Of a stretch of DNA of 64,000 nt, positions 1 through 64,000 are shown one piece after another. The stretch spans positions 20,157 through 84,156 of the forward strand of contig JAHILE010000040.1 in the NCBI GenBank assembly GCA_018897155.1, read 5' to 3'. The position numbers were made by a program, and so were the translations under genes. This DNA is from Nanobdellota archaeon (GTDB taxonomy: Archaea; EX4484-52; LFW-46). The notes below the pieces were generated by a model. It did not search any database and had not been told where the DNA came from. It worked only from the letters and a program-made list of their open reading frames with translations. Each line of letters starts with the position of its first letter. The first letter of the stretch is position 1.

Positions 1-44
1 GGACATGAATAAAACGCAAAAAAATGTAATAATATATACTTCAA

Positions 45-698
45 ATGTACATCAATGAACATATGGTCTTAAGCAGAATTCGTTTAAAAAACAGCGCCTT
101 GCTCGTCATCGATGTCATCAACTCCTGCTGTAGCTCCAAATGCGAAAGCAGAGAGCCAAAAATTACATTCAAGAAAATCAGAAAAATGGTTCCGGAATTG
201 GTCGCATTTATCAAAAAGTACAAAGAGTGCTCAGAAAACCCTGTTATCTATATCAATTGCACGCAATGGGATAAAGAGCATTTAGCCGCGAATATTAGTG
301 AATTATACAAAGACCCGAATTGCCGCTATTATTCTAAAGATAAAACAGGATTCCGCAATACGTTTTATAAGGTGAAACCGGATAGCTGCGACATCATCGT
401 TACAAAGAATGGCTATGATGCGTTTACAAATCCAGAATTAGATAGACTTTTGAAAAAGAGGCAAATAAGATACTTAATAGTGGCAGGTGTGTTCGGGGAT
501 GGGTGCGTGCACTCAACTATTCAAAGCGGTTTTTCCAAGGGATATAATTTCATAATCCTCAAAGACCTGATTGAGACAACCGACGTTAAAATACGGCAAA
601 ACTTGCAGAAACTGCTTAAAAGTTATACTTGGCCAGTAATGTTTGGGAAAACTATTAGTTCTGAAGAATTTCTAAATAGAAGTAGTAATCACTCATAA
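45..698 (+). CDS. isochorismatase-family cysteine hydrolase (nicotinamidase-like)
   Basis: The 'ALLVIDVINS' strand and 'VAGVFGDGCVHSTIQSG' catalytic-Cys region are typical of the isochorismatase family. Confidence 0.5.
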   Translation: MYINEHMVLSRIRLKNSALLVIDVINSCCSSKCESREPKITFKKIRKMVPELVAFIKKYKECSENPVIYINCTQWDKEHLAANISELYKDPNCRYYSKDKTGFRNTFYKVKPDSCDIIVTKNGYDAFTNPELDRLLKKRQIRYLIVAGVFGDGCVHSTIQSGFSKGYNFIILKDLIETTDVKIRQNLQKLLKSYTWPVMFGKTISSEEFLNRSSNHS

Positions 699-746
699 AT
701 GACGAAATATAGAAAGATTAATAAATACCTGAAACTAAAATAGATT

Positions 747-1358
747 ATGGTTGATTTATTCGTTTACGATGGAAGCCCGATTGTCAGGGATATGCATTTG
801 AAGAGTAACCAAAAGGATGAGGAACTCCAGAATGTATTTCGTGAGGTAATACGTTCGTTAAAGCCTAATATACCACAAGATCTATTGCTAAGAACAGTAG
901 TAGATTATAACCGCGATAATTTCGGAGGAGTTAACAGACTATTACTAAATTGTATGTCGAATGGTCATGACCGTATAAGCGATTCGAATTGGGGATCTAT
1001 CAATGATGAGGCGAAGAAAGAACTCATAATAAAAGGATACTCTTCTAAGGATGTTATCTATGCTAAGCCAGAAATAAGAGATGGAGACCCTAAACCATAT
1101 AATTGGTCAGGGGCTTCACACGGCGTAAATGTCGGTCTGCTTATTATTGATAAAGGCGCCTACAATGAAGAATTCTATACGATTTACGCACAAAATAATG
1201 TTAATGTACGAAAAAAGGGTCTTCGGGGGATTCTTCTTTTCGATATGGATAAAGAGCAAACCGAACCAAGAGCTAATCTACATGTGCCGTATGTGTCATT
1301 AGAGTATGTCGGAGAGGCCATGGATAAAATCCATCGTGCAGGATATTTTACCAAATAG
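747..1358 (+). CDS. hypothetical protein
   Basis: A 203-aa ORF with no recognisable motifs. It ends convergently with the DP2 gene. Confidence 0.35.
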   Translation: MVDLFVYDGSPIVRDMHLKSNQKDEELQNVFREVIRSLKPNIPQDLLLRTVVDYNRDNFGGVNRLLLNCMSNGHDRISDSNWGSINDEAKKELIIKGYSSKDVIYAKPEIRDGDPKPYNWSGASHGVNVGLLIIDKGAYNEEFYTIYAQNNVNVRKKGLRGILLFDMDKEQTEPRANLHVPYVSLEYVGEAMDKIHRAGYFTK

Positions 1359-1374
1359 TGCGTGTAAACTTCAA

Positions 1375-4300
1375 TTACTTCGCATTAAACCTTTCCAGCC
1401 CCAACTGCCTTGCTTTTTTTCCAAACAGGCTGTCAATATCTTTCTCAAGAAGCGAGAACTGCTGAAACAAATATGGCGATATCTTGTACTTTTCAATAAT
1501 ATGCTTTGTAGGCTCAACATATTTCCTTATCGCGCCTTCAGACACCGAAAGCATAAGCTTTCCTCCACAGTAGCACTTCCCGATTAAAGGTACTCTGCGG
1601 TACTTTGCATTACAGGTTGCGCACCGAACTTTCTGCTCTGAAAACGTGCGCAAATTCCCCTTTATGTCGCGAAGAAAATGCTTTGAAATAACCAACTCAG
1701 CCACAGAATCCTTATTCACGGCAACTATCTTCTCTGCAAGACCGAGTTGTGCAGTAACTTTGTCCTTCATGCTGCCAAGCTCCACATACTTTGTCTTAAT
1801 CGGCGCATCATTAACGTCGGCTGTGCCATGAGTGAACTTTATATGAAAGACCTCGGAAGTCTTTATTACATCTGCAACAAGGCGCGGCTTTTTTGTAAGT
1901 TCTGATATTGTTTTATAGTTCATGGTGTCTTCATAGAATTCAAGCGGGTATTCTGAAGAGATATCAACCCGCCATGCCTCATCATCCACTTCCTCAGGAT
2001 TAAGCTTGCTTGTAAGGACGAGTGGCGCATCCATTGTCCTCCCCCCGCGCGTGTCCGGCAAAAACTTACGAGAGAAATTAAGCAATGCATCCATCAAAAG
2101 CATTATTGAGTCTTCGTCGCCATCACAGTTTCCTGCAACAATGCCCGAGCAAATAAGGTTGTGATGCATATCAACAGTTACATCGTAAACATATTTTTCC
2201 CTGTTTTCAATAAACTTCTTGCCCACTATCTTGTCAACAAACGAATCCCCTTCAAGAACTGCTCGCGCAGTGCCTTTCTTTGTGAGCCACTGCTCCAAAA
2301 GTGCTTTGGCGCGAACTTGCTTATCTTCGACAAACCCTATTGTCTCAATATATTTTCTGGCGTCATCACCATATAATCTTATTTTATACGAATGCAAAAA
2401 TTTGGGCTTTCCGTAGAATTTTAAGATTAATTCGCTTTTTATTTCGCGGTTTTCTTCATAAATTGAATGTTTGATGCCCAAAAACATCAAAATTACTGAA
2501 ACAGAATCAATGAGCCACTTATTAACCGAGGTAACATTGACTTCAAGAGTGCTTTGAATGGCGCAGGAGCCATCGCCTGAAAAATATCCTCTTAAAAGTG
2601 CGGCAAGTTTTTCTTTTGGCAAAGAATAAACAAAATTTGGAACTCGTTTGCTTCGCGCGTCCTTTCCAACTTCGAGATAATTAAATAATTCATAAACAAA
2701 CCGCGAGCATATAGTAACTGCATTTCCGGACGTGTTTGGCGTCAAGCCAAAAACATCCTTTATTTTCGTTTCAAGATACGCTTTCACCCGCGCCTTAGTG
2801 GCAGTTATTGAAATCTGATGCGTATTTTTTTGATTTTTCTTTGTATATCCTTCGGCAAGATAAAAGCCCAGAATGCATAAAAAATCCTCGTTAAGAAGAA
2901 TCTCGGGCTTTATAGATATAGAATCCCTTTTGCTTCCAAGAAAATATTTTTTGTTTTCGAATAGATTCTGGCTAAAATGCTCAACAATATCAAGCGGATA
3001 AAACTTTCGATAAACATAATTAGTGAGTGTTTTATAATTCATCCCAAGATTAGCGCTGATTTGCGACAAAATTGTTCCGTTGCCAAAAATCTGCTCTTCG
3101 GTTCTTACCATAACATTTCTGTTATTAACGACATCAAGCAAATCTATTTTCTCAACATCAGATGTAATCGGGTTTTCTATTTGCCACGGTATTAGGACTT
3201 CGGTCGCATCTTCGGCGCGTATTTTTTCACCGCATTTGTTCAATAACAGATGGTCTGGGGTAACAACTATTTTTCTTCCGCACTTAGTTTTAATCTCTAA
3301 CAGGATTTGTGGAGCGGGATGTTTTGAAACATGCGTCATATCCGAAAGCTCGAATTTTTTGGTGAGTTTATTAAAAGCAAATGTTTTCAATCCAGCAATC
3401 GTTTTATATTCTGTTCCAAAAGCGTCTGTTTCAACCCCATCCGTAAGATTCGTCTCCACTAATTCGCGAATAGTTGATAATCTAAACTCTTTTCCATCAT
3501 GTACAATAATTTTTTCGTTGCCAAAAAAACAATTCCTTCTTTTGCCAGCATGCCAGAATGGATGCGCATAACATACTTTTGAACGAGTAAAGCCTACAAT
3601 TCTGCCCACTATGCCTGCAGATGTGTGTGGAGCAAGCCCTACAACCAGCTGACCCACCAAATCCTCTCTTGAGTTCATATTATAATACGGCGGAAGGCTG
3701 TAAAACTTTACAAGAAGCTCGTCGATAAACCTGCTGACATTCAGCATGTAATTTACTGATGAGAACTCTTCATTGTCGGATATGACAATATCCTGTACGC
3801 TCAGCTCAAGAATCTGATTCTCATTTTCAAGCGGTCTGCCCAAATAATCATTCACATAGCCTATGGATTTCAACTTTGCAACAGAAACGCCAAGCTCAGA
3901 TGGCTTGAAGTGTGTCATTGAGATATCAGAAGCATCATATCGTGTAGTGCCGTCCTTATTCACGTAAAGCTCGTATTTTGTACGAAGAACGCCTTTTTCA
4001 AGATATTCCATGCTTCTCTCAGGGCCTGAAACTCCCCTAACGCCTTTGAATAGCTTTGGCAATTGAACAACTGAAATGTTTTTGAACGCCTCATCAAGTA
4101 GCTCTTTCAATTTAATAGTCATCTTACGATATTTTTTTGTAGGCTGGTTGCAGTGCATAGTTGCTTCAACAATGGAATTACATGACTGACAAATATTTCT
4201 CGGAGTTCCGCGCACATTGCATTTTGGGCACATAGAAAATACATTCTCAGCACCGCATGAAGTGCATTTAAAGACCGGAAATTCTGCAGTTACTTTTCCG

Positions 4301-6249
4301 GAGGAATACGCCTCCATGAGATTGCGCATTTTTCCGCCTTCAATGCCGCAGGGAAAAAGTATCTGAGGCTTGCCTTTCAAAAGTCGTTTTTCCGCCTTTT
4401 CTGGTCTGCCCATTCTTATGCCTATGCGCGTCAATCCCCGTTCACGCACCCTTATTCCTGCAAGTTTTGATACTGCAGACATGGCTGATGTTTCCTGCGC
4501 AATAGATGCTAAAATATCTGCAACATTCTCTTTTGTCGGCTTTCCAAGCGAATAATATGCTCCAAGCGATTTTCCGGACAATATTACTTTTTCATCTTTT
4601 ACCGTACAAGGAGTACAAAGGATTTCAAGAATCCGAAATGATTCTGCCTTTGCAAGCGCAGCACGTTCGCCTTCAGCATCATTCTCGATTGTAGCTGTTG
4701 AAAACCATTGAATGAGTTCTTTCAATTCTCCGATTGACAAATCATGCCAAAAGAAATTGTACTCCGGATGAAGCGGTATTCCAAGCTCGCGCGCAATGTC
4801 GAAAGCCTCCGAAATCGTCGGCGGCTTTAAAGCATATTTTTCATAAGAATACTCTGAATTCTTTTCAGAAATTGCTTTTTTCAATTCCAGCAGCCACCAT
4901 TCTTTGCAATAAGCCGAGGGCATCAACATATGATTGTTTGACACAAACTCGCCATATGGAACAACAATATCCCCTAAAGAAAGAATGGACTCAACAGATG
5001 TTTTGTGCTGTTTCACTTCCTCGCGCGTCCTTAGTTCAAGAATGGTTCCATTTCGAAGTTTTACTATCGGAGGATCTATTGTATCGCAAGGCGCACAAAC
5101 AGTGGCCTTTCCAGGAAACTCTGTTGCAAGCTGAGTGCCTACTGCAATGAATTCTGTAAGCCACATCGTAGCAGGGTGCAAAGAAGTTGCTGCAAGCCCT
5201 CCTGTTCTTGAGCGGCCGTATCGTAATCTGAAACCGCCGCGTTTTGAAGGATGTGAGAATATCGGCCTTCCTGCAAGCACTTTTGAAAGATATGTGTCTT
5301 TAGGGGTATATTTTGCCGCATTCGGATTGTCTTTTAGCTCAACCTTTTTTGCAGCATGAATGCTGTTTTTCAGCTTTACAAAATCTGCAAGCCACAGCCA
5401 GTTTTTAAGATCGTATTCTTCAGGATATTTCTTCACCCTGCCAAGAACTTTCTCTGCCTTAAGCGGGATTCCGTCAAGAAGAATCAGGCACATCCCCCCA
5501 CGAATTTTATTTGTTTCAACTCTTGGAAGATCCTTGCAGGTTGAGACTTCAAGCTCTTCTGTAGGGTCTCCAGTAATTTCTACAGGAACGTTTTTTATTA
5601 TTGCGGTCATTTCCTCTTTTGTCGGATGATATTGCTTTGCAGTGACGCGCGTGTAATAATCCTCGACCTCGACAAAATACCGATTTATCTCTGCTTCTGT
5701 GGGCTTGTAAGCACCTATTTTCAGCGCCTTTCTTATGAAATCCGCTGCAAGAACAGAAACTGCTGAGGCGGTTCCTCCTGCAGACCTTATCGGGCCTGCG
5801 TAATAGACTGCAAGATAATCTGTTCCGTCATCATTCTTTTTGATAAGAACTTTTGAAATCCCCTCAAGAGGCGCAGTCACAACACCGAGTGTAAGATAGG
5901 CTACTGCAATGCGCAAACCGACCTCTGCGAATTTTTCTGCGGTTCCAAAATCTCCGTATTTTCCTATTGCAACATTCCTGCCGATAAGAAGCGCCACTCG
6001 CTCGTCATTTTTGCCGTACTTCCCCTCAAGCACCCGTATTCCTTCCTTCAACCCTGAACCAAAAAGCGTTGGAAAAAACGTAGAAACAAGGCCTTCGACT
6101 CTTGCCGCAAGGTCCTCTGCAAGAAGGATTTCAACAGTTGTCTCGGGATCTTTACCTTTTGCGCGAGCAGCTGTTGCAATAGAATATGCATTGTCAACCT
6201 CTTTTTGTATTGAGTCAAAATATTTTTGAGTCTGTGCATCAGTCTGCAT
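1375..6249 (-). CDS. DNA polymerase II (PolD) large subunit DP2, intein-containing
   Basis: The N-terminus is DP2-like ('YFDSIQKEVDNAYSIATAARAKGKDPE'). The conserved 'HPFWHAGKRRN|CDGDED' catalytic block is split by an insertion. The C-terminal Zn finger reads 'CATCNAKYRRVPLIGKCYCGG'. At 1624 aa it is larger than the ~1150 aa expected for DP2. Confidence 0.9.
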   Translation of the reverse strand: MQTDAQTQKYFDSIQKEVDNAYSIATAARAKGKDPETTVEILLAEDLAARVEGLVSTFFPTLFGSGLKEGIRVLEGKYGKNDERVALLIGRNVAIGKYGDFGTAEKFAEVGLRIAVAYLTLGVVTAPLEGISKVLIKKNDDGTDYLAVYYAGPIRSAGGTASAVSVLAADFIRKALKIGAYKPTEAEINRYFVEVEDYYTRVTAKQYHPTKEEMTAIIKNVPVEITGDPTEELEVSTCKDLPRVETNKIRGGMCLILLDGIPLKAEKVLGRVKKYPEEYDLKNWLWLADFVKLKNSIHAAKKVELKDNPNAAKYTPKDTYLSKVLAGRPIFSHPSKRGGFRLRYGRSRTGGLAATSLHPATMWLTEFIAVGTQLATEFPGKATVCAPCDTIDPPIVKLRNGTILELRTREEVKQHKTSVESILSLGDIVVPYGEFVSNNHMLMPSAYCKEWWLLELKKAISEKNSEYSYEKYALKPPTISEAFDIARELGIPLHPEYNFFWHDLSIGELKELIQWFSTATIENDAEGERAALAKAESFRILEILCTPCTVKDEKVILSGKSLGAYYSLGKPTKENVADILASIAQETSAMSAVSKLAGIRVRERGLTRIGIRMGRPEKAEKRLLKGKPQILFPCGIEGGKMRNLMEAYSSGKVTAEFPVFKCTSCGAENVFSMCPKCNVRGTPRNICQSCNSIVEATMHCNQPTKKYRKMTIKLKELLDEAFKNISVVQLPKLFKGVRGVSGPERSMEYLEKGVLRTKYELYVNKDGTTRYDASDISMTHFKPSELGVSVAKLKSIGYVNDYLGRPLENENQILELSVQDIVISDNEEFSSVNYMLNVSRFIDELLVKFYSLPPYYNMNSREDLVGQLVVGLAPHTSAGIVGRIVGFTRSKVCYAHPFWHAGKRRNCFFGNEKIIVHDGKEFRLSTIRELVETNLTDGVETDAFGTEYKTIAGLKTFAFNKLTKKFELSDMTHVSKHPAPQILLEIKTKCGRKIVVTPDHLLLNKCGEKIRAEDATEVLIPWQIENPITSDVEKIDLLDVVNNRNVMVRTEEQIFGNGTILSQISANLGMNYKTLTNYVYRKFYPLDIVEHFSQNLFENKKYFLGSKRDSISIKPEILLNEDFLCILGFYLAEGYTKKNQKNTHQISITATKARVKAYLETKIKDVFGLTPNTSGNAVTICSRFVYELFNYLEVGKDARSKRVPNFVYSLPKEKLAALLRGYFSGDGSCAIQSTLEVNVTSVNKWLIDSVSVILMFLGIKHSIYEENREIKSELILKFYGKPKFLHSYKIRLYGDDARKYIETIGFVEDKQVRAKALLEQWLTKKGTARAVLEGDSFVDKIVGKKFIENREKYVYDVTVDMHHNLICSGIVAGNCDGDEDSIMLLMDALLNFSRKFLPDTRGGRTMDAPLVLTSKLNPEEVDDEAWRVDISSEYPLEFYEDTMNYKTISELTKKPRLVADVIKTSEVFHIKFTHGTADVNDAPIKTKYVELGSMKDKVTAQLGLAEKIVAVNKDSVAELVISKHFLRDIKGNLRTFSEQKVRCATCNAKYRRVPLIGKCYCGGKLMLSVSEGAIRKYVEPTKHIIEKYKISPYLFQQFSLLEKDIDSLFGKKARQLGLERFNAK
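2128..3531 (-). other. intein (468 aa) with LAGLIDADG homing-endonuclease domain inside DP2
   Basis: It begins 'CFFGNEKIIVHDG' directly after 'AGKRRN' and ends 'ICSGIVAGN' directly before extein 'CDGDEDS'. Two LAGLIDADG motifs are present: 'LCILGFYLAEGYT' and 'LLRGYFSGDGS'. Confidence 0.75.
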
Positions 6250-6323
6250 AAGTGTATTGTGCAGATGAGATTTTTAAAAGAAAGGCTTGTAAGGATTATT
6301 AATTAATACTCCTTAGTGATGCA

Positions 6324-7061
6324 ATGATAAATCATATTTATGAATCCGTTGGATCTTCGTATTCTAATTCGGGCATATCATACAATCTACCCAGCTCTAT
6401 CGAAAATCTGAAAAAGGAATATCATTTTAAAAAAATCGGTGCGTCGATAAATCTCCAGAAGGTGGGATCTGTTAAAATCGGATCATCTGCTAACAATCTA
6501 TACGCAATATTGCTTGAATTTTCAGACACAATTCCTTTTTCAATAACTAAAAAGGATGAAGTAACGTTGGACGCGTTTATGGATCTTAGAGGTAATGAAA
6601 ACGTTATTGATGAATTAAAAAGAATATCGGAAGAAGAAATACATCAGAAAAGAATGGAACTTCAAGATAGTCTTGAAAAAAGATTTCAAAAAGTAGGTAG
6701 TATTCATGTCTCAAAACCTGAAGAAATATTAAAAAAACATATAGACGCTCATCTAACCGTCCCCTACTCTGTTTTAGGTGTTATAAGTGGCGTAATAATG
6801 ATATATGGCGGCGAAACATTAGCTGAAAAAATACTTGGCGGTACTCTTGCCATTGGATCCCCCACAGCCACTACTTTGCTTGGAGAGGGCATATACAGTA
6901 GTGATAAAACGGTCATTCAAGTAGCATTGAACAATAAAGCCGATTCAGAAATAGAGTGCTTATTCAAATCCGCATACCCTGAAATGACACTATCTCTCTC
7001 GAAAAGAGAAATTGCCGCGCTTATCATTAAGGAAAGCGTTAGTGAAGGGAAAAAAATTTGA
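6324..7061 (+). CDS. hypothetical protein (C-terminal hydrophobic segment)
   Basis: A 245-aa ORF with no recognisable motifs. Confidence 0.35.
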   Translation: MINHIYESVGSSYSNSGISYNLPSSIENLKKEYHFKKIGASINLQKVGSVKIGSSANNLYAILLEFSDTIPFSITKKDEVTLDAFMDLRGNENVIDELKRISEEEIHQKRMELQDSLEKRFQKVGSIHVSKPEEILKKHIDAHLTVPYSVLGVISGVIMIYGGETLAEKILGGTLAIGSPTATTLLGEGIYSSDKTVIQVALNNKADSEIECLFKSAYPEMTLSLSKREIAALIIKESVSEGKKI

Positions 7062-7132
7062 AAACACATACCAATCCATAAAACATATAAGGGCTAAAGA
7101 CGCTTTCCACGATAAAGATATCTAAAATATGA

Positions 7133-7318
7133 AGCCCTGGGCGCGAATTTCACCGGTTCTGGGCAGACATGCGACCTCAACGAAGTTGAAGTCGCTCCTT
7201 CTTTCTTTTCCACCCGGACTTGTCTATTCTTTCTTGAAAAGAAAGAAAAGAAACCATGTTTTGAACGCACGACCTTTACCTTACCAAGGTAACGCTCCAC
7301 CAGCTGAGCTACCAGGGC
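7133..7318 (-). tRNA. tRNA-Thr(GGU) with ~115-nt intron in the T-loop region
   Basis: Minus-strand read: GCCCTGG-TA-GCTC AGCTGGTG GAGC-G-TTACC TTGGTAA GGTAA-AGGTC-GTGCG TTCAA[...]-CGCGC-CCAGGGC. The acceptor, D, anticodon and T stems all pair. The T-loop is interrupted after TTCAAA by an insert with long CT/GA-rich complementary arms. Confidence 0.6.
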
Positions 7319-7378
7319 ACTGACATAACTAGAGAATGAATCTTTTTATTAGTTTAAAAATTCACCCATAAGCCGCTG

Positions 7379-7393
7379 TTTAAATTATATATA
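7379..7393 (+). promoter_or_regulatory. putative archaeal TATA/BRE element upstream of ORF 7420
   Basis: The motif 'tttaaattatatata' lies ~30 bp upstream of the ORF start. Confidence 0.3.
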
Positions 7394-7419
7394 CTCGCGC
7401 ATCGAATAGTAATGTATAT

Positions 7420-7971
7420 TTGCAATTTGGTGATTTTCTGGGGAAAAAAGATGAGGTTGAAATTAAAGGCGATGATGACTATGAAATTGTAGCTCTTTCA
7501 CCCATAAGGCGTCTTGAAAAACGGCTTGAAACAATGGAAAACACAAAGACTACAAACAATCTTGAAAAATTCATCGACAAAATGATGGACATGGTGGAAC
7601 TAAACCAAAAGATCATTGAAGATATTGTCAGATCCAACCAGGCAACGCGCGAAGATATTGGAATACTTGTGGGAAAACTTGATTCTTTGCAGGCAAAAAT
7701 ATCGAGCTTTGTAGAGATGGTTCAAAGCGCTGCGGAGTCAGATGTTGCCCAGACCGCTGCCGAAAGTACAACAGAAACAATAAAGCCGCTAATAGACCGC
7801 CTCGAAACAATGAGCGACCAGACAAAGGAAACAAACGCCCAGCTAGTCGAAAGCCTCGGAAACATAGAAAAGCTTCTAAGAAAACAGCCTCAATCAACAC
7901 TACCTACATCGCCGTCCAGCCAGACTGCTCGTGACATTCTTGCAAGGCGAGGCATAAGACCTCAAGAATAA
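7420..7971 (+). CDS. hypothetical coiled-coil protein
   Basis: A 183-aa ORF with an apparent TTG start, predicted helical and charged. Confidence 0.4.
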   Translation: MQFGDFLGKKDEVEIKGDDDYEIVALSPIRRLEKRLETMENTKTTNNLEKFIDKMMDMVELNQKIIEDIVRSNQATREDIGILVGKLDSLQAKISSFVEMVQSAAESDVAQTAAESTTETIKPLIDRLETMSDQTKETNAQLVESLGNIEKLLRKQPQSTLPTSPSSQTARDILARRGIRPQE

Positions 7972-7987
7972 TTGGAGAATGAATTAA

Positions 7988-8224
7988 ATGAGATCCGATC
8001 CAAAACATATGGAGCTCGTATTAATCGCTGCAATAATAACAGTAACCATTGTAACATTCGTGCTAATTTTAGCAGGCACTCTTTCAAATACGCCGCAAAC
8101 AACTCTAATAAATGTGAGTCTGCTTATGATATTTGGCGGATTGCTGCTATTAAGCATCATAAGCCTTCAGATATATGACAAACTGATAGAAATTAATGAA
8201 ACACTGAAAACGAGACATAAATGA
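7988..8224 (+). CDS. small membrane protein (2 TM)
   Basis: Two hydrophobic segments: 'LVLIAAIITVTIVTFVLILAG' and 'LLMIFGGLLLLSIISL'. Confidence 0.3.
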   Translation: MRSDPKHMELVLIAAIITVTIVTFVLILAGTLSNTPQTTLINVSLLMIFGGLLLLSIISLQIYDKLIEINETLKTRHK

Positions 8225-8263
8225 ATTCAGAAACAGTGCCTTTTAAGATTTATTAAGTTCTAG

Positions 8264-8275
8264 AAAAATATAAAA
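8264..8275 (+). promoter_or_regulatory. putative TATA box for tRNA-Leu
   Basis: The motif 'aaaaatataaaa' lies ~20-25 bp upstream of the tRNA 5' end. Confidence 0.25.
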
Positions 8276-8289
8276 CTGTGCCGCACAAT

Positions 8290-8447
8290 GCAGGGGTAGC
8301 CAAGCGGTCAACGGCGGTGGACTCAAAAATATTGAGTTATAGACCAACACAGGCAATAACTTTAGGAAATCCACTCTCTTAGTGAGTTCGAGGGTTCAAA
8401 ACAGTTTTCAGATAAATGAAAAAACTGTGAAAATCCCTTCTCCTGCA
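8290..8447 (+). tRNA. tRNA-Leu(CAA), long variable arm, two introns (anticodon loop and T-loop)
   Basis: GCAGGGG-TA-GCC..GGC D arm, anticodon stem GTGGA/TCCAC and loop CTCAAA|intron(~41 nt)|A. A long variable arm 'TCTCTTAGTGAGTTC' follows. The T-stem GAGGG...CCCTT is interrupted after TTCAAAA by ~33 nt. The acceptor 3' strand is CTCCTGC. Confidence 0.55.
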
Positions 8448-8562
8448 TCACATTCTTGCATATAAAATAAAGAAATTACCTAAAATTTGCGCATCTCAAC
8501 CGCAGTAAAGCTGCTGGGTATTAACCCAAACTGAAAAATAAAGACACAAAAGAGCCTAAGAA

Positions 8563-9093
8563 TTATTTCTTTATTCCGCCAAGCTCGCTTTTTAATGAAT
8601 CTAATTCACTGCGAAGGTCAATAAATTCGTCAGATGCTATAGATCCAGATATCTCAGGAACATGAAGCCCTTCAGGCGCAACAAGTTTCGATTCTATTTC
8701 TTCAATTTCTGCATCAATTTTGTCGAGCGCCACTTCCATGCGGGTAATAGCTTCAGACTTAAGCTTTTCTGCTTTTGCAAGTAAAGAAACCGTATCTGCT
8801 ATGACCTTCATATCTCCTTTCGCTTCGGCAAGTTTTTTGCCGATTGCTGCATGCTCTTCAACCTTTACAAAAAGCTCGGTATCTATAGCGGATGATGCTC
8901 GTTCCTCAGGCTTTTTATATGGATTTACAGATACATAGGACCGTGGTTTTTCTGGAATCTGTGTATTTTTAACGGGCTTAGTTTCTTCAATTGGCTTTTC
9001 ATCACTAAATGATTCTGTTTCCGAATCAAGGCCGACAATTGCGCGAAGTTTCTCTATTTCCATGTCGCTTAGCTTTTCATCCATAAACGTCAA
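8563..9093 (-). CDS. hypothetical acidic coiled-coil protein
   Basis: A 176-aa Glu/Lys-rich ORF. Confidence 0.4.
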   Translation of the reverse strand: MTFMDEKLSDMEIEKLRAIVGLDSETESFSDEKPIEETKPVKNTQIPEKPRSYVSVNPYKKPEERASSAIDTELFVKVEEHAAIGKKLAEAKGDMKVIADTVSLLAKAEKLKSEAITRMEVALDKIDAEIEEIESKLVAPEGLHVPEISGSIASDEFIDLRSELDSLKSELGGIKK

Positions 9094-9206
9094 TATAAAT
9101 ATTTATTCACGTTACTATATATCCTTTATTCGCGACAGCCCCAAAATCATCCAAACTTTTGAAACATTTTGGCTTTAAATTTTTGAAAAATAAAATTAGT
9201 TTTGAT

Positions 9207-9278
9207 GGACCTGTAGTCTAACGGATAGGACACGGCCTTGCGGAGGCTGAGATCCGGGTTCGATTCCCGGTGGGTTCG
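9207..9278 (+). tRNA. tRNA-Arg(GCG), no intron
   Basis: The T arm CCGGG TTCGATT CCCGG is canonical. The anticodon stem is CGGCC/GGCTG with loop TTGCGGA. The D stem is GTCT/GGAC. The acceptor GGACCTG/TGGGTTC carries three G-U pairs. Confidence 0.6.
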
Positions 9279-9303
9279 TTTTTAATCATCATGCAAGTTG
9301 TGT

Positions 9304-10194
9304 TTATTTTGTCGTCACAATCGGCTCGTCCGCTACAATTACTGTATGCTCTGCCTGAGATATGCAGCCACCAACAACTTCTTTTAACGGAGGATATGTG
9401 TGAAGCCCCCCTAAAGAAACAAGCTCACGAAGTCCGTTTTCTCGCAGCATTCCTTTGACACAAATTATGCTTCTCGATGAAAATGGCAAACCATTCAGCT
9501 TTTTTGCAAACAATTGTATGTTCCTTGCACTATCAGAACGGGGAGAAACATCCCGGATAAAACTAAAAATCATTGCGCGCGAAGTGTCCTTAACCTCGCC
9601 GGAGCCATCTGTTGCAAAGGGTTCTATTGCGATTACATCACCTTCATTCAGAATGGCTTTTGAAGTATTCATGACATTGGGGATGCTGGGCGCTCCATGA
9701 ATTATGTATTTTCCAAGATAATGCCCTGTAAGGTTTGCTATCGGAAAGAACCCTGATTTTCGTATTGTGGCCTCAATAATTCCTGAAAGTTCAAATATTT
9801 TTGCGCCAGGGCGCACGACAGAAATAGCAGCCTGGAGCGCAGATTTTGATGCATCAACAAGATCAAGTTTCTTTTTATCGCTGCCAAGGTAAATTGTTAC
9901 AGCAGTGTCTGCGATATATCCCTCAACATGCACTCCGAGGTCTATCTTCACCATGTCGCCTTCTTGAAAAACTTTTGAATCATTGTCTATTGGAGTGTAA
10001 TGCGCTGCGATTTCATTCAATGAGATATTTGCAGGAAACGCCAGTTCCCCGCCAAGTGCCGTTATTTCCGATTCTATTTTTTCTGCAGCATCAAGCAATT
10101 TTGCGCCGGAAACAATCCATTTTTTTGATTTTTCACGGACTTGGGAGGCTATTTTTCCGGCGCGCATATAACAATCAAGAGTCTGTGTATCCAT
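9304..10194 (-). CDS. map: methionine aminopeptidase, type 2 (archaeal/eukaryotic)
   Basis: Pita-bread fold motifs; 'GHYLGKYIIHGAPSIPNV' and 'GDVIAIEPFATDG' are MAP2-like. Confidence 0.8.
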   Translation of the reverse strand: MDTQTLDCYMRAGKIASQVREKSKKWIVSGAKLLDAAEKIESEITALGGELAFPANISLNEIAAHYTPIDNDSKVFQEGDMVKIDLGVHVEGYIADTAVTIYLGSDKKKLDLVDASKSALQAAISVVRPGAKIFELSGIIEATIRKSGFFPIANLTGHYLGKYIIHGAPSIPNVMNTSKAILNEGDVIAIEPFATDGSGEVKDTSRAMIFSFIRDVSPRSDSARNIQLFAKKLNGLPFSSRSIICVKGMLRENGLRELVSLGGLHTYPPLKEVVGGCISQAEHTVIVADEPIVTTK

Positions 10195-10238
10195 ACAATC
10201 ACTAAAGGTATATAATATTATATGACACTATAACTTTT

Positions 10239-11852
10239 ATGAGCTTTAAATTTCTGTTATTCATACTCATTCTTCTTTCTCCGATTACAAATGCCGAAAT
10301 AACCATAAACGAAATAATGTACGCGCCAAACAGCAACTGGGGTGGAGAAAATAATGAGTGGATAGAATTGTTTAATAACGGCATAGAAGATGCAAGCATC
10401 GCAAACTGGACAATCGATGAAAAAACAATACCTTACGCCATCGTTCCGGCGCAAGGATATTTAATCCTTGCAAAAAACACAACAAAATTCATAGAAGTAT
10501 ACGGCCGATCGTCTGTCCGCGTACCGTTTACGCTTTCAAACAGTGGAAAGGCGCTGTACTTAAAAACAGCTGGCGGCTCAACAATAGATTCCTTCGAGTA
10601 TACAGAATACGCCACTAGCGAGATGGCCAAAAACAACAACCGCACACTTGAACGAAATACAACAATCTGGCTTGAAAGCGCTGGGGTTGGTGGAACTCCG
10701 GGAGAGCAAAACAGCATATCATTCAACGCGCCTCCGGTTCAAACTCCAATGAATGAAACGAAAAACACAACAAATACAACACCATCCACAAATACTCAAG
10801 AAAATGACAGTGATATCCCGAACACGCAACAAAATCAGGAATCAGAAAATCCAATGAGCCTCGAAATACTTGTCGCGCCGGATACAATGAACTTCGGCGG
10901 ATATTCCACGATTCGTGCAAAATTCAATTCAGGAAACCGAGACTTCGAAACAGTGCGCTTTGTAGCATACATCTATAAGCCGTCGTGGATTTTGCGCGAC
11001 CTGAATGGCAACGGAACAACGCTGCGAAATTCGCCATATAATTCAAATGCTGCTGCAGAAGTTCGAGAAATTTCCGCAGACGAAACATATTATCTCGTAC
11101 TCCCGATTTTTCTAAAATGCAACACAGAAGGATATGCTGATGCCACCTATACAGCCCGGCTGCGCGCTTATACTTATGAAAACGACGAATGGAAGGCGCT
11201 AACAGAAAGCGACATAAATATTTTTGTCAGTGGAGAAAGCGAATCTTGCAAAAAAGAAATTGGAAAAGAAACCTCGTGCATAAATAAAACAATTGAAAAA
11301 AACTGCACTGAAAAAACAAAAATATTGCGCGAATATGCGCTTGAAATCAACATCACTCACCCGGAAATTATTTTTGCCGGCGAAAATTTCACTACAACGG
11401 TTTTTCTAAAAAACAATGGCGAAAAATTGCGCGACATTGAAATATACTCATACATGTACGAGCATAGCACAATAATATCAAGCGGATTTGATGGCACAAA
11501 ATGGGGCAATACAAGAACTGCGAACTCGAGAAAAGTAACGCTTTCAGCAAACGATTCCATAACAATTGAACTTTTGAATCGGGCAAAAGAAAATGCAAGC
11601 ACGGAAAAGTACACCTATAAGGTAGTTTTTGCTGATTTGGCGGACGATAAAAAATCAGAGGAACGAATATCTCTGATTGAGCTTGATGCGCGCAATGCAT
11701 CTGAAACTAACGGCTTAAAAAACGAAACGCTTTCAAACATGACCGAAATAGAAAATAAAATTACCGGGAATATGCTTGCGAAAAACGCAGTACCGAAAAA
11801 GCTTTCGCTTTTTGACAGAATAATATATAAAATAAAAAGCTGGCTAATTTAA
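10239..11852 (+). CDS. secreted lamin-tail-domain (LTD) protein with many N-glycosylation sequons
   Basis: An N-terminal signal peptide is present. The LTD signature reads 'INEIMYAPNS...NEWIELFNNG...ANWTIDEK'. There are more than 15 N-x-S/T sequons. Confidence 0.55.
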   Translation: MSFKFLLFILILLSPITNAEITINEIMYAPNSNWGGENNEWIELFNNGIEDASIANWTIDEKTIPYAIVPAQGYLILAKNTTKFIEVYGRSSVRVPFTLSNSGKALYLKTAGGSTIDSFEYTEYATSEMAKNNNRTLERNTTIWLESAGVGGTPGEQNSISFNAPPVQTPMNETKNTTNTTPSTNTQENDSDIPNTQQNQESENPMSLEILVAPDTMNFGGYSTIRAKFNSGNRDFETVRFVAYIYKPSWILRDLNGNGTTLRNSPYNSNAAAEVREISADETYYLVLPIFLKCNTEGYADATYTARLRAYTYENDEWKALTESDINIFVSGESESCKKEIGKETSCINKTIEKNCTEKTKILREYALEINITHPEIIFAGENFTTTVFLKNNGEKLRDIEIYSYMYEHSTIISSGFDGTKWGNTRTANSRKVTLSANDSITIELLNRAKENASTEKYTYKVVFADLADDKKSEERISLIELDARNASETNGLKNETLSNMTEIENKITGNMLAKNAVPKKLSLFDRIIYKIKSWLI

Positions 11853-11876
11853 CAAATTATTAAAGTATCTCTAAAG

Positions 11877-12134
11877 ATGATTATGGCAACTCTGCAAAAT
11901 TTGGAAAAAGAAATAGAAAAACTAAAGGAACGAAACATCCGTGTTGAAGCCGACAAAGCATGGGAAACAAGCTATTCGCGGCGAATGCTTCTTATGGTGT
12001 ATACGTATCTTGCAGTTGGTTTTTATCTAAGCGCGACGTATCTTGCAGTTGGTTTTTATCTAAGCGCGATAAAAATCGCTAGTCCCTGGATGAATGCGAT
12101 AGTCCCTACAGTCGGATTATGCTTTCAACGCTGA
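11877..12134 (+). CDS. small hypothetical protein carrying an internal tandem duplication
   Basis: An 85-aa ORF; 'TYLAVGFYLSA' occurs twice because of a 33-bp DNA tandem repeat. Confidence 0.3.
   Translation: MIMATLQNLEKEIEKLKERNIRVEADKAWETSYSRRMLLMVYTYLAVGFYLSATYLAVGFYLSAIKIASPWMNAIVPTVGLCFQR
12003..12068. repeat. perfect 33-bp tandem duplication (2 copies)
   Basis: The unit 'acgtatcttgcagttggtttttatctaagcgcg' occurs twice back-to-back. Confidence 0.8.
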
Positions 12135-12347
12135 CGATGCCGTTTTTCAAGAAATTGTGGTTAAAACACAAATACGAGAGATAATAGCCCTTTTTAAAGA
12201 TGGAAAAACAATAAGAATTATCGAGCGAGTTCAAAAACATTTGATAAATATATACATAAAAAATATATACGTATTCTAGTGTCTTTTGGATTCCCGTATC
12301 CTCGCGCGTTCGTGCCCGGATATATGAAAACAAAAAAGGCGTAATTA

Positions 12348-13595
12348 ATGAAATTCGAAGAATTGAACCTTAAACCCCTTATTCTGAAAAAGATTAAAGA
12401 AGAAGGGTTTTTGGAACCGACAGAAATACAAGAAAAATGCATTCCCGAAATAAAAAAAGGACGGGATGTTGTAGGCCAGGCAATGACTGGATCGGGCAAA
12501 ACAGTAGCGTTCTGCATACCGATTATAGAGGCCGTATCTCCCGGAAGAGGAGTTCAGGCGCTTATTCTTACACCTACAAGAGAATTGTGCGTGCAGGTAT
12601 CCGACACATTCCATAAATTCGGCCGCGAGATGAACGTACACACAACCGCAATATATGGCGGCGTCGGGATGGAGCCGCAATATCATGCGCTGAAGCGCGC
12701 TGATGTTGTCATAGCAACTCCTGGAAGGCTGATGGACCATATGCGCAGAAATTCGATAAAATTAGCCGGTCTGAGATATCTTGTGCTTGATGAAATGGAC
12801 AAAATGCTCGATATGGGTTTTGTCGATGATGTTGACACCATTGTCAGAAATATTCCGAAAAATAGGCAGACTATGCTTTTCAGCGCGACAATGCCGCAAA
12901 GCATAAATTCGCTGATTCACAAATATCTGAATTCACCGCAAATTCTGCGGGCGCAGACAAAGGTTGACAAAAGCCTCCTGAAGCAGATATATTATGTTGT
13001 CGAGCAACATGAAAAATTCTCGCTTCTTGTGCATTTATTGAAGCACAAAACAAGCGGTTTTGCAATGGTCTTCTGCGGAACAAGGCATCAGGTTGATGCG
13101 ATTACCCGGAATCTGCAGAAAAACAGCATAAATTCAATGGCAATACATGGCGGCCTGACTCAAAACAGGCGAATGCATGCGCTTGAATCTCTGAAAAAAG
13201 CCAGCATTGATGTTCTTGTCGCAACAGATGTTGCTGCACGAGGGCTTGACATACAGAACGTAACGCACGTTTACAATTTCGACGCCCCGAAAACTCCTGA
13301 TGAATACACGCACCGCGTCGGAAGAACTGCAAGAGCTGGAAAAGCAGGCGATGCAATAACGCTTTTATCTCATCGGGATTTTGAAAATTTCGACCGAGTC
13401 CTGCGCGATAAAACCCTTGAAGTCAGAAAAGAAGAGCTGCCGAAATTCGAGCGCATCCATTTCAAAGCGCGCGAAGATACTTTTGTAAGAAGCGGTGGAC
13501 GAGATTTTCGTGGCGGAGGGCGTGAAAGCCAAGGCCCGAGAAAAAGCTTTGGCGCGCCCAAATTCCAGAAAAGAGTAAGATGGAAAGACGGATAA
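12348..13595 (+). CDS. DEAD-box ATP-dependent RNA helicase
   Basis: Q-motif, Walker A 'AMTGSGKT', 'DEMD' (DEAD variant), 'SAT' and motif VI 'HRVGRTARAG'. The C-terminal tail is RGG-like. Confidence 0.85.
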   Translation: MKFEELNLKPLILKKIKEEGFLEPTEIQEKCIPEIKKGRDVVGQAMTGSGKTVAFCIPIIEAVSPGRGVQALILTPTRELCVQVSDTFHKFGREMNVHTTAIYGGVGMEPQYHALKRADVVIATPGRLMDHMRRNSIKLAGLRYLVLDEMDKMLDMGFVDDVDTIVRNIPKNRQTMLFSATMPQSINSLIHKYLNSPQILRAQTKVDKSLLKQIYYVVEQHEKFSLLVHLLKHKTSGFAMVFCGTRHQVDAITRNLQKNSINSMAIHGGLTQNRRMHALESLKKASIDVLVATDVAARGLDIQNVTHVYNFDAPKTPDEYTHRVGRTARAGKAGDAITLLSHRDFENFDRVLRDKTLEVRKEELPKFERIHFKAREDTFVRSGGRDFRGGGRESQGPRKSFGAPKFQKRVRWKDG

Positions 13596-14507
13596 TCACC
13601 ATCTATGATTCGGATTTCTTGGTATTATCAGCCATGCGATTAAATACAATAATACGCCCGATCCGCCTGCAAACGTCAAAATAACCCATATCAGACGGAT
13701 AGGAACCGGATCCACGCCCAAATATTCTGCAAGCCCGCCGCAAACGCCGCCGATAATCCTGTCGTTGCCGGAGCGATAAAGCCTTTTTACCCCATTGCTT
13801 GGAATATGATGCAATTCCGTTTCTGCACTTCTGCGATGGGGTTTTGTAATGTACTCCTGAATAATGAGCTGCATCAAAAGAAGAAAATACCCTAAAAGCA
13901 AAAAGAACCAAAAGATTCCTACCAGATTCACTTTCACATATTGCGCGAGCACATAAATCACAGGGCTTACGATCATCCCGCCATCAACGAGCATTATGCT
14001 TGAAGCAATCCAGAAAAACACAGCTATTCCGAATGCAGCAGAAAGCGGAGAGACAAGCAGATGCCCGGTTCTACAGCATCTTGAAAAATATGTAAGAAGT
14101 GATGAAAAAATCAAAATAAGAATGAATATACCGATGTTCAAAAGAAAAAAATCATGCATCGCATAAAGTATTGCACTCCCTGTTCGTTGCGCAAGAAATT
14201 CAAGTGCCCAGATGCAGACTGCCAATCCCACGATGCCAATGATTATTGAAAAAATGAGCTCGATAGCGCCAAAGGGGTGATAATCCCTGCCGCAGCATTC
14301 ATTACTATGTTTCTCTATTCTTTCCCCGAATGCTTTGCCATGTTTTTCGAATCGTTTCCCAAACTCTTCGCCGCGTTCACCTAATTTTTTTCCAAGAGCT
14401 TCAGCCTCTTCGCCGAAATGCTTTACCTGCTTCTCGAATTTCTTTTTGCGGGATTCGCGCGACATGGCTGCTTTTTGTTTTGCCTTGCGCGGCTTCTTTT
14501 TTGGCAT
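13596..14507 (-). CDS. PspC-domain membrane protein
   Basis: The C-terminal 'LYRSGNDRIIGGVCGGLAEYLGVDPVPIRLIWVILTFAGGSGVLLYLIAWLIIP' is a PspC domain. The N-terminus is Lys-rich with FG(E/K) repeats. Confidence 0.6.
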   Translation of the reverse strand: MPKKKPRKAKQKAAMSRESRKKKFEKQVKHFGEEAEALGKKLGERGEEFGKRFEKHGKAFGERIEKHSNECCGRDYHPFGAIELIFSIIIGIVGLAVCIWALEFLAQRTGSAILYAMHDFFLLNIGIFILILIFSSLLTYFSRCCRTGHLLVSPLSAAFGIAVFFWIASSIMLVDGGMIVSPVIYVLAQYVKVNLVGIFWFFLLLGYFLLLMQLIIQEYITKPHRRSAETELHHIPSNGVKRLYRSGNDRIIGGVCGGLAEYLGVDPVPIRLIWVILTFAGGSGVLLYLIAWLIIPRNPNHRW

Positions 14508-14631
14508 ATGGTTTATTTTGCGCGCGGGAACTTATATAGAAAAATCATATAAAATGTTCGGCAGGAGACGACACTATTAAAACATTTGCAATTCTGACGA
14601 ATTAATGAATTAATAAATATCTCATCCATAG

Positions 14632-15513
14632 ATGATTATGGGGATTTTAGAAAAAATCAAAGAGATCTGGAAAAATATAGGCACATCTAAAAAATCTGTA
14701 AGGATATTGGATTTGATAACAATAGTGAGTTTTATTTTGATTTTCTACGGATTTAATGAAAGCAAAAAATCAGAGGAAAACATAATCAATAATGTTAATT
14801 CATCAACATCAACAATTACTTTAGGGCAGAAAGAGATTAAAGAACTAATGCTTACCGATAAGATATCCGACTGGAATGTAAATAGTTGTCCCGACATCGT
14901 CGATAATCTTAAAACAAAATTTCCGGAATTAACTTGTTTATCTCCGATAAAGACGGAATATTGCGCATCCCAGCCCACCATTGAAAATAGTACCCTTCTT
15001 ATCGATGGTTGTGATATAGCATATAAAAAAATAGATCTTCCGGATTCGGGATATGCGATTAGGATTCGCTTCAAATCATCATGGAACGCAAATATCGACT
15101 CAATACATTATCTATTTGATAATATTGGCGGGGATAATCCTGAGAGGAACAGAATCTCACTATATGTTCAAAATGGTTATTTGAAGTATTCTATTCTTAA
15201 TGAATACGGAACTGAAGAACATATGATGAAACTGAAGTTAGAAAATAACTCTGCATGGAACGAAAAGGAGTTTAATACCATTGAAATTGGATGGGTTAAA
15301 GATCAAAACCGAATGTTTTTAGAAGTAAATGGAAATGAATACAATAAGGTAGTTGGAAATATTAGCCTAAATACATCAAATTCTATTATGTTCCTAGGTT
15401 CTGCTATTTTTGGAAACTATCAAGCAGATGGGTATTTCGATTACTGGTTTGTGAGAAAGTACATTTATCCAGAACCGACAGTTTCAATAGGTGCAGAGCA
15501 AAGAATATCGTAA
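14632..15513 (+). CDS. membrane-anchored extracellular protein, possible LamG/concanavalin-like C-terminal domain (tentative)
   Basis: An N-terminal TM is followed by a beta-rich region ending 'GYFDYWFVRKYIYPEPTVSIGAEQ'. Confidence 0.3.
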   Translation: MIMGILEKIKEIWKNIGTSKKSVRILDLITIVSFILIFYGFNESKKSEENIINNVNSSTSTITLGQKEIKELMLTDKISDWNVNSCPDIVDNLKTKFPELTCLSPIKTEYCASQPTIENSTLLIDGCDIAYKKIDLPDSGYAIRIRFKSSWNANIDSIHYLFDNIGGDNPERNRISLYVQNGYLKYSILNEYGTEEHMMKLKLENNSAWNEKEFNTIEIGWVKDQNRMFLEVNGNEYNKVVGNISLNTSNSIMFLGSAIFGNYQADGYFDYWFVRKYIYPEPTVSIGAEQRIS

Positions 15514-15660
15514 ATCTACAGAATTATTATTGCCCGCGAACATCAATGTAATAATAACGTCGTTATTGTTTTGACAGCTTGTATCTAACTGTCATACACA
15601 CACCAACTTATTTCGCCCCCCCCCCAACTTCCCATCCCCTCCTGCTTTGCGCGCCCACCT

Positions 15661-16251
15661 TCAAACCAGCCGTATGCCGTCGCGCTTTACCTGCTCCACT
15701 ACGCCGCCTGTGGTTTTTTCAAATTCAATTTCTGTGAAAAAATGCGGCTGTATCTCGCGCCCGAATCTAATCTCTGCGCGCTCGCCTATTTTTTCAAGCA
15801 GTATTCTTTCTTTTGCCGAAAGCTCCTTTTCAGTAATTATCGCCATATCCACATCAGAATCCGCCCTGTACGAGCTTTTTACAATCGAGCCGAACACATA
15901 TATTGCGGATATCTCGACGGAATCCGTTGCCTGCCGCACATACTCCCTAAGAATCATTGCGATTTTCGGGCTCATGTTGTTCAGGTCTTTTCGCTCGCTC
16001 TGGATTATTTCAGCGGCCATGCGCGCGTATTTATTTGCCATATTCATGCGGTAATATGTTTTATTTCCTGATTTTTCATAATCAACTATGCTGTTATGAA
16101 GAAGGATTTCCATCGACCGGAAAATGGCGTTTCCGCCAAGCTTTGTTATTTCTTTTATCTCTTCTTTTGTAACGCCCTGTCCCGGAGCTTGCGCAAGAAC
16201 AACTAGCGCGCGCCACACCGCCTTTGACCCGAAAACAATATCAACCAGCAT
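15661..16251 (-). CDS. minimal nucleotidyltransferase (MNT) with N-terminal wHTH; antitoxin-like
   Basis: 'IYVFGSIVKSSYRADSDVDMAII' matches the GS...DxD polymerase-beta-type NTase motif. Confidence 0.65.
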   Translation of the reverse strand: MLVDIVFGSKAVWRALVVLAQAPGQGVTKEEIKEITKLGGNAIFRSMEILLHNSIVDYEKSGNKTYYRMNMANKYARMAAEIIQSERKDLNNMSPKIAMILREYVRQATDSVEISAIYVFGSIVKSSYRADSDVDMAIITEKELSAKERILLEKIGERAEIRFGREIQPHFFTEIEFEKTTGGVVEQVKRDGIRLV

Positions 16252-16726
16252 TGAGCAGCCCCTCCATGATTTTTATGAACGGCTCTGCGATATTTGCAAT
16301 GAACCAAAGCGCTTTCTTTGAATAATCGATATTTTTAGACGATGTCTGCTCGGAATAATATTGCGCTTTCCCGCGCTCCTTTTTTCCAGTTATGAGCAGA
16401 TACGGCACCGAATCGGGTTCAACGCCGGCTATTTCATCCTCTGCTTTTTCAAGAAGTTTTATGACTTTTTCTTTCTCCTCTTTTTGCTCAAAAACATTTT
16501 TCAGTTCATCAATAGTTTGCCTGTGGGTTTCGGATCCGGAAATCTTGAGGTTATGAATATTTCCAAGATAAAGCTTTGCAATATCATGCATCGCATAGTA
16601 ACTGCAAATTATCGCCCAGCGCGGATGTTCTTTAATAATTTTTTCTGCCAGCCGAAAATCATCCTTATACGCAAATTCATGAAACTCAAGCCATATCTTT
16701 CGCTCAACTTCTGTAAGATTTGTCAT
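16241..16726 (-). CDS. HEPN-domain protein (toxin-like partner of MNT)
   Basis: An alpha-helical protein with an R-x4-6-H-like 'ETHRQT' motif. It overlaps the MNT gene by 11 nt, the classic HEPN/MNT arrangement. Confidence 0.5.
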   Translation of the reverse strand: MTNLTEVERKIWLEFHEFAYKDDFRLAEKIIKEHPRWAIICSYYAMHDIAKLYLGNIHNLKISGSETHRQTIDELKNVFEQKEEKEKVIKLLEKAEDEIAGVEPDSVPYLLITGKKERGKAQYYSEQTSSKNIDYSKKALWFIANIAEPFIKIMEGLLNAG

Positions 16727-16939
16727 TTTTAATCATTCCTCCATTACAATGGATTAAAATCATCTCGCTTTGCTCGAAGCTTTTAAACCTTCGTTCAAAA
16801 AGCTTGAAATTGGCCTTTATGCCATGCAATTTCATGAGTATATCACTTTTATGATATTATATTCGCTTATTTATATAGTTTATCACTTTTATGATGAATT
16901 TGCATCACTTTTTGTGCAGACGTGCGTTCCAATAATCGC

Positions 16940-17386
16940 TTATATTTCTTTTCGCAGTATAATAATTTCGCCGATATTTTTATCGCGCTTTTTTTCAATC
17001 TCCTTATAGCCGAGCTTTTTGTAAAACTTGTCTGCGGTTATACTTGACGGCAGCTCGACAAAGGAATATCCTCTGTTCTTAACTATTTTTTCGGCATGTG
17101 CCATCAGTCTTGTGCCGATTCCAATTCCATGAAAGGTTGGATTGACAAAAAGATTAAAGACGTGGTTATTTTCTATGCCGACAATCCCGAAAATTTTCGC
17201 GTTTTCCGCTGCTACAAAGATTGCTCTTTTTTTAGAAGCATCAATTAATCTTTTTGGAGAATACTCATCACACAGATATTGAATTGCTGATGGGGGATAA
17301 TCTTTGCTGTTGACTTCAACCAACGCTTTTCTGATAAGATTTGAAACTTTTCGCGCGTCTTCTTTTTTGAATTTCCTAATCATCAC
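16940..17386 (-). CDS. GNAT family N-acetyltransferase
   Basis: Acetyl-CoA binding motif 'VNPTFHGIGIGTRLMAHAE'. Confidence 0.7.
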   Translation of the reverse strand: MMIRKFKKEDARKVSNLIRKALVEVNSKDYPPSAIQYLCDEYSPKRLIDASKKRAIFVAAENAKIFGIVGIENNHVFNLFVNPTFHGIGIGTRLMAHAEKIVKNRGYSFVELPSSITADKFYKKLGYKEIEKKRDKNIGEIIILRKEI

Positions 17387-19926
17387 TTCTTCCCCCAGCT
17401 TCCAAGCCCCTTCTGCTTTGCGCGCCCGAGTAAATCGTCTTCTGTCACGCCGAAAATGTGCAAGACGCGCAATGCTGCAGGCACAATCTGGTTGTTGATG
17501 TAATACTCCGGGTCGTAATTCTTTGCGTATTCAGTCAATTCCGCGCGATCGCTGATAGAACCGCTTCCTTTTGTAATGACGTATTCGATTGTCTCGCCGA
17601 CCCGAATTTCTTTGCCGCGCGCGTTTGCCTTCTCAACCGCTGCAACATGCGGGCCGCGCTGGACATAATGCTTGAGTTGCCGCGTAAGCTGCGTATAGAC
17701 GCGCAACTCAGTCAAAGGCACTTTCTCAAGCTTTACTTCCTGCACGATTTTTTTAACATACTCGACAGCTTCTTTCTGCCGTTTATTCAGAACCAAGTCA
17801 AGCACTTTTTCTTGAGTATCTTTTGCAAGCCTTGACCAGTCCCTGCGCACTTTTTCAAATCCGCGAATTGTGATATTGCCGTCTTTGTCTATCAGAGCAT
17901 ATCGCTTTTTCGCCCCACCCTCGCCGGCTTTCTTTGAAACAAAAATTCCGCGCACATAAATTCCCTGCAAATCAAGCTCCATTATTCCAGGAAGTGTTGC
18001 ATTCACTTTCTGCAAAAAATTATGCGCCTCAACTTCTGTATTTTTGTCGATGCGCAAAAATAAAGAATCCGTATCGCCATATAGCGCTTCAAAACCCTGC
18101 TCCTCTGCCATTGCAATGACATTCTGTATATAGTTTCTGCCGAATGCAGTGACTGCTGACGCACATTCCCTATTATACCATCGCGAGCCGGCAAAGCCAA
18201 GATACCCGTACATTGCGTTGCTGACTGTCTTTACCGCGAACTGGCGCGCATTCAGTTCGGCATAATCGCGGCTTTTCTTATCATGGAATTTCATCTTTTC
18301 CTTTATGTGCTTTCTTTCCTGGAAAAGGTCTAAAAGAATTTCCGGAATAAACCCTTTTGTATTTGTACAAAAATGGCTTCTGCTTCCAGGAATTTTATTT
18401 TCCTGCCGGTCCTTACAGCACGAACAATTCAGCGTCTCAGGATCTATGTTGTGTGAGACAATTATGCTTGGATACAATCCCCGAAAGTCAAACACGGCAA
18501 TATTTTCATGCATCCCTGCTTTCGGCTCTTTGACAAAGCCGCCGGCAAACTGCTCCATATCCTTTCGGTCTCCGATTTCCTCTGACGATGGCCGATTCGG
18601 CACAACCACATTCATCTGCGATGCTTTTTTTATTGCATAGCTTTCAACAAGCTGGCCGTAAGTCATTCGTGACGCATCGCTTGGCAATTGAGCAGTGAGA
18701 TTTGACAGCTCAAAAATATTCGGCATTATCCGGTCTGCAAGCTTTAATGTAAGCAGTGAATCCTGCATGCAATAATCCGCAAGCTCGTGAAGCCGCGTCT
18801 TCTGTGTCCAGGCATCTTTCAGCTCATCCCAGGTGAATCCTTTTTTCCCTTCACCGACTAATTCCATTGCCACACTATCAAGGGATAGCGTTTCAGAACT
18901 CATTGCCGGGGACATCACCCGGGAGATGAAATTGAAAAGGTCTATATGCGGCATGCCTTTAAGAGTTGCGGCCTTTATTCTTCCTTTTTTCTGAAAGGAG
19001 AGTGGATTACCGTTCCTGCCGGAAATGATTTTCTCCTTAAGGTCTTTTGCTCTGGAATCAAGCACAACAAAATCAAACCCGTCGCCATTATACGTAACTA
19101 TGAAGTCGGGGTCAATAGATTTTATCTCTGAAAAAAGCGTTGACATAAGCTCTTTTTCTGATTTGACAAAAATTTCTTTTTCAAATCCGTTTTTCTCATA
19201 GCTTATGACCTTTGCGCGCCCGGCAGATGATGCAAAACTCGCCATGATTATCTTCTGTTTTTTATCCTCGTCAATTGTTTCAAGATCAAATGCAACTGTC
19301 TTTAATCCATTATGAAATGATTCTGTTTTTGATGCAGAAACGTTTTTTGCTAGAATAACAATATCTGCAGAATATCCAAAACGTTCTGCATTTTCCTTCT
19401 GCAATACCTCTGTTCCTTCTGCACAAACCCATGTAAGTGGCGCTATTTTTTTGTCAAGAAAATACCGCTTGTAAAAGGATATATCATATTCGCGCACTTC
19501 TGCTATTTTTTTTGACACTATCGGATTAGTTTTTACAATAGATTTCAGATGCGGTATGTGTGCGGGAATGTTTGCAAAAACTTTCAAGATATGGCGCTTG
19601 TCAAGACCAACAGTTTTCTCAGAAACATCAACAGATTTTACAGAAATGTCCCCGCCAGAAACAGCAGTTTCATCGCCGCCATTTGCGGTTTCATCAAACA
19701 CTCTTTCAGGAGTTCCTTTCACAATTATTTTTTCAATAGCTGATTTCAACAAAAGCAAATCCTCGGTCGTTAGCCCCGGCCTTGGCACAACATAAAAATA
19801 AGGATAGAATGAGTTGTCAAGAACTATTGCAGACTTTCCTTCATGCGTCCTTCCGTAAAGCCTGACATGCGGCTTTCCATCTAGCACAACATAATCTGCG
19901 TCGATTACGAAAATATCAAATACCAT
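17383..19926 (-). CDS. polB: DNA polymerase, family B
   Basis: An exonuclease domain plus the 'YGDTDSLFL' polymerase motif. The likely start is 'MVFDIFVID' at 19926, because the ORF track's upstream extension overlaps the neighbouring gene. Confidence 0.85.
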   Translation of the reverse strand: MVFDIFVIDADYVVLDGKPHVRLYGRTHEGKSAIVLDNSFYPYFYVVPRPGLTTEDLLLLKSAIEKIIVKGTPERVFDETANGGDETAVSGGDISVKSVDVSEKTVGLDKRHILKVFANIPAHIPHLKSIVKTNPIVSKKIAEVREYDISFYKRYFLDKKIAPLTWVCAEGTEVLQKENAERFGYSADIVILAKNVSASKTESFHNGLKTVAFDLETIDEDKKQKIIMASFASSAGRAKVISYEKNGFEKEIFVKSEKELMSTLFSEIKSIDPDFIVTYNGDGFDFVVLDSRAKDLKEKIISGRNGNPLSFQKKGRIKAATLKGMPHIDLFNFISRVMSPAMSSETLSLDSVAMELVGEGKKGFTWDELKDAWTQKTRLHELADYCMQDSLLTLKLADRIMPNIFELSNLTAQLPSDASRMTYGQLVESYAIKKASQMNVVVPNRPSSEEIGDRKDMEQFAGGFVKEPKAGMHENIAVFDFRGLYPSIIVSHNIDPETLNCSCCKDRQENKIPGSRSHFCTNTKGFIPEILLDLFQERKHIKEKMKFHDKKSRDYAELNARQFAVKTVSNAMYGYLGFAGSRWYNRECASAVTAFGRNYIQNVIAMAEEQGFEALYGDTDSLFLRIDKNTEVEAHNFLQKVNATLPGIMELDLQGIYVRGIFVSKKAGEGGAKKRYALIDKDGNITIRGFEKVRRDWSRLAKDTQEKVLDLVLNKRQKEAVEYVKKIVQEVKLEKVPLTELRVYTQLTRQLKHYVQRGPHVAAVEKANARGKEIRVGETIEYVITKGSGSISDRAELTEYAKNYDPEYYINNQIVPAALRVLHIFGVTEDDLLGRAKQKGLGSWGKK

Positions 19927-19961
19927 ACATATATTTGCACTCAAAGAATTAAATGCCTGAT

Positions 19962-20738
19962 TCATTCTTTTTCGCCATGTATTGCCTTTGCAAATTCCAT
20001 TGTTCTTGCAAGCGGATCTGCCGCATCCTCTATTTTTGTCCCAATGTGAATGCAATCGGCACCGACCTCAATCAACGCCTTTGCCTGTTCTGGTGTTTTG
20101 ACGCCACCAGCAATCACTATTACAAGATCCGTCGCCTTTCGTATTGCGGTCACAACCTCAAGCGGAACATGAACCGAGGCACCTGAACCTGATTCCAGAA
20201 TCACAAAACGCATACCCATGCACTCTGCTGCCAAAGCATATGCAACAGCCACATCCGGCTTGTCGCGCGGAATAAGGTTTGCCTCACTCACCCAGCCGAC
20301 GGTCTGGCCAGGCTCAAATATCAGGTATGCTGTCGGAATCGCCTCTACATTATGCTTTCTGATGAATGGCGCACCCACGGCCTGCACTCCGGAAATCCAG
20401 TACGGATTCTCCGAATTCAAAACAGTCATAAAATATATCGAATCGGCATGCTTTGTAAGCGCTGTCGCATTACCTGTAAAAAGATGAAGCGGCAAAGAAC
20501 AAGTTTCCTTTATTCCCTTTCCGCAGAGATCTATCAGCGCCTCGGTTCCCATAGACCCCCCAAGCATTAGTATATCCGCTCCGCCTTTTTGAAGCATCTT
20601 GGCAAGTTCAACTGTTTTTTCGGGCGCGTATTTGCCGGGATCAAGAAGACCCATGAACACTCCCCTGCCTTTGGCGCGTATGTCTCTGATATGCTGCTCA
20701 ACGCTGCCTTTAAAAGTATGTGATTTATTGCCATTCAT
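19962..20738 (-). CDS. geranylgeranylglyceryl phosphate synthase (PcrB/GGGPS family)
   Basis: A TIM-barrel PcrB-like fold with 'GGADILMLGGSMG' and a C-terminal 'IAGGVKTPEQA' phosphate-binding motif. Confidence 0.7.
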   Translation of the reverse strand: MNGNKSHTFKGSVEQHIRDIRAKGRGVFMGLLDPGKYAPEKTVELAKMLQKGGADILMLGGSMGTEALIDLCGKGIKETCSLPLHLFTGNATALTKHADSIYFMTVLNSENPYWISGVQAVGAPFIRKHNVEAIPTAYLIFEPGQTVGWVSEANLIPRDKPDVAVAYALAAECMGMRFVILESGSGASVHVPLEVVTAIRKATDLVIVIAGGVKTPEQAKALIEVGADCIHIGTKIEDAADPLARTMEFAKAIHGEKE

Positions 20739-20925
20739 AAGTTTTTGTTGTAGCCGAAGGTTTAAAAACGCAAAGATTCAATATTTTGTATGCGAAACTT
20801 GGCATTGATTATGCCAAGCTTTTCATTTTGAGGCCGTAGAGCCCTCAAAAGCTTGACACGAAGTCCTCTCGTTTTCCCTTGAGGCTTTACAATCATCAAA
20901 TTGTAAATGGCATGATTTTTTCGAT

Positions 20926-21882
20926 ATGTATGGTGGCTCAAAAATGAAAATTCTGATAACCGGAGGCGCGGGTTTCCTTGGAAGGCGGATTGCAAAAGAG
21001 GCAAAAAGGCGCGGCGCAGATGTTGCTGTTTTTACCCGAAATTCCGATAAAGAGCTTGAATCTCTTGGCATAAAGATAATTGCCGGAGATATCATGAGCC
21101 GCGAACAATTAAAGCGCGCGTTTGCCGGCTATGATGTCGTATACCACCTTGCTGCAGAAATTGATGAATCATCTAAGGATTTGTGGAACATTAATGTTGA
21201 AGGCACGCGAAACGTGGTCCGGGCATGCAAAGCGTCCGGAATAAAGCGGCTGATTTTCGCATCATCTATTGGCGTTCTTGGAGGATCGCAGGTGCAGCTT
21301 ACAGAAGATTCGCCTCATGCTCCTGAAACCGCATACGAAAAAACAAAAGCTGCTGCGGAAAAACTAGTTGTTGCTTCCGGAATTCCATACACTATTGTAC
21401 GCATGCCGCCGATTGTCGGCCCAAACAAGACGTGGCAAAAAATATTTGATGCTGCAAAAAAAGAATATCCAATTATCGGCTCCGGAGAAAATTACTGGGC
21501 TCTAGTATATATCGATGATGCTATTGAAGCGCTTCTCAAAATGCTTCGCCAGATAGCAAAAAACCAGGTATACAATATTGCGGAAGCAGAACCTCATAAA
21601 TACAACGAAGTCTATTTCACAATCACGCGCGTACTTGTTTGCCCTGCGCCCGAGAAGCACATGCCCGTATGGATTGCAATAATTGGGGCTTTTTTCTACG
21701 AATTAAAATGCAAACTCGCGCATAAAAAACCAAGCGTCACACTAATGATGGCAAGCATCAAGCGGCTTACAAGCAACCGCATCGTTAGCATAGAAAAGGC
21801 TAAGCGCGACCTTGATTATTCGCCGAAATACACGCTTAAGGATGCGATGAGTAAAACTGCGGAAGGGCTGGAAAAAATATAA
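20926..21882 (+). CDS. NAD-dependent epimerase/dehydratase (extended SDR)
   Basis: Rossmann motif 'ILITGGAGFLGRRI' and a YxxxK catalytic motif. Confidence 0.75.
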   Translation: MYGGSKMKILITGGAGFLGRRIAKEAKRRGADVAVFTRNSDKELESLGIKIIAGDIMSREQLKRAFAGYDVVYHLAAEIDESSKDLWNINVEGTRNVVRACKASGIKRLIFASSIGVLGGSQVQLTEDSPHAPETAYEKTKAAAEKLVVASGIPYTIVRMPPIVGPNKTWQKIFDAAKKEYPIIGSGENYWALVYIDDAIEALLKMLRQIAKNQVYNIAEAEPHKYNEVYFTITRVLVCPAPEKHMPVWIAIIGAFFYELKCKLAHKKPSVTLMMASIKRLTSNRIVSIEKAKRDLDYSPKYTLKDAMSKTAEGLEKI

Positions 21883-21907
21883 GAAGCAAAATAAATCTCC
21901 AAAAAGA

Positions 21908-23251
21908 TTATTGGCATAAATAATCGCTGCCACGCAATTCTTGCATGTTCAAAATTGCCTTTGAAATATGTTCCTGAGTGCCGATGTCGGGTCGGTGATA
22001 TATTGCTCCTCGGACTCCTGAAAAACCGGCCTCTGCATTTTTTTCTGCCGCACCAAGATTGTCTCCCACACCCAAAAATCCAAATGCCCTTGATTTTGTC
22101 AGATATAAGTTTTCGCCGCTTTCATAGACATTTGCATAAATTAATTGCGAATTGCCGGGCTTCTGGATGATTATAGCCCGATCAACAACTGGGTTTCCCG
22201 GATATCCTTCGGGAACGCCATATTTGAAAACAGTTGCCTGTTTTTTGAATTTTACGTTTTCTTTATTGAGCTTTCCATTCACAATCGCATTGAAAACATC
22301 AAGAATATCATTTTTAAGAAGCGGAAGAACATTGATAATTTCGGAATCTCCGCCGCGGGCATTGAATTCGATGACTGAAATCCCTTTTGCAGCGGCCATG
22401 AACTGACCGTATAGAATCCCCTGATACGGAATGCTTGTTTCTTTCTTTATCGCACCGGCAGTATCAGCCATTATTTTTTTGGCACCATCATAATCCGCTT
22501 GCGTCATGAACGGCAAAATGTCTTTTGAATCATTATATGAACCCATGCCGCCGGTGTTCGGGCCTTTTTCCCGGGCACGCTTCTCATCCTGAACCGCAGG
22601 CCCAAAAGCAAGAGTATCCCCGTCGACAAATGCCTGAAGAGTAAATTCCTCGCCGCGCAGCCTTTCTTCAATCACCAGATCAGATTTTTTCAAAACTTCC
22701 GCGGCATACTTTTTTGCGCCGCCAATATCAAAATGATCCGGAAAAAGGCGAACGCCTTTGCCGCCTGTCAAGCCTGCCGGTTTTATGACCGGGTCAATAT
22801 CCTGCGAAATCAATTCATCGATGTACGCTCCAACATCAAATGCGGTGTTTTCATTTTTTCTGAAAATGCAATACTGCGGATTTCCCGGAATGTGGTGCTT
22901 CTCCATTATGGATTCTCTGGCCCATGGCTTGTTTGTTTCAATCTGCGCAGCAAGCTTTTTCGGCCCCACTGTCGGAATGCCTGCATCCCAAAGCAAATCA
23001 GATATGCTTGCTGCAAGCGAAGTTTCGCCGCCAATGACTGCAAGCTCAATTTTTTTCTTCTCTGCATAATCAACAATTCCGCAATCATCTTCAGAAATAA
23101 TCTTAAAGCCTTTGCATAATTTCGAAATGCCCGGATTCCTTTTGCTCATCGCTGCATAAAGTTCCGGTTCATTATAACTGCTAGAAATCACTTTGGCAAA
23201 TTCGTGCTCCCGCCCTCCGCTTCCAACCAGGAGAACTTTCATGCATATCAC
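21908..23251 (-). CDS. purD: phosphoribosylamine--glycine ligase
   Basis: N-terminal 'KVLLVGSGGREHEFAKVI' plus an ATP-grasp domain. Confidence 0.8.
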   Translation of the reverse strand: MICMKVLLVGSGGREHEFAKVISSSYNEPELYAAMSKRNPGISKLCKGFKIISEDDCGIVDYAEKKKIELAVIGGETSLAASISDLLWDAGIPTVGPKKLAAQIETNKPWARESIMEKHHIPGNPQYCIFRKNENTAFDVGAYIDELISQDIDPVIKPAGLTGGKGVRLFPDHFDIGGAKKYAAEVLKKSDLVIEERLRGEEFTLQAFVDGDTLAFGPAVQDEKRAREKGPNTGGMGSYNDSKDILPFMTQADYDGAKKIMADTAGAIKKETSIPYQGILYGQFMAAAKGISVIEFNARGGDSEIINVLPLLKNDILDVFNAIVNGKLNKENVKFKKQATVFKYGVPEGYPGNPVVDRAIIIQKPGNSQLIYANVYESGENLYLTKSRAFGFLGVGDNLGAAEKNAEAGFSGVRGAIYHRPDIGTQEHISKAILNMQELRGSDYLCQ

Positions 23252-23257
23252 CTCAGA

Positions 23258-23896
23258 TCATTTCATCTTCCCAACCATAAAGCAATGGTCCTTTTCAAGA
23301 GGATCAAGTTCTATCTGTTCAAGAATATTAAACATCTTTGAAAGCTTCGCGCGCTCTTCTGCATAAATCTGCTGCGGCTTTTTTGCGACATTTATGCTTC
23401 GCGCCTTTACTGCAATCATCATCCAGCCCTGCGGCTTAAGGAAGACTTTTGCATTGCGCATAATGATTTCAGACTGGTCCGGCTGGGCAACGTCGCAGTA
23501 AACCAGATCGACTTTCTCAACAATCTGCGCGTAATTCTCAGGCATCCTTGCATCATCAAGAATCGGCGCGATATTTTTCCTCTGCCTTGCAAGCGGAATT
23601 AAATCGCGCATAGAGCGGCCTGAAAATTCTACGGCATAAATTATTCCGTTGCGCTCAACAATGTCAGAAATATGACTCGGCGTTGTTCCTGTGCTTGCGC
23701 CAAGATAAAGTATCTTCATTCCTTTTTTTATCGGAAAGTTCTTCAGGCCCTTGACAAGCGCCGCCCCGAGCTTTGAGCTAGTGGGGTCCCAGACGCGCCA
23801 TTCCTCCTTTCCCTTTCGCATAATGCGCTCTCCGTAGACTTTTTTTCCGTTCACAAGATTTTTTGTCGCATAGTCGCGCCCGAATTTTTGCATCAT
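23258..23896 (-). CDS. flpA: fibrillarin-like rRNA/tRNA 2'-O-methyltransferase
   Basis: 'ILYLGASTGTTPSHISDIV' and 'VYCDVAQPDQ' motifs. Confidence 0.85.
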   Translation of the reverse strand: MMQKFGRDYATKNLVNGKKVYGERIMRKGKEEWRVWDPTSSKLGAALVKGLKNFPIKKGMKILYLGASTGTTPSHISDIVERNGIIYAVEFSGRSMRDLIPLARQRKNIAPILDDARMPENYAQIVEKVDLVYCDVAQPDQSEIIMRNAKVFLKPQGWMMIAVKARSINVAKKPQQIYAEERAKLSKMFNILEQIELDPLEKDHCFMVGKMK

Positions 23897-23900
23897 AAAA

Positions 23901-24950
23901 TCATTTCCCTCGCTTCATTTTCGAAAGTTCTGCATCAAGCTCTCTTTTGTATTCCGCACCCACTGGCTTGCCTTTGTAAAAATCAACTTTTATCGCCATC
24001 GACAGCTTTGATGCAAGAAGGCGCGCCATTTTCCCTTTCCTCTCAAACGGCGCCTGCTGAACATAATTTGTCTGGAACAGTATGCCGTATTTCGGCGACT
24101 TTCCGCCGGTTACGAGATGGCGGAACAGCGCTTTTTCCGCGCCAAGAATCTGAATTGTAGATGACGGGAATTTGGCAAGCTTAACAAGCGAGCCGGCAAT
24201 AGCCAGGAGCCTTGCCGCAATCACGCTTCCAATAATAGCCGTTGTATTCGGCATGATTTCTTTTAATCGCGACTCGACATATCCCTCTATTGATTTTCTC
24301 TGTGCATACATTGCCTGAAGCGACTTCGCAAGGCTTTGCATCTGCAGAAGGTCTTTCTTTTCTATATCCGCGCCTATAGTCTCTGAAACATCAATTCCTT
24401 TGACATCTTTGCGGTAAAGCTCATCAGCAACATAACTTACCATTTGCTCGCTGTCCTGCATCTTTTCAAGAAGCTCAGGAAAGTAATATCCATACCACTC
24501 GCGCAGGCGTATTGAAAGCAGATTAGTGGTTTTATCCAGCTCGTCAATCGCATTCACTGCCTGTATGACCAGCTTGTCGTTTGAGAAGTCCGAAACCATC
24601 TTTTTTGCGGATAATTCGAGCGCAATAGAAGAAACAAATTCGAAAAGCATATCCCTTGACGCGATTCCGCTTTTTGATGCTATTGTTTCAAGGTTCCTGC
24701 GCAGGTATTCGCCGGCAGGATTCGGAAATTCGTGCTCATATCCTTCCTTTCTCTGCTCAAAAACGATTTTATCTGCCGCAATTTGCGAAAGAAGCTTTTT
24801 TTCGGCGTCGGTTACCGCGTATTCTGAGCATGCGTGCATGCTTTCAGCGGCTTTTGCGCGGTCAAAAAGGACGTGCCCAATCTCCTTGCCAGATGCATCA
24901 ACTACAAATACGCCAAGCGCGCAATACGAAACAAAAATCATGAAAACCAC
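23901..24950 (-). CDS. C/D box sRNP protein Nop5 (Nop56/58)
   Basis: It carries a NOP domain ('GAEKALFRHLVTGGKSPKYGILFQ'), a coiled-coil middle region and a short KK tail. It sits adjacent to fibrillarin as in most archaea. Confidence 0.8.
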   Translation of the reverse strand: MVFMIFVSYCALGVFVVDASGKEIGHVLFDRAKAAESMHACSEYAVTDAEKKLLSQIAADKIVFEQRKEGYEHEFPNPAGEYLRRNLETIASKSGIASRDMLFEFVSSIALELSAKKMVSDFSNDKLVIQAVNAIDELDKTTNLLSIRLREWYGYYFPELLEKMQDSEQMVSYVADELYRKDVKGIDVSETIGADIEKKDLLQMQSLAKSLQAMYAQRKSIEGYVESRLKEIMPNTTAIIGSVIAARLLAIAGSLVKLAKFPSSTIQILGAEKALFRHLVTGGKSPKYGILFQTNYVQQAPFERKGKMARLLASKLSMAIKVDFYKGKPVGAEYKRELDAELSKMKRGK

Positions 24951-25077
24951 AATACCTTAATACACTCCATATATAACTATTTTCAAGTTTTTAATGCAGT
25001 GCCTAAAAACTATCACACACCATTAGTGCTTTAAATAGCTTTAAAAATGTATTAGTCAATAAATATGAGAGATACTT

Positions 25078-25269
25078 ATGGGAAGAATCAAGCAAAAATT
25101 CATAAAAAACAGGGCCTTTGAGCTTGTCTGCGAACACGAGAAATTCACCACGGATTTCAAAAAGAACAAGGAAATCCTGCCTGAATTCGCGGATGTAAAG
25201 AACAAAAAAACAAAGAACAAGCTCGTGGGTTACATAACTAGGCTTGAAAAACAGAAAAAAAGGTATTGA
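25078..25269 (+). CDS. rps17e: ribosomal protein S17e
   Basis: 'MGRIKQKFIKNRAFELV...NKLVGYITRL' matches the conserved eS17 N-terminus. Confidence 0.7.
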   Translation: MGRIKQKFIKNRAFELVCEHEKFTTDFKKNKEILPEFADVKNKKTKNKLVGYITRLEKQKKRY

Positions 25270-25320
25270 TTCTTGTCAGTGGCATAAGCGCCATACCGCA
25301 CAGATTAAAGTATTTAACTT

Positions 25321-25986
25321 TTGAAGGGTAAAATAATCTGTGAATTGATGATACCTGAAGAATCCAAAAATCTGGTTCTTGACGAAAGCGCAAAAACAGT
25401 AAAAATCACGCTGAATCCGCGGCTTTATCCGCAGACTGTTGTGATGCGCGCAGCCTACCGTTTCACCGATGATTTCGACGTTATTGTTGACGGAGATCCT
25501 CTGTCAAGCATATTCGTAACGCTAAAGGTCAAGGCAGAAGATGTGGAAAGCACAACGCGTAAAGATTTGGAACAGCTTGAAAATGCTTTTTTCTCCGAGC
25601 TCATCCATGCAAATGTCGAAGAGACTCAGTCGCGCAGGTATGCTGATACAAGAAACGCGCTGATAGGGGCTGCGCTGAGGAACTTAATGGTCCAGGCAAC
25701 ACCGGAAAAGATTGAGAATATCGGAAAAAAACAAAAAACAACTGACGAAGAAAGTGCTTTTGATAAAATTTACAAATACATGCCAAAACAGAATTGTGGA
25801 AAATGCGGCGCAGATTGTGAAAAAACCGCAAAAAAAATACTTACAGGTGCTGCGAATCCAAATACATGTTTTCATCTGAAAAGGGCAGAATTTTCTGTGG
25901 TGCGAGAAGGGCTTGAAAATGCGCTTATTGCGCTAAAAAACAATAATGATTGCTATGAGCTTAATAAGAAAGACGAAAAATGCTGA
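25321..25986 (+). CDS. hypothetical protein with C-terminal CGxCGx3C...C Fe-S-like cysteine cluster; first gene of rSAM cluster
   Basis: The C-terminal 'NCGKCGADCEKT...NTCFH' cysteine cluster. Its 3' end overlaps the first rSAM gene by ~40 nt. Confidence 0.4.
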   Translation: MKGKIICELMIPEESKNLVLDESAKTVKITLNPRLYPQTVVMRAAYRFTDDFDVIVDGDPLSSIFVTLKVKAEDVESTTRKDLEQLENAFFSELIHANVEETQSRRYADTRNALIGAALRNLMVQATPEKIENIGKKQKTTDEESAFDKIYKYMPKQNCGKCGADCEKTAKKILTGAANPNTCFHLKRAEFSVVREGLENALIALKNNNDCYELNKKDEKC

Positions 25987-26911
25987 TTCCATTCTGGCAA
26001 ATGGTGCCTGTCAAACCGCAGAGCATGGCAAAACAGATTATATTCTTATAGGCATCAACAGAATTTGCGATAATGACTGCCTATTCTGCACAGATAACGA
26101 AAGCCATCCGGAATTAAACACAGATGCTAATGGCGTTATCAAAAGAATCGATTCACTAAATATTAAAAAATACCGCACAATAATACTCTCTGGCGGAGAG
26201 CCTGCAGAACAAGAAGGAATATCGGGAATAATATCACACTTAACTAGAGAGGGTCATACGGTTCAGATAATCACAAACGCAAGAAAATTTTCAGATAATA
26301 TATTTTCAAAAAATGTTGCGGATTCTGGCCTGAAAACCGCAATTACTGAAATACATTCTTCGATTCCCGAGGTACATGACTACATCACGCAAAGGCCCGG
26401 AAGCTTCAACGAAACCGTACTCGGAATAAGAAATCTAATTAATCTGAATGTAAACGTGCAAATAAAAATCATACTGAACCGCATAAATTACAAGACTTTG
26501 CCGCAGATTATAAAATATATTTGCAGGACATTCCCGGAATCAAAAATCAATATCACAACAACAAACATTAGTGGAAACGCACTAAAAAATAAGGAATTAC
26601 TCGCGGTCCGATTCTCTGAGGCTGCTGAGTACATAGAAAAAGGAATAAATGTTGCAAACCGATTTAATGCGCGAGTTTCTATCTCATGTTTGCCGCTTTG
26701 CGTGCTTCGTCCGCAGTATCGCACGTACATATTATCGAATGTACAATACCAGTATCTTGATGTTGGAAGCGATAAGATGCACACGCCAAAAAGGCACTTT
26801 GCACCATCATGCGAACGCTGTATTGATTCATGCAGATGCATGGGATTTTGGCGCAGCTACCTGGACTTATTCGGAGAAAGCGAAATACCCCCCATATTTG
26901 CGAAAGATTAG
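25946..26911 (+). CDS. radical SAM enzyme (paired paralog A)
   Basis: 'CDNDCLFC' is a CxxxCxxC motif. It also carries 'LSGGEP' and 'GNALKNKELLAVRFSE', plus a C-terminal 'SCERCIDSCRC' auxiliary Cys cluster. Confidence 0.7.
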   Translation: MIAMSLIRKTKNADSILANGACQTAEHGKTDYILIGINRICDNDCLFCTDNESHPELNTDANGVIKRIDSLNIKKYRTIILSGGEPAEQEGISGIISHLTREGHTVQIITNARKFSDNIFSKNVADSGLKTAITEIHSSIPEVHDYITQRPGSFNETVLGIRNLINLNVNVQIKIILNRINYKTLPQIIKYICRTFPESKINITTTNISGNALKNKELLAVRFSEAAEYIEKGINVANRFNARVSISCLPLCVLRPQYRTYILSNVQYQYLDVGSDKMHTPKRHFAPSCERCIDSCRCMGFWRSYLDLFGESEIPPIFAKD

Positions 26912-26989
26912 CAAACGCGTTTTTATAATTTGGCTGACAATTTAGTATATGCCCAGTAGATGCGTTAGCGTATGTAATAAGGTGCTTCA

Positions 26990-27340
26990 ATGAGTTTAAA
27001 GGAAAAACTGGAAAGAATAAAAAACCAGAACATAAAAAAAGCGTTTGAACTCCCGGAAAATGAAAAAACCGGAGTTGTAAACGGGCTCCTGATTCTTGGC
27101 GCGGCCATCGGAGCGCTAATAAGCCAGCAGCAAACCGCACATAGCACTCCGACGCCGACAAGCTGCGCAGATACATTAAACGACAAAGTAACGGAAACAG
27201 AAATACCTGCAAATAATCTGGATTTGGGTTTTGTTGAAAACTCCTGGCAGGACCACTGTTGGTGGGATCATTGCTGGTGGGATCATTGGGACCATTGGGA
27301 TCATTGGGATTTTACATTGTTTGCAAATGGTGGTAATTAG
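26990..27340 (+). CDS. repeat-containing small protein: hydrophobic N-region plus C-terminal WQ(DHCWW)2(DHW)3DF tract; candidate rSAM substrate peptide
   Basis: The C-terminus reads 'SWQDHCWWDHCWWDHWDHWDHWDFTLFANGGN'. It is encoded by 15-bp and 9-bp DNA tandem repeats and lies between the two paralogous rSAM genes. Confidence 0.5.
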   Translation: MSLKEKLERIKNQNIKKAFELPENEKTGVVNGLLILGAAIGALISQQQTAHSTPTPTSCADTLNDKVTETEIPANNLDLGFVENSWQDHCWWDHCWWDHWDHWDHWDFTLFANGGN

Positions 27341-27351
27341 GTGACGCACGT

Positions 27352-28248
27352 ATGACGAATAGATTATACTGTGCATTTAGCTACGAGTGCAACAACAATT
27401 GCCTGCATTGCGCAGCTGATTCGGAAAAACAAAGAAATCTTTCACTGTCTATTGAAGATATTGAACGGCTGCTTAAAAAAATAGACGAAATGAAAGACGT
27501 TGAAGTGGAACTTTCCGGAGGCGAGCCGACGCTAAAGCCAGAATTATATTATTTCCTTGCGCGCCTGACTGAAAGCCATCCGGAAATAAAGCACGTACTG
27601 CTTACAAACGGGCGCACATTTTCAAATCCCAACAACGCCGCAAAACTGAGTGAATATAATCCATACAGCATTTTTGTGCCGCTTCATGCTGACACGCGAG
27701 AACTTCACGACAAAATTTCCGGCGCAAAAAACAGTTTTGATGAAACAATGCTCGGCTTAAAAAATATGTATGAGTATCGCCTTCCGGTAAATATAAAAAC
27801 AGTTGTCAATAAGCTGAATTATCAGCGCATGCCGAATCTCGTTGAAATGGTTGCGCAGACACTTCCAGAATGCAAATGGATTACGCTGAATGGCCTAGAA
27901 CTTTCCGGAAGGGCGCTAAAAAACAAAGATATGCTTGGAATAAGAATAAGCGACACCAAAACACATATAGAGAAAGCCATAGACATGGCAAATAAATACG
28001 GACTTAGAATCGCCACTTACTCCATCCCGCCTTGCATCTTAAGCAAAGATTATTGGAAATATGTCGGAAGAAAGCGGCGCAACGTCATAATTACAAAAAC
28101 GCCGACAACAGACATGAAACGCGTTGAATTAACGTACGGAACCGTGCCTGAGTGCAAAGAATGCCGCTTTTTTAACGGCTGTACGGGTGCGTGGTATAGT
28201 TACTTTGAGGTTTATGGAAAAGACGAACTGAAACCGGTGATAAAATGA
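27352..28248 (+). CDS. radical SAM enzyme (paired paralog B)
   Basis: 'CNNNCLHC' is a CxxxCxxC motif. 'LSGGEP' and 'GRALKNKDMLGIRISD' match ORF 25946, and there is a C-terminal 'ECKECRFFNGC' cluster. Confidence 0.7.
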   Translation: MTNRLYCAFSYECNNNCLHCAADSEKQRNLSLSIEDIERLLKKIDEMKDVEVELSGGEPTLKPELYYFLARLTESHPEIKHVLLTNGRTFSNPNNAAKLSEYNPYSIFVPLHADTRELHDKISGAKNSFDETMLGLKNMYEYRLPVNIKTVVNKLNYQRMPNLVEMVAQTLPECKWITLNGLELSGRALKNKDMLGIRISDTKTHIEKAIDMANKYGLRIATYSIPPCILSKDYWKYVGRKRRNVIITKTPTTDMKRVELTYGTVPECKECRFFNGCTGAWYSYFEVYGKDELKPVIK

Positions 28249-29645
28249 CTGAAAATAAATCCGATGCTATGTGCAGCACGGTTTGTGCGCCAAACGAATA
28301 TTTTACAAAAAAACTATCAACTGGAAAGTATCTTGTGACTACGCGGCACAGACAGTATGCATTTCTTGACGCCAAGGAATATGACTTGCTTTATAGAGAA
28401 CAATTTCAAGAAAATAAAGAGCTTTTTGAAAAACTGGAAAAAACAGGCATCATATTCACTGAAAAAAACATTAAAAAAATAGTGGGCTCGTTTGAGAAAC
28501 AATACATATTTCTTTTCTTTCCAAAATCGTTCCGAATTAATTTGTCAAATGAGTGCAATCTCATGTGCAGTTACTGCCTGTCAAATGCGACCCCCACCCA
28601 GCACGAAACAATGTCAGACGAATTAGTGGATGCAACAATCAAATTCATGCTTTCTGCGCCCGGAAAAAAGTTTTATATGGAATTTCAGGGAGGCGAACCG
28701 CTTGTAAAATTCAATGAAATAAAAAAATTCGTAGCGAAAATAAAACTTGCTGCTGAGGTGGGAAAAAAAGAAATAGAAAAAATAGTTATTGTAACAAATA
28801 TGACTCTCATGACTGAAGAAATAGCAGAATATCTGCTCGAAAACAACATAGGGTTATGCTCTTCCCTTGATGGGCCTGAAGAGCTTCACGATATCCATCG
28901 CAAGTTTGGCGGCGGCGGCGGAACTTACAAAACAGTTACAAAATGGCTTTCGTACTTTCGGGAGCGAGGTAAGACAATAAATACGCTGCCCACAATAACT
29001 GCACACAGCATAAAATTTGGCGCGCGAAAAATAATTGACGAATATCTCAAACAGGGATGCATTCGAATCCCCATTAGGGCAGTAATTCCGGTTGGGCGGG
29101 CAAAACAAAATGACAACCACACATATTCTGCAGAAGAGTTCATTGCGTTTTGGAAAGATGCTGTCGAATACCTGGTGGAAATAACGCTGAATGGCAACCC
29201 CGTATTTGACCCTAACACGCAAGCAATGCTAAGAAACATAATGGATGGCCCGGTATCCTATATGTGCATGCGAAAACCATGCGGAGGTGCAATATCGCAC
29301 ATGTCGATATCCTGTGACGGAACAATCATGCCTTGCGACCTTTCAAAAACACTGCCTGAAATGGCTATCGGAAACGTGCGCGAAAGCCATATTGATGTTG
29401 CTCTAAGGACAATTAACATGAATGCGCGAACTTCTGATTTCCAACCGCTCTGCAACACCTGCGCGTTCGGGCCGTACTGCGGAAACTGCTACACCAGAAC
29501 GCGTGCCGTTTTTTCCGATGAAACCCCGAGAACTCCGCGCGACTTTGAATGTAAAGTAAACAAGGCAATGTTTACATATCTTTTTGAAAAAATGCAGGAC
29601 GCAAAATACGTAAAAGTTTTCCGCATTTGGATAAATGGCAGGTGA
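28245..29645 (+). CDS. radical SAM enzyme with C-terminal SPASM/twitch-like Cys-rich domain (peptide-modifying type)
   Basis: 'CNLMCSYC' and 'FQGGEP' motifs. The C-terminal tract 'CMRKPCGGAIS...CDGTIMPC...CNTCAFGPYCGNC' is SPASM-like. Confidence 0.75.
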   Translation: MTENKSDAMCSTVCAPNEYFTKKLSTGKYLVTTRHRQYAFLDAKEYDLLYREQFQENKELFEKLEKTGIIFTEKNIKKIVGSFEKQYIFLFFPKSFRINLSNECNLMCSYCLSNATPTQHETMSDELVDATIKFMLSAPGKKFYMEFQGGEPLVKFNEIKKFVAKIKLAAEVGKKEIEKIVIVTNMTLMTEEIAEYLLENNIGLCSSLDGPEELHDIHRKFGGGGGTYKTVTKWLSYFRERGKTINTLPTITAHSIKFGARKIIDEYLKQGCIRIPIRAVIPVGRAKQNDNHTYSAEEFIAFWKDAVEYLVEITLNGNPVFDPNTQAMLRNIMDGPVSYMCMRKPCGGAISHMSISCDGTIMPCDLSKTLPEMAIGNVRESHIDVALRTINMNARTSDFQPLCNTCAFGPYCGNCYTRTRAVFSDETPRTPRDFECKVNKAMFTYLFEKMQDAKYVKVFRIWINGR

Positions 29646-29649
29646 TTAA

Positions 29650-30498
29650 TTGTATTCGCTCATATTAAAGGCAGCAATAGTTGCAGCAATCTTGAAAGCG
29701 ACAAACGCGTTTAAATGGCGCGCAGTTATTGTATATTTCTTGCTGTCAGTTTTTATGATATACTTCTCCGGCGCACAATATGCTCCGGAAAGAATCCTAG
29801 TATACACATTTGAATTTTTTGCAGCATATGTCGCAATCGGCATCATTAAGTACCGCATAAATCGCGCAAAAACAAAAACCCCCGTATACGGAGGAGTTAC
29901 TCTTTCGCTGAATTCGCTTCTGTTAATGTTTTCAATGGGCTACATGTTTGCGCTTAGTGAAATAAATAAATATGCTTCGTTTTTTGTTACAATGCTTCTT
30001 TTTTTTATTCTCAATAAAAACGCTTACCGAAAAAAAATGATTTTGTTTTGGAAGGCCGTATTTATGTTGTCAATAATTCATTCGCTAATAATTTCCGGCG
30101 GCAGAACGCTAATAACCCCGACGTATTTTGTTGCGACATACGCGGTAATAACACATCTTTTTTTCGCTGCAAAAGATGCGTTCAGTTATGCACATTCGCC
30201 TGAAGAATTAACCGAGGGTATGATGCCGGCAGAAAGTATTGTTCAAGACAATAAAAAATATATTTTCGGAAGCACGCTGTTCCCGAGTGCGTTTGGGCTT
30301 ATTAGATATGTCGCAGGCGACATTCTGCTGAAAAGACGTGTTGTGGCTTCATTTTTTGTTCCGCTAACAAAGAAAAACATTCTTGAGATAAGAAAAATCG
30401 CAAAGGAACATAAACGTCCTTTTTTTCTTGTGCAAAAAGAAATAGACTTTTTGCCATTCATTGTTTTGGGCGCAATTGTTGCACTTTTAACAATGTAG
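29650..30498 (+). CDS. polytopic membrane protein (unknown; candidate exporter/processing component of the rSAM cluster)
   Basis: Six to eight hydrophobic segments. It lies immediately downstream of the rSAM/SPASM gene on the same strand. Confidence 0.4.
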   Translation: MYSLILKAAIVAAILKATNAFKWRAVIVYFLLSVFMIYFSGAQYAPERILVYTFEFFAAYVAIGIIKYRINRAKTKTPVYGGVTLSLNSLLLMFSMGYMFALSEINKYASFFVTMLLFFILNKNAYRKKMILFWKAVFMLSIIHSLIISGGRTLITPTYFVATYAVITHLFFAAKDAFSYAHSPEELTEGMMPAESIVQDNKKYIFGSTLFPSAFGLIRYVAGDILLKRRVVASFFVPLTKKNILEIRKIAKEHKRPFFLVQKEIDFLPFIVLGAIVALLTM

Positions 30499-30526
30499 CT
30501 TTTTATCGCGTTGCCAAAAATCGATT

Positions 30527-32620
30527 CTATGCAGCAATACAACACACCTTACTTAAAAGAGGCATATCAACACAGCCATCACTACATGCCTCCATACCCG
30601 GTGGACAGCCGCCCATAAACTCAAATACAAGGTCACATGTTGGTGGTGGTGGCAATCCTACTTTGCAGCAGATTTTAGTTATTTCCTGGCAATCTGAAAT
30701 AGTTATTTTAGGAACTTCATTTTCTCCTTCCAGACACGCACCCAAAAAATAGCACGTTCCGCCGTTATCGGCGCACGTTAATCCAGCTGGTGCGTCTTTG
30801 CAGCAAAGTTCACCTGCATCACAAGTTCCTGAAGCGACGATCTTGCCAACAGGACATCCCGCTCCTGCTTCACATGTCTGGCCTGCTGTATTTTCACATG
30901 TGTATAATAGCGGCGAGGGCACTTCAATTGGAGGTACTGTTTGAGGCCCAAAAGCACCGCCGCTTTGCGTAGAACAAACATGGCCGAAATCATCGCATGC
31001 ATTGTCATCCACTATATCTATTTCGACAAAAAAGGTAAACTGGTACGGCACCCATTTCTTTTCAACGCTGTCAAAAACATTATATTTTTCATCGATAATC
31101 GTCACATTTATTGGAACGTTTTTTAAAACATATCTACTGTCATAATGCATGTAACAAGTATTTGAAGTATCACAACCGCCAGTACAACCAGATGTTGATG
31201 AGCATTTGCCCGTATTCACAGCCAATCCGCTTTTGTATCTATAATATTCCAAATTTTGGCCGCTGCACCATTCGTTTTCATCGGCGGATGGTTGAGAATT
31301 TATGGGGCATATTTGAAAATCTGGTGCAATGCTAAGTTTCAATTTTATATCCGCCCCCACATTATCAAACTGATTTGATATATCACCGGCGATAATATCC
31401 AAGCCGCTGTTAAGGACAATCCGAAAATCAACTGCAGTATATTGTGGCGTAGGGTCTGAAGGGCATCCGTTCGCATAACTCAATCTTCCAGAATTGCATC
31501 CAAGTGTGTTTGATGGTATTTGATGATCTACCAACGTATTAAGTTGATTATACCATCTCGGCTTCACCCACGCCTCATAATTATCAACAAAAAACTTCGC
31601 GACCCCGTACATTCTCCAGTACCTGATTTGAGCGTCTTCTTCTACAAGGTTCCAGTTTTTCAGATTGGCGTCTGCGCTCAAGGAGCTTATTTTGTCGGGC
31701 CCATAAGCACTTCCTCTCAAAAAGCCTTCGCCGTTATTGAGCGTCTCGTAAACGCCTTTCCCTGCCGGCACAAAAAAAGCATTTAACGGTTCTATCTCAA
31801 AGCGTTGTAATTTGAGTTTTTGTCGGTAGCTTTCTATACTTGCGTTAAGTGCTGCATTAAGATTATTCACAACATCTTTGTCATATATTGAAACCGCCAT
31901 AACACGAATATGCGCAACATCAACGGCAGAGCCAGTAAATATGAGTGTAATATCCTCAACAGAATTTTGCACAATGCTGTTTCCAATTGGAAGGATTGTC
32001 GTGCCTGAGGTTGTGATTGTTGTAACACCATTACAATTTGCATTCTGGCAAATCTGGACATCAACAGATTCTTCTTTCAGCATAATCACATTAAACATTA
32101 TGTTCAGCTGATAGTCTCCTCGCACAACATCCTTCATAGTCTCGACATACTCCGCGGCGGAAACTACTGTGTATGTCTTGGCATCTGTTCCAAGCTTAAA
32201 ATTGGCATCAATATAAGACAAATACGGCATTCGTTTTCGTATTGTGCTCTCGGAAGTTCCAACTGTCTTGCATCGGGAAACCGCAAAATTCAGAACGCCG
32301 TCGGTAATGTCCATTTTCGGCACAGGATCATTTCCAGGATCTCCATCAGTAGCTGCAGTAATTACTGCCGCGCTTACTCCGCCATGCACTCCAAGCTCCT
32401 TTGCAGTATTCATGAGCCCAAAAAAAAGCGCGGTTTTTTCAAACGACTGCTTTATTCCGTGAAGCGCAAGATTAGCATCAGATATTGCGTCAGCACTTCT
32501 TGAAGATGTGCCCTGCGCAGCAGAAAATCTAAAAAGATCATATAATAAGGCACTGCCCAAAGCAATAACTAAAAAGAAGACCCCGAACAAAACAAAATGC
32601 CTTGACAATGCTTTTTTCAT
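30527..32620 (-). CDS. large secreted/anchored protein with Cys-rich C-terminal repeats
   Basis: An N-terminal signal anchor is followed by a C-terminal ~200 aa with more than 30 Cys in repeated '...C....CC...' units. Confidence 0.5.
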   Translation of the reverse strand: MKKALSRHFVLFGVFFLVIALGSALLYDLFRFSAAQGTSSRSADAISDANLALHGIKQSFEKTALFFGLMNTAKELGVHGGVSAAVITAATDGDPGNDPVPKMDITDGVLNFAVSRCKTVGTSESTIRKRMPYLSYIDANFKLGTDAKTYTVVSAAEYVETMKDVVRGDYQLNIMFNVIMLKEESVDVQICQNANCNGVTTITTSGTTILPIGNSIVQNSVEDITLIFTGSAVDVAHIRVMAVSIYDKDVVNNLNAALNASIESYRQKLKLQRFEIEPLNAFFVPAGKGVYETLNNGEGFLRGSAYGPDKISSLSADANLKNWNLVEEDAQIRYWRMYGVAKFFVDNYEAWVKPRWYNQLNTLVDHQIPSNTLGCNSGRLSYANGCPSDPTPQYTAVDFRIVLNSGLDIIAGDISNQFDNVGADIKLKLSIAPDFQICPINSQPSADENEWCSGQNLEYYRYKSGLAVNTGKCSSTSGCTGGCDTSNTCYMHYDSRYVLKNVPINVTIIDEKYNVFDSVEKKWVPYQFTFFVEIDIVDDNACDDFGHVCSTQSGGAFGPQTVPPIEVPSPLLYTCENTAGQTCEAGAGCPVGKIVASGTCDAGELCCKDAPAGLTCADNGGTCYFLGACLEGENEVPKITISDCQEITKICCKVGLPPPPTCDLVFEFMGGCPPGMEACSDGCVDMPLLSKVCCIAA

Positions 32621-32624
32621 AAAA

Positions 32625-33143
32625 TCATCCCCTTGTTTTCAATACCACTTTGGCAACGTCGCCGTTTGGAAGAGCGATGTACTCAAAGGACAAAACATTG
32701 AAACCGGTAGGGCCCATACTGGGCATTCCATAACATCCCGAAACCCCGAGAAGTGGTGGGCAGAGTACGGAATGTTCTACATAAAAATCATATGTTGTAA
32801 TAGATAGTTCCATTAACCACCCAAAACAATCCACAGGTTTCACAGAGTCTGTTTTCCCTCCGTACTCTATTTGAACCACGTCGCCTAAAAAGCTGTTTGT
32901 TTTCCCTTCGCCAATACCTATTGCTAACACATCCCTTAAAGGCAGTTTTGTATTCGGTGCGCAATCCGTGCTTTCAAGTATGCTGTGAAGCGCATATTGT
33001 GTAGTTTTGCTCTTATCATCATATAATAGTGACGTTACTTTCAGATAAGCCACAATTGCTATTATCACTATGAATATCAGCATTATAACCAAAAGCCATG
33101 GCGCAAGAGGCTCAGTCTGTCCGCACCTTTTTTTGTTATTCAT
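32625..33143 (-). CDS. membrane-anchored extracellular protein (class III-like N-terminus)
   Basis: The likely start is 'MNNKKRCGQTEPLAPWLLVIMLIFIVIIAIV'. The ORF-track N-extension overlaps the upstream gene. Confidence 0.35.
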   Translation of the reverse strand: MNNKKRCGQTEPLAPWLLVIMLIFIVIIAIVAYLKVTSLLYDDKSKTTQYALHSILESTDCAPNTKLPLRDVLAIGIGEGKTNSFLGDVVQIEYGGKTDSVKPVDCFGWLMELSITTYDFYVEHSVLCPPLLGVSGCYGMPSMGPTGFNVLSFEYIALPNGDVAKVVLKTRG

Positions 33144-33156
33144 ATAATCATCTAAC

Positions 33157-33864
33157 TTAGCTACAGGCATCATCAAACCCCACTGTTTGAAGCGATTTAT
33201 CACATATTTTTGAACAAAAACATTTTGTATAAGGGCATTGAATGTCGCAAAGGCATAGCGGATATCCATCTGCGTAAAAATCAGTTCCTGAATCCGCGTC
33301 CAATATTACTTTTATTGATGCAAGAGCCATTTTATCATCGCTATTTACGACGCCGGAAAATCTTAAAAAATTTCCATCACTGCCGTAATTATAAGGGGAT
33401 GGCATAAGCGTTTCGAACCCGAGCGGCCCTCCAACAGTCGAATATAAAAAAAAACCGCGATCCGAAATGCAACGTTTAGTTATTCCGCGAGCATGCGTAT
33501 TATATGCATAATCAATATTGTTGTTGTTCTGAAAATACCACGTATCGGTCCCGCTTTTGACTTCAATATAATACAGAGAGCCGGGCAGGTCCAGCGGTTC
33601 CGATGTTCCGGCGCAAACAATGCTATTGTTGTACTTGTCGAGAGCAGTCTTGTTAAATACAAATTTTTCTGTTGATCCTTTTACGTCATTCAAATTTATG
33701 CACGGAGCTGACAAAAGCTTTTCTGAAAGCGCTATTGAAGATCCGCGAGTTTCTATATCTCCTATAACCGTCTTTGCCCATACAAATATTACAATAAGCG
33801 CAACTGCGCAAGCAGTGCCTATGATGACGTAAATTGCAGACATTAAATTATCAACAAATTCCAT
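33157..33864 (-). CDS. membrane-anchored extracellular protein
   Basis: It has an N-terminal TM 'AIYVIIGTACAVALIVIFVWA' and a Cys-containing C-terminus. Confidence 0.4.
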   Translation of the reverse strand: MEFVDNLMSAIYVIIGTACAVALIVIFVWAKTVIGDIETRGSSIALSEKLLSAPCINLNDVKGSTEKFVFNKTALDKYNNSIVCAGTSEPLDLPGSLYYIEVKSGTDTWYFQNNNNIDYAYNTHARGITKRCISDRGFFLYSTVGGPLGFETLMPSPYNYGSDGNFLRFSGVVNSDDKMALASIKVILDADSGTDFYADGYPLCLCDIQCPYTKCFCSKICDKSLQTVGFDDACS

Positions 33865-33873
33865 TATATCCCT

Positions 33874-34341
33874 CTAGCAAAAAGATTCTTGAAATACTGC
33901 ATTGCAGCAGGCAGTACCTTGGACACAAACTTCGACAAACGGCCGGCATGAATCAGCCGGATCTTTTTTCTTAATAACGCAAAATGCACGGGCTTCAATT
34001 GGCGTAATTATCTGCTTTAGCTCCGCTGTGTAGTGGCTCATTTTAAGCTTCGGCGTTAATGCTTCAATAGTGATGGCATCGCCGGAGTACTGAACTTGTA
34101 TTGAATCTTCATCAATTTCCACAGTATAATTTTCATCATTCGGCAGTTTATATATCGCAATGCCGTTTTCAGCCACAGATATTTGGACGATGGTGTTTCT
34201 TAGCCCCATTATGGCAAGCTCTGTTTCGCCCCGCTTGTCTGCAAAAACATTGGCTGTTGTGGAAAGGGCAAATACCAATATGACAACCACTATAAGAAGC
34301 GCTCCGATACCGTTTATAACATTTCCAACAATGCCTTTCAA
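33874..34341 (-). CDS. type IV pilin-like protein (class III signal peptide)
   Basis: N-terminus 'MKG|IVGNVINGIGALLIVVVILVFAL'; C-terminus 'CVQGTACCNAVFQESFC'. Confidence 0.45.
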   Translation of the reverse strand: MKGIVGNVINGIGALLIVVVILVFALSTTANVFADKRGETELAIMGLRNTIVQISVAENGIAIYKLPNDENYTVEIDEDSIQVQYSGDAITIEALTPKLKMSHYTAELKQIITPIEARAFCVIKKKDPADSCRPFVEVCVQGTACCNAVFQESFC

Positions 34342-34345
34342 AAAA

Positions 34346-34555
34346 TCACCAAAAGCTCAAAAGACCGGCGCATGCAGACCAGTCCCATCTCAGGCAATCC
34401 AAAATTTTTGCCGTTCTTTCAGCAACAGGAATTGCCGGACCCATTGCTGCGCTGATAAAGTAAAAAACAATCACTAAAAGTATTATAAATATAAGCAGCT
34501 GCCGGATACCGTCTATAGAAAATACAAACGCGCCCTTCCGCCTTGAAAAAATCAT
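34346..34555 (-). CDS. small pilin-like protein
   Basis: 'RRKG|AFVFSIDGIRQLLIFIILLVIVF', with a Cys/Trp-containing tail. Confidence 0.4.
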   Translation of the reverse strand: MIFSRRKGAFVFSIDGIRQLLIFIILLVIVFYFISAAMGPAIPVAERTAKILDCLRWDWSACAGLLSFW

Positions 34556-34593
34556 ACTATTATATTATATCAAAGGCTATTAATATAAGTTCT

Positions 34594-34815
34594 CTATAGC
34601 AGCCAGCAGAGCGGCAGGCACTTGACAAGGCCATTCTCAGGAATACATTTGCCGCAGTCTGAAAGAGACTTGAACATGCCTGTTGATTTTGTCAAAAAGC
34701 CGGAATTCGTATTTACAAAAAACAAAATTACTAAAACCGCCATAATCAGGCCCAGAATTATGATTATGGTTGTTGAATTCACCTCTACCTGGCCTTTAGG
34801 TGATTTTGAGTTCAT
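34594..34815 (-). CDS. small pilin-like protein
   Basis: 'SPKG|QVEVNSTTIIIILGLIMAVLVILFF'; tail 'CGKCIPENGLVKCLPLC'. Confidence 0.45.
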   Translation of the reverse strand: MNSKSPKGQVEVNSTTIIIILGLIMAVLVILFFVNTNSGFLTKSTGMFKSLSDCGKCIPENGLVKCLPLCWLL

Positions 34816-34833
34816 AGAAGTCCTCGATTGCGT

Positions 34834-36795
34834 TCAGGCTTTTGGCTGACATACCGCTAAGACATTATTCCAGATACATGCAGAACATTTCGGGCAATTT
34901 GTCTTGGTATTGTATGTCGGAGTTCCGCACAGATCGCCGCATTTGCTTACACAGGTTTCTAAAACCCATTTACATAGGCTTGAACAAACATCACAATATG
35001 TCTGGCTAGTGCCCGCATATTCCGCACAATTATATCCGCAGGAAAAGAACGCCACGCTCTTTGACCATGTAACCGGAGTTGCCAAATTATCTGCGCTTGC
35101 AGATGTTGCTAATGTGGCGCTGACCGATGTTTCAAGCAGAGGCACTGTCGGCGAATCCTCTTTAAGGAGAACAAATGAGTAATTCCTTGACGCACTTACC
35201 GGAATATTTATATTATCGCCGCCCAAAAGAGCCAAATCCTTTGCCCCTAACTTTGCGCTAATATGATCGCTAACTTTTATCGCTGCCATGGTACCCGTAT
35301 TTTTTACAGTGACGTTAACAATGCGATCACTGACGAGGTCTTCATAAATTCTTGAAACACCGATTTTTTTGTCTTGAATATATACATTCGTTATCTCAAG
35401 CTTTGGCGCTTTGCAGCTTCCATCTGCGCATCCTGTTAAGCAGGAATCATCTGCCTTAGTAGTATATTTACAGCCCGTCACAGTATCAGAATATCCAGAA
35501 TCGCTCGGGCCTGAAAGGACATAATCACCGTCACATCCACCAGTTTGCGATGAACACGACCAGGTAAAATCTTTTTCAATATAATTTATTATGTATGGCT
35601 TCGTATCAAATGTTTTTATGCAAAGAACGTTTTTGCCATCCCCTTGGCGCTCAACACGCAGCGTATTTTTTCCATCATTAAAGCCGCCAACTCCGACCTT
35701 AGGCAGATCAAACAGAATTTCTTTAGGATTTGCGGGATTAATTTTCTTCCCTGCAATAACTTCCACAGTATTCAGCTTAACCACAACATGCGCGGGATTC
35801 CAAATATCGCTTTCAAATATCGCGCCCATTTGCTTTCCAGGCCCAAACGGCAGATCTGCGTCAAAAGTGACTGCCGGGCAAGTCCATGAAAAACTAACAT
35901 CACGATCTGCTGTTTCAATTCCGCGTTTTACGTGAATTTTCAAAGTATACCCGCCATTATACAAAGCTGCCACAGGCACTCTAAAACTATAAGACGCCAT
36001 ATTTTCGATGCAAGCAACAAGAGGACCTAGATTGCATTTTTGTTCAACCCCTCCTTTCCGTAATATAACTGTTAGACCGTCCACGGGGTTTTCAAGTGGT
36101 CCCATACCCACTTTAATTTTAACATATACTTGTTCTCCTGCTTTTACTGAAGATATTTTAATGTCACAATTCACATCTGAACAAAGAATAACGCGATTTA
36201 CGCCCGTTTCTTCTTCCGCTTCTTCTTCATCTTCCTGAATTGGTTTCGCGCCTTTGTCAACCAACATCGTAATCGGCTTTGACGGGTAATTATCTGCGCT
36301 GACAGTTAGCGTCACATACCCCTGCTGAATGTTTGTGGTGCTTATTGTACCTTGATAAACTCCAGGAGTTGTGGTTTCATCGAACGCGTCCGTTATGTAT
36401 GGCCCTGTTATTGTTCCGCCGGTAATCGGAGCGCCATTATATGTCAGTGCGATGTTTATTATATTCTCCCCCTCGCCTAGTTTCTCCGGATAAGTTGCTT
36501 CAATTGTCTTTGCCAGATGATCTAAAAATTCCCTGCAGGTCTGATCATTCATCTGCGGGTCTTTTACCGTCAAACATGCGGCGCCTGTCGGATTATCATT
36601 GCACACTTTTGTGCAATAATCTATTTTTGAAGAATTGCTTCCAAGTGAGGGATCTGTGCCTTTTATTATTTCTTCCGTTCCTGTTGCTCGCCCGTTTAGG
36701 ATAATATAAATAATTGCAGAAATTGCCAAGAGCACGATTATGTAAATCACCATATTCATTGAAACTTCAAACGTGCCTTTGCGTTTCATAAACAC
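34834..36795 (-). CDS. large pilin-like/adhesin-like protein (class III signal peptide, Cys-rich C-terminus)
   Basis: 'KRKG|TFEVSMNMVIYIIVLLAISAII' followed by a 600-aa extracellular region. The last 70 aa carry ~14 Cys. Confidence 0.5.
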   Translation of the reverse strand: MFMKRKGTFEVSMNMVIYIIVLLAISAIIYIILNGRATGTEEIIKGTDPSLGSNSSKIDYCTKVCNDNPTGAACLTVKDPQMNDQTCREFLDHLAKTIEATYPEKLGEGENIINIALTYNGAPITGGTITGPYITDAFDETTTPGVYQGTISTTNIQQGYVTLTVSADNYPSKPITMLVDKGAKPIQEDEEEAEEETGVNRVILCSDVNCDIKISSVKAGEQVYVKIKVGMGPLENPVDGLTVILRKGGVEQKCNLGPLVACIENMASYSFRVPVAALYNGGYTLKIHVKRGIETADRDVSFSWTCPAVTFDADLPFGPGKQMGAIFESDIWNPAHVVVKLNTVEVIAGKKINPANPKEILFDLPKVGVGGFNDGKNTLRVERQGDGKNVLCIKTFDTKPYIINYIEKDFTWSCSSQTGGCDGDYVLSGPSDSGYSDTVTGCKYTTKADDSCLTGCADGSCKAPKLEITNVYIQDKKIGVSRIYEDLVSDRIVNVTVKNTGTMAAIKVSDHISAKLGAKDLALLGGDNINIPVSASRNYSFVLLKEDSPTVPLLETSVSATLATSASADNLATPVTWSKSVAFFSCGYNCAEYAGTSQTYCDVCSSLCKWVLETCVSKCGDLCGTPTYNTKTNCPKCSACIWNNVLAVCQPKA

Positions 36796-36799
36796 ACCA

Positions 36800-37072
36800 T
36801 CAACATACCGTCATAATCCCTTTAGTTACGCAGTCGCCTCCAAAATCGTCCCAAACACAGCCGTCTCCATAAATCTGCTTGCAAGTGTTGCATCTTTCCT
36901 GGCATATCTGGGCTTGAATCACATTGTTCGCATTATCTGAAGTGGCTTGATTTCTTTCATCTGCCTTATTTGTAGAACTGCTGAAAACCAGAAGGATTAC
37001 CACGGCAACTGCCAGCGCAATCACTATTGCAATAATAATCCACATAGCCTGGCTTGTTCCTTTTTTAAACAT
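36800..37072 (-). CDS. small pilin-like Cys-rich protein
   Basis: 'KKG|TSQAMWIIIAIVIALAVAVVIL'; tail 'CQERCNTCKQIYGDGCVWDDFGGDCVTKGIMTVC'. Confidence 0.45.
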   Translation of the reverse strand: MFKKGTSQAMWIIIAIVIALAVAVVILLVFSSSTNKADERNQATSDNANNVIQAQICQERCNTCKQIYGDGCVWDDFGGDCVTKGIMTVC

Positions 37073-37073
37073 G

Positions 37074-37262
37074 TCATACCCCCGGAATATGGATGGTTTT
37101 CAAAACCATTATAATTGACCTGTCGCGCATAAAAAATAACATATACACCAACACAAGAAGCACAATCAAAGCAAGAACCCATTTTATAATGGTTTCTATA
37201 GGCATGCTGAAACCCTTTTTCATAATTAATTTATGTGCGAGCTTATTTAAATAAGCATTCAC
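37074..37262 (-). CDS. small pilin-like protein
   Basis: 'KKG|FSMPIETIIKWVLALIVLLVLVYML'. Confidence 0.4.
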   Translation of the reverse strand: MNAYLNKLAHKLIMKKGFSMPIETIIKWVLALIVLLVLVYMLFFMRDRSIIMVLKTIHIPGV

Positions 37263-37272
37263 AATAATTTAT

Positions 37273-37383
37273 ATGCGAAAGGGAATTGAGACCGAACGGC
37301 TCACAAATGTTGGAATTGCCATTGCATTGGTTTCGCTGGTACTTATTTTTGCATACACTTTGATGAAAAAACATCTTGGGTGA
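37273..37383 (+). CDS. mini pilin-like ORF (36 aa, below ORF-track cutoff)
   Basis: 'MRKG|IETERLTNVGIAIALVSLVLIFAYTLMKKHLG*'. It follows the cluster-wide KG-plus-hydrophobic-helix pattern. Confidence 0.25.
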   Translation: MRKGIETERLTNVGIAIALVSLVLIFAYTLMKKHLG

Positions 37384-37536
37384 TTGAATTCGAAGTAAAG
37401 GGCTTTCAGATATTTTCAAGACGCTAGTATTCGTAATACTTGCACTGATAGTCTTTGTTATTGTTTTATATCTGAGCGGAAATCTTGGAAATATGATGAG
37501 TGATGGATCAAAAAGTTTAATAGAGGGGCTGCCCGG

Positions 37537-37743
37537 ATGAAAAAGCATTTAATAAAAGGAAGTATTGATTGGGGAATGATTATAAAAATAATACTTGCAT
37601 TGATTGTATTCGTGGTTTTTTTCACAATCATGACACAAACCCAAACAGGATCCAAGGATAGCGCGTGTGGTGGTTTGCTGGAATCCTTTAAAGCATACGT
37701 TTATGAGCCGCTGGGAATACCTCCCCCGACAAAATTGTGTTAA
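37537..37743 (+). CDS. small pilin-like Cys-containing protein
   Basis: 'MKKHLIKG|SIDWGMIIKIILALIVFVVFF'; tail 'CGGLLESF...PPPTKLC'. Confidence 0.45.
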   Translation: MKKHLIKGSIDWGMIIKIILALIVFVVFFTIMTQTQTGSKDSACGGLLESFKAYVYEPLGIPPPTKLC

Positions 37744-37783
37744 TACTTGAAGTCTATAAAAATCTTCTTCAACAATTATTCGC

Positions 37784-40036
37784 ATGCCTGAAAATAATAA
37801 AGAAATCACACTGCGCGTCGCAGAACTGCCGTCAAGCCAGCAGTCAGATATCGGGATAGGTATTGCAAGAATGGACTTGCGCAGGATGGCTGAACTCGGC
37901 GTAAGAGAAGGTGAAGTCATAGAAATTGAAGGCTCTCGCAAAACAGGCGCCATTGCTTACAGGCCATATCCTTCTGATTCTGGCCTTGACATAATCCGTA
38001 TGGACCCTTACCTTCGAAAAAACGCAGGGACTTCAGCTGGAGAAAAAGTGACGGTAAAAAAAGGAGAGTACAAAGAAGCAAAAAAAGCAGTCATCTGTCC
38101 TGCGGAAAATGTTTCTCTTGTTCCTGTGCCTCAATTAAATGACCGCGTCAAGCTCCGCTTAATCGGGCGCGTCCTTACAAGGGGGGATATTATTTCTTTA
38201 GTCACGCGAAAAATGCAGCTGCCCGGCTCAACCGCAGAAGTTGCAGTTGACATTCCGCTTCCTTTTGAAACAAAATTTGTGATTGCGAATACAGAGCCCA
38301 AAGGAGGTATTGTAAAAATAACCGAAATTACAGAAATCGAAGTACTTTCAAAAGCAGTTGAAGTAAAGGATGAAGCAGAAGTGCCTTCAACAAGCTATGA
38401 AGATGTCGGAGGATTAAAAGAGGAGCTGAAAAAAGTCAGGGAAATGATAGAGCATCCGCTCAAGCATCCGGAAATATTTGAGCGCGTCGGCGTAAGCCCT
38501 CCAAAAGGCATACTCCTGTACGGCCCACCCGGAACCGGAAAAACGTTGCTTGCGCGCGCAATCGCAAGCGAATGCGGCGTAAATTTCATATCTCTTGTAG
38601 GCTCTGAACTTGTGGAAAAATTTCTCGGCGATACTGAAAAAAAGATACGCGACCTGTTCGATCAGGCTGCAGAAAAGGCACCAACAATAATATTTGTTGA
38701 TGAAATCGATGCAATAGCGCCAAAGCGCGGCGAAGTCAACAACTACGACCGCTTCGTCACTCAGCTTCTTGCATGCATGGACGGCATGGAAGACCGCGGA
38801 CAGGTTGTAGTAATTGCCGCAACAAATCAGATATCTGCCATAGATCCTGCCCTGCGAAGGCCCGGGCGTTTTGACCGCGAAATAGAAATCGGAGTCCCTA
38901 ACAAAGACGGCAGAAAAGAAATTCTGCAGATCCATACAAGAAATATGCCGCTTGCAAAAAATGTTGATGTTGAAAAAATAGCAAATATAACCCATGGTTA
39001 TGTTGGGGCTGATTTATCTGCGCTTGTCAGGGAGGCTGCCATGGCCGCGCTTAGAAAAAAGGTTTTCCCGAAAATAGATGCAAGCCAAAAAGAAATAGAT
39101 ATGAAAGTTCTTGACGCGCTGGATGTTGACATGGCTGATTTTGAAGACGCTTTAAAAATTGTAGAGCCAAGCGCAATGCGCGAGGTGTCTATAGACATTC
39201 CAAACGTTTCTTGGAATGATGTGGGCGGCCTTGACAAAATCAAGCAATATTTGAATGAAATGGTGGAGTGGCCGCTGAAGCATCCGGAAGCATTTACAAA
39301 AATGGGAATAACACCTCCAAAAGGCATACTTCTTTACGGACTGCCCGGAACCGGAAAAACATTAATTGCAAAGGCCGTTGCGCATGAAGGCGGCCTAAAT
39401 TTCATATCTGTCAAAGGCCCGGAGTTGCACTCGAAATGGGTAAATGAATCAGAAAAACATATACGAGATCTTTTCAAACGTGCAAAGCAGGTGGCCCCAG
39501 TCATTATTTTCTTTGATGAAATCGACGCCCTCGCCCCAAGAAGAGATGCGCATGGAAATGAAATGTTTAACAAGCCGGTTGCACAGCTCTTGACAGAACT
39601 TGATGGTCTTGAGGGATTAAAAGGTGTCATAGTTATTGGTGCAACAAACCGGCCGGACATGCTTGATCCTGCACTTTTGCGCCCGGGAAGATTTGACAGG
39701 CATGTCGAAGTGCCTCTTCCTGACAAAGCTTCAAGAAAGAAAATATTTGAAGTCCATCTTAAAGGCGTACCTATTGACAAATCTGTTAAGACAGATGCAC
39801 TTGTTGCAAAAACAGACGGTTTTGTCGGTGCAGACATCGAAGCCCTTTGTAGGGAAGCCGCAATTGTCGCCCTTCGCGAGGACATAAACGCAAAAGCAGT
39901 TACTGAAAAGCACTTTAAAGAAGCTCTATCTGTTATGAAACCATCAACTACAAAAGAAGATGCTGAAAAGTTCAAAAAACGCGTTGAAAAAACATCAAAG
40001 ATAAAAGCTCCAGAAGACATAGCATACTTAGGGTAG
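37784..40036 (+). CDS. cdc48: CDC48/VCP-like AAA+ ATPase (two AAA domains)
   Basis: An N-terminal double-psi barrel region is followed by Walker A 'GPPGTGKT' twice and Walker B 'IIFVDEID'/'IIFFDEID'. Confidence 0.9.
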   Translation: MPENNKEITLRVAELPSSQQSDIGIGIARMDLRRMAELGVREGEVIEIEGSRKTGAIAYRPYPSDSGLDIIRMDPYLRKNAGTSAGEKVTVKKGEYKEAKKAVICPAENVSLVPVPQLNDRVKLRLIGRVLTRGDIISLVTRKMQLPGSTAEVAVDIPLPFETKFVIANTEPKGGIVKITEITEIEVLSKAVEVKDEAEVPSTSYEDVGGLKEELKKVREMIEHPLKHPEIFERVGVSPPKGILLYGPPGTGKTLLARAIASECGVNFISLVGSELVEKFLGDTEKKIRDLFDQAAEKAPTIIFVDEIDAIAPKRGEVNNYDRFVTQLLACMDGMEDRGQVVVIAATNQISAIDPALRRPGRFDREIEIGVPNKDGRKEILQIHTRNMPLAKNVDVEKIANITHGYVGADLSALVREAAMAALRKKVFPKIDASQKEIDMKVLDALDVDMADFEDALKIVEPSAMREVSIDIPNVSWNDVGGLDKIKQYLNEMVEWPLKHPEAFTKMGITPPKGILLYGLPGTGKTLIAKAVAHEGGLNFISVKGPELHSKWVNESEKHIRDLFKRAKQVAPVIIFFDEIDALAPRRDAHGNEMFNKPVAQLLTELDGLEGLKGVIVIGATNRPDMLDPALLRPGRFDRHVEVPLPDKASRKKIFEVHLKGVPIDKSVKTDALVAKTDGFVGADIEALCREAAIVALREDINAKAVTEKHFKEALSVMKPSTTKEDAEKFKKRVEKTSKIKAPEDIAYLG

Positions 40037-40042
40037 TTTCCG

Positions 40043-40471
40043 ATGGAATTAAAAAGCAGCCATATTGCGCTTGCCGGAGTAATTATTCGATTTGGAGATC
40101 AGTTAATTATTACGCCATCGCATTTCTTAGTGGCCGCATCAAAAGACAAATGGCTTGTTTGGTCAAACAACCTTACAGCCAACATATCCACAACCATTAT
40201 TATGGTCGCGCTCTTCGCGATGCTATGTATTAACAATAAGACAAAGATAGCTGGCGCAATACTGAGCATTCTTTTTGGCACCTGGTTCATAACAAGCGGC
40301 CTTGTTGGTGTCGGCCTTAGTGCAGTTCTTTTTTTGCTGGCATATCCGATGCAATTCACATTCACGTTTACGCCAGCAATCCTTTTTATTGTGGCTGGCT
40401 GGCGATATTTGAATAATGAAAACGCAGAAACTACAAAAAAGATTGCGGAATTAAAGTCAAAAATCTTCTAA
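40043..40471 (+). CDS. small membrane protein (4 TM)
   Basis: Hydrophobic segments only; no recognisable motifs. Confidence 0.35.
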   Translation: MELKSSHIALAGVIIRFGDQLIITPSHFLVAASKDKWLVWSNNLTANISTTIIMVALFAMLCINNKTKIAGAILSILFGTWFITSGLVGVGLSAVLFLLAYPMQFTFTFTPAILFIVAGWRYLNNENAETTKKIAELKSKIF

Positions 40472-40504
40472 AAAGCATAAATACTTTGGAGGTTCATAAA
40501 CAGT

Positions 40505-40774
40505 ATGGCAGAATACCCGAACATTACGGAAACGAATTACTTTACAAATCGTGCGCTTGAGAATGAAAGTGGTGAAAAAAACGGCAAAATCATTATGTGG
40601 CGCGTTAAAGGCAAAGAAAAATTTCATTATGCTCTTAAATGCCCGTATTGTGGCGAAACAACAGAACGTGATGAACTTTTTGAAAAAAAACCATATAGGC
40701 CGTGGTGCGACAAATGCGGTAAGAAAGTAATGGTTGAGAAGATTAAGGCAAAAAAGGAGAAACATAAAAAATAA
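40505..40774 (+). CDS. small zinc-ribbon protein
   Basis: 'CPYCG...17 aa...CDKCG' (CxxC...CxxC) with a Lys-rich tail. Confidence 0.45.
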   Translation: MAEYPNITETNYFTNRALENESGEKNGKIIMWRVKGKEKFHYALKCPYCGETTERDELFEKKPYRPWCDKCGKKVMVEKIKAKKEKHKK

Positions 40775-40923
40775 TATTTGGCTATTAAAGGTTTATTTTT
40801 CAAGCTTTGCTTGAAAATCGTCTCACTACGTTCGAAGCTTTCCATGCTTCGCCTGTAAAAGATAGAAATCGCGAATTGAGCGATTTCTTTATAAATTTTT
40901 TTCAATACTATATTGAGAGTTAG

Positions 40924-41101
40924 GCCTCGGTAGCTCAGCTCGGTGGAGCGCGTGACTTGTACGTTAATACAAACGCGAGACTCGTACGCTCGTGATATGT
41001 CTTCAAAGCAAAGATATCACGCGGTCGAGGGTTCAAAAACAGGATTTTGTTTAAAGTGGATAACATCTCAGCATTTCCTGTGGAACTTCCCTCCCGAGGC
41101 T
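40924..41101 (+). tRNA. tRNA-Thr(UGU) with two introns (anticodon loop and T-loop)
   Basis: GCCTCGG-TA-GCTC AGCTCGGTG GAGC. The anticodon stem is CGTGA/TCACG with loop CTTGTA|intron(~55 nt)|A. The T-stem GAGGG...CCCTC is interrupted after TTCAAAA by ~50 nt. The acceptor 3' strand CCGAGGC is perfectly complementary. Confidence 0.55.
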
Positions 41102-41412
41102 TAAACTATTTTTTAAGCTTTTTTTGTAATTGTAAAGCACATTTGAATAATAAAATTACTTGAAAACCTGAAGAATTTACTTAATTTTTCATTATTTTTT
41201 ATAAAATCGTGGGCAGAATACCCACAAATTTATTTGTGGGATGAATGCCGTGCCTCTTTTCAGTTTTTGTGCGAGAGGCAGAAACAGTAAAAACATTTAA
41301 TAGAGTTTTCTGTTCATTCTGGCTCATTAGAGCAATTGGGACTAAGTATCAAGGGGACAATTTTAATTCGTAGGGGAGGGAGCGACCTGTTTTGTTCTTT
41401 TACAAAAGCAAA

Positions 41413-43593
41413 TTATAGTTTTAAGAATTTCCAGTCCGATAAGTTATTCTCATCATAATTGTATCTTTCATTATCGTTATATCTACAACTCTCATCTTTA
41501 AAGATAATAATCCCGCCAAATAGCTTTTTATTATGCTTTTGATTTTGTGTTTTAATGTATTTGCTTAGTGCTTCTGCTTTTTCTTTAGCGACTTTTGCGG
41601 TTATTCCACTTTTAGTATCAAAAATACCTATTCTTCCATCATCAAGCATAATTACAAAATCAACATAAAATCCTCTTTCCACACCTGCATCGTCTTTATA
41701 TTTTACTGCAAGGTATTTTTTATCTGATTCTCCGTTTTTGAACCACCATTTAACAGAATTTTTTGGATTTTCAAGTAGTTTTATGAAATCTTTTTCTGGC
41801 ACACTTTCGGCAGAAATAAAATAAGGTTTCATAATTGCTTTTTTATGTGGCAATTCTTTGTATTTGCTGTTATAAGTTATTAGTTTGGGAACATTCCAGA
41901 CAAGATGCTCTGTTTCTCTTTGTTCTGGCAATCCTCCAACAATCTTGAGTTTGTATTCCTCTTTTGCTTCATTAATGCAATCAGTAAATAACTGATTATT
42001 TTCTTCTCCTAAAATTATCTTTTGAGCAAAAGTTTCATCTTCGATTTTTATTACTTTTTCAAAAAACTTATAGAGTGCTGTTCTTATTCTTCCTTGTGAA
42101 TCAGCAGGAGCAAAAGGAGTACAGCTTCCTCTTACAAATAAGTCAAATCTATGTTGTAATTCAACAGCACTTAACTTAAATTGCATTTCTCCTTTATGTT
42201 CTACTGTTTGAACTTTATCTAAAACCAATATTTTTCCATCAACCATTATTTTAGTTACGAGAGATTTTGGCTTTAGATTTATTTTCTTTGCAAGTTCGCT
42301 TTTTTGTGCAATTTCTAAGAATAATTTTGTAAATTCTCCAGAAAGTCTTGTCTTTTCTCTTTGTCTTATGAGATAGATTGAATTAAGATCAATATTGCTA
42401 TATAATTCTTCTCTTCTTTTTGCTTCGTAAATTGTGATATAATCTTTAGCGACTTCTTCAGTTATGTTAATGTCAGCAAGATTTGTGAATACATAACCTT
42501 TATTCAATTCTTCAGTTTCATAATGCTTAAACTCTGGCATTCTCATTATTCTGCCTACTGTCTGAATGGTAAAGTCCATACTTTGCATATCTCTGAACAT
42601 TACCAGAATGTATGCTCTTGGACAATCCCAACCTAATGCTATAGCTTGTTTGAAAATAAGAACTTGAACATCGTTATCAGGCATTTCAATATTCTCAAGG
42701 TTGGTTTTTTCTTCTGATAAATAAATCCCTAATTTTCCGTTTTCTGTTGTTATTTTGAATTTATCTCTTAAAATTCCCGTAATCTGTTCTTGCCTGTCAA
42801 TAACTCCTGTCTTTTTATCAGGAAGCTGAATTAAAATTAATGGATTGATATCGGATTTTTCTTTTTCTAATAGTTTAAGCATTTCCTGTCTTTTCTTTAA
42901 AGCACATTCAATAACTAATTCATCAGGAGATTTGTCAGAAACTTTTCCTTTGTCTAATTCTGGATTTATGGCAATTTCTTTCTTTATCATTCCCTCTTTT
43001 CTTACATCTTCAAATTCTACAAGAACATTATAAAAAGAATGAATGTGCGGAGTAGCTGAAACTTCCAAAATTACATCGGGATCAATATCATTTATTAAAT
43101 TTCTTGAAGTTTCTGTTTTAGCAGTAAAGTGACTTTCGTCTATAATTAAAACTATTTTTGTGCCGTCTTCTTTCGTGTTTTCAATAATTTTAGATAAATT
43201 TCTTTCCTGTTCATTTTCTCTAATATAAACATTATCTGTTTTGTTTATGCTTTCCCAATTCAAGAACAAAATTTCATCTGGCTCAATTTTATTACCTACT
43301 AAATCTTCAAAAAATTTACACTCTATCGCTCTTGTCGTAGAATAATATTTATCTAATTTTTCTTTACTTTGTGTATGTAATTGTCTTGGAGCTGTCCAAA
43401 TAAAAGCGATTTGCTTTCCATCGTCTCTTCTATCAACAAGTCTTTTAATAAATTCGGCCACCATTAAAGTTTTACCAGAGCCTGTCGGAGATTTAAAAAC
43501 TAAAGTTTCTCTTGAATCTCGATTTAGTAATTCGTTAATCTGTTCTTTTAGTTTTAAAATTGCTTTCTCTTGATAATCTTTAATTTCAATCAT
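41413..43593 (-). CDS. Type III restriction enzyme Res subunit (SF2 helicase + PD-(D/E)xK nuclease)
   Basis: Walker A 'SPTGSGKT', DEAH-like 'LIIDESH' and a C-terminal 'VDFVIMLDDGRIGIFDTK' nuclease motif. Confidence 0.75.
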   Translation of the reverse strand: MIEIKDYQEKAILKLKEQINELLNRDSRETLVFKSPTGSGKTLMVAEFIKRLVDRRDDGKQIAFIWTAPRQLHTQSKEKLDKYYSTTRAIECKFFEDLVGNKIEPDEILFLNWESINKTDNVYIRENEQERNLSKIIENTKEDGTKIVLIIDESHFTAKTETSRNLINDIDPDVILEVSATPHIHSFYNVLVEFEDVRKEGMIKKEIAINPELDKGKVSDKSPDELVIECALKKRQEMLKLLEKEKSDINPLILIQLPDKKTGVIDRQEQITGILRDKFKITTENGKLGIYLSEEKTNLENIEMPDNDVQVLIFKQAIALGWDCPRAYILVMFRDMQSMDFTIQTVGRIMRMPEFKHYETEELNKGYVFTNLADINITEEVAKDYITIYEAKRREELYSNIDLNSIYLIRQREKTRLSGEFTKLFLEIAQKSELAKKINLKPKSLVTKIMVDGKILVLDKVQTVEHKGEMQFKLSAVELQHRFDLFVRGSCTPFAPADSQGRIRTALYKFFEKVIKIEDETFAQKIILGEENNQLFTDCINEAKEEYKLKIVGGLPEQRETEHLVWNVPKLITYNSKYKELPHKKAIMKPYFISAESVPEKDFIKLLENPKNSVKWWFKNGESDKKYLAVKYKDDAGVERGFYVDFVIMLDDGRIGIFDTKSGITAKVAKEKAEALSKYIKTQNQKHNKKLFGGIIIFKDESCRYNDNERYNYDENNLSDWKFLKL

Positions 43594-45337
43594 TCTTGAA
43601 AACCTTCCTATAAACTTTTAAGATTGTTTCTGGAATAGGACATAAAGTAACTTTGTTTTTAATGGTTTTAAATTCCTTTGTCGGCACAGAATCATCATGC
43701 GAGAATACATATACATGGATTTTTCCGTTTATTTTTTCTGCTTCTTTGACAAATTCATCAATATACTCGTCATCAAATACTATTCCTAAATGCAGTTTAT
43801 CATTTTTGAAAATCTTGAATTTCTTTGTGTCTTTGACTTTTTCAAAAGTATTTTCCTTAATGCAAAGCATTTCTGTGCAGTTATCAACCAGTTTACGCTT
43901 GTTTTTATCTGTTTGCTCTGCTTCAACAAAATCTGTTTTATAATATTTGAGATTACCGCCAAGACCTTCGATTTTTTCGTTAGATGCGTTAGTATATCCT
44001 TTAATTATTTTTTGTATTCTTGGATAACATACATCTGAGCAAATATTGCCTTCATTATTAGTGCATAAAATAAATGATAAATCTTGATTGAGTTCATCGT
44101 TTAGTTCCATTACTGCATGGCCTGTAGTTCCTGAACCTGCCATGAAATCTAAGACAACGCCTTTTTCTGGACAAGAATATTTAATTAGTTCTTTAAGTAA
44201 TTTCTTAGGTTTTGGATAATTAAATAATTGTTTACCAAATATATTTCTAAGCTCCTTTGTCGCAGCTTGATTTAAATCAGATTGCATTATTTTTATTCCA
44301 TTTTCGTCTTCTTCAGAATCAATGGCGACTTTTTTTATAACCGATGCTTCTATCCATGTTGATAAAGGTTTAAAGTTAGATTTTAACTCGTTTGCAAACC
44401 GTTTATATTGTGGTGTTCCGTTCTCTTTTTTTGGAAAGATTACTTTACCTGCTTTAATCTCATTTAACATTCTAACTCTCTCAAAACGCCAAACCCTGCT
44501 TGGATTAGCAGGATAAACCTTTCCTGTTTTAGGGTCGGTTATATCATAATATAAATTAGGTCTTTCATCTTTTGTTTTACCGCAAGTAAGATCTCCTGCT
44601 GTCCAAGGGCCCCTAGGGTCGTTATTAGGATTCTTATAGTTGCTTAAATCTTTCTCTATACCAAAAAGAGAGGCTTTTTCTGATTTTTTATAGCAAAAAA
44701 TATATTCATGGTCAGTTGATACTAAATTTTTTGGATCATTTGCTCCACTTCTTCTTTTCCAAACAAAATTAGCTACAAAATTGGTCTCTCCAAATATATC
44801 CTCACAGAGTAGTTTTAATTGTGCATTTTCATTATCATCAATCGAGATAAAAATAATTCCTGTATCTTTTAGTAGATTTTTAGCAAGAGCTAAACGCTTA
44901 CTCATAAAAGAAAGCCATTTACTATGTCTATATCCATCTTCTTTATCTACAAATTTATCATTATACTTAAAATCCTTATTTCCTGTGTTATACGGTGGAT
45001 CTATATAGATAACATCCACAGAATTTTTATGTGTGAAATTAAGAACAGCAAGTGAATGGTAATTATCTCCTTCAATTAAAAGATTAACTGGCTTGTCTTT
45101 ATCTGAATTTATCTCTTTATCTTTTACTTCTGCTAAAACTGGAAACTTATCTTTACTTTCTGGGCTAAATTCTTCTTTAGTCTTTTCGCCTTCCCAGTTA
45201 ATGAATAAGTCAAAATCTTCTTTAGTTTTCTCTCGTTCCCAAACTAAACCGTAAGTTTTTTGCTTCTTTAAAGCCAAAATTTCTCTTATGAGCTCCTCTT
45301 TTGACCATTCAATGTAATTTCTTTTTCCATTAACCAT
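43586..45337 (-). CDS. Type III restriction-modification Mod subunit (N6-adenine DNA methyltransferase, beta class)
   Basis: Motif IV 'IYIDPPYN' precedes motif I 'LDFMAGSGTTGHA'. The gene overlaps res by 8 nt. Confidence 0.8.
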   Translation of the reverse strand: MVNGKRNYIEWSKEELIREILALKKQKTYGLVWEREKTKEDFDLFINWEGEKTKEEFSPESKDKFPVLAEVKDKEINSDKDKPVNLLIEGDNYHSLAVLNFTHKNSVDVIYIDPPYNTGNKDFKYNDKFVDKEDGYRHSKWLSFMSKRLALAKNLLKDTGIIFISIDDNENAQLKLLCEDIFGETNFVANFVWKRRSGANDPKNLVSTDHEYIFCYKKSEKASLFGIEKDLSNYKNPNNDPRGPWTAGDLTCGKTKDERPNLYYDITDPKTGKVYPANPSRVWRFERVRMLNEIKAGKVIFPKKENGTPQYKRFANELKSNFKPLSTWIEASVIKKVAIDSEEDENGIKIMQSDLNQAATKELRNIFGKQLFNYPKPKKLLKELIKYSCPEKGVVLDFMAGSGTTGHAVMELNDELNQDLSFILCTNNEGNICSDVCYPRIQKIIKGYTNASNEKIEGLGGNLKYYKTDFVEAEQTDKNKRKLVDNCTEMLCIKENTFEKVKDTKKFKIFKNDKLHLGIVFDDEYIDEFVKEAEKINGKIHVYVFSHDDSVPTKEFKTIKNKVTLCPIPETILKVYRKVFKND

Positions 45338-45391
45338 TTATTTGTTCCCCTTTATTCTCAATATAACCTATGATGTTTATTAATGTTTTTC

Positions 45392-46030
45392 TTATTTAAC
45401 CATTGTGTTGCATTCTTCTAATCTTTCACAAAGCAAACTGGCAAAACTCAGATATTTTAATGCCCTGTTTTTATCTTTTTGGATAATATTCTCATGTCCC
45501 TTTGGGTTTCTTATACCCATTATTGCACCTGCATAAAGATGCATAAATCCTTCTTGTTCATCTTTATCTGATTGGGATACAAGTCCATTCATTTTTAGTA
45601 GAGGGCTATTTACACTAAAAGCAGTTAGCATAAGACTTTTACCATCCAAGTCTTTGCGACAAGATTTCTCTTTAACAAGATTATTTATTTTCTTAAAAGC
45701 CTCAAAAATTGCTTGAGCATAATGTTTATCATAAAATAATTTTTTACTGACGGATTCTATTTCAGGATGGATATTTAATAATCTAAAATATTCCACTTCT
45801 GTTTTTTTCCCTTCATAGAAATCCGCATTATTTTTTTGAATCCAACCTTTATCCTCTAAACGTAAGAATTTTTTACAGGATTTAAGTTGCATTAAAATAT
45901 TTGAGCAGGTTATTTGATATTCGTCAAAAAGTTTGTTTTTTACGTCGCTTGGCCTTCTATGTTCTAGAAAGTATCCATTTTTCCATAATTCGCTTATTGC
46001 AGTATTTATTTTCATGTTAATCAGATACAT
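45392..46030 (-). CDS. hypothetical protein in RM island
   Basis: A 212-aa ORF with no catalytic motif recognised. It lies on the same strand immediately upstream of mod. Confidence 0.35.
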   Translation of the reverse strand: MYLINMKINTAISELWKNGYFLEHRRPSDVKNKLFDEYQITCSNILMQLKSCKKFLRLEDKGWIQKNNADFYEGKKTEVEYFRLLNIHPEIESVSKKLFYDKHYAQAIFEAFKKINNLVKEKSCRKDLDGKSLMLTAFSVNSPLLKMNGLVSQSDKDEQEGFMHLYAGAIMGIRNPKGHENIIQKDKNRALKYLSFASLLCERLEECNTMVK

Positions 46031-46394
46031 AAGCCCATTTCTTTAATTTTGTCCCATTATTTAGCGTCTTGGTCTTTTTAAGAGAGCCATTCCTAACAAT
46101 ATTCCTTAGTGGGAGCGTAATGTCTGATGCTTTAAAATGGTAGTCTTTTTCTTTTAACTTATCCAACATTTCTTTTACAGTTCTAGGTTGATTAAAAAAG
46201 TTTCCTAAAGAAAGAATCTTCTCAGTAGTGCTTCCTTTTCTGTACCAGTTAGCTAATTTCTCACTTTTCACTTCTTTGGATTTAGACGCTGGCTCTTTGC
46301 GTTCTAAAAGGGTAATTCTTCTTTCATGGTCATCAAGAATTGCCTTAAACTCTTTTTCTGTTATCATCTTTATCATCTCCGAACATAAACCCAC
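46017..46394 (-). CDS. small winged-helix-like protein, paralog 1
   Basis: Its C-terminal half aligns with ORF 46373..46741 (ILxxGFFNxPxxxxE...KKWxYV). Confidence 0.4.
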   Translation of the reverse strand: MGLCSEMIKMITEKEFKAILDDHERRITLLERKEPASKSKEVKSEKLANWYRKGSTTEKILSLGNFFNQPRTVKEMLDKLKEKDYHFKASDITLPLRNIVRNGSLKKTKTLNNGTKLKKWAYVSD

Positions 46395-46741
46395 TTTTTC
46401 TCTTGTTTAATTCTTCTTAATTCCTTACCTTTTACCAATCCTAGAACTATTGCAGATAAGGTGGTAATTGGGATAAATGTTCCTTGTTCTTCAAGCCCTT
46501 GTTTCAATTCAGCCAGACTTTTTGGCTTGTTAAAAAATCCTTCTGCAAGAATCTTTCTGATAGTATCTGTTATAGTTGGTTTTGAATTAGCCTTAGCTTT
46601 GATAAATTTTTTAAATTCTTTTGCAGGAGTTTCAGGAGTTTTTTCATCTTTATATAGATTCATAACTTTTGAAATCTCTTCTGGAGTACCCTCTATAACA
46701 ATTTTAGTCCCATCTTTTGTTTCAATATTTGCTTTAGTCAT
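46373..46741 (-). CDS. small winged-helix-like protein, paralog 2
   Basis: 'TITDTIRKILAEGFFNKPKSLAELKQGLEE...KKWVYVRR'. Confidence 0.4.
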   Translation of the reverse strand: MTKANIETKDGTKIVIEGTPEEISKVMNLYKDEKTPETPAKEFKKFIKAKANSKPTITDTIRKILAEGFFNKPKSLAELKQGLEEQGTFIPITTLSAIVLGLVKGKELRRIKQEKKWVYVRR

Positions 46742-46799
46742 TTTTAATCGCCCTTAATAACATAATAGTGTAATAATGCAATAGTATTTAAATCTTTCG

Positions 46800-47600
46800 C
46801 CTATTTGTCCAGTGGTTCGTAGTTTCGTCGCCCCCTCCCCTGTTCGTCGTTTTTCGTTTAAATTTGTCCCCCTTCTTGAGATTTCACTTTGTGAAATCTC
46901 CTATTGTTAGCTGTCCTTTCAATTCTGTAGGGCATCCATAAATATCATATTCAAAGACATCTTTGCCTTGCTGTTCTTGAATGTATCTCTTAACTTGCTC
47001 TTGTGAAACGTGTCCAGCAGAGCCACAGTAATAACCTCTTGCCCAGAGGTTATCAAAACCTTTGCCGAAGTGCTGTTTATATCCAAGATACCTTAATTCA
47101 GGAAAGCATCGCCTTAATTGTATTGAAGTATTGCCTTTCAGCTTATGAATTATCTTGAAAGGAGTTACTGTCGGCTTTGCACCTACGAATAGATGCAAGT
47201 GGTCAGGCATAATCTCGAATGCCAGATTGCTAATGCTCATTTCTTGGCATTGCCCTTCAATGATTGCTTTCAGAACTTCAACAACCTTTCCAGTCAATAC
47301 TGGCTTCCTGTATTTTGGAATCCAAATAATGTGGTAATTGATGTTGTATTTGCAATGGTGAGATGTCCTCACAGTTGCGATTTTACTCTCGATTTTGTGC
47401 ACTTCTGGATTGAAGTGCGGATATAGTTTTTTAGTCATAGCGACCACCTCATGCTGAAGGTGGTTGCTTGTATCGTTAGGGGGTTCTCGTTTAGCGAACC
47501 ATACATTAAACTTTTAGCGTAGCGACCTCTGCAAGAGGGAAAAGTTTAAGTTAAATGGTTTGCGTGAGAAACCCCCAGCTTTAGCTGGATTTATTTTGGG
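46800..47600 (-). mobile_element. IS200-like insertion (TnpA only) with subterminal hairpins
   Basis: A perfect hairpin GAGATTTCAC-TTT-GTGAAATCTC (46878-46900) overlaps the tnpA stop. Imperfect palindromes GGGGGTTCTC/GAGAAACCCCC lie at 47474-47582. No tnpB was found, and the boundaries are approximate. Confidence 0.45.
46884..47447 (-). CDS. tnpA: IS200/IS605-family transposase TnpA (HUH Y1)
   Basis: 'YHIIWIPKYRKPVL', 'DHLHLFV' (HuH), 'LKGNTSIQLRRCFPEL' and 'WARGYYCGSAGHVSQEQVKRYIQEQ'. Confidence 0.85.
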   Translation of the reverse strand: MVAMTKKLYPHFNPEVHKIESKIATVRTSHHCKYNINYHIIWIPKYRKPVLTGKVVEVLKAIIEGQCQEMSISNLAFEIMPDHLHLFVGAKPTVTPFKIIHKLKGNTSIQLRRCFPELRYLGYKQHFGKGFDNLWARGYYCGSAGHVSQEQVKRYIQEQQGKDVFEYDIYGCPTELKGQLTIGDFTK

Positions 47601-47632
47601 AGTATGTTATTTCTAAAAATAAATATTATTTA

Positions 47633-47764
47633 TCTCCCACCCCATCATTTCCCTTAGAGATGTTTTTTGATTTTTCAATATGTTGCTATTGTTATAACAA
47701 TGTTATATTCGGTTCTATATAGGTATAGTATATAGTTCCATACGAAATGATGGGGTGGGGGTGT
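47633..47764. promoter_or_regulatory. predicted replication origin core: 16-bp perfect inverted ORB-like repeats flanking ~90-bp AT-rich DUE, upstream of orc1/cdc6
   Basis: 'GGGAAATGATGGGGTGGG' (antisense at 47633-47653) and 'GAAATGATGGGGTGGGGGTG' (47745-47764) face each other across AT-rich DNA. The GGAAATGA...GGGGT core resembles archaeal ORB elements. Confidence 0.5.
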
Positions 47765-47922
47765 TTAAAATCGAAAAATATTTTCATTTTTTATTTTTCA
47801 AAAAATCTTAAAAATTTCTATTGGAACTTTAAGAGGGGTTGGGTTCTTATGGAAACCCCAGAAAGAAAAAGATATAAGCTTTTTAAGCAAATAAAGCATA
47901 CCTTTGTTTCTCATGGAGGGCG

Positions 47923-49143
47923 TTGATGCAAATGGCTCAAACAACAATTCAGCAAATATTCTCTAATTATATGACAAAGCAACCGCTTTTTTTAGATAAA
48001 CGAGCACTTACTACATCATACACACCGGAAAATGTTCCGCATAGGGAAGAACAGATATCACAACTTGCATCGATTGTCACTCCTGTTCTGAAAAAAGAGA
48101 GGCCTTCAAATGTTTTTATATACGGTCCAACAGGAAGTGGCAAAACACTTGTTACGCAATATGTTGCATCAGAGCTAAAAACGGCGGCAAAAAACAACAA
48201 CATACCATTTCATATTGTTTATGTGAATTGTAAAATGAAACGCGTGGCTGATACAGAGTACCGCCTCCTTGCGCACCTTGCAAATCTGCTCGGAAAAACC
48301 GTACCGCCCACAGGCTTGCCCACAGATCAGGTATATAAGATATTTTACAGCGCGCTTGATGAGCGTGAAGGCGTGGTTATATTTATCATTGACGAAATAG
48401 ACGCGCTTATTAAAAAAGTCGGTGACGAACTGCTTTACAATTTTACAAGAATGAATCAAGATATAAAAAATGTAAAGGTGTCTATAATCGGTATTTCAAA
48501 CGACATTGCATTTACAGAAAATCTTGATGCGCGTGTCCGATCATCCCTTTCAGAAGAGGAACTTCTCTTTCCACCATATAACGCACTTCAGCTTCAAAGA
48601 ATACTTTCAGAGCGCGCAAGCATAGCATTCAATAAATCAAAAGTATCCGATGGCGTGATTTCAAAATGTGCGGCTCTTGCAGCCCAGGAACATGGCGATG
48701 CAAGGCGCGCATTGGATTTATTGAGGGTTGCAGGAGAGCTTGCAGAGCGTGAAAACGCGCCAATGGTTGAGGAAAAGCATGTTGATGCCGCAGAATCAAA
48801 GGTTGACCTGGACCGGGTAATAGAAACAGTAAAAATGCAGCCCAAACAGTCAAAAGCAATACTTTACAGCATAATTTATCTTACGCGCGGTGATGAAAAG
48901 ACCTGCCTTTCAGGCGATGTTTATGAGGAATATGTGCGCATCACAAAGGTCCTTGGCCTTAAGCCCCTGACACAGAGGCGTGTTTCTGACATAATTTCAG
49001 AGCTTGACATAATGGGTGTAATAACGTCAAAAGTCATAAGCAAGGGGAGGTATGGGAGAATGCGTGATATTGGCCTTGCTATATCGACGGAGATTTACCA
49101 AAAACTGCTGAATTTTTTAAAGAGCGATTTTGGATTTGATTAA
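47923..49143 (+). CDS. orc1: Orc1/Cdc6 replication initiator
   Basis: An AAA+ domain ('IYGPTGSGKT', 'IIDEIDAL') plus a C-terminal winged helix. Confidence 0.85.
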   Translation: MMQMAQTTIQQIFSNYMTKQPLFLDKRALTTSYTPENVPHREEQISQLASIVTPVLKKERPSNVFIYGPTGSGKTLVTQYVASELKTAAKNNNIPFHIVYVNCKMKRVADTEYRLLAHLANLLGKTVPPTGLPTDQVYKIFYSALDEREGVVIFIIDEIDALIKKVGDELLYNFTRMNQDIKNVKVSIIGISNDIAFTENLDARVRSSLSEEELLFPPYNALQLQRILSERASIAFNKSKVSDGVISKCAALAAQEHGDARRALDLLRVAGELAERENAPMVEEKHVDAAESKVDLDRVIETVKMQPKQSKAILYSIIYLTRGDEKTCLSGDVYEEYVRITKVLGLKPLTQRRVSDIISELDIMGVITSKVISKGRYGRMRDIGLAISTEIYQKLLNFLKSDFGFD

Positions 49144-49157
49144 GACCTGGTGGCGTT

Positions 49158-49596
49158 ATGACTGAAAAACAAAAAAAGTTTTACCTTCTTGATATGGGGT
49201 GTGGTGACAATCCCTACGATGAGAAAGGCAAAAACAACAATAGGTATCGATTCTTTACAATATCCGCTTAAACGAGCTAAAACCAACGGGCATGAGGTAC
49301 TTATGTGTGAGGCAGAACATCTTCCATTCAAGGAAGGTGTATTTGAAAAAGTAGTGGGAAGACGAGCGTTTGGATTTATGGATGATTATCTTAACAAAGC
49401 AGTTGATGAGGCTATGCGTGTCCATAAAAACGGCGGTTCTGTTGTAATTGACGACGATAAACAAGTAGTTAGCAATATAGAGAAACACATCAAAGCAGAG
49501 GGTTATACACCTCGTAAAATGATGAATTATTTATTGAAAAAGAACAAGAATACGAAAAAATACGTACGAAAACGCGGTGAAATAATCATCGAATAA
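49158..49596 (+). pseudogene. class I SAM-dependent methyltransferase disrupted by a frameshift
   Basis: Motif I 'LLDMGCGD' is in frame 0 from ATG 49158, which reaches a stop at 49270. The remainder ('KAKTTIGIDSL...AEHLPFKEGVFEKVV') is in another frame (ORF 49189..49596). A +/-1 indel near 49205-49215 is implied. Confidence 0.45.
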
Positions 49597-49647
49597 AGAA
49601 CGTTATCGTTAACAAGTTATTTAAAATCGCGCGAACATCCATTTTCT

Positions 49648-50925
49648 ATGAAACTCTGCGTCATAGGCACAGGATATGCCGGCATAGTCAATGCAGTTGG
49701 GTTTGCCGCGCTTGGAAACGATGTTTTATGCGTTGATATTGATGAAAAAAAAGTCGCGCTGATAAATTCCGGAAAGTCGCCGATTTTTGAGCCCGAGCTT
49801 GAGGAAAAGCTTGTCGCAGCGTTTAAACAGAAAAAAATACACGCGACAACAGACCTAAGCGCAGGTATAAAGGATGCTGAAATTATTTTTGTCTCTGTGG
49901 GCACGCCGTCAAAAGACGACGGAAGCATAGACCTTAAATACATCGAATCTTCGGCAAAAAGTCTTGGAAGCGCGATGAAAAACAGAAGCTACTGCGTAAT
50001 CATCATGAAGAGCACAGTTGTTCCCGGAACAACCGAAGGCGCGTTTCTTAAAATTCTTGAGGAAGAATCCGGCAAAAAAGCAGGCAAGAGTTTTGGGCTT
50101 TCAATGTGCCCGGAATTTTTGCGCGAGGGCCACGCAGTTTATGATTTTTTCAATCCGGACCGCGTTGTAATCGGAGTATCTGATAAAAAAGCCGAAGCAC
50201 TTGTTGTTGAGTTGCATAATCCGCTGAAATCAAAAACCTTGATTACTGATATCAAGACCGCGGAAATGATAAAATACGCATCAAACGCATTTCTTGCTGT
50301 GAAAGTTTCGTTTTCAAACGAAATCGGAAATATTTGCAAAAAACTCGGGATAGATGTTTATGATGTGATGAAAGGTGTTGGCATGGACGCGCGCATTTCT
50401 CCTCATTTTCTTAATGCCGGCGCAGGATTCGGGGGGTCATGCTTTCCAAAAGACGTAAAGGCGCTTGTTGCAAAATCAAAAGAGCTTGGATATGAGCCGA
50501 AACTTCTTGACAGCGCGCTTGAATTAAACAAGACTCAGCCGCTAAAACTCATCGAGCTTTTGAAAAAGCATCTGAAGAATTTGCGAGGCCAGAAAATAAC
50601 AATACTCGGCCTTGCGTTTAAGCCAGAAACAGATGACATCCGCGAGGCTCCGTCATTGAAAATAATTTTTGAGATGATAAAAGAAGGTGCAGATGTGATT
50701 GTATACGATCCAGTTGCCAAAAACAACGTCCGTCAGATTTTTGGCGACAAGATAAAATATGCCGAAACTTTGAAAGACGCGCTTGATTTCTCAAAACATA
50801 TTCTTATTGTTACAGAATGGAACGAATTTCGTGATGAAAAATTATATCGCGGCAAGATTGTTATTGACGGAAGAAAGGCCCTGAACAAAAAGACTGGCGG
50901 AGATTATGAAGGCCTTTGCTGGTGA
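49648..50925 (+). CDS. UDP-glucose/GDP-mannose 6-dehydrogenase family
   Basis: 'KLCVIGTGYAGIVNAVGFA' NAD-binding motif and a catalytic Cys in 'GGSCFPKD'. Confidence 0.85.
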   Translation: MKLCVIGTGYAGIVNAVGFAALGNDVLCVDIDEKKVALINSGKSPIFEPELEEKLVAAFKQKKIHATTDLSAGIKDAEIIFVSVGTPSKDDGSIDLKYIESSAKSLGSAMKNRSYCVIIMKSTVVPGTTEGAFLKILEEESGKKAGKSFGLSMCPEFLREGHAVYDFFNPDRVVIGVSDKKAEALVVELHNPLKSKTLITDIKTAEMIKYASNAFLAVKVSFSNEIGNICKKLGIDVYDVMKGVGMDARISPHFLNAGAGFGGSCFPKDVKALVAKSKELGYEPKLLDSALELNKTQPLKLIELLKKHLKNLRGQKITILGLAFKPETDDIREAPSLKIIFEMIKEGADVIVYDPVAKNNVRQIFGDKIKYAETLKDALDFSKHILIVTEWNEFRDEKLYRGKIVIDGRKALNKKTGGDYEGLCW

Positions 50926-51496
50926 TTTTATTTTGATTGAGAAATACGCGCAAGTTTGGGATTTGGCGCTTCCATACCTTGAAGCTGGAAAGAAAAAAGA
51001 TTTTGTTCTGCACACAAAATGCGTTATCAAATCAATGCAGATGCTGCTTGAAAATGAAAAAGGCGATGCGGATATTCTGATGCCTGCGGCAATTCTTCAC
51101 GACACGGGCTGGTCAAAGGTTCCTGCAGCTCTTCAAAAAAGCCTTGACAAAGCCGAAGCAAAAAAGGCCATGCAGATGCATTTGGAATGCGGCGCGTTAA
51201 TAGCCGAAGAACTTTTGGCAAAACTTAATTATGGTAAGGACAAAATAAAGCGTATTGCTGCCATTGTTTTTGCGCATAAGTTTCAAAGCCCGCAAGACTC
51301 TGAAAAGCAGATAATGATTGATGCGGATAACCTTACTGATGTTTTTTATGAACAATTTTATGGTGATTGCAAAGACTATAAATTGACGCCGGAAGAGCTT
51401 TTTAATATACGAAAGAACAATACGTACTATACAAAAACTGCGCGCAAAATATTTGCATCTGAATTGGATGCGCGAAAAAAAGAAATTTGGAATTGA
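50906..51496 (+). CDS. HD-domain phosphohydrolase
   Basis: 'AAILHDTGW' H...HD motif. Its start overlaps the dehydrogenase stop by 20 nt. Confidence 0.55.
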   Translation: MKAFAGDFILIEKYAQVWDLALPYLEAGKKKDFVLHTKCVIKSMQMLLENEKGDADILMPAAILHDTGWSKVPAALQKSLDKAEAKKAMQMHLECGALIAEELLAKLNYGKDKIKRIAAIVFAHKFQSPQDSEKQIMIDADNLTDVFYEQFYGDCKDYKLTPEELFNIRKNNTYYTKTARKIFASELDARKKEIWN

Positions 51497-51500
51497 TTGT

Positions 51501-52412
51501 ATGAAAGTTTCCATAATCGGCGCAGGAAGGCTTGGCAGCTTAATCGGCTTTTTGATAGCTGACAGAGGGCTTGCGGATGAAATTGTTTTTGTCGATATAA
51601 ACAAAGCCGGAGCAGAAGGGCAGGCACTTGACATAAATCACGCATTCCTAAAATCCGGCAAAGCGCCGAAAATTTCAGCAGGAGATTATTCAGCAACGTC
51701 TGGTTCTAACATAGTTATAATTACTGCAGGAAAGCCGCGCACCGCGGCAATGACCTCACGCGCCGAGCTTCTGGCAGACAATGCAAAAATCATCAAAGGA
51801 ATTGCTGACGAGATAAAAGCGCATAGCAAAGGCGCGATTTTAATCACAACAACGAATCCCATAGATGCCATCAACTACGTTCTTTGGAAAGAAACCGGAT
51901 TTGCGCGCGAGAAAATCATAGGTTTCGGAGGGCTTTTAGATTCATCGAGGTTTAAGGCAATGGTGTCGGAAGAGCTTAACATTCCTGCAAATTCGATAGT
52001 ATGTGAAGTTTTAGGAGAGCACGGCGAGAACATGACGCCGCTTTTCAGCAGGATGACTATTGATGGAAAATCAACCGCGCTTTCAAGCGAACAGACGGAA
52101 AAAATTAGAATCCAACTTCTTGGCACAGCAAAAACAGTGATAGAAAAAAAAGGCGCTACAGAATACGGACCGACAAGCCAGCTTTTGCGCATTGTCGATG
52201 CAATTGTAAATAATAAAAAAGAGGTTCTTTTGTGCTCCTGTGTTTTGCAAGGCGAATACGGGTTGAGCGATGTTTCAATAGGCGCGCCGGCAGTAATCGG
52301 TGCGCGCGGCATAGAAAAAATTGAAGTTTGGCAGATTGATTCTGACGAACTGGAAAGATTAAGGCGCGCAGGAGAAAAAATCAAAGCGGATGTTGGCGCG
52401 GCGATGAAGTGA
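51501..52412 (+). CDS. mdh: malate dehydrogenase (LDH-like MDH family)
   Basis: 'MKVSIIGAGRLGS' Rossmann motif and 'ITTTNPID'. The likely start is ATG 51501; the ORF-track N-extension is an artefact. Confidence 0.8.
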   Translation: MKVSIIGAGRLGSLIGFLIADRGLADEIVFVDINKAGAEGQALDINHAFLKSGKAPKISAGDYSATSGSNIVIITAGKPRTAAMTSRAELLADNAKIIKGIADEIKAHSKGAILITTTNPIDAINYVLWKETGFAREKIIGFGGLLDSSRFKAMVSEELNIPANSIVCEVLGEHGENMTPLFSRMTIDGKSTALSSEQTEKIRIQLLGTAKTVIEKKGATEYGPTSQLLRIVDAIVNNKKEVLLCSCVLQGEYGLSDVSIGAPAVIGARGIEKIEVWQIDSDELERLRRAGEKIKADVGAAMK

Positions 52413-52548
52413 ATTGCAGTCGATTGAGTTTAACGTTTTGCGGATGAAAGAAGTTTTCGAAGGAAATTTGGGCGGGGTGAAACGAAGCCTTTTAGCTGCT
52501 GTTAAGTGAATGTATGGCGCAAGGCAGTTCAATAATAAAACAATAAGT

Positions 52549-53055
52549 TTAAACCAATATCAACATGAATGTCAAAGATAAAAAATTATTGGAATAATGT
52601 GATAACAGACTTCCTTTAAATTGATATTTCTTGTAGACTAACCCAAAAACGATACCTATTAACATCATGTCAATTGCTTTAAGTATGCCCCACCCAAATA
52701 AAATGTGCCAAAAACCAAATAGAGTACTTGAAATAAACAATCCTAATCTAAACCGTTCATTTAAAATAAACCAATTAAGTAATCCTCTTCTAAAAATTAC
52801 TTCCTCAAAAAAGGGTGCAAAAATACCCACATACAAAATTTTAACGAGAGGAGATTGACTTAACCACCAAGAACCTTTACCAACCGTTAGTGCTATAGTG
52901 GCAGGATATAAATAAAAAATTAATTTCAAAAGATGATAATTGATTAAATAAAGAGAAAAACCAATCAAAATCGGGCAGAATAATCTACCATGTTTATTAT
53001 CTATAAAACTATTATCTATAAAACTGTTTAATTTTGAGAAAGTTATACGGGACAT
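52549..53055 (-). CDS. CPBP-family (CAAX) intramembrane metalloprotease
   Basis: 'EEVIFRRGLLNWF' and 'FGFWHILFG' motifs in a polytopic membrane protein. Confidence 0.65.
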   Translation of the reverse strand: MSRITFSKLNSFIDNSFIDNKHGRLFCPILIGFSLYLINYHLLKLIFYLYPATIALTVGKGSWWLSQSPLVKILYVGIFAPFFEEVIFRRGLLNWFILNERFRLGLFISSTLFGFWHILFGWGILKAIDMMLIGIVFGLVYKKYQFKGSLLSHYSNNFLSLTFMLILV

Positions 53056-53321
53056 AGTATATTTTTTAAATCAAATAATTTAAAGTTTCCTTCTGAGTCC
53101 AACTGAGTAATATTTCACTTAACTCCGAGGTTTAAAGAACTTCGCGAAGCGAAATTGGACGGAGAAACCTGTAATGTTTCGGAGCCGTTAAAGCGCCGAG
53201 TTAGTTTCGCCCCACATGGATTGATTTTTAGCGCAGCGTTCCCGAAGAAAAAAATCAAAGTCGCGAGGGCGCTTTATGTGCGAAAAGAATTTATTTGAAT
53301 GAAATCTTCGATGTTAATATT

Positions 53322-53522
53322 TTATTTTTGCTTTAATACCAACCAGTACCAGAAATTAACTACTATTGGAATAATGGTTATGATAATAACAAGAATAACG
53401 AACTGCCACGTCAAAGAGTTCAAGTCTGTGCCATGCTTTTTAAGTGCATAGAAGATTATTGAATCTGTTGCTGCTACAACAATAGTAACTATAATAACTA
53501 ATCTTGTGAAGAGGCTCATCAT
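53322..53522 (-). CDS. small 2-TM membrane protein
   Basis: A 66-aa protein with two hydrophobic helices. Confidence 0.3.
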   Translation of the reverse strand: MMSLFTRLVIIVTIVVAATDSIIFYALKKHGTDLNSLTWQFVILVIIITIIPIVVNFWYWLVLKQK

Positions 53523-54161
53523 ATTATTAATAAGATTCTGGATTTAATAACTATGTTGTTTTTTTGGCGCCCTCTCGATTTGGAGTAAATTCCGCTTTTC
53601 GCGCCATTAGTGGATAAAAGCGGAATCCCGCAGAGAAGTGGCGATTATTACGCGCTTAAAAGAACCAGCTCTTGCTGCGCAATTAAATTATAAAGAAAAA
53701 TTGGCGATGCGAGAAGAACATCAATTAATTCCCGCACCGAGAGTATTTCATGTCCCTGTTTACGTCTGTCTTAATCAAAATCGTCTTGGAGCCTTCATAG
53801 GCGATCGCGTATGAAATTCGATCATTTTGTTAATCCTTTTGACCTCTTTCCAGTTGCCGCGTAAAGCCATTTGAGCTTTCATTTCCTTTAGTGTTAATAC
53901 GTCCATATCTATCACCTATATTGTTTTAAGGTTTTATGCCGCTTGAAACAAACACGAACCCGTGGAGTTTAAACCGTTTAACCTACCTTACAGTATTTGT
54001 TTCATCTCCTAAAACAACTGCAATTAAAGAACTCCCCTTTGCAACCGTTTGTCTTCCATATCTATGGATGAGGTGGTATATAAATCTATCGTAGTCTACT
54101 GCTATCGAAATCTAAAAAATCAGAGCGCGAAAAGCAATTTTTTACGACAGTTGTTGATTTT

Positions 54162-54596
54162 TTAGCTGTTAAAGAACCGCAAAGCGCTGAATTTTTGTTT
54201 TTTATCTCCGTTTTCATCAAATTCTTCGTCTTCTGAATCGTCTTTCGGTTTGTTTTCTTCTAATTCCGCATTATTTGGCGCAACATTAGTAATTTCTTCA
54301 GTCATTACACTTGCCGCATATTCTACAAAGTCATCCTTCTCAGCGGGTTCAAAAGGTCGTGCACCGGGCGCGCTATATGTGGGCGCGACATTTCTTGCGA
54401 CTGGTTTTGTTTCCTCGAAAGAATTTGGCGCAGCTGTGACATACTCAGCCTCTGTTTTTCGTGTTTTGTATTGCAGTACTTCATCCCGGGGGGCATAAAT
54501 TGCTTCGCGCTGACGTGTTTTTGGCTTTTTGCCGTGTTTCATCCAATAGACTGCAAAAAAGCATGCCAACGACACACCCAAAAAGAATTCCCACAT
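54162..54596 (-). CDS. hypothetical N-terminally anchored acidic protein
   Basis: An N-terminal TM segment with an acidic, low-complexity C-terminus. Confidence 0.35.
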   Translation of the reverse strand: MWEFFLGVSLACFFAVYWMKHGKKPKTRQREAIYAPRDEVLQYKTRKTEAEYVTAAPNSFEETKPVARNVAPTYSAPGARPFEPAEKDDFVEYAASVMTEEITNVAPNNAELEENKPKDDSEDEEFDENGDKKQKFSALRFFNS

Positions 54597-54629
54597 GTTT
54601 TATTAATTGTTCGCAGGTATTTATAAGAT

Positions 54630-55691
54630 ATGTTGGAACCGCATAAACTCAAGCAGTATGATATAATAATCGCCGGTGCAGGCCCGGTAGGCGCGCATCT
54701 TGCATATCTTCTTTCAAAAAAAGGGCTTTCTGTTCTTGTTCTTGAGAAAAAGCGCGCGCCAGGAAAATCAGCTTGTTCAGGACTTATCAGCTTGCGACTA
54801 AAAAAACTTATTCCACTCGATAATTCGTTTGTTGAGCATCTGATCTATGGCGCGACATTCCACTCAAAAAACACATATTTGACAGTTGAAAAAAAGAAGC
54901 CGGTGGCATATGTAATAAATCGCGTTCTTTTTGACCGGCATATGATTATGCTGGCAGAAAAGACGGGCGCAAAAATTGTACTCGGCGAGCCGTTTGAATC
55001 ATACTCTATTAAAGAAAATCGCATTGTTGTGAATGAAAAATATCGTGCTGAAATGCTTGTTGGAGCAGATGGCGCGGCAAGCGCGGTGCGCAGGCTTTCA
55101 GGGCTCAAAGGCAAATTATGTTTGATTAACGGCATTATTTCAATATTTAGTGAGCCATCGATTTATAGAACCGTCGATGTTTTTTACGGAAAATCGATAG
55201 CTCCAGGCTTTTTTGCTTGGAGAATTCCGCGCGGGAAATCTATAGAGTATGGACTTGCCTCTAATAAAAACCATATCGCATATTTTGAGAAATTCCTTAA
55301 GCAGCACAACCGAATGCTTGGAAAATATTACACACACCCGATAGTTTTTGGGCAAACAGAAACTGTGGGGGATCGTGTAATTTTGGTCGGCGACGCAGCG
55401 CTTCAAGTTAAGCCATTCTCCGGCGGCGGGGTGATTTATGGCTTAATGTGCGCGAAAATTGCTGATAAAGCGATAACCAATGCATTCAAAAAAGACGATT
55501 TCAGCAAAGCGTTTTTTGAAAAAAATTACGATGGACTATGGAAGGAAAAGCTTATGGAGCCCATAAAAAACGGGAAATTGGTTCGAGAGATGCTGAATTC
55601 CCTTGATGATGAAGAGCTTGACGCGTTTTTTGAGCTTGCTGCAAAGAGAAAAGATGATATAGGATCTTTTGGAGATATGGATTTTTTATAA
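54630..55691 (+). CDS. geranylgeranyl reductase family FAD-dependent oxidoreductase (archaeal lipid saturation)
   Basis: 'YDIIIAGAGPVGAHLAYLLSKKGLSVLVLEKK' FAD motif and 'ILVGDAALQVKPFSGGGV'. Confidence 0.75.
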   Translation: MLEPHKLKQYDIIIAGAGPVGAHLAYLLSKKGLSVLVLEKKRAPGKSACSGLISLRLKKLIPLDNSFVEHLIYGATFHSKNTYLTVEKKKPVAYVINRVLFDRHMIMLAEKTGAKIVLGEPFESYSIKENRIVVNEKYRAEMLVGADGAASAVRRLSGLKGKLCLINGIISIFSEPSIYRTVDVFYGKSIAPGFFAWRIPRGKSIEYGLASNKNHIAYFEKFLKQHNRMLGKYYTHPIVFGQTETVGDRVILVGDAALQVKPFSGGGVIYGLMCAKIADKAITNAFKKDDFSKAFFEKNYDGLWKEKLMEPIKNGKLVREMLNSLDDEELDAFFELAAKRKDDIGSFGDMDFL

Positions 55692-55732
55692 TTCTCGCAA
55701 ATATATATTTTTAAGACACTGCAATAGGTATT

Positions 55733-56785
55733 ATGGTTTCTTTTGATGTCTTTTTTTTAAGCATGATTTACATACTGACTGCAAGTTTTTGTGCGGGCGT
55801 GGCCACATACATTATGACGAAACGAATAATAATTGTTTCTAAAAATATAGGGGCCGTCGGGTATGATATACATAAAAAAAATAAGCCCGAGATCGCAGAA
55901 CTCGGAGGATTTCCAGTTCTTCTTGGGTACCTTACAGGTATTTTATCATATGTGTTCGCACTTACATTTTATCTTAAAATAGATGGAGGTACAACTTCAA
56001 AAATACTTGCGGCAACACTTACCATCGTAATCATAACCCTTTTTGGATTGCTTGATGATTTGACTGCGCTTCTTCAGAAAAGAAAAATCATTGGCGGAAA
56101 AATTAATTCTGAAAAAAAGATCGGATTTAAACAAAGCACAAAATTCTTATTGCCTTTATTTGCTGCAGTTCCTCTTGCAGTTGTTAATTCCGGAGTTTCA
56201 TCAATAACAATTCCTTTTTTAGGAAATGTTGATCTCGGAATTCTTTATCCTATTTTGATGATTCCGCTCGGCATTTTTGGCGCGTCAAACGCAACAAATA
56301 TGCTTGCGGGCATGAATGGGCTTACAGCAGGGCTTGGAGCAGTGCTTATTTCTGCACTCGGAGTATTTGCATTTATGAATGGTGGTGTGGTGGCTGCAGC
56401 TATTGCATTTATTTTTGTTGGCGCGCTTGTCGCGTTTCTTTTTTATAACTGGTGCCCGGCAAAAATATTTCCGGGCGACAGCTTGGATTATACAATCGGT
56501 GCAGTTGCCGCATCAGTTGCAATTCTTGGTAATATAGAGCGCTTCGCAGTTATTGCATTCACACCATGGTTTGTCGAATTTTTGCTAAAGGCACGAAGCC
56601 GTTTCACAGCAGAGTCTTTTGGCGTGCTGCAAGCCGACGGAACATTAAAAGCGCCGTATGAAAAAACATATTCTCTAACGCACATTATTATGAAATCGGG
56701 CAGATTTACAGAAAAACAGGTTGTTTCAATATTGTTGGCCGTAGAGGCTGTTTTTTGCGCAATTGCGTTTGCGGTTTTTCTTTAA
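55733..56785 (+). CDS. MraY/WecA/AglH-family sugar-phosphate:polyprenyl-phosphate transferase (N-glycosylation initiating GT4)
   Basis: A polytopic membrane protein with the 'NATNMLAGMNGL' signature. Confidence 0.7.
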   Translation: MVSFDVFFLSMIYILTASFCAGVATYIMTKRIIIVSKNIGAVGYDIHKKNKPEIAELGGFPVLLGYLTGILSYVFALTFYLKIDGGTTSKILAATLTIVIITLFGLLDDLTALLQKRKIIGGKINSEKKIGFKQSTKFLLPLFAAVPLAVVNSGVSSITIPFLGNVDLGILYPILMIPLGIFGASNATNMLAGMNGLTAGLGAVLISALGVFAFMNGGVVAAAIAFIFVGALVAFLFYNWCPAKIFPGDSLDYTIGAVAASVAILGNIERFAVIAFTPWFVEFLLKARSRFTAESFGVLQADGTLKAPYEKTYSLTHIIMKSGRFTEKQVVSILLAVEAVFCAIAFAVFL

Positions 56786-56849
56786 TCGTTTATATTGATT
56801 ATTCAAACAAAAACTCAAGGTTTATAAAACTACCGTATCAACGTTAGCT

Positions 56850-57728
56850 ATGCTTTCAAAAATGGTGGACTGGAGCCTTTTGCATTATAGGAAAGGGCTT
56901 ATATTTACGGCGATGTTGCTTGTTTTTGTTCTGGGTATTCTTTTTAGCACATATATGAAAACAGGCGATTTTGTCGAGCGCGGCATTGATTTTAAAGGCG
57001 GTACAGAAATTGTTGTTCCAATAACCCCAGGAATCGCCGTTGACCTGCAGAAAATACAGGCAACTGCAAGCAAAGCAGTTTCCGGCGATATAACGCTGAA
57101 AGAAACCAAAGGGTCTGCGACAATGCTTATATTCCAGAGCGATGCATCAATTACAAAAGAAAATATTATTCGCGTTCTTGATTCTGAAGGCGTTTCCTAT
57201 GACTCTGGCGGAATAAGCTCGCAGGCAGTCGGAGCATCTCTTGGCACCGCATTCTGGTCTCAGGCAAAAATGGCGATAGTTGCGGCATTTTTGGTAATGG
57301 CGGGTGTTGTCTTTTACGTTTTTAAAAATCCGATACCTGCGGCCGCAGTTGTTGCTGCAGGACTTTCGGATTTTTTGTTTGCTGCAGCAATGATGGATGT
57401 TGTAGGATTGAAACTTAGCCTTGCAACCCTTGCGGCGCTGCTTATAACATTAGGGTATTCAGTGGATACTGATATATTGCTTACAACGCGTGTCCTAAAG
57501 CGCCACGACGAACAGTCTGTGGATGAGCGCATTAAATCATCGATGAAGACCGGGATGACTATGACTGTTTGTGCAATTGCTGCTATGGCGGTTCTTTATT
57601 TTGTGTCAACCTCGGTCGTGCTTAGCGAAATTGCGCTCGTGATACTATTTGGGCTGGTTGCAGACATTCCGTTTACATGGGTTCAGAATGTCGGCATTTT
57701 AAAGTTATATCTTGAAAAAAGAAAATGA
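56850..57728 (+). CDS. secF: protein-export membrane protein SecF
   Basis: 'GIDFKGGTEIV' followed by a 6-TM region. Confidence 0.75.
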   Translation: MLSKMVDWSLLHYRKGLIFTAMLLVFVLGILFSTYMKTGDFVERGIDFKGGTEIVVPITPGIAVDLQKIQATASKAVSGDITLKETKGSATMLIFQSDASITKENIIRVLDSEGVSYDSGGISSQAVGASLGTAFWSQAKMAIVAAFLVMAGVVFYVFKNPIPAAAVVAAGLSDFLFAAAMMDVVGLKLSLATLAALLITLGYSVDTDILLTTRVLKRHDEQSVDERIKSSMKTGMTMTVCAIAAMAVLYFVSTSVVLSEIALVILFGLVADIPFTWVQNVGILKLYLEKRK

Positions 57729-57748
57729 ATTGTTTTTTGTGTGATTAA

Positions 57749-59221
57749 ATGGACGTTAAAAGATTGCTGAAAGAGCCAAGAATTATATTTCTCGCAGTCC
57801 TGCTCATAGCCTCGCTTGCCGTAATTGGGCCTCATTTTGTGTTTGCTCCGGGAGAGCCTGCGCAGCTTGAGACAAAAATTGTCAAAGGCCTTGATCTTCA
57901 GGGAGGGGTGCGCGCGTTGATTGCCTTAGACAACGCGACAGACGAACAGTTTCAGCAGTCGATTTCAATATTGTCAAATAGGATCAATTATTTCGGCTTA
58001 AAGGAAATGAATATACGCCCGGTGATTATAGATAACACACAATATATACAGCTTGAGCTTGCGGGCGCGAATGAGGCCCAGATGCGCGACCTTCTTGAAA
58101 AGCAGGGGAAATTTGATGCCTATATAGACCGGCATGTTTCTTTATCCGACGGAACCGGCGTTTTGAAAATTGGCGGGATTGATTTTGCAATTTCTGAAAA
58201 TAATGGCACAATAACTGTCGGAAACAGCACGGTTTCAGAAAACCAGTCGTTTGCACTCGATGTTTCAGGGACAAAAATCGACATAAAGTACCAGAACAAA
58301 ACAAACAACATCATCCTTCTTTTTGCAAAGGTGTATGCTGGAGCAGACATCAAGCAGATTTATCATGATGCCCAGCATTCAAATGTTGTGCAAGGTTCGG
58401 GCGGCGCGTGGATTTTTCAGTTCTCGATAGTTACTTCAACCGATTCTGCGGCGCGGTTTTCAAAAATAACGCAGGATGTACCTGTTGATTTTGCAGGAAT
58501 CCAGAGGCAAAATTATCTTTCAAGCAAGATCTATTTATATCTTGATGACAATGAAATGGATTCATTAAGCATATCTTCTGATCTGAAAGGCAATTTCCTC
58601 ACGCAGCCGTCAATTTCAGGACCTGGTGAAAGCAAGCAGGATGCTGTTGATAAAATGAAAAAGCTTCAGGCAATTCTTGAAAGCGGCGCATTGCCTACAA
58701 AAATAGAGCTTGTAAGCGTTGCGGAAGTTTCGCCAACTCTCGGGGCGCAATTCATGAAAATGGCTATAGTGGCGATTTTTGCAGCAATTCTTGTTGTGAG
58801 TGTTATAATTTATTTAAGGTACAGAGACCCTAGAATAGTTATTCCGATAATACTTACATCCGGCGCAGAAGTGATAATTATATTTGGAGTTGCTGTGTTG
58901 ATAAAGTGGACAATAGATCTTGCATCTATTGCAGGCATTCTTGCAGCAATAGGTACCGGTGTTGATGCGCAAATAGTTTTAGTTGACGAGTCGCGAAAAA
59001 AGCATGCTGCTGAGATGAGCCTTAAAAGAAAACTCGATCAGGCGTTCTTTATAATTGTGTCTTCGGGCGCAACTATGATTGGCGCAATGTTGCCGCTTCT
59101 TTTTATCGGTGCAGGTGTGATAAAGGGCTTTGCATTTACAACAATACTCGGCGTGTTTATCGGAATTTTTATAACAAGACCAACATTCTCAAAGATTTTG
59201 GAGTATGTTCGCGCAGAATAG
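57749..59221 (+). CDS. secD: protein-export membrane protein SecD
   Basis: 'GLDLQGG' followed by a periplasmic-like domain and a 6-TM region. Confidence 0.75.
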   Translation: MDVKRLLKEPRIIFLAVLLIASLAVIGPHFVFAPGEPAQLETKIVKGLDLQGGVRALIALDNATDEQFQQSISILSNRINYFGLKEMNIRPVIIDNTQYIQLELAGANEAQMRDLLEKQGKFDAYIDRHVSLSDGTGVLKIGGIDFAISENNGTITVGNSTVSENQSFALDVSGTKIDIKYQNKTNNIILLFAKVYAGADIKQIYHDAQHSNVVQGSGGAWIFQFSIVTSTDSAARFSKITQDVPVDFAGIQRQNYLSSKIYLYLDDNEMDSLSISSDLKGNFLTQPSISGPGESKQDAVDKMKKLQAILESGALPTKIELVSVAEVSPTLGAQFMKMAIVAIFAAILVVSVIIYLRYRDPRIVIPIILTSGAEVIIIFGVAVLIKWTIDLASIAGILAAIGTGVDAQIVLVDESRKKHAAEMSLKRKLDQAFFIIVSSGATMIGAMLPLLFIGAGVIKGFAFTTILGVFIGIFITRPTFSKILEYVRAE

Positions 59222-59251
59222 TCGGCGGTTAGAAATTGGAGTGGCCCCGTT

Positions 59252-59498
59252 GAGATTTATTCATGCCGAATCAGCAGCGGACAGGTGACTGCACCGAAGG
59301 TGCAATCGCCCTAAGCGCCGACCGATTACGCGGCCGTTGAACTCAAGACCTCCGGCTCACTAAAACGCTAAGCGCAAGTAAGCACTTGGATTTGGGCAGG
59401 ACAAACTGTTCGCCCAAACGTCATATAAGACCGGCGCTCCTTCTGGCGGAATTTCGCGAATTTTTGGCAAAACCCGAAACCAGCTGAGCTACGGGACC
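59252..59498 (-). tRNA. multi-intron tRNA (~247 nt), anticodon UAU (Ile) if canonically spliced; introns in D-loop, anticodon loop and T-loop
   Basis: Minus-strand read: GGTCCCG-TA-GCTC AGCTGGT[39 nt]G GAGC-G-CCGGT CTTATA[~65 nt]A GCCGG-AGGTC-TTGAG TTCAA[~85 nt]CTCAA-CGGGGCC-A. All four stems pair once the three inserts are removed. Confidence 0.4.
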
Positions 59499-59577
59499 AC
59501 TAAAACCCTATATTGGCGGAGTTTTAAAAAGGTTTCTTATCTCAGATATATAAAAACCGGCTTCAAATAATCAATCT

Positions 59578-60171
59578 ATGAAAGGAAAATTTATTGTGGT
59601 TGAAGGCCTGGATGGAAGCGGAGCATCTACGCAAGTGGCTATGCTTTCCGAATATCTGGCAAGCAAAGGATATAATGTTCTTGTGACAAAAGAACCGACA
59701 AATAACCTCATCGGCGGGCTTATAAGGGGGCAATTGACGCACGAATGGAAATCAAATCCTGAGTGTTTGCAGCTTCTTTTTGCAGCAGACCGCTCGCACC
59801 ACATTGAAAAAGAAATAATTCCGGCGCTTGAGAAAGGCATGCTTGTCATATCCGACCGCTATATGTATTCCTCACTTGCTTTCGGCTCGATAGATTGTGA
59901 TATGGAATGGCTGAAACATATAAATGCAAAATTCTTAAGGCCTGATGTTTCCATAATACTGAACGTTTCGCCTGAAGTTTCTGTTGAACGGATAGGGCGA
60001 ACGCGCGCAGGTTTTGAGCTTTTTGAGGACAAGTCGAAGCTTGAAAAGGTTCGCACAGCTTTTGATGCGTTGGCAAAAGAAACGAAAGGCATTACAGTTA
60101 TCGATGGCACTATGCCGGTAAATAAGGTTTCCATGGCGATTGTGCGGGAAGTTCAGAAGGTTCTGCAATAG
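59578..60171 (+). CDS. tmk: thymidylate kinase
   Basis: P-loop 'VEGLDGSGAST' plus 'DRY' and LID region motifs. Confidence 0.85.
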   Translation: MKGKFIVVEGLDGSGASTQVAMLSEYLASKGYNVLVTKEPTNNLIGGLIRGQLTHEWKSNPECLQLLFAADRSHHIEKEIIPALEKGMLVISDRYMYSSLAFGSIDCDMEWLKHINAKFLRPDVSIILNVSPEVSVERIGRTRAGFELFEDKSKLEKVRTAFDALAKETKGITVIDGTMPVNKVSMAIVREVQKVLQ

Positions 60172-60682
60172 ATGCGCGTGTGTTGTAGACATATTTAATT
60201 AGTCGTAAAAGAATAAATATGCAATCGAGCCAATTTATTAGTGGTGCTTTGGCGCGCGCAAGATTGATGAAACTGGAATTACTGTTAGCGATTTTTCTTC
60301 CGGAGAAAATTTTGTAGGCTATATGGCTCTTGATTTTATTGCCGATGCGCGCATTCCGCGAAAATATGTGGATTCTATGAGGCGCATGGGCTAATGTTCT
60401 TTACATAAATGAAAGTAATGGCAGGATGCAGTATATTGAAATCATGCGCCTTGGCCAGCGCTTTGAAGTGCCTATTGCCACGCAGAATATTCGCCACTTT
60501 GGCGCGTATTATAAGCTGATTCCGCTGAAGTCAAGAAAAAGCGTGCGCCGATTAATTCAGGAGACTATGAAGCATTTTTCTAAAAGGGGTTGTCTGTCGC
60601 GCCGCTAATGGTGCTGCGATATTTCGCGAATATATTTATTTTGTTTTTTGGAGTATAAATAATCTGGTGTACTAAGTAATTA

Positions 60683-61045
60683 GTGGTGTTCTTGGAGCTT
60701 GCGCAAAAAGAGAAGTATTCTAATGAGATGCCGCCTAATGCGTATTCTTTAACAAAGAAATATATTGACTCTTTTAAAAAAATAGACTGTGTCGTAGACG
60801 CATGCGTTTCTGCAGAACTTGTTAAATTAATGCGCGAAAACGGCAAAAATGTTTTGTATATGGCTGAAATTGATGCACTAACTGGAGGGCATTTATCTGA
60901 TAACGATATAATTAACATAGCAAATAGCCATAATATTCCGGTGATTACTTTTAATATTCCGCATTTTTTGGGTTGTGTTGAACTCATTCCGCTGAAAGCC
61001 ACCAGCGTGAAACGCCAATTTGCGGTGATATCAAGTTACGAATAA
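60683..61045 (+). CDS. PIN-like (DUF5615-type) small protein, tentative
   Basis: A spaced acidic pattern in 'IDCVVDACVS...LYMAEID...DNDIINIANSHNIPVITFN' resembles PIN-like toxin folds. Confidence 0.3.
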   Translation: MVFLELAQKEKYSNEMPPNAYSLTKKYIDSFKKIDCVVDACVSAELVKLMRENGKNVLYMAEIDALTGGHLSDNDIINIANSHNIPVITFNIPHFLGCVELIPLKATSVKRQFAVISSYE

Positions 61046-61117
61046 TATTGTTGCATCAACAAATTCTGAAATGTTTTTTCATGACGTTTTAATAATAAAA
61101 ACATTTGCAATAAATAT

Positions 61118-61750
61118 TTGAGTGGTTGCATTTATGCGCATAGCGATGTTGTAAAAAAACCCTTTTTGTTCTTAGCAGAATTTGCTATATCCGGCAAAGA
61201 TAAAAAAGGAAAACAAGCGGATGAATATAAACGAACACTTATTGATTCAGGACTTTTCGAATATATTGACACGGGCATAGCCTGTGTAATTTCTGGCGGC
61301 GAATTGCGTGCTCGCAATAATTTTGATTTTAGAATATTTGTAAAATGTATTCCCGATTATGTGTTGGGGAATGTAATGTCTTATCTGAAAGAGTCGCACG
61401 CACAAAGCATGCTGGCAGCTAATCTGAAGCTGTTTGACAAAAACACTATTTCGAGTGGAGCTGACATATATCAACTTCTTGTGCTTGATACTGCTCAGCG
61501 CCAAAAAGTGGGCGATGCTGCATTCGGCGATGCACAAGGCCACGCGTTAGAAGGAGCACTTAGAGCGATGCTTACAAAAAAAGAATATCTTCCTGACGGC
61601 GGAGAATATGTTGATTTGCGTCAGCCGCCATACTCTGTAGATGCCGATTTTGGAATTTCTTTTGATTCAGAGAACTGCCTTTTAGAATATTATCGGAATT
61701 TGCGCGATGCCGAGTCTTGTTTTAAACTGCAGACAAAACGCAGATTATGA
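61118..61750 (+). CDS. hypothetical protein
   Basis: A 210-aa ORF, convergent with hisS. Confidence 0.35.
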   Translation: MSGCIYAHSDVVKKPFLFLAEFAISGKDKKGKQADEYKRTLIDSGLFEYIDTGIACVISGGELRARNNFDFRIFVKCIPDYVLGNVMSYLKESHAQSMLAANLKLFDKNTISSGADIYQLLVLDTAQRQKVGDAAFGDAQGHALEGALRAMLTKKEYLPDGGEYVDLRQPPYSVDADFGISFDSENCLLEYYRNLRDAESCFKLQTKRRL

Positions 61751-63022
61751 CGTAAGTTCGCTAACGCGTACTTTCCCTTCTTTTCCGGTCTTCATATTTC
61801 TCACAATAACTGCGCCTTCTGCAAGCTCTTTTGGACCTACAATTATGATTTTTTTTGCGCCGGTTTTATTTGCAAAGTCGAACTGCTCGCGCAGGCTTTT
61901 GTTCATTATGTCGATTTCTGCAGAAATTCCGGATTTGCGCAAGTTCGCAGCGATTTTTATAGTATCCGCGCGCATGGAATCATTTACAGCCGCAACGAAA
62001 TATTCCGCGCCGTTTTTTTTGCCGCCAAAAAGCCCTGCAGCCTCCATTGCTGCAAGAGTGCGCTCTATCCCCCCGGCAACGCCGCATGCAGGCATTTTCC
62101 TGCCGTATATTCCTGCTAGATTGTCATATCTTCCGCCGCCAAAAAGAGAGCCCAGTTCAGGCGTTTTCAAGTCTGCGGCTTCGTAGACAATGCCTGTGTA
62201 ATATCCAAGGCCCCTCACAACTGATAAATCCAGCACGCACTTGTCATAAACTCCGAACGCGCGAAGCAGTTCGCCCAATGTCTTGAATTCGCCAATAATT
62301 TGTTCAAGTCCGCCAAATTCTTTTGATTTTTCAAGCTTTGCAGTGACGTCGGCGATTTTTCCGCGCATAGAAAGGGACGAAAGTATCTTTTCTGCATCTG
62401 CTTTTTTTATTCCGTACTTTTCGAATTCCGACAAAAGCGCATGTTTCTGGAGCTTTGCGATTTTATCTATTGTACGAAGCGCGCCTTCTACATTTTCTTC
62501 TTTTACCCCGCAGCTTTTGATTATGCATTCAACAAGCCTGCGGTCATTTATTCGCACTTCGAAATTTTTCAGGCCAAGAGCATTGAGTATCTCGACAGCA
62601 AGCGCGATTGTTTCTGCATCTGCCTTGATGCCCTTTGCGCCGAAAATCTCGACATCCCACTGCCAGAATGAGCGGAAGCGGCCGAATTGGGGGTTGTCAT
62701 AGCGCCACATATTTGAAATGGCGTATGCTTTAAATGGAAATGTCACCGGTGCGGTTGCAGCCATTCGCGCAAGCCCCACGGTTAAATCAAAGCGCAGCCC
62801 CAGTTCTCGGCCGCCTTTGTCCTTGAGTATGTATATTTCGTTTTTGACATCCTCCCCGGATTTTGCAGTAAGCGTTTTTAAATCTTCGAGTGCTGGCGGC
62901 TCTACTTCAGTATAGTTCCAGCGGTCCAGCACCGAGCGTATCTTTGCATATATTTCCTTTCTTTTCGCCATTTCTTCTGGCATTATGTCCTTCATGCCTT
63001 TCGGCGGCTGGAATTCGGGCAT
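61745..63022 (-). CDS. hisS: histidyl-tRNA synthetase
   Basis: Class II aaRS motifs and 'GGRYD'. The anticodon-binding C-terminus includes 'IIIVGPKELAEG'. Confidence 0.9.
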   Translation of the reverse strand: MPEFQPPKGMKDIMPEEMAKRKEIYAKIRSVLDRWNYTEVEPPALEDLKTLTAKSGEDVKNEIYILKDKGGRELGLRFDLTVGLARMAATAPVTFPFKAYAISNMWRYDNPQFGRFRSFWQWDVEIFGAKGIKADAETIALAVEILNALGLKNFEVRINDRRLVECIIKSCGVKEENVEGALRTIDKIAKLQKHALLSEFEKYGIKKADAEKILSSLSMRGKIADVTAKLEKSKEFGGLEQIIGEFKTLGELLRAFGVYDKCVLDLSVVRGLGYYTGIVYEAADLKTPELGSLFGGGRYDNLAGIYGRKMPACGVAGGIERTLAAMEAAGLFGGKKNGAEYFVAAVNDSMRADTIKIAANLRKSGISAEIDIMNKSLREQFDFANKTGAKKIIIVGPKELAEGAVIVRNMKTGKEGKVRVSELTS

Positions 63023-63262
63023 ATAATCACTTTTGATTTTAACAATATATATTCATCTGCAGATGAATTATTAGTTTATTTAAAAAACACGCGCAAATCA
63101 TTCAAAACAATATAATTGCTTGTTTCAAAGCGCGCGTTTTCTTCCGGATTATTTCCATCTTCTTTTGAAATCAGTGGCGCGAGGTCACTTCCATATTGGT
63201 TTGTCATTTCAAAAGATCGTTGTCTCGTTTTTTCTTCAGAAAACGGCGCATTATCTAGTGGG

Positions 63263-63475
63263 CTATACATTACTCTCACCCCCTTCGGTTTCAGGAACAT
63301 TAATCGCGCTTCCGCTATCGGTAATTTTTTCAATACCTACAAAAACAACCGCGCCAAAGCTAAGTTTAAGCCTTTTTCTGATTGACGCAGGAACGATTAT
63401 TCTTGCGCGCTCATCGAGCTTTGCGGTGAAAAACAGAATTCGAGAATTCGGGCTGTCGCTGATGCCGAAAATCAT
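63263..63475 (-). CDS. AbrB/SpoVT-type (swapped-hairpin) small DNA-binding protein, tentative
   Basis: 'AKLDERARIIVPASIRKRLKL' resembles the AbrB/MazE N-domain. It overlaps ORF 63076..63333 in another frame, so the gene model is uncertain. Confidence 0.35.
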   Translation of the reverse strand: MIFGISDSPNSRILFFTAKLDERARIIVPASIRKRLKLSFGAVVFVGIEKITDSGSAINVPETEGGESNV

Positions 63476-63578
63476 CCTTTCGGATGAAGCAATTCACCTT
63501 TTATGTCCTTTGGCATAGATTTCACCACTTAGTAATTGTAATTAAAAGTATATAAACTTATGTGGGAAATTACCCTTT

Positions 63579-63893
63579 ATGCCCCTTTCTTTTTCAGCAC
63601 GTGTCCTTGAACTTACAAAAAGAATCCCAAAAGGCAAAGTTTCGACTTACGGCGACATTGCAAAGGCGCTCGGAAACCCAAAAGCTGCGCGCGCTGTAGG
63701 AAACGCATTGAATAAAAACCCGCATCCAGTAACTGTTCCGTGCCACAGGGTTGTGCGCTCTGGCGGCGCTGTTGGCGGCTATGTTTCTGGGAAAAAAGAG
63801 AAAATCGCGCTCCTTAAAAGCGAAGGAATCAAAATTAAGCGCGGCAAAGTCGCGGATTTTGATAATATACGATGGATTTTTAGAAAACGTTGA
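63579..63893 (+). CDS. ogt: methylated-DNA--protein-cysteine methyltransferase, C-terminal (DNA-binding/active-site) domain only
   Basis: 'VPCHRVV' active site and 'YGDIAKALGNPKAARAVGNA' HTH. Confidence 0.7.
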   Translation: MPLSFSARVLELTKRIPKGKVSTYGDIAKALGNPKAARAVGNALNKNPHPVTVPCHRVVRSGGAVGGYVSGKKEKIALLKSEGIKIKRGKVADFDNIRWIFRKR

Positions 63894-63967
63894 AGCAGAG
63901 GGTGGGATTTGAACCCACATAAACGGGCTTTGCAGGCCCGCGCCAAACCGGGTTAGGCGACCTCTGC
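63894..63967 (-). tRNA. tRNA-Cys(GCA), no intron
   Basis: Minus-strand read: GCAGAGG...CGGGC CTGCAAA GCCCG...GTGGG TTCAAAT CCCAC CCTCTGC-T. It sits directly after the ogt stop. Confidence 0.7.
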
Positions 63968-64000
63968 GTGTTTTGTCATTTTTATGTGTGCGAGAAGTTA

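What the first reader, a model, noticed from the sequence alone, without database searches (positions are those of the whole stretch)
27251..27310. DNA-level tandem repeats (15-bp x2, 9-bp x3) encode the (DHCWW)2(DHW)3 tail of the candidate substrate peptide
The coding DNA reads gaccactgttggtgg / gatcattgctggtgg / gatcattgg / gaccattgg / gatcattgg. The peptide tail is therefore generated by slippage-prone tandem repeats, which could make the repeat number variable between strains. The N-terminal half of the same ORF contains a 20-aa hydrophobic stretch, GVVNGLLILGAAIGALI, suggesting a membrane-anchored or secreted leader rather than a soluble leader peptide. Five Trp, five His and two Cys in 20 residues is extreme composition for an archaeal ORF.
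Basis: seen in the sequence. Interest (0 to 1): 0.75.

Follow-up and report, generated by a model that had tools for sequence, protein, structure and literature searches.

The report
Trp-repeat substrate of archaeal Hxs-like cassette
The repeat is real and encodes the tryptophan/histidine-rich tail of a small, probably membrane-anchored protein that tiny DPANN archaea most likely modify with neighbouring radical-SAM enzymes, an undescribed archaeal cousin of the bacterial "His-Xaa-Ser" antiphage system.

Summary
Window 27251-27307 is a coding 15-bp x2 / 9-bp x3 array giving (DHCWW)2(DHW)3 in a 116-aa ORF (26990-27340, +). It has 7 Trp, not 5. The frame is conserved in over 20 relatives (dN/dS 0.1-0.36). 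Copy number changes by whole units between close relatives, and copies within the gene differ only at synonymous sites.

The gene sits in a conserved cassette: HxsD-like, (extra HxsC-like), peptide, HxsC-like, HxsB-like, then a polytopic membrane protein with an Arc_PepC-like domain. The enzymes' best matches are the His-Xaa-Ser (HXS) system models, all below NCBI's curated cut-offs. HXS was shown in 2026 to be a bacterial antiphage system. The peptide matches none of the HxsA/A2/A3/A4 models.

The family is rare, with 14 clusters among 1.84 billion representatives, and all placed members are archaeal. Members share a basic N-terminus, an EKTG motif, one hydrophobic helix, a linker with a Cys, and a variable Trp-periodic tail.

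Best reading: an HxsA analogue modified on its Trp/His tail by the rSAM enzymes and then displayed outside the cell. The chemistry and function remain unknown. I rate it a new variant of a known kind.

The parts
25321..25986 (+). HxsD-like protein with a C-terminal Fe-S domain fused on. The ORF is 221 aa; the gene call on sister contigs is 212 aa.
   Evidence: TIGR03976 HxsD scores 39.4 bits, E 5.8e-10, below the cut-off of 50. PF04060 FeS matches residues 155-183. Orthologues carry precomputed PF27806:HxsD hits. Close relative L002 has a 150-aa HxsD without the Fe-S domain.
25946..26911 (+). Extra HxsC-like radical SAM paralogue (HxsC1, 321 aa; CDNDCLFC motif). It is present in only some cassettes.
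   Evidence: Its best NCBIfam hit is TIGR03977 HxsC at 137 bits, against a cut-off of 267.9. It is 30% identical to HxsC2. It is present in the window, L006-L008 and L011, and absent from L001, L002, L003, L009, L010, L012 and L026.
26912..26989 (+). Intergenic region upstream of the peptide gene. It carries AT-rich TATA-like elements (tttttataa at 26920-26928) and a GGTG Shine-Dalgarno-like element 7 nt before the ATG.
   Evidence: Read directly from the sequence. Promoter function is inferred, not tested.
26990..27340 (+). Gene for the 116-aa peptide, an HxsA analogue. Residues 1-27 form the basic N-terminus ending in the conserved EKTG. Residues 28-45 are the hydrophobic helix. Residues 46-85 are the Thr/Pro/acidic linker with a conserved Cys. 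Residues 86-107 are W-x-(DHCWW)2(DHW)3-D. A short variable C-terminus follows.
27071..27124 (+). Hydrophobic segment GVVNGLLILGAAIGALIS (residues 28-45), predicted to be a signal-anchor or signal-peptide h-region.
   Evidence: Mean Kyte-Doolittle hydropathy is 2.24 over 15 aa and 1.89 over 19 aa. The flank before it is net positive and the flank after it is net -11. G28, L33 and G37 are invariant or nearly invariant in 21 sequences.
27251..27307 (+). The tandem array itself: 15 bp x2 plus 9 bp x3, encoding (DHCWW)2(DHW)3.
27352..28248 (+). Core HxsC-like radical SAM enzyme (HxsC2, 298 aa; CNNNCLHC motif plus a C-terminal Cys cluster).
   Evidence: TIGR03977 scores 174.9 bits, against a cut-off of 267.9. 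PF04055 and PF13353 also match. It lies immediately downstream of the peptide gene in every locus examined.
28245..29645 (+). HxsB-like radical SAM/SPASM enzyme (466 aa; CNLMCSYC motif).
   Evidence: TIGR03978 scores 279.7 bits full length, against a cut-off of 370. The next-best hits are PapB at 145 bits and QhpD at 120 bits. PF13186 SPASM matches. Archaeal homologues are 40-89% identical, and named bacterial HxsB proteins are 28-37% identical.
29650..30498 (+). Conserved polytopic membrane protein (282 aa) with an Arc_PepC-like domain before its last helix. Its role in the cassette is unknown; it may act in export, processing or docking.
   Evidence: PF06819 Arc_PepC matches 6 of 6 orthologues, best E 2.7e-5. 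L027 carries a precomputed hit. The gene is conserved after HxsB in L001, L002, L009, L026 and L027. No A24 catalytic domain was found and no Asp is invariant. The AF2 model was unusable at pLDDT 45.
30527..36795 (-). Convergent neighbouring block of five unannotatable proteins with N-terminal hydrophobic anchors (697, 214, 235, 155 and 653 aa). It may be associated with the cassette; this is not established.
   Evidence: None has a Pfam hit. Homologues of the 697-aa protein sit in the same convergent position in L001, L002, L026 and L027, while the upstream flanks differ.

Best explanation
The repeat encodes the C-terminal target and effector region of a small protein that plays the HxsA role in a divergent archaeal (DPANN) version of the His-Xaa-Ser radical-SAM maturation cassette.

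Proposed mechanism:
1. The 116-aa protein is made in the cytoplasm. (inferred)
2. Its conserved basic N-terminus and EKTG motif, and/or the conserved D-x-G-x-x-x-S-W-x-[ND]-H-C-W-W entry motif, are recognised by an HxsD-HxsC2 complex and by HxsB. (inferred from the E. coli HXS system)
3. The radical SAM enzymes covalently modify the periodic Trp/His(/Cys/Asp) tail, probably by side-chain cross-links. (inferred; the chemistry is unknown)
4. The single hydrophobic helix then inserts N-in/C-out. The modified, acidic, Trp-rich tail is displayed on, or released from, the outer face of the membrane, possibly with help from the cassette's conserved Arc_PepC-domain membrane protein. (inferred from charge distribution and gene linkage)

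The tandem DNA repeat is how the periodic tail gains and loses units. Selection acts on the peptide, not on the DNA repeat.

Shown here: the coding status, conservation, unit-wise copy variation, gene linkage and family relationships of the enzymes.
For: **Coding and conservation.**
- The ORF and array are real and non-random.
- dN/dS is 0.1-0.36 across 8 orthologous genes.
- In 21 aligned peptides, G28 and W86 are invariant. E25, K26, H89, W91, W92, W96 and W100 are 90% or more conserved.

**Gene linkage.**
- The order HxsD-peptide-HxsC-HxsB-membrane protein is conserved in L001, L002, L003/4, L009-L012, L026 and L027.
- It holds down to 42% HxsB identity and 28% peptide identity, with different upstream flanks.
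- Even the WxW-type peptides (P0016, P0019) are followed by an HxsC2-like gene.

**Enzyme family.**
- The best NCBIfam hits are HxsD, HxsC (twice) and HxsB.
- The next homologues after the archaeal clade are named HxsB.
- Distant loci found with HxsC2 carry bona fide HxsA4 His-Gly-Ser peptides with the same N-terminal build.
- Profile-profile alignment of the N-termini gives E 4e-4 at 35% probability.

**Precedent (PMC13128918).** HxsB, HxsC and HxsD are all needed to process and modify HxsA within a repeat. HxsC binds HxsD. Mature HxsA acts outside the cytoplasm.

**Topology.** The charge and hydropathy pattern fits an N-in/C-out orientation.
Against: - All four Hxs model hits fall below NCBI's curated cut-offs.
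- The peptide and 20 relatives match no HxsA/A2/A3/A4 model.
- The repeat has no Ser at the third position, and the gene order differs from the canonical D-B-C-A.
- The tail is strongly acidic. The electrostatic DNA-binding model proposed for basic HxS repeats therefore cannot transfer.
- No modification, expression or localisation data exist for this family.
- No signal-peptide or topology predictor could be run.
- The role of the membrane protein is unsupported beyond linkage.
Confidence: 0.68

Rival explanations
1. It is a classical released RiPP natural product. The first ~85 residues would be a leader that is cleaved off. The ~25-30-residue Trp/His core, cross-linked into cyclophanes or thioethers (triceptide-, darobactin-, dynobactin- or ranthipeptide-like), would be secreted as an antimicrobial or signalling molecule.
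For: - The conserved N-terminal part and hypervariable C-terminal part are the typical leader/core pattern.
- W-D-H and H-x-W are repeated three-residue aromatic motifs of the kind used by rSAM cyclophane synthases. Examples are WprB acting on Trp-Arg and HtkB acting on His-Lys (PMC11851443, PMC11499958).
- C-W-W-D resembles the Cys-X3-Asp motif of ranthipeptides (from my own knowledge of PapB).
- After HxsB itself, the HxsB-like enzyme's best hits are PapB, QhpD, SCIFF maturase and DynA.
Against: - A TM-grade hydrophobic helix inside a leader is unusual.
- No leader protease or ABC exporter was recognised in the cassette.
- Scores to the characterised cyclophane and thioether maturases are far below their cut-offs.
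- The nearest characterised system (HXS) matures a protein effector, not a released small peptide.
- Cys is not universal in the tail: P0014, P0015 and P0019 lack it in the NHCWW position.
Confidence: 0.2
2. It is a pilin-like small protein. EKTG|VVNG... would be a class III (prepilin-type) signal cut before the hydrophobic helix by the cassette's membrane protein, taken as a divergent archaeal A24-type peptidase. The modified Trp tail would then decorate a filament built from the neighbouring N-terminally anchored proteins.
For: - Gly28, directly before the hydrophobic segment, is invariant in 21 sequences, and a polar N/D is conserved at +3.
- The membrane protein matches the Archaeal Peptidase A24 C-terminal domain in 6 of 6 orthologues, best E 2.7e-5.
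- A convergent block of proteins with short basic N-termini followed by hydrophobic helices is conserved next to the cassette in L001, L002, L026 and L027, although the upstream flanks differ.
Against: - No match to the catalytic Peptidase_A24 domain. No Asp is invariant once L026 and L027 are included, so the two catalytic aspartates are missing.
- A profile search of PDB sequences found nothing at E<=10.
- Position -2 is Thr rather than the usual Lys/Arg (from my own knowledge of archaeal class III signals).
- No pilus ATPase or platform gene lies nearby.
- Synteny of the neighbouring block could simply reflect shared ancestry.
Confidence: 0.1
3. It is a non-coding microsatellite, or a chance ORF overlapping a simple repeat.
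For: Short tandem repeats do arise by slippage. ORFs on the other strand and frame also cross the array (27176..27376 on the minus strand, 27231..27344 on the plus strand).
Against: - Only the 26990 frame is conserved across 20+ relatives, with dN/dS well below 1.
- Differences between copies and between orthologues in the array are synonymous.
- Indels are multiples of 3 and of whole units.
- A GGTG ribosome-binding element lies upstream.
Confidence: 0.01

Closest known systems
HXS (His-Xaa-Ser) system HxsABCD, defined in silico by Haft and Basu (TIGR03976-03979) and shown to be an antiphage system in E. coli (Li et al., Nat Commun 2026, PMC13128918)
   Same: - It has an HxsD-like small protein plus HxsC-like and HxsB-like radical SAM enzymes. 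These are the best hits for all three.
- The substrate carries an N-terminal export or anchor signal and a C-terminal array of short His-containing repeats.
- The substrate is predicted to act outside the cytoplasm.
   Different: - All enzyme scores are below the curated cut-offs.
- It is archaeal (DPANN), whereas 99.7% of canonical systems are in Pseudomonadota.
- The gene order is D-(C1)-A-C2-B-membrane protein instead of D-B-C-A.
- Some cassettes have a second HxsC paralogue and an Fe-S domain fused to HxsD.
- There is an extra conserved membrane protein.
- The substrate is about 100 aa and has no peptidoglycan-binding domain.
- The repeats are D-H-x-W-W, D-H-W or W-x-W: acidic and Trp-rich, not basic H-x-S.
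- Antiviral function is untested.
HxsA2/HxsA3/HxsA4 variant peptides and HxsC4 (NCBIfam NF038296, NF038309, NF038313, NF038332)
   Same: - These are small (~85-100 aa) peptides with a basic N-terminus, one hydrophobic helix and a C-terminal repeat tail.
- They lie next to HxsC-like rSAM genes. Examples are L017 (Methanosarcinales MAG) and L019 (Saccharibacteria MAG).
- The N-terminal similarity is weak (hhalign E 4e-4).
   Different: - Those tails are (His-Gly-Ser)n ending in W, and they score above the HxsA4 cut-off.
- None of the 21 Trp-repeat peptides matches any HxsA model.
- Those loci hold multiple or fused HxsC paralogues. No HxsB, HxsD or Arc_PepC protein was detected there by BLAST.
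Triceptides and other rSAM cyclophane RiPPs (XyeB/GrrM/FxsB-type 3-residue cyclophane enzymes; WprB, HtkB/HaaB; darobactin DarE; dynobactin DynA)
   Same: rSAM/SPASM enzymes act on repeated short motifs that contain Trp or His. W-D-H and H-x-W would fit an aromatic-X-X logic.
   Different: - HxsB-like scores to YhhB, GrrM/OscB, DynA and DarW are 63-101 bits, against cut-offs of 310-650.
- No cross-link has been demonstrated.
- The precursor carries a transmembrane-like helix.
Ranthipeptides (PapB) and the QhpD/QhpC thioether system
   Same: PapB and QhpD are the HxsB-like enzyme's next-best hits after HxsB, at 145 and 120 bits. The tail contains Cys followed by Asp (C-W-W-D).
   Different: - Scores are well below the cut-offs of 340 and 453.
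- The spacing is Cys-X2-Asp, not Cys-X3-Asp.
- Several family members lack the Cys in the motif.

Membership tests
HXS (His-Xaa-Ser) system | HxsB radical SAM/SPASM maturase (TIGR03978) | tested here: inconclusive
   It is the best hit and full length (residues 21-463 against model positions 6-466), E 4.2e-83. The score of 279.7 bits is below the curated cut-off of 370. Named HxsB proteins are 28-37% identical.
HXS (His-Xaa-Ser) system | HxsC radical SAM maturase (TIGR03977) | tested here: inconclusive
   It is the best hit for both paralogues, at 174.9 and 137 bits. Both are below the cut-off of 267.9.
HXS (His-Xaa-Ser) system | HxsD small protein (TIGR03976 / PF27806) | tested here: inconclusive
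   TIGR03976 scores 39.4 bits, below the cut-off of 50. Precomputed PF27806:HxsD hits exist on orthologues, including the identical gene on L006/L007. LYP stands in place of the LYW motif (read from the sequence).
HXS (His-Xaa-Ser) system | Substrate HxsA with tandem His-Xaa-Ser repeats (TIGR03979 or the HxsA2-A4 models) | tested here: not met
   No HxsA-type model matched any of the 21 family members at E<=10. The repeats are D-H-C-W-W and D-H-W. His is present in every unit, but the third position is Trp or Asp rather than Ser.
HXS (His-Xaa-Ser) system | Gene order HxsD-HxsB-HxsC-HxsA (99.6% of systems, PMC13128918) | tested here: not met
   The order here is HxsD-(HxsC1)-peptide-HxsC2-HxsB-membrane protein.
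HXS (His-Xaa-Ser) system | HxsA has a signal peptide and a peptidoglycan-binding domain | tested here: not met
   An N-terminal hydrophobic export or anchor segment is present. No peptidoglycan-binding or any other Pfam domain was found. Archaea lack murein.
HXS (His-Xaa-Ser) system | Confers antiviral defence by blocking DNA entry | not testable with these tools
   PADLOC gives only generic rSAM similarity to viperins. No relative was found in viral contigs.
Triceptides (3-residue cyclophane RiPPs) | Maturase belongs to the XyeB/GrrM/FxsB/YhhB-type cyclophane synthase families | tested here: not met
   YhhB scores 66 bits against a cut-off of 445. GrrM/OscB scores 63 bits against 310. Only the rSAM core aligns.
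Triceptides (3-residue cyclophane RiPPs) | Aromatic-X-X motif cross-linked from the ring to C-beta | not testable with these tools
   W-D-H and H-x-W motifs are present. The chemistry needs MS and NMR.
Ranthipeptides | PapB-family maturase and Cys-X3-Asp motifs | tested here: not met
   PapB scores 145 bits against a cut-off of 340. The motif is Cys-X2-Asp, and Cys is absent in some members.
Archaeal type IV pilin-like proteins (class III signal peptide plus A24 peptidase) | A cognate A24 aspartyl peptidase with two catalytic Asp residues | tested here: not met
   Only the Arc_PepC C-terminal domain matches. There is no Peptidase_A24 hit, and no Asp is invariant across 7 orthologues.
Archaeal type IV pilin-like proteins (class III signal peptide plus A24 peptidase) | [K/R]-[G/A] cleavage motif immediately before the hydrophobic helix | tested here: inconclusive
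   Gly28 before the helix is invariant, but position -2 is Thr (K-T-G|V). No predictor was available.

The most novel reading that the evidence does not exclude
DPANN and related archaea carry a previously unrecognised five-to-six-gene Hxs-type cassette. Its two or three radical SAM enzymes install new Trp-centred cross-links (Trp-His, Trp-Trp or Trp-Asp/Cys) on a membrane-anchored, surface-displayed Trp-repeat peptide. This would be a new substrate class ('HxsA5') and possibly the first archaeal counterpart of the HXS cell-envelope antiviral barrier, or a host-contact factor of these episymbionts.
Probability: 0.35. Interest if true: 0.8.

Novelty: new variant of a known kind. Interest (0 to 1): 0.6.

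Why it matters
**Reach of the system.** The HXS system was linked to a function only in 2026. It was described as almost exclusively proteobacterial, and its radical chemistry (+8 Da on one repeat) is still unsolved. This locus shows that the same enzyme trio extends into DPANN archaea.

**What differs here.** The archaeal version has a radically different substrate. The tail is acidic and Trp-periodic rather than basic His-Xaa-Ser. The cassette also carries an extra conserved membrane protein and, in some genomes, a third rSAM enzyme.

**For rSAM/RiPP enzymology.** This is a natural substrate series (DHCWW, DHxWW, DHW, NWS, WxW) for working out what HxsB and HxsC actually do.

**For archaeal biology.** It points to a modified surface peptide kept in very small genomes, which suggests a role in virus or host interaction.

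**For the HXS model.** The acidic tail argues that electrostatic DNA binding cannot be the general mechanism of the superfamily.

Tried and rejected
1. **Structure of the 282-aa membrane protein.** The AF2 run used only 3 admissible sequences and gave pLDDT 45, so it is unusable and no fold search was run.
2. **PDB sequence search** with the membrane-protein profile found nothing at E<=10.
3. **A24 prepilin-peptidase idea.** It is kept only as a low-probability rival. The Arc_PepC domain match is reproducible, but the catalytic domain and the invariant aspartates are missing.
4. **PADLOC** returned only generic rSAM/viperin similarity.
5. **Metagenome DNA scan** with the peptide profile re-found only one already known contig. 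The **viral contig scan** found nothing.
6. **Rfam** found only two tRNAs in the window and nothing near the locus.
7. **Second peptide in L011.** The 400-bp gap after the L011 peptide gene holds no second peptide.
8. **Literature.** Searches for DPANN rSAM RiPPs and for HxsA2-A4/HxsC4 found no description of this family.
9. **Non-coding microsatellite:** rejected on conservation.
10. **Canonical HxsA membership:** rejected.
Full report
**1. The observation**

Window 27251-27310 reads gaccactgttggtgg / gatcattgctggtgg / gatcattgg / gaccattgg / gatcattgg / gat. It is in frame with an ATG at 26990. The ORF 26990..27340 (+) encodes 116 aa:

MSLKEKLERIKNQNIKKAFELPENEKTGVVNGLLILGAAIGALISQQQTAHSTPTPTSCADTLNDKVTETEIPANNLDLGFVENSWQDHCWWDHCWWDHWDHWDHWDFTLFANGGN

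- Tandem Repeats Finder reports a 15-bp unit x1.9 (100% match) and a 9-bp unit x3.7 (91%).
- The repeat finder shows four in-register copies spaced 15, 9, 9.
- (GAYCAYTGG)3 occurs once in the window and never in 100 shuffles.

The 19-residue array contains 7 Trp, not 5. The hydrophobic stretch is 17-19 residues, not 20. All differences between copies are synonymous third-position changes (gac/gat, cac/cat, tgt/tgc).

**2. Is it coding?**

A word-indexed search found five homologues at 41-95% identity. Loci fetched with the neighbouring enzyme gave four more. A profile search of 1.84 billion cluster representatives gave 14 clusters at E<=1e-3.

- All are 92-118 aa, apart from one 162-aa call with an upstream extension, and all keep this frame.
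- Codon-aligned comparison of eight orthologous genes gives dN/dS of 0.1-0.36 wherever dS is not saturated.
- Between the window and its 95%-identical relative L002, every difference across the array is synonymous. The only length change is one 9-bp unit, after which the 3' ends diverge.

The non-coding microsatellite reading is refuted.

**3. Anatomy of the protein family (21 sequences)**

| Region | Features |
|---|---|
| (i) Basic N-terminus | M-[SG]-[LI]-K-[ED]-K-[LI]-x-K-[IL]-[KR] |
| (ii) Motif before the helix | Near-invariant E-K-T-G, with G28 invariant, directly before the hydrophobic segment |
| (iii) Hydrophobic segment | G-V-V-N-G-L-L-I-L-G-A-A-I-G-A-L-I; mean hydropathy 1.9-2.3 over 19 aa |
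| (iv) Linker | Thr/Pro/acidic, with a conserved Cys |
| (v) Entry motif | D-x-G-x-x-x-S-W-x-[ND]-H-C-W-W, with W86 invariant and H89, W91, W92 at 90% or more |
| (vi) Variable Trp-periodic tail | Listed below |
| (vii) C-terminus | Short Gly/Ser/Pro-rich end |

Charges flanking the helix are net positive before it and net -6 to -13 after it.

Tails seen in the family:
- (DHCWW)2(DHW)3 in the window
- (DHCWW)2(DHW)2 in P0001
- DHCWW(DHW)2DFW in P0002
- DHCWH DHCWW DHSWH DHSWS in P0003
- DNHCWW DHTWW DHSWW DHTWW DW in L009
- NHCWW DHSWS DWSNWSNWS in P0011
- NHCWSWGWGWCWSWGWSWG in P0016
- a WxxW type in P0019

The DHCWW/DHW array is therefore one version of a tail whose constant feature is periodic Trp after an N/D-H-C-W-W entry motif.

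The charge and hydropathy pattern predicts an N-in/C-out signal anchor or a long-n-region signal peptide. This is inference, because no predictor was available.

**4. Copy-number variation**

- Inside a single 90%-identity cluster, P0001 has two DHW units and the window and P0023 have three.
- P0004 and P0024 differ by one unit.
- P0002 has one DHCWW.

Against hypervariability, the exact window protein is on 7 contigs from several samples and under four NCBI accessions annotated 'hypothetical protein [Nanoarchaeota archaeon]'. The longest exact DNA repeat is about 14 bp. I read this as selection for a periodic peptide with occasional slippage or unequal exchange, not as a contingency locus.

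**5. Context**

The flanking genes' best NCBIfam hits are as follows (Pfam details).

| Window coordinates | Best hit | Score vs curated cut-off | Notes |
|---|---|---|---|
| 25321-25986 | HxsD (TIGR03976) | 39 vs 50 bits | Plus a fused PF04060 Fe-S domain |
| 25946-26911 | HxsC (TIGR03977) | 137 vs 268 bits | Extra paralogue (HxsC1) |
| 27352-28248 | HxsC (TIGR03977) | 175 vs 268 bits | Core enzyme (HxsC2) |
| 28245-29645 | HxsB (TIGR03978) | 280 vs 370 bits | Full-length match; SPASM domain |

All three rSAM proteins have the CxxxCxxC motif, read from the translations.

A 282-aa polytopic membrane protein follows 4 nt after HxsB (29650-30498).

The order HxsD-peptide-HxsC-HxsB-membrane protein recurs in L001, L002, L003/L004, L009-L012, L026 and L027. 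It holds down to 42% HxsB and 28% peptide identity, with unrelated upstream flanks. These MAGs are labelled Nanoarchaeota, Aenigmatarchaeota, Nanohalarchaeota, Bathyarchaeota or 'archaeon'. Even the short contigs with WxW-type peptides continue into an HxsC2-like gene.

The extra HxsC1 paralogue (30% identical to HxsC2) and the Fe-S extension of HxsD occur together in the window and L011. Both are absent from L002, whose other cassette proteins are 76-96% identical to the window's.

**6. Relation to the known HXS system**

Haft and Basu defined the His-Xaa-Ser system in silico (cited in PMC9062424). Li et al. 2026 (PMC13128918) reported the following:
- E. coli HxsABCD blocks phage DNA entry.
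- HxsC binds HxsD.
- Mature HxsA acts in the periplasm.
- 99.7% of systems are in Pseudomonadota, with gene order D-B-C-A.

The window's HxsB-like protein has about 23 archaeal relatives at 40-89% identity. Identity then drops to 28-37%, where sources name the proteins HxsB.

More distant HxsC2 relatives sit next to true (His-Gly-Ser)n peptides that score above the HxsA4 cut-off (L017, L019). These have the same build: basic N-terminus, one helix, repeat tail. Their N-termini align weakly with the Trp-repeat family (hhalign E 4e-4, probability 35%).

None of the 21 Trp-repeat peptides matches HxsA, A2, A3 or A4. The cassette therefore works like an Hxs system and belongs to its enzyme superfamily. 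It fails the defining substrate, gene-order and cut-off criteria, so it is a new variant rather than a member.

**7. The membrane protein**

- All six close orthologues match PF06819, the C-terminal domain of archaeal A24 (prepilin/preflagellin) peptidases, with best E 2.7e-5.
- The L027 orthologue carries the same precomputed hit.
- No catalytic A24 domain is detected.
- Once the 21-23% identical orthologues are added, no Asp is invariant. Only E195, in a G-M-x-[PS]-A-E motif, is.
- The AF2 model was unusable, and a PDB profile search was empty.

I treat it as a conserved cassette component of unknown activity. The attractive idea that it cuts the peptide at EKTG|V like a prepilin peptidase stays a low-probability rival.

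**8. Mechanism proposed**

*Shown:*
- The ORF is coding and conserved.
- It is linked to the enzyme genes.
- The enzymes belong to the Hxs superfamily.
- The tail is periodic and varies by whole units.

*Inferred from the E. coli precedent and the anatomy:*
- HxsD-HxsC2 and HxsB modify the Trp/His tail in the cytoplasm.
- The helix then places the tail outside the cell.

*Unknown:* the chemistry.
- Trp is the best-conserved tail residue, so it is the likeliest target or functional residue.
- W-D-H and H-x-W fit the aromatic-X-X logic of rSAM cyclophane synthases (PMC11851443, PMC11499958).
- C-W-W-D, together with the PapB and QhpD similarity of HxsB, leaves a Cys-Asp thioether possible. However, Cys is not universal in the tail.

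Because the tail is strongly acidic, the electrostatic DNA-binding model proposed for basic HxS repeats cannot apply here.

**9. Novelty and score**

No paper in the library describes this family. NCBI annotates the peptide as hypothetical. It is rare: 14 clusters at 50% identity. Every family member I could place is archaeal.

I rate it a new variant of a known kind, with interest 0.6. The enzymology and the archaeal surface biology are promising, but function and chemistry are entirely inferred.

Noticed in passing
window 25321-26911 compared with L002 395-847: There is a presence/absence polymorphism between near relatives. The window, L006-L008 and L011 carry an Fe-S domain (PF04060) fused to HxsD plus a whole extra HxsC paralogue. 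L002 has neither, although its other cassette proteins are 76-96% identical to the window's. The two features appear to travel together.
   Followed up: partly
window 30527-36795 (minus strand): Five consecutive proteins (697, 214, 235, 155 and 653 aa) have no Pfam hit and start with short basic N-termini followed by hydrophobic helices, which looks pilin-like. The 697-aa protein is Cys-rich at its C-terminus. Its homologues sit convergently after the cassette in L001, L002, L026 and L027 even though the upstream flanks differ. This could be a functional link or just lineage synteny.
   Followed up: partly
L028 4731-4940 and 6473-6772 (bacterial contig FWWM01005766.1): A bacterial HxsB homologue (34% identity) is flanked by two small proteins. 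One is a 69-aa Cys-rich secreted peptide. The other is a 99-aa protein with the same basic-N-terminus/helix build and a DH-rich tail (YDHCDCHADH...FHDHGHYN). A sigma-70/anti-sigma-like pair lies upstream. This looks like another uncatalogued HxsA-like substrate type.
   Followed up: no
L013 2058-10994; L017 7980-10247; L019 6103-8049: Distant loci hold arrays of up to six HxsC-like rSAM paralogues. They also hold long HxsC-like ORFs of 648-755 aa; the 755-aa L017 protein contains two rSAM domains (two matched stretches, around residues 13-257 and 465-638). In L017 and L019 these lie next to HxsA4-type (His-Gly-Ser)n peptides, in Methanosarcinales and Saccharibacteria MAGs respectively.
   Followed up: partly
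L027 3576-3896: An uncalled peptide gene of this family (tail ...SQWKNHCWNWSWCWCWGWGHMAG) lies between a Peptidase_U32 gene and HxsC. Gene callers miss some members of the family.
   Followed up: yes
window 41413-45337 (minus strand): A type III restriction-modification-like pair lies about 11 kb from the cassette: a ResIII helicase/nuclease (726 aa) and an N6/N4 DNA methylase (583 aa). It is the only recognisable defence-type element found nearby.
   Followed up: no
window 26912-26924 and 27035-27047: A 13-nt inverted repeat (CAAACGCGTTTTT / AAAAAAGCGTTTG, 92% complementary) brackets the putative promoter region and the first 19 codons of the peptide gene. Its significance is unknown.
   Followed up: no
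tails of L011, P0011 and P0019: Several family tails are built from N-W-S or D-W-S triplets. N-W-S is an N-glycosylation sequon (N-x-S/T), so externally displayed tails could be glycosylated in those species.
   Followed up: no

Follow-up and report, generated by a model that had tools for sequence, protein, structure and literature searches.

Known archaeal pilins and related envelope systems

The Epd pilins of M. maripaludis (system 1) comprise EpdA-E and are processed by EppA. Their experimentally defined sites are RAQI, KGQV, KGQL and KGQI, and in archaeal prepilins generally the charge at position -2 is critical (PMC4371748). System 1 has been reported in DPANN archaea, whose genomes are known to carry TFF systems; the cognate pilins of nanoarchaea had not been identified. 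In some T4P loci of Thermoproteales, pilin genes are separate from those for the machinery (Makarova, Koonin & Albers 2016), and the loci of subclades 4D/4E combine Cys-rich minor pilins with a large adhesin-like protein carrying a signal peptide. In bacteria, the HXS system yields an effector that is matured by radical-SAM (rSAM) enzymes, is located in the envelope and blocks phage DNA entry.

A conserved operon of cysteine-rich membrane proteins

The window, that is, the whole stretch of 64,000 nucleotides analysed here, comes from a very small, symbiotic archaeon of the DPANN, which GC content and context suggest to be a mesophile. Positions 30527-37743 hold 11 canonical ORFs and a 12th lacking a standard start codon, arranged as a minus-strand arm from s49 to H and a divergent plus-strand arm of small genes. 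A dense set of pilin-like, Cys-rich ORFs had been placed here by a preliminary description; the re-read ORFs match its positions, and the cluster is confirmed as real. The DPANN affiliation of the organism, the syntenic conservation of the operon, and the convergent Hxs-like cassette with its Arc_PepC membrane protein, all described below, were absent from that account. The members are as follows (a slash marks the predicted processing site):

37273..37383, plus strand: s36, 36 aa, MRKG/IETERLTNVGIAIALVSLVLIFAYTLMKKHLG; opens the divergent small-gene arm, single TM segment
37388..37540, plus strand: putative 50-aa member without ATG, GTG or TTG start, IRSKG/LSDIFKTLVFVILALIVFVIVLYL... (reads IRSKG/LSDIFKTLVFV...)
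37537..37743, plus strand: s68, 68 aa, ..HLIKG/SIDWGMIIKIILALIV..; two conserved tail Cys
37074..37223, minus strand: s49, 49 aa, MKKG/FSMPIETIIKWVLALIV; mechanical ORF reaches 37262, likely true start MKKG at 37223
36800..37072, minus strand: A, 90 aa, MFKKG/TSQAMWIII..; six conserved tail Cys (CQERCNTCKQIYGDGCVWDDFGGDC)
34834..36795, minus strand: B, 653 aa, ..KRKG/TFEVSMNMVIYII..; 28 Cys
34594..34815, minus strand: C, 73 aa, ..SPKG/QVEVNSTTIIII..; four tail Cys
34346..34555, minus strand: D, 69 aa, ..RRKG/AFVFSIDGIRQLLIFII..; two tail Cys
33874..34341, minus strand: E, 155 aa, MKG/IVGNVINGIGALLIVVVI..; six invariant C-terminal Cys
33157..33864, minus strand: F, 235 aa, N-terminal hydrophobic helix; conserved Cys-rich tail CxCDxxCPxxxCxC
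32625..33143, minus strand: G, 172 aa, MNNKKRCG/QTEPLAPWLLVIML..; mechanical ORF to 33269, likely true start MNNKKRCGQ at 33143
30527..32620, minus strand: H, 697 aa, MKKA/LSRHFVLFGVFFLV...; signature gene of the locus

Synteny of the operon extends to at least five other DPANN contigs: loci L001, L002, L005 and L009 keep its gene content and order, L003 and L012 do so in part, and one Aenigmarchaeota locus carries H by itself, without the other operon genes. All compared loci are from related DPANN lineages. Even the smallest genes have counterparts. Specifically, s36, barely more than one helix, has orthologs in L001 (MKKG/IEYE), L005 (MRKG/LEKE) and L009 (MQRCG/EVD); s49 in L005 (MKKG/DIAIN), L009 (..KLKA/SIAIN) and L001, where it is uncalled; and s68 in L001 (67 aa), L005 (68 aa) and L009 (82 aa), its N-terminal region being linked to family A by hhalign at 92% probability. 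The putative 50-aa member, in which ATT is the first codon past the upstream stop and whose own stop overlaps the s68 ATG, is orthologous to a 54-aa gene of L001 (MSASAGRKG/ASEVIKV...). Since the peptide TSQ(A/T)(M/I)W that follows the A motif is kept in five loci, the A region is translated. Orthologs of B, 581-662 aa in length, occur in L001, L002, L005 and L009, and nine homologs of E were found.

Cysteine makes up 4.14% of residues in the operon, as compared to 1.11% in the 32 other genes of the window, a 3.7-fold enrichment that bears out the Cys-rich tails described previously. The CCNAVFQESFC tail, however, had been assigned to the tiny proteins and is in fact that of the 155-aa protein E. 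Cysteines occupy invariant positions and are even-numbered in most members. In B, 12 of the 28 lie in the last quarter and the C-terminal end consists of two C-x2-C-x2-C-x-W-x6-7-C units; in H, the last quarter holds 20 out of 31.

None of the operon proteins matched any Pfam, NCBIfam, PHROG or PDB family (for B, Pfam, NCBIfam and PHROG), and none was significant against curated pilin, archaellin and class III models; a scan of 57 N-termini at E<=10 gave only two weak Arch_flagellin matches. Each of the 11 canonical ORFs encodes a single hydrophobic segment close to the N-terminus. An operon of unannotated Cys-rich membrane proteins with N-termini resembling those of type IV pilins suggests a novel adhesive surface appendage.

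The N-terminal motif

According to the preliminary description, nearly every ORF had K/R-G before the helix. This is largely the case: [KR]G precedes the hydrophobic core in 8 of the 11 canonical ORFs, and [KR][GA] in 9, the exceptions being F, which lacks the motif, and G, which has CG. Shuffling of the same residues gives means of only 2.4 and 3.0, respectively (P ~5e-5). Of 63 proteins from seven loci, 46 carry [KR][GA] ahead of the core and 10 the reversed dipeptide. Orthologs of 30-50% identity retain the motif, and it is present in 20 H homologs with identity down to ~20% (e.g. MKKKG/QIEILIIV and KRRSG/QWMATG); loss of the site in homologs had been named beforehand as grounds for abandoning the pilin reading, which survives on this count. 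In G orthologs the site reads KG/Q (L001), KG/G (L003), KKA/M (L005) and RHG/L (L009).

The operon sites resemble the Epd sites KGQV, KGQI, KGQL and RAQI, the KGQV of C being identical to the EpdB/EpdC processing site. Furthermore, the site varies by genome, being mostly KG in the window and RKA/Q in L012, and such genome-wise co-variation is the expected outcome if one shared enzyme recognises all sites. Paralogy between the operon families is confined to the N-terminal 35-50 residues, a pattern known for pilins, which supports the pilin reading.

There is, however, evidence on the other side. The spacer between G/A and the strongly hydrophobic core varies from 0 to 10 residues, often with several charged ones, so that these N-termini are less clean than those of textbook pilins, and this counts against the pilin reading. 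So does F, in which a basic/[KR][GA] leader is absent from all five orthologs. An alternative, which we regard as unlikely albeit the strongest of those considered, is that the operon encodes uncleaved bitopic proteins (type II, N-in/C-out signal anchors) that form an anchored, Cys-stabilised surface complex or coat, with no processing and no filament, [KR][GA] having some other function (topology, helix capping or partner docking, for instance). One N-terminal TM segment after positive charges also fits the positive-inside rule, and the charged spacers, the leaderless F and the lack of pilin-family matches all agree with signal anchors. However, a small residue following the final basic one meets no known requirement of a signal anchor, yet the ordered dipeptide is strongly over-represented, and it is conserved down to ~20% identity. 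The G to A switch with +1 Gln across all paralogs of one genome, and the coincidence of operon sites with proven EppA and PibD sites, likewise argue against uncleaved anchors, as do the members of 32-50 aa, which would be almost all helix, much like the Epd/Flp-type pilins without globular domains.

Domain structure of the large proteins

A search of 1.84e9 proteins yielded 40 clusters of H homologs. In H, a conserved core of ~585 aa is followed by a Cys-rich C-terminal module, which is variable and found in only some homologs, the C-terminus being FN3, PKD, Big, Cys-rich or without a module depending on the lineage; adhesin-type modules are present in H and its homologs. In the AF2 model of the H core (pLDDT 85, pTM 0.82), a 73-residue N-terminal helix (6-78) is followed by beta domains, including jelly rolls like those of carbohydrate-binding modules (CBM). 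At the level of the fold, H matched no solved pilin or adhesin, and the similarity seen was of a generic, CBM-like jelly-roll kind. The low-confidence model of E (pLDDT 56) has a helix at 3-56 and then 6-7 strands, and a fold search with it gave no informative match. Taken together, the H and E models show the layout expected of pilin-like proteins, a long N-terminal helix and then beta domains, although the H helix could equally be a TM segment plus stalk of an uncleaved anchor. The earlier class III/pilin interpretation is accordingly supported in part, namely as regards the non-random, conserved motif and this layout, but not by any match to a curated pilin or class III family.

The GC content of the operon (0.40-0.42) is the same as that of its flanks. 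A low-GC defence/IS island lies 4 kb from the operon. The many small, unannotated single-pass membrane proteins, the vicinity of this island, and the resemblance of the H jelly rolls, among many other matches, to viral capsid and tail-tip folds could be taken to indicate the remnant of an integrated virus or mobile element encoding structural membrane proteins. We consider such an origin very improbable: in addition to the uniform GC content, housekeeping synteny (S17e, Nop56/58, fibrillarin, GARS) is shared between distant genomes, no relatives were found in IMG/VR, PHROG matches are TM noise at most, and no integrase, capsid or replication gene lies within the unit.

Assembly machinery and the convergent neighbour

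Pfam scans of all ORFs >=110 aa found no TFF ATPase, platform protein or Peptidase_A24 in the 64-kb window, in agreement with the stated absence of assembly ATPase and platform genes. The preliminary description had proposed looking for such genes and a prepilin peptidase elsewhere; within +/-10 kb of the operon in six other loci, neither an ATPase, a platform protein nor a canonical A24 peptidase was found, apart from a single T2SSF gene at a distance of 5 kb from H in L011, a result that counts against the pilin reading and fits uncleaved anchors.

Convergent to H lie the following genes:

25321..29645, plus strand: Hxs-like radical-SAM cassette, with NCBIfam and Pfam matches
25321-25986, plus strand: HxsD-like gene
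25946-26911, plus strand: HxsC-like gene, first copy
26990-27340, plus strand: 116-aa Trp/His/Cys-repeat precursor, with orthologs in other cassettes
27352-28248, plus strand: HxsC-like gene, second copy
28245-29645, plus strand: HxsB-like rSAM/SPASM gene
29650..30498, plus strand: polytopic membrane protein, 282 aa, with family similarity only to Arc_PepC

All five orthologs of the 282-aa protein matched Arc_PepC, a domain that archaeal A24 prepilin peptidases carry at the C-terminus (E 1.4e-5 to 0.024, one copy above the gathering score). No Peptidase_A24 match, GxGD motif or PDB relative was found for this protein, D266 being the only invariant Asp. On this domain similarity, the protein is a possible candidate for a processing or export factor.

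The cassette adjoins H in the window, L001, L002, L009, L011 and L012, but not in L003. It can be envisaged that operon and cassette form a composite envelope module in which H, with or without the other subunits, anchors, exports or presents an rSAM-matured Trp-rich peptide, for envelope antiviral defence (as in bacterial HXS, with its phage-blocking envelope effector) or host interaction rather than simple adhesion. Such a module would be compatible with either pilins or uncleaved anchors. It is favoured by the convergence of H with the HxsB/HxsC cassette in six of the seven loci for which downstream sequence exists, among them the Aenigmarchaeota locus in which H stands alone; by the conserved precursor, with hydrophobic segment and Trp/His/Cys repeats, in every cassette; and by the Arc_PepC-domain protein that usually lies between H and cassette. 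Nevertheless, it seems to us quite doubtful: convergent units are not co-transcribed, in the LFW-46 locus the operon occurs with no cassette, and the cassette, having its own precursor, which is not homologous to the operon proteins, can do without the pilin-like proteins as substrates. Moreover, PADLOC returned generic radical-SAM matches only, and inherited synteny among related lineages may account for part of the adjacency.

A model of a possible appendage

The reading that we favour, with moderate confidence, combines prepilin-type processing, assembly of a fibre or pseudopilus and adhesive display of the large subunits. Each protein would be inserted into the membrane by its single N-terminal TM helix. 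To judge from the motif, a prepilin-type peptidase would then cut off the short basic leader after [KR]-[G/A], and the mature proteins could build a short fibre or pseudopilus by joining via the N-terminal helices, using a type IV filament ATPase and platform whose genes presumably lie elsewhere in the genome. The tiny subunits (32-90 aa) may serve as core or minor subunits, and B and H would present binding modules outward, namely the CBM-like jelly roll of the H core and C-terminal modules (FN3, PKD, Big or Cys-rich) that vary by lineage. The exposed domains might be stabilised, via disulfides or metal binding, by the conserved cysteines, whose number is mostly even. Such a structure would likely serve to attach the small episymbiont to a host cell or to surface glycans.

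Comparison with known systems

The archaeal cassette shares with bacterial HXS (HxsABCD) the HxsB-like rSAM/SPASM, HxsC-like rSAM and HxsD-like proteins and a small exported repeat protein. However, all its scores are under the equivalog cut-offs, it has two copies of HxsC, the repeats of its precursor are of the Trp/His/Cys type (WDHCWW...) and not HxS, a hydrophobic segment takes the place of the peptidoglycan-binding domain in that precursor, and an Arc_PepC-domain membrane protein is added; bacterial HXS is reported to be 99.7% Pseudomonadota.

With bacterial modular pilins and tip adhesins (e.g. S. sanguinis PilB; PilY1/GspK-type), H shares a pilin-type N-terminal helix bearing a large functional module, which in the H family is swapped between lineages. 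The likeness to PilB is conceptual; fold-level similarity is confined to the generic jelly roll, the H helix is longer than the usual ~53 residues, and a tip location of H would be purely conjectural.

Thermoproteales T4P loci of subclades 4D/4E belong to another lineage than this presumed mesophile of the DPANN, are defined around an ATPase/TadC pair that is absent at the operon, and show no detected homology to it. Nevertheless, they resemble it in combining diverse small putative minor pilins with one or two large proteins, nearly all components having multiple conserved Cys, presumed to form disulfides.

The Epd cluster differs in holding an ATPase, two platform genes and EppA, and in sharing no sequence family, including class III models, with the operon, in which +1 Gln is not universal and which is set apart by strong Cys enrichment and an Hxs-like neighbour. 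Yet both sets include a number of small pilin-like proteins whose short basic leaders end in K/R-G/A, frequent +1 Gln (PKG/QV, CG/QT and RKG/QL in the operon; RKA/Q and KKG/QI in relatives), members without a globular domain (some Epd pilins; the 32-50 aa members here), and minor pilins next to adhesin-like large subunits. The cluster is probably a variant of the archaeal pilin/adhesin cluster, with putative processing and filament formation.

Gene content, lineage and stability of the operon

The core of the locus is a run of nine tightly packed minus-strand genes, extending from 37262 down to 30527 in the order s49, A, B, C, D, E, F, G and H, of which H encodes the largest protein (697 aa) and serves as the signature gene. 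All the ORFs that a preliminary description of this DNA had reported were recovered exactly where it had placed them. Upstream of the run lies a short divergent arm:

37273-37743, plus strand, divergent: s36 and s68, both canonical ORFs
37388-37540, plus strand: twelfth candidate gene, 50 aa, between s36 and s68, beginning IRSKG↓LSDIFKTLVFVILALIV... (the arrow marks the presumed cleavage point), with an ortholog in the related DPANN contig L001

The twelfth candidate shares the leader and helix design of the operon proteins (IRSKG↓LSDIFKTLVFV...) and has no ATG, GTG or TTG start, its first sense codon being ATT, while its stop overlaps the ATG of s68; a non-canonical start, decay or an assembly error may account for this arrangement. 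The mechanically called ORFs of s49 and G are probably too long, and comparison with orthologs puts the starts at MKKG (37223) for s49 and MNNKKRCGQ (33143) for G. A single hydrophobic segment, located at the N-terminus, is found in each of the 11 canonical proteins. Cysteine content is 4.14% in the operon proteins, as against 1.11% in 32 other genes of the window. An even number of Cys is found in A, B, C, D, E and s68, and F and G join them if the residue in the transmembrane helix of F and that in the leader of G are not counted. The tail CCNAVFQESFC, which had been listed among those of the tiny proteins, belongs to the 155-aa protein E.

The genes of the window are archaeal (fibrillarin, Nop56/58, Orc1/Cdc6, CDC48, PolD with an intein, PolB, PcrB, SecDF), and a 'Nanoarchaeota archaeon' MAG (contig JBDRJO010000035.1) encodes a protein with 100% identity to H. 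The sources of the named H-family members are Aenigmarchaeota, a 'Nanohaloarchaeota' MAG and an uncultured archaeon; judging from these, every named member belongs to DPANN. The shared gene order, namely, small divergent genes followed by s49, A, B, C and/or D, E, F, G and H, is seen in the related contigs L001, L002, L005 and L009, and partly in L003 and L012, at 25-50% protein identity. MAGs that contain the operon include GCA_043814905.1 (JBDRJO01), GCA_030639945.1 (DAOWKI01) and GCA_902384675.1 (CABMCT01). The window and LFW-46 have the same housekeeping surroundings (S17e, Nop, fibrillarin, GARS, epimerase, PcrB, PolB). A scan of GTDB genomes yielded only the already known LFW-46 locus, and scans of JGI metagenomes found nothing. 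Look-ups of the exact products of H and of the first window gene were likewise without result, and a homolog search with a 24-sequence profile gave, among the candidates considered, four proteins that were already known. The operon is a stable chromosomal unit, not a mobile element. A viral or otherwise mobile origin was considered and rejected, given that there are no relatives in IMG/VR and no PHROG matches, that the GC content is normal, being equal to that of the flanks, and that synteny with housekeeping genes is conserved; we regard a viral origin as extremely improbable.

Two relatives carry additional genes. In L002 (402-1000 and 7633-11023), gene A is tandemly duplicated, and secreted or membrane proteins of 163 aa and 965 aa follow H. 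In L009 (639-4662), two further genes lie on the divergent arm, one for a KG-leader protein in which a weak PLAT domain is recognised, the other for a protein of 1091 aa.

Processing-like sites at the N-termini

The preliminary description held that nearly every ORF here begins with a leader ending in K/R-G. Between the start and the hydrophobic core, [KR]G is present in 8 of the 11 proteins and [KR][GA] in 9, compared with averages of 2.4 and 3.0 in same-residue shuffles (P~5e-5). The claim is confirmed, subject to small corrections: F has no leader motif, G has CG and H has KKA. Across seven loci, [KR][GA] lies 0-10 residues ahead of the hydrophobic segment in 46 of 63 operon proteins, with the reversed dipeptide in 10; most of the exceptions are near variants (CG, HG, KS, VG, TG, EA). 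The motif is kept in 20 H homologs with identity down to ~20%, e.g. MKKKG↓QIEILIIVF, KRRSG↓QWMATG, MAKRRIG↓QGPLVV and MRRKA↓VAEDMV. It differs by genome, being mostly KG in the window, while five L012 paralogs have RKA↓Q or REA↓Q; such co-variation would be expected of a site read by a single enzyme in each organism.

Class III signal peptides are defined by a short charged leader with K/R at position -2 and G/A at -1, and by a cleavage site that is directly followed by a hydrophobic domain of some 20 residues (PMC4371748). The operon proteins have such a leader, with the exception of F, which has none, and of the near variants, and in most of them a hydrophobic window begins 0-7 residues past the G/A. 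Under a stricter definition of the core, 3-9 partly charged spacer residues separate it from the G/A, so that the arrangement is less clean than in textbook pilins. In archaeal prepilins, the charge at -2 is the critical determinant (PMC4371748). The operon sites resemble the experimentally defined processing sites of the Methanococcus maripaludis Epd pilins (RAQI, KGQV, KGQV, KGQL, KGQI), which are processed by EppA and require Gln at +1 (PMC4371748). Furthermore, paralogy among the operon families is limited to the first 35-50 residues, and confinement of paralogy to the N-terminus is typical of pilin sets.

A reading of the AAA-AAA-GGx codons as a Shine-Dalgarno sequence for a downstream start was rejected, because several orthologs have no downstream start codon and because the residues that separate the motif from the helix show protein-level conservation, being kept in five loci (TSQAMW, TSQTIW, MSQTMW).

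Three observations weaken the class III reading. First, there is no significant match to a curated pilin or class III model: full-length operon proteins matched no curated pilin, archaellin or class III model of Pfam or NCBIfam at E<=1, and 57 N-termini scanned at E<=10 yielded two weak Arch_flagellin matches, with no pilin model recurring. Second, several charges are often present in the spacer that leads from the G/A to the strongly hydrophobic core. Third, F is leaderless in all orthologs. The main rival explanation is that the operon encodes uncleaved signal-anchor proteins of a membrane-bound surface complex, a reading that we consider unlikely, albeit deserving of attention.

Protein families and structure models

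The operon proteins matched no Pfam, NCBIfam or PHROG family, and PDB sequence searches with profiles of E and H found no relatives. In an exhaustive HMMER search of 1.84 billion cluster representatives, the H-core profile retrieved no more than 40 proteins; 31 of these reached E<=1e-10, most of them over the full length, so that the H family is real but rare. The H-core model (pLDDT 85) consists of a helix (6-78) followed by beta domains. Structure prediction for the small subunits, which the preliminary description had proposed, gave for E, from nine sequences, a helix (3-56) followed by 6-7 strands, at a pLDDT of 56 and with an uninformative fold search; as modelled, the topology of E is pilin-like. 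Both models, that of E with the said pLDDT, thus combine a long N-terminal helix with a beta-rich globular domain. Fold searches with the two models returned no solved pilin as a neighbour, the search with E being meaningless at its pLDDT; H, as modelled, resembles no solved structure at the level of the fold.

Homologs of H differ in their C-terminal part: it is Cys-rich in the window protein and in P0003, P0015 and P0040, missing in P0002 and P0004, and composed of FN3, Big_7 or PKD repeats in P0019 and P0021-P0024. This variation fits a modular adhesin attached to a conserved base.

Taken together, the single N-terminal helices, the [KR][GA] site, which is significant, conserved, co-varying by genome and in accord with proven prepilin sites, the long N-terminal helix followed by beta domains in the models, the CBM-like and exchangeable adhesin modules, and the conserved Cys make it reasonably probable, in our judgement, that the operon encodes type IV pilin-like subunits. 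Under such a scenario, the leader would be removed by a prepilin-type peptidase, and the subunits would assemble via their helices into a short fibre with the aid of a type IV filament (TFF) ATPase and a platform encoded elsewhere; B and H would be displayed outward, disulfides or metal would stabilise the subunits, and the fibre could serve in attachment to a host or a surface.

Filament machinery and a protein with Arc_PepC similarity

The preliminary description had noted that the window contains no assembly ATPase or platform gene, and this is borne out: neither was matched by any window ORF of at least 110 aa, and the same holds for the A24 prepilin peptidase in the ORFs of at least 110 aa of the 64-kb window. 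None of the three, the PilB/FlaI-type ATPase, the TadC/FlaJ-type platform or the A24 peptidase, was found within +/-10 kb of the operon in L001, L002, L003, L005, L009 and L012. A TFF gene cluster in the sense of machinery encoded together with pilins was found neither in the window nor within +/-10 kb in the other loci. In the Aenigmarchaeota contig L011, a lone T2SSF (TadC/FlaJ-like) gene (3805-4728) lies 5 kb from a solitary H, with housekeeping genes between them and no ATPase gene adjoining it. A look-up on the last gene of the window brought no further context with TFF genes. Archaeal pilin genes are commonly located apart from the machinery genes (PMC4371748), and DPANN genomes do carry TFF systems. 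An earlier survey of nanoarchaea detected the ATPase, with no cognate pilins identified at the time, two genomes being without a recognisable A24 peptidase (Makarova et al. 2016).

One neighbour of the operon bears on the peptidase:

29650-30498, plus strand: 282-aa polytopic membrane protein with Arc_PepC similarity, between the Hxs-like cassette described below and the pilin-like operon

Arc_PepC (PF06819), which forms the C-terminal domain of A24 prepilin peptidases in archaea, was the top match in all five orthologs of this protein and the sole match in four (E values of 1.4e-5, 4.9e-4, 0.01, 0.017 and 0.024), the gathering score of 23.4 being passed by the L009 copy only (25.6 bits). A PDB profile search with the membrane protein found nothing, FlaK included. 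The A24 catalytic domain has two intramembrane Asp, the second of them within GxGD; D266 is the one Asp invariant among the five orthologs, a second position reads D/D/D/D/E, and there is no GxGD. Since, in addition, Peptidase_A24 (PF01478), the catalytic domain, gave no match to the 282-aa protein at E<=10, its identification as a canonical prepilin peptidase is unsupported.

The Hxs-like radical-SAM cassette

A plus-strand gene cluster convergent to H lies 28 bp from the H stop. Its radical-SAM (rSAM) cassette, with the counterparts in relatives, comprises the following features:

25321-25986, plus strand: HxsD-like protein (NCBIfam/Pfam)
25946-26911, plus strand: HxsC-like rSAM protein (NCBIfam/Pfam)
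26990-27340, plus strand: 116-aa precursor-type protein (orthologs, Trp/His/Cys repeats)
27352-28248, plus strand: second HxsC-like rSAM protein (NCBIfam/Pfam)
28245-29645, plus strand: HxsB-like rSAM/SPASM protein (NCBIfam/Pfam)
L001 8880-11589, L009 13938-18396, L011 12937-16400, L012 5771-8816: Hxs-like cassette in relatives

The best NCBIfam match of HxsB has an E value of 4e-83 (280 bits versus a cut-off of 370); those of the two HxsC proteins (2e-51 and 6e-40) and of HxsD (6e-10) are below the equivalog cut-offs of 268 and 50, respectively. The fused HxsC of L011 is above the equivalog cut-off (304 bits), and Pfam HxsD matches are present in the precomputed annotation. PADLOC gave generic viperin-like radical-SAM matches only. 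The cassette is probably a divergent archaeal relative of bacterial HXS, in which rSAM-matured HxsA blocks phage DNA entry in the periplasm, at the envelope (shown in 2026), and which was reported to be 99.7% confined to Pseudomonadota. We found no description of an archaeal version in the literature, and its pairing with the operon is previously undescribed.

The 116-aa protein and its orthologs (~100-116 aa) have a conserved N-terminal region, a hydrophobic segment after (E/D)K(T/S)G, and C-terminal Trp/His/Cys repeats, exemplified by WQDHCWWDHCWWDHWDHWDHWD and WKNHCWNWSWCWCWGWGH; the repeats are WDHCWW/WDHWD in the precursor of the window and WxW/WC in orthologs, with tails ending in WDHCWWDHCWWDHWDHWD or WNWSWCWCWGW. 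The precursor has no NCBIfam match. Whereas bacterial HxsA is recognised by His-Xaa-Ser repeats and a peptidoglycan-binding domain, the archaeal precursor shows neither and has Trp/His/Cys repeats instead. The 116-aa protein is the likely substrate of the cassette, which would accordingly be self-contained. The rSAM/SPASM enzymes might alternatively cross-link the Cys-rich tails of the pilin-like proteins; this is less likely, because each cassette has its own conserved Trp/His/Cys-repeat precursor.

The cassette adjoins H in six of the seven loci with downstream sequence and is absent in LFW-46. In L011, H stands without the other operon genes and is still found beside the cassette. That the pairing recurs in rearranged contexts suggests that the two are functionally linked. 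That the operon as a whole is functionally coupled to the cassette, which would be compatible with both the pilin-like and the signal-anchor readings, seems to us improbable.

An even more integrated arrangement can be envisaged, in which the operon, the Arc_PepC-like protein and the cassette form one DPANN-specific envelope machine. The membrane protein, a non-canonical A24 relative without GxGD, would act on two kinds of substrate, cutting the pilin-like proteins at [KR][GA]↓ and the Trp-rich, rSAM-crosslinked peptide at its conserved (E/D)K(T/S)G↓(V/A) site. Once matured, this peptide would be displayed on or beside an H-capped fibre. We give this scenario a small chance; if true, its function would be host recognition or virus exclusion at the cell surface, and it would explain the missing pilins and prepilin peptidase of nanoarchaea (Makarova et al. 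2016).

Other features of the window

1375-6249, minus strand: DNA polymerase II large subunit (DP2), 1624 aa, split by an intein with a LAGLIDADG homing-endonuclease domain
10239-11852, plus strand: 537-aa protein with an N-terminal lamin-tail domain (LTD), a probable surface protein of this small-genome archaeon
41413-47447: low-GC island (0.30-0.35 versus ~0.41)
47923-49143: Orc1/Cdc6 gene

The island encodes a ResIII-type helicase/restriction subunit, an N6/N4 DNA methylase, Hypoth_Ymh, two small unknown ORFs and an IS200/IS605-type Y1 transposase, and is probably a horizontally acquired restriction-modification/defence island. The cumulative GC skew has its minimum at ~46-48 kb, beside the Orc1/Cdc6 gene, which is consistent with a replication origin at ~46000-49143.

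Implications and comparison with known systems

DPANN archaea live attached to host cells, which they recognise and hold. The operon is a concrete candidate subunit set, comprising ~12 genes that belong to no family database and are conserved as a unit across DPANN lineages, and, with the high-confidence H model and the exchangeable adhesin modules, it offers testable targets. Its pairing with the cassette may point to a connection of surface appendages with a modified Trp-rich peptide. What is new in this locus is the unannotated, DPANN-restricted pilin-like set with its unusual Cys content, the H protein, for which the model has no fold-level counterpart, and the conserved association with an Hxs-like cassette and an Arc_PepC-like membrane protein.

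Since membership in curated pilin families was tested and did not emerge, the claim made here is that the operon works like, rather than is a member of, the known systems. In working principle, it comes closest to the pilin set of the Methanococcus Epd system (system 1) and to the Thermoproteales loci with Cys-rich minor pilins and adhesins, and the H family finds a parallel in the modular pilins of bacteria.

Follow-up and report, generated by a model that had tools for sequence, protein, structure and literature searches.

Does the tRNA-Thr(UGU) gene of a moderate-GC DPANN ("Nanoarchaeota") archaeon mark the site at which foreign DNA entered its genome, and is this gene, itself interrupted twice, still functional? 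The locus lies in a stretch of 64,000 nt (hereafter, the window), in which the tRNA-Thr(UGU) gene is followed by an insertion of ~6.5 kb (~41124-47612), a presumed oriC, and orc1/cdc6. A previous reading of the sequence had proposed both that the gene carries two introns and that a genomic island with Type III restriction-modification (R-M) genes had integrated at its 3' end. Our analysis makes it probable that two independent features lie here side by side, namely a functional two-intron tRNA-Thr(UGU) gene and a lineage-specific composite insertion that moved without a tRNA attachment site. Both features are fresh examples of kinds already known, and current understanding is not overturned by them. 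The coordinates of all features are collected in Table 1.

Table 1. Features of the tRNA-Thr(UGU)-orc1/cdc6 locus (positions are those of the window).
Feature	Position	Strand	Basis
TATA-box-like element TTTATAAA upstream of tRNA, putative promoter	40888..40895	+	Same motif at the same distance in L087, L089 and L091
Exon 1: acceptor 5' strand, D-arm, anticodon stem 5' strand, loop CTTGTA	40924..40961	+	ARAGORN after splicing; 100% identical in four lineages
Intron 1, 54 nt, canonical 37/38, relaxed BHB	40962..41015	+	ARAGORN intron mode; BHB scan
Exon 2: A38, anticodon stem 3' strand, variable loop, T-stem 5' strand, TTCAAA	41016..41037	+	ARAGORN on spliced sequence; ortholog comparison
Intron 2, 50 nt, non-canonical 59/60 in T-loop	41038..41087	+	Top-ranked BHB candidate
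Exon 3: T60, T-stem 3' strand, acceptor 3' strand, discriminator U73 (T at 41101)	41088..41101	+	ARAGORN on spliced sequence; ortholog comparison
Two T-runs (T6, T7), likely archaeal tRNA terminator	41109..41125	+	Read from sequence
AT-rich 220-nt tRNA-proximal part of insertion, with hairpins	41124..41343	.	Absent from sister species; terminator-like hairpins 41207-41227
Left inverted repeat: outer box AAGGGGACAATTTTAA, G-box AGGGGAGGGAGCGAC	41344..41386	.	L093 cassette nucleotide homology begins at 41344
res, Type III restriction subunit, 726 aa	41413..43593	-	Pfam ResIII 2e-21; PADLOC REase_III 6e-17
mod, Type III N6-adenine methyltransferase, 583 aa, 8-nt overlap with res	43586..45337	-	PADLOC MTase_III 1e-92
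Hypoth_Ymh (TIGR02391) HEPN-like protein, 212 aa	45392..46030	-	Pfam 5e-34; NCBIfam TIGR02391; PADLOC Aga_HEPN, PD-Lambda-3_B
Two small ORFs, 125 aa and 122 aa, oriented as mod-res	46017..46741	-	ORF list
Right inverted repeat: G-box GTCGCCCCCTCCCCT, outer box TTAAATTTGTCCCCCTTCTTGA	46827..46879	.	Repeat comparison
IS200/IS605-family element: tnpA 46884-47438, structured left end 47448-47612	46880..47612	-	Pfam Y1_Tnp 2e-34; NCBIfam transpos_IS200 131 bits
Presumed oriC: perfect 16-nt inverted repeat, origin-recognition-box-like, around AT-rich stretch	47636..47759	.	Kept beside cdc6 in L087, L089 and L091
orc1/cdc6 replication initiator	47926..49143	+	Pfam Cdc6_lid, Cdc6_C, AAA; exact product on record

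Extent and gene content of the insertion

The drop in base composition that had been noted on the 3' side of the tRNA gene was confirmed, with a GC content of 0.31 in the block against 0.41 outside it. Values of 0.29-0.33 were obtained for the 1-kb windows inside the cassette (41344 onward), compared to a mean of 0.414 (sd 0.030) in the rest of the window, and the GC3 of the island genes (~0.2; range, 0.19-0.33) was below that of the neighbouring host genes (~0.4; range, 0.36-0.42). In the sister lineages L087, L089, and L091, the tRNA-Thr gene is separated by a spacer of ~100 nt from oriC and cdc6, and no res/mod genes are present at this site. Since all three lack them, the low-GC block is an insertion, and its earlier description as foreign holds. 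Homology to L089 ends at 41123 and resumes at 47609. The tRNA-side boundary (~41124), within an AT-rich stretch, can be placed only to within tens of bases, and the point of insertion may lie very close to the tRNA end. Conspecific strains are represented by GCA_018895095.1, GCA_018897955.1, and SRR11548473. The conspecific strains L081 and L083 match the window without a difference through position 41253, 153 nt past the tRNA, and are variable from 41254; the cassette content at the locus differs among strains that are more than 99.5% identical. A CDC48-neighbour search of genome contigs returned DPANN and methanogen relatives only (at most 64% identity), none of which had a tRNA homolog or synteny, and so did little more than put the host close to DPANN.

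The assignment of the foreign genes to a Type III system was borne out, with both Mod and Res matching Type III models. The mod gene is located upstream of res on the same strand. Its product matches the structures of H. pylori Mod (PDB 6k0w; 6k0w_B) at 2e-67 and of EcoP15I Mod (4zcf; 4zcf_A) at 1e-42. The central region of mod (43962-44752) has no nucleotide homology to relatives, which is consistent with a swapped target-recognition domain. Res belongs to a family mainly from uncultured archaea and contains the domains ResIII, DEAD, and Helicase_C. Three of its motifs are invariant in 15 homologs, namely GSGKT and DESH of the helicase and a C-terminal D645...D659-T-K661 signature; by this last motif, the C-terminus of Res is assigned as a nuclease-like domain of a putative PD-(D/E)xK type. 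A comparison of Res with PDB sequences gave no detectable match to any solved structure, and the 125-aa and 122-aa ORFs had no significant family match in Pfam, NCBIfam, or PADLOC. Mod, Ymh, and Cdc6 with its TTG start likewise had no exact match on record, the likely cause being differences in start codons or assemblies.

Mobility of the inserted DNA

According to our model, the insertion would be a composite of a low-GC cassette of ~5.5 kb bounded by inverted repeats and an adjoining IS200/IS605 element of 0.73 kb, and would have gone into a short permissive intergenic spacer that ancestrally lay between the tRNA and the origin with orc1/cdc6. The cassette starts at 41344, 243 nt past the tRNA, and is bounded by imperfect inverted repeats of ~50 nt, the boxes of which can be written as the patterns GGGGACAAWTTTAA (outer box) and GGGGARGGGGCGAC (G-box). 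Alignment of the two repeats by itself scored just ~1.7 sd above shuffles; we took them as real because they recur in L093-L096. Repeats flank the L093 cassette at ~3500-3560 and 7660-7725, decayed copies are found in L097, and in the 1.5 Mb of DNA examined the G-box repeat occurs solely as inverted pairs flanking these cassettes. Res is 93% identical at the amino acid level in L093 and 88% identical in L097, in both cases at unrelated loci, and the L097 cassette has a GC content of 0.34 in a host with 0.50. These cassettes thus probably travel horizontally among DPANN archaea as transposon-like R-M units. Inspection of the flanks revealed no target-site duplication and no clean empty site for the cassette alone. 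A search of viral contigs with Res identified only relatives of 53% and 33% identity, and so gave no evidence for a viral vector. Two TrmB genes that flank the L093 cassette were considered as long repeats and rejected, being just 34% identical to each other.

The adjoining element is well defined at one end. Its transposase scored far above the NCBIfam transpos_IS200 cutoff of 55 bits, and hairpins can be read at 47440-47467 and 47479-47576 in its left end. Other copies are homologous at the nucleotide level over exactly 46884-47612, and copies in four different contexts share the left-end boundary at 47612. At the tnpA stop this homology ends, and the DNA beyond it varies between subgroups, with an HNH gene or a 379-aa ORF in relatives and the R-M cassette here. 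A hairpin followed by TCAA at the tnpA stop was rejected as the right end of the element, as it is not conserved in L098 or L100; likewise, the 379-aa ORF in L098 had no Pfam match and was not accepted as TnpB.

Alternatively, the whole of ~41124-47612 could be a single IS200/IS605 transposon composed of the left end, tnpA, the R-M genes as cargo, and a right end near 41124-41343, moved by the Y1 transposase as single-stranded DNA and inserted next to a short target beside the origin. On its left side the evidence agrees with this explanation: the boundary at 47612 coincides with the resumption of empty-site homology (47609), and in L089 the empty site contains AAATGA, the hexamer that other copies have at their left-end junction. 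On the right side it does not, since homology among the copies stops exactly at the tnpA stop, and the tRNA-proximal DNA has no similarity to what follows tnpA in other copies (41101-41420) or to the structured left end (41101-41412). Every island gene is oriented as tnpA, related copies (P0130 type) carry the HNH gene downstream of tnpA in two upstream contexts, and the sequence of three assemblies breaks off 541 nt past tnpA. The lack of direct repeats would fit, because members of the IS200/IS605 family do not duplicate their target and are not bounded by terminal inverted repeats. However, the GC content of tnpA is host-like (0.39), against 0.30 in the supposed cargo, and in L093 and L097 the cassette occurs with its own inverted repeats but without tnpA. 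On balance, we consider a single transposon unlikely and favor the composite of cassette and IS element.

Still less probable is the explanation put forward in the sequence-only reading, that a classical genomic island was placed into the 3' end of tRNA-Thr by a site-specific integrase, leaving attL and attR. Such an event would account for the foreign composition, for the absence of the block from relatives, the empty site of which is intact, and for a start of the insertion that, judged against sister species, lies within ~25-50 nt of the tRNA 3' end. However, none of the six ORFs (of at least 60 aa) taken as genes in 41124-47612 encodes an integrase or a tyrosine/serine recombinase (Pfam, NCBIfam), and the sole mobility gene is that of the Y1 IS200 transposase. 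Neither this transposase family nor inverted repeats of the cassette type are known to use tRNA att sites. No tRNA segment of at least 10 nt (from 40924-41110) recurs near the right boundary, the repeat search having yielded AT-rich chance matches only; a forced global alignment made 47562-47600 resemble the tRNA 3' end, which we dismissed as an artefact. The tRNA exons are unchanged compared to L087, L089, and L091, and exons and introns alike were scored as unchanged against island-free orthologs. Moreover, homologous cassettes in other genomes have no tRNA nearby by ARAGORN, a program that would miss tRNAs with non-canonical introns. With no integrase, no att duplication, conspecific strains that carry different cassettes and yet share the 153 nt past the tRNA, and a cassette that begins farther downstream, the tRNA gene is not supported as an integration site, and we regard such an origin as very unlikely. 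Low GC and adjacency to a tRNA are insufficient grounds for inferring insertion by an integrase; what is mobile at this locus is an R-M cassette between repeats, next to an IS200 element and a replication origin. That the block is instead ancestral and was deleted in the sister lineages, as the presence/absence pattern alone (unpolarised without a rooted phylogeny) would allow, is extremely improbable given three separate lineages without it at the same tight tRNA-oriC spacing, a GC3 of ~0.2 against ~0.4 in the host, a Res 88-93% identical elsewhere when core neighbours of the closest relatives reach 68-75%, and cassettes at unrelated loci in other genomes.

The interrupted tRNA-Thr(UGU) gene

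The unspliced tRNA-Thr gene received no call from ARAGORN or Rfam. When both introns were removed, the resulting 74-nt sequence was identified by ARAGORN as tRNA-Thr(tgt), and when intron 2 alone was removed, the program independently detected the 54-nt intron in the anticodon loop. The identity elements G1-C72, C2-G71, and U73 can be read from the sequence. In a scan of the 177-nt gene for bulge-helix-bulge (BHB) motifs, the two junctions ranked first and second among all candidate pairs. The gene limits given previously match these results (40924-41100, discriminator at 41101), and the claim of two introns is upheld by the clean cloverleaf after splicing, by the top-ranked BHB junctions, and by the exons conserved in three sister lineages. 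The T-loop intron was thus correctly recognized, whereas its junction had been misplaced: TTCAAA precedes the intron and T follows it, giving a mature TTCAAAT, rather than TTCAAAA preceding it.

Each BHB motif is built on the adjoining stem, that of intron 1 (37/38) on the anticodon stem and that of intron 2 (59/60) on the T-stem. For intron 1, the central helix has 3/4 bp, the outer helix 6-7 bp, and the inner helix 3 bp; for intron 2, the respective values are 3/4, 5, and 6 bp. Both central helices contain a purine-purine mismatch beside the 5' bulge and so conform to the relaxed but not to the strict form of the motif; consequently, their cleavage would depend on an enzyme able to act on relaxed motifs. 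In L087 and L089, the central helix has 4/4 pairs. Splicing would proceed by cleavage of both bulges by the archaeal splicing endonuclease, after which the three exons would be connected by an RNA ligase to give a tRNA body of 73 nt.

Comparison with the sister lineages revealed strict conservation of the exons and rapid change of the introns. The exons are 100% identical in all four lineages, whereas the neighbouring 142-aa protein is just 68-75% identical. Intron 1 has lengths of 54, 56, 123, and 60 nt across the four, with a conserved 25-nt core and an inner helix that is weak (1-3 bp) in all. Intron 2 occupies the same site with lengths of 50 nt (window), 123 nt (L087), and 170 nt (L089), and is absent from L091, where the ortholog reads GAGGGTTCAAATCCCTC, exactly the predicted spliced T-arm. 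The inner helix of intron 2 is fully compensated between lineages (ACAGGA/TCCTGT, CGGTTTTT/AGAAACCG, and CAGT/ACTG). Four lineages that have the same exons, and a T-loop intron that varies over 0-170 nt at a single position, constitute a natural series of intron gain, loss, and turnover. A metagenome search with the exon-1/intron junction found two loci only, L091 among them. A C/D-box sRNA in intron 1 was considered and rejected, because a CUGA box seen on inspection in L087 and L089 is absent from the window and L091.

As one part of the combined reading of the locus, the gene is probably functional, with both introns predicted to be spliced by proteins. We give almost no credence to a pseudogene inactivated by two insertions, for which the missing calls by standard tools and the mismatch in both central helices could be cited: the exons are perfectly kept in four lineages, although the inserts differ in sequence and length; the inserts interrupt the gene at fixed points; compensatory changes preserve the BHB geometry; the TATA-like box and T-run are conserved; and T-loop inserts occur in three other tRNA genes of the window, two of them confirmed at 59/60.

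At least four disrupted tRNA genes within 64 kb (the present one and three more) are missed by standard tRNA finders, and such DPANN genomes would look tRNA-deficient in the absence of intron-aware, BHB-based prediction. Three of the four genes have their T-loop intron at 59/60, and the fourth has it at either 58/59 or 59/60. At the junctions that were read (Leu and Thr(GGU) in the window, and the L087 and L089 orthologs), the introns end in GTGAAAA or GTGAAAT before the T; intron 2 of tRNA-Thr(UGU) ends in GTGGAACT, likewise before T. Over its first 61 nt, the Thr(GGU) intron is the reverse complement of intron 2 of Thr(UGU) from a sister genome, an observation that suggested a more far-reaching hypothesis. 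The 59/60 introns of this lineage might be palindromic MITE-like elements that move between tRNA genes in either orientation, and the G-box repeats might likewise define an undescribed family of non-autonomous cargo transposons that carries defence genes, those of Type III R-M included, from one DPANN archaeon to another, perhaps mobilised along with the adjoining IS200/IS605 element or by its Y1 transposase, with the tRNA-oriC spacer as a hotspot. Taken as a whole, this hypothesis is speculative and rather doubtful.

Comparison with known systems

Integrative elements targeted to tRNA genes include the P4-type islands of bacteria and the SSV- or pNOB8-type elements of archaea. The insertion resembles them in being DNA of foreign composition on the 3' side of a tRNA and absent from relatives, and differs in having no integrase, no tRNA-derived att repeats, and variable DNA that begins only at a distance of 153-243 nt from the tRNA. 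A unit that combines R-M genes with an integrase and is integrated in a tRNA gene has been described (Furuta, Abe and Kobayashi 2010, PMC2853133). Closer are the transposon-like R-M units of the same study, which also lack a transposase of their own, have imperfect inverted repeats of tens of bases, occupy different loci in each genome with an empty site in relatives, and possess an allelic target-recognition region. Those units are bacterial, and some have 8-bp target duplications; in contrast, the cassette here has DPANN hosts, no identified target duplication, and a HEPN/Ymh gene, and abuts an IS200/IS605 element and a replication origin.

The IS element itself is typical of the IS200/IS605 family in its Y1 transposase, in a hairpin that covers the tnpA ribosome-binding site, in a structured left end, and in lacking terminal inverted repeats and target duplication; it differs in the DNA downstream of tnpA, which in relatives appears to be of other kinds. 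The R-M genes are arranged as in EcoP15I-type systems, with mod upstream of and overlapping res, Mod homology, and a Res with SF2 helicase motifs and a C-terminal D...D-x-K, except that Res is short (726 aa).

Genes for tRNAs with non-canonical introns are best known from the Thermoproteales and have been reported for DPANN archaea as well. The tRNA-Thr(UGU) gene is similar to known archaeal genes with BHB introns in the positions of its introns (37/38 and 59/60), in the building of each BHB on the adjoining stem, and in being missed by standard finders. Position 59/60 is among the known sites of non-canonical tRNA introns (PMC4090602), and both increased disruption of tRNA genes in Pacearchaeota, Woesearchaeota, and other DPANN and a loop-bearing EndA in several DPANN lineages have been described (PMC5829648). 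What sets the present case apart is that the non-canonical introns of the window lie in the T-loop, that both BHB motifs of tRNA-Thr(UGU) are relaxed with 3/4 central pairs, and that the host is a moderate-GC DPANN archaeon instead of a hyperthermophilic crenarchaeon.

Interrupted tRNA genes

The sequence-only reading had proposed a tRNA-Thr(UGU) gene with two introns, and both are upheld. The unspliced sequence yielded no ARAGORN call and no Rfam match at gathering or permissive thresholds. Deletion of both inserts left a 74-nt sequence identified by ARAGORN as tRNA-Thr(tgt), and when the second insert alone was deleted, the program, in intron mode, independently placed a 54-nt intron at the canonical site. 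A purpose-written BHB scan (outer helix, 4-bp central helix, 3-nt bulge cut after the second base, inner helix) covered all possible junction pairs within the 177-nt gene and ranked the proposed junctions of introns 1 and 2 first and second. The T-loop junction, previously placed after TTCAAAA, had to be moved: it falls after TTCAAA, with T resuming the exon (position 59/60). T-runs are found 3' of the gene.

The host is an uncultured member of the DPANN archaea: proteins encoded nearby carry the NCBI label "Nanoarchaeota archaeon", and among GTDB species representatives its CDC48 has its best relatives in DPANN (≤64% identity). Orthologous tRNA genes in sister lineages were reached through the adjacent 142-aa protein, whose homologs (68-75% identical) led to L087/L088 and L089, or by a metagenome scan with the exon-1/intron junction as query, which gave L091. 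Their exons are 100% identical to those in the window. Intron 1 is found in all four lineages, with lengths of 54, 56, 123, and 60 nt; intron 2, of 50 nt in the window, measures 123 nt in L087 and 170 nt in L089. L091 has no intron 2, and its T-arm, GAGGGTTCAAATCCCTC, exactly matches the predicted ligation product. The central BHB helices are paired at 4/4 positions in L087 and L089 (TTCA/TGAA for intron 2, CTTG/TGAG for intron 1) and at 3/4 in the window, and intron 2 retains its inner helix with wholly different sequences (ACAGGA/TCCTGT, CGGTTTTT/AGAAACCG, and CAGT/ACTG). All four lineages also keep a TTTATAAA box ~30 nt upstream. Exons that do not vary, together with introns that hold their positions and BHB geometry but not their sequence, are strong evidence for a functional gene, presumably spliced as predicted, rather than a pseudogene. 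Introns at the non-canonical position 59/60 are already known (PMC4090602), and DPANN lineages are reported to have heavily disrupted tRNA genes (PMC5829648), so the gene belongs to a known kind.

Intron 1 contains a 25-nt core, CGCGAGACTCGTACGCTCGTGATAT, that hardly changes among the four lineages, while the remaining intron sequence is variable. Part of the core, GCGAGACTCGTAC, is similar to the exon's own anticodon-arm 5' strand, GCGTGACTTGTAC, and pairing across the 3' splice site is possible between CGTGATAT and ATATCACG. The core may represent an alternative fold or a duplication remnant.

Other tRNA genes in the window are also disrupted. ARAGORN identified Thr(ggt) after removal of a single intron, the first 61 nt of which are ~92% identical to the reverse complement of the L087 tRNA-Thr(UGU) intron 2 (score 93 vs a shuffle maximum of 30). 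Thus, T-loop introns of different tRNAs hold one palindromic element in opposite orientations, an indication that such introns may be mobile at the DNA level in a MITE-like manner. For the type-II gene the preferred reading is Leu(CAA), with A73 at 8447 in support; an alternative ARAGORN placement gives Ser(cga). The 256-nt gene becomes tRNA-Ile(UAU) after removal of three inserts. An isoleucine tRNA with a UAU anticodon is, to our knowledge, uncommon in archaea.

Features of the tRNA genes, the insertion and the origin region in the window
Feature	Position	Strand	Description
tRNA-Thr(UGU)	40924-41101		two introns
acceptor stem			7 bp, GCCTCGG/CCGAGGC, read by eye
D-arm			present, read by eye
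anticodon stem			CGTGA/TCACG, loop CTTGTA...A interrupted, read by eye
T-stem			GAGGG/CCCTC, loop TTCAAA...T interrupted, read by eye
intron 1	40962-41015		54 nt
intron 1 core	40975-40999		25 nt
intron 2	41038-41087		50 nt, position 59/60
tRNA-Thr(GGU)	7134-7318	-	113-nt intron at 59/60
type-II tRNA (long variable arm)	8290-8446	+	two introns: 59/60, 33 nt, perfect hBHBh', 4/4 central pairs, 7-bp inner helix; anticodon loop, ~41 nt
tRNA-Ile(UAU)	59243-59498	-	D-loop insert (junctions not fixed), 66-nt 37/38 intron, T-loop insert
res		-	726 aa; ResIII and helicase domains; PADLOC REase_III 6e-17
mod		-	583 aa; PADLOC MTase_III 1e-92; homologous to EcoP15I and H. pylori Mod structures
Hypoth_Ymh/HEPN-like protein		-	
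two small ORFs		-	
IS200/IS605 Y1 transposase (tnpA)		-	
hairpin at tnpA	47440-47467		covers ribosome-binding site
IS left end	47479-47576		highly structured segment of ~100 nt within the left end
origin inverted repeat	47636-47651, 47744-47759		perfect, 16 nt
orc1/cdc6	47926-49143		

The insertion beside tRNA-Thr(UGU)

The three sister-lineage loci share one order: the tRNA, ~100 nt, a conserved origin structure with inverted repeats, and orc1/cdc6, with neither res/mod genes nor an IS between the tRNA and orc1/cdc6. In a BLAST comparison of L089 with the window, homology is lost at 41123 and regained at 47609, indicating that ~6.5 kb was inserted in the tRNA-origin spacer; the tRNA-side edge falls in AT-rich DNA and is placed to within tens of bases. 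The origin arms, CCCACCCCATCATTTC and GAAATGATGGGGTGGG, which lie shortly upstream of orc1/cdc6 and flank 92 nt of AT-rich DNA, are kept in L087, L089, and L091, and the structure looks like a replication origin with putative origin-recognition boxes.

The drop in base composition noted earlier was confirmed by windowed GC: ~0.43 over the tRNA, 0.27-0.35 from 41100 to ~46800, and ~0.40 again over 46800-47500. The 1-kb values average 0.414 (sd 0.030) outside the insertion vs 0.29-0.33 within the cassette, and GC3 is 0.19-0.33 in the five cassette genes vs 0.36-0.42 in flanking host genes. All genes of the insertion lie on the minus strand, and PADLOC supported the assignment of res and mod to Type III. 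Since the GSGKT and DESH motifs of Res are invariant in an alignment of 15 homologs, with a C-terminal D...D-T-K motif, the restriction-modification (R-M) system looks intact.

Contigs of near-identical strains all break within the insertion region. L082 shows no difference from the window until its end at 41642 (100% identity), and L084 shows none from 46701 onward. In L081 and L083, identity holds to 41253, mismatches build up from 41254, and the alignment is lost near 41285 and 41340, respectively; L081 then continues into 155 nt of unrelated AT-rich DNA. This divergence shows that the locus is polymorphic within the species.

The sequence-only reading had invoked integration at the tRNA 3' end. 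Pfam and NCBIfam scans of the six insertion ORFs of at least 60 aa found no integrase, a search for an att duplication of the tRNA (10 nt or longer) found none, the tRNA is unaltered relative to its empty-site orthologs, the 153-nt segment leading from it to the variable DNA is invariant among strains, and 243 nt separate the tRNA from the start of the transferable cassette. These findings lend that mechanism no support. Insertion into a permissive spacer separating the tRNA gene from the origin is the best reading of the adjacency.

Cassette mobility and the IS200/IS605 element

Close relatives of Res are numerous: those with 94-75% identity occur in uncultured archaea, and those with 55-63% in other DPANN, Asgard, Nitrososphaera, and one bacterium. 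In L093 (Res 93% identical to the window) and L097, a Woesearchaeota MAG (88%), mod-res lies at loci unrelated to tRNA-Thr or cdc6, and ARAGORN found no tRNA near either cassette; that of L097 has a GC of 0.34 within a host of ~0.50. Nucleotide homology to the window covers 41344-43962 and 44752-45326, leaving mid-mod unmatched. Outside this mod centre (43962-44752), the L093 and L097 cassettes are 83-89% identical to the window in nucleotide sequence, a pattern consistent with a swapped target-recognition domain, which would confer a different methylation specificity. The homology runs 69 nt beyond the res stop and includes an outer box, AAGGGGACAATTTTAA, and a G-box, AGGGGAGGGAGCGAC. This pair recurs inverted at 46827-46879, upstream of the operon, and likewise flanks the cassette in L093-L096, being decayed in L097. 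Within 1.5 Mb of fetched DNA, the G-box is confined to cassette flanks. A target duplication was sought at the cassette and none was found.

Close TnpA relatives (97-86% identity) are abundant. Nucleotide homology to IS copies found in different contexts runs from 46884 to 47612 exactly; its left-end boundary is sharp, is common to the copies, and coincides with the point where empty-site homology resumes. The DNA beyond the tnpA stop differs among copies, so the copies define no right end. That the whole 6.5 kb forms one IS200/IS605-type unit with cargo is improbable: elsewhere the cassette is mobile in the absence of tnpA, the GC of tnpA resembles that of the host, and a search for right-end similarity found none.

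At the IS left end, GGGGGTTCTCGTTTAGCGAACCAT ... ATGGTTTGCGTGAGAAACCCCC enclose nested hairpins; this structure and the separate tnpA hairpin are both kept in other IS copies. In one IS subgroup (L100-L105; ENA and JGI contigs, P0130-type TnpA), tnpA is followed by the same HNH-endonuclease gene on the opposite strand, an arrangement seen in two distinct upstream contexts. Three independent assemblies of this subgroup end exactly 541 nt past the tnpA stop, which suggests an IS200/IS605 unit with a putative passenger gene.

The comparative tRNA-Thr series is clean, and correction of the proposed integration mechanism is useful; both the tRNA gene and the R-M/IS block are of known kinds and would not surprise a specialist. 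Transposon-like R-M units flanked by inverted repeats have been described for bacteria (PMC2853133), and the window cassette matches that description.
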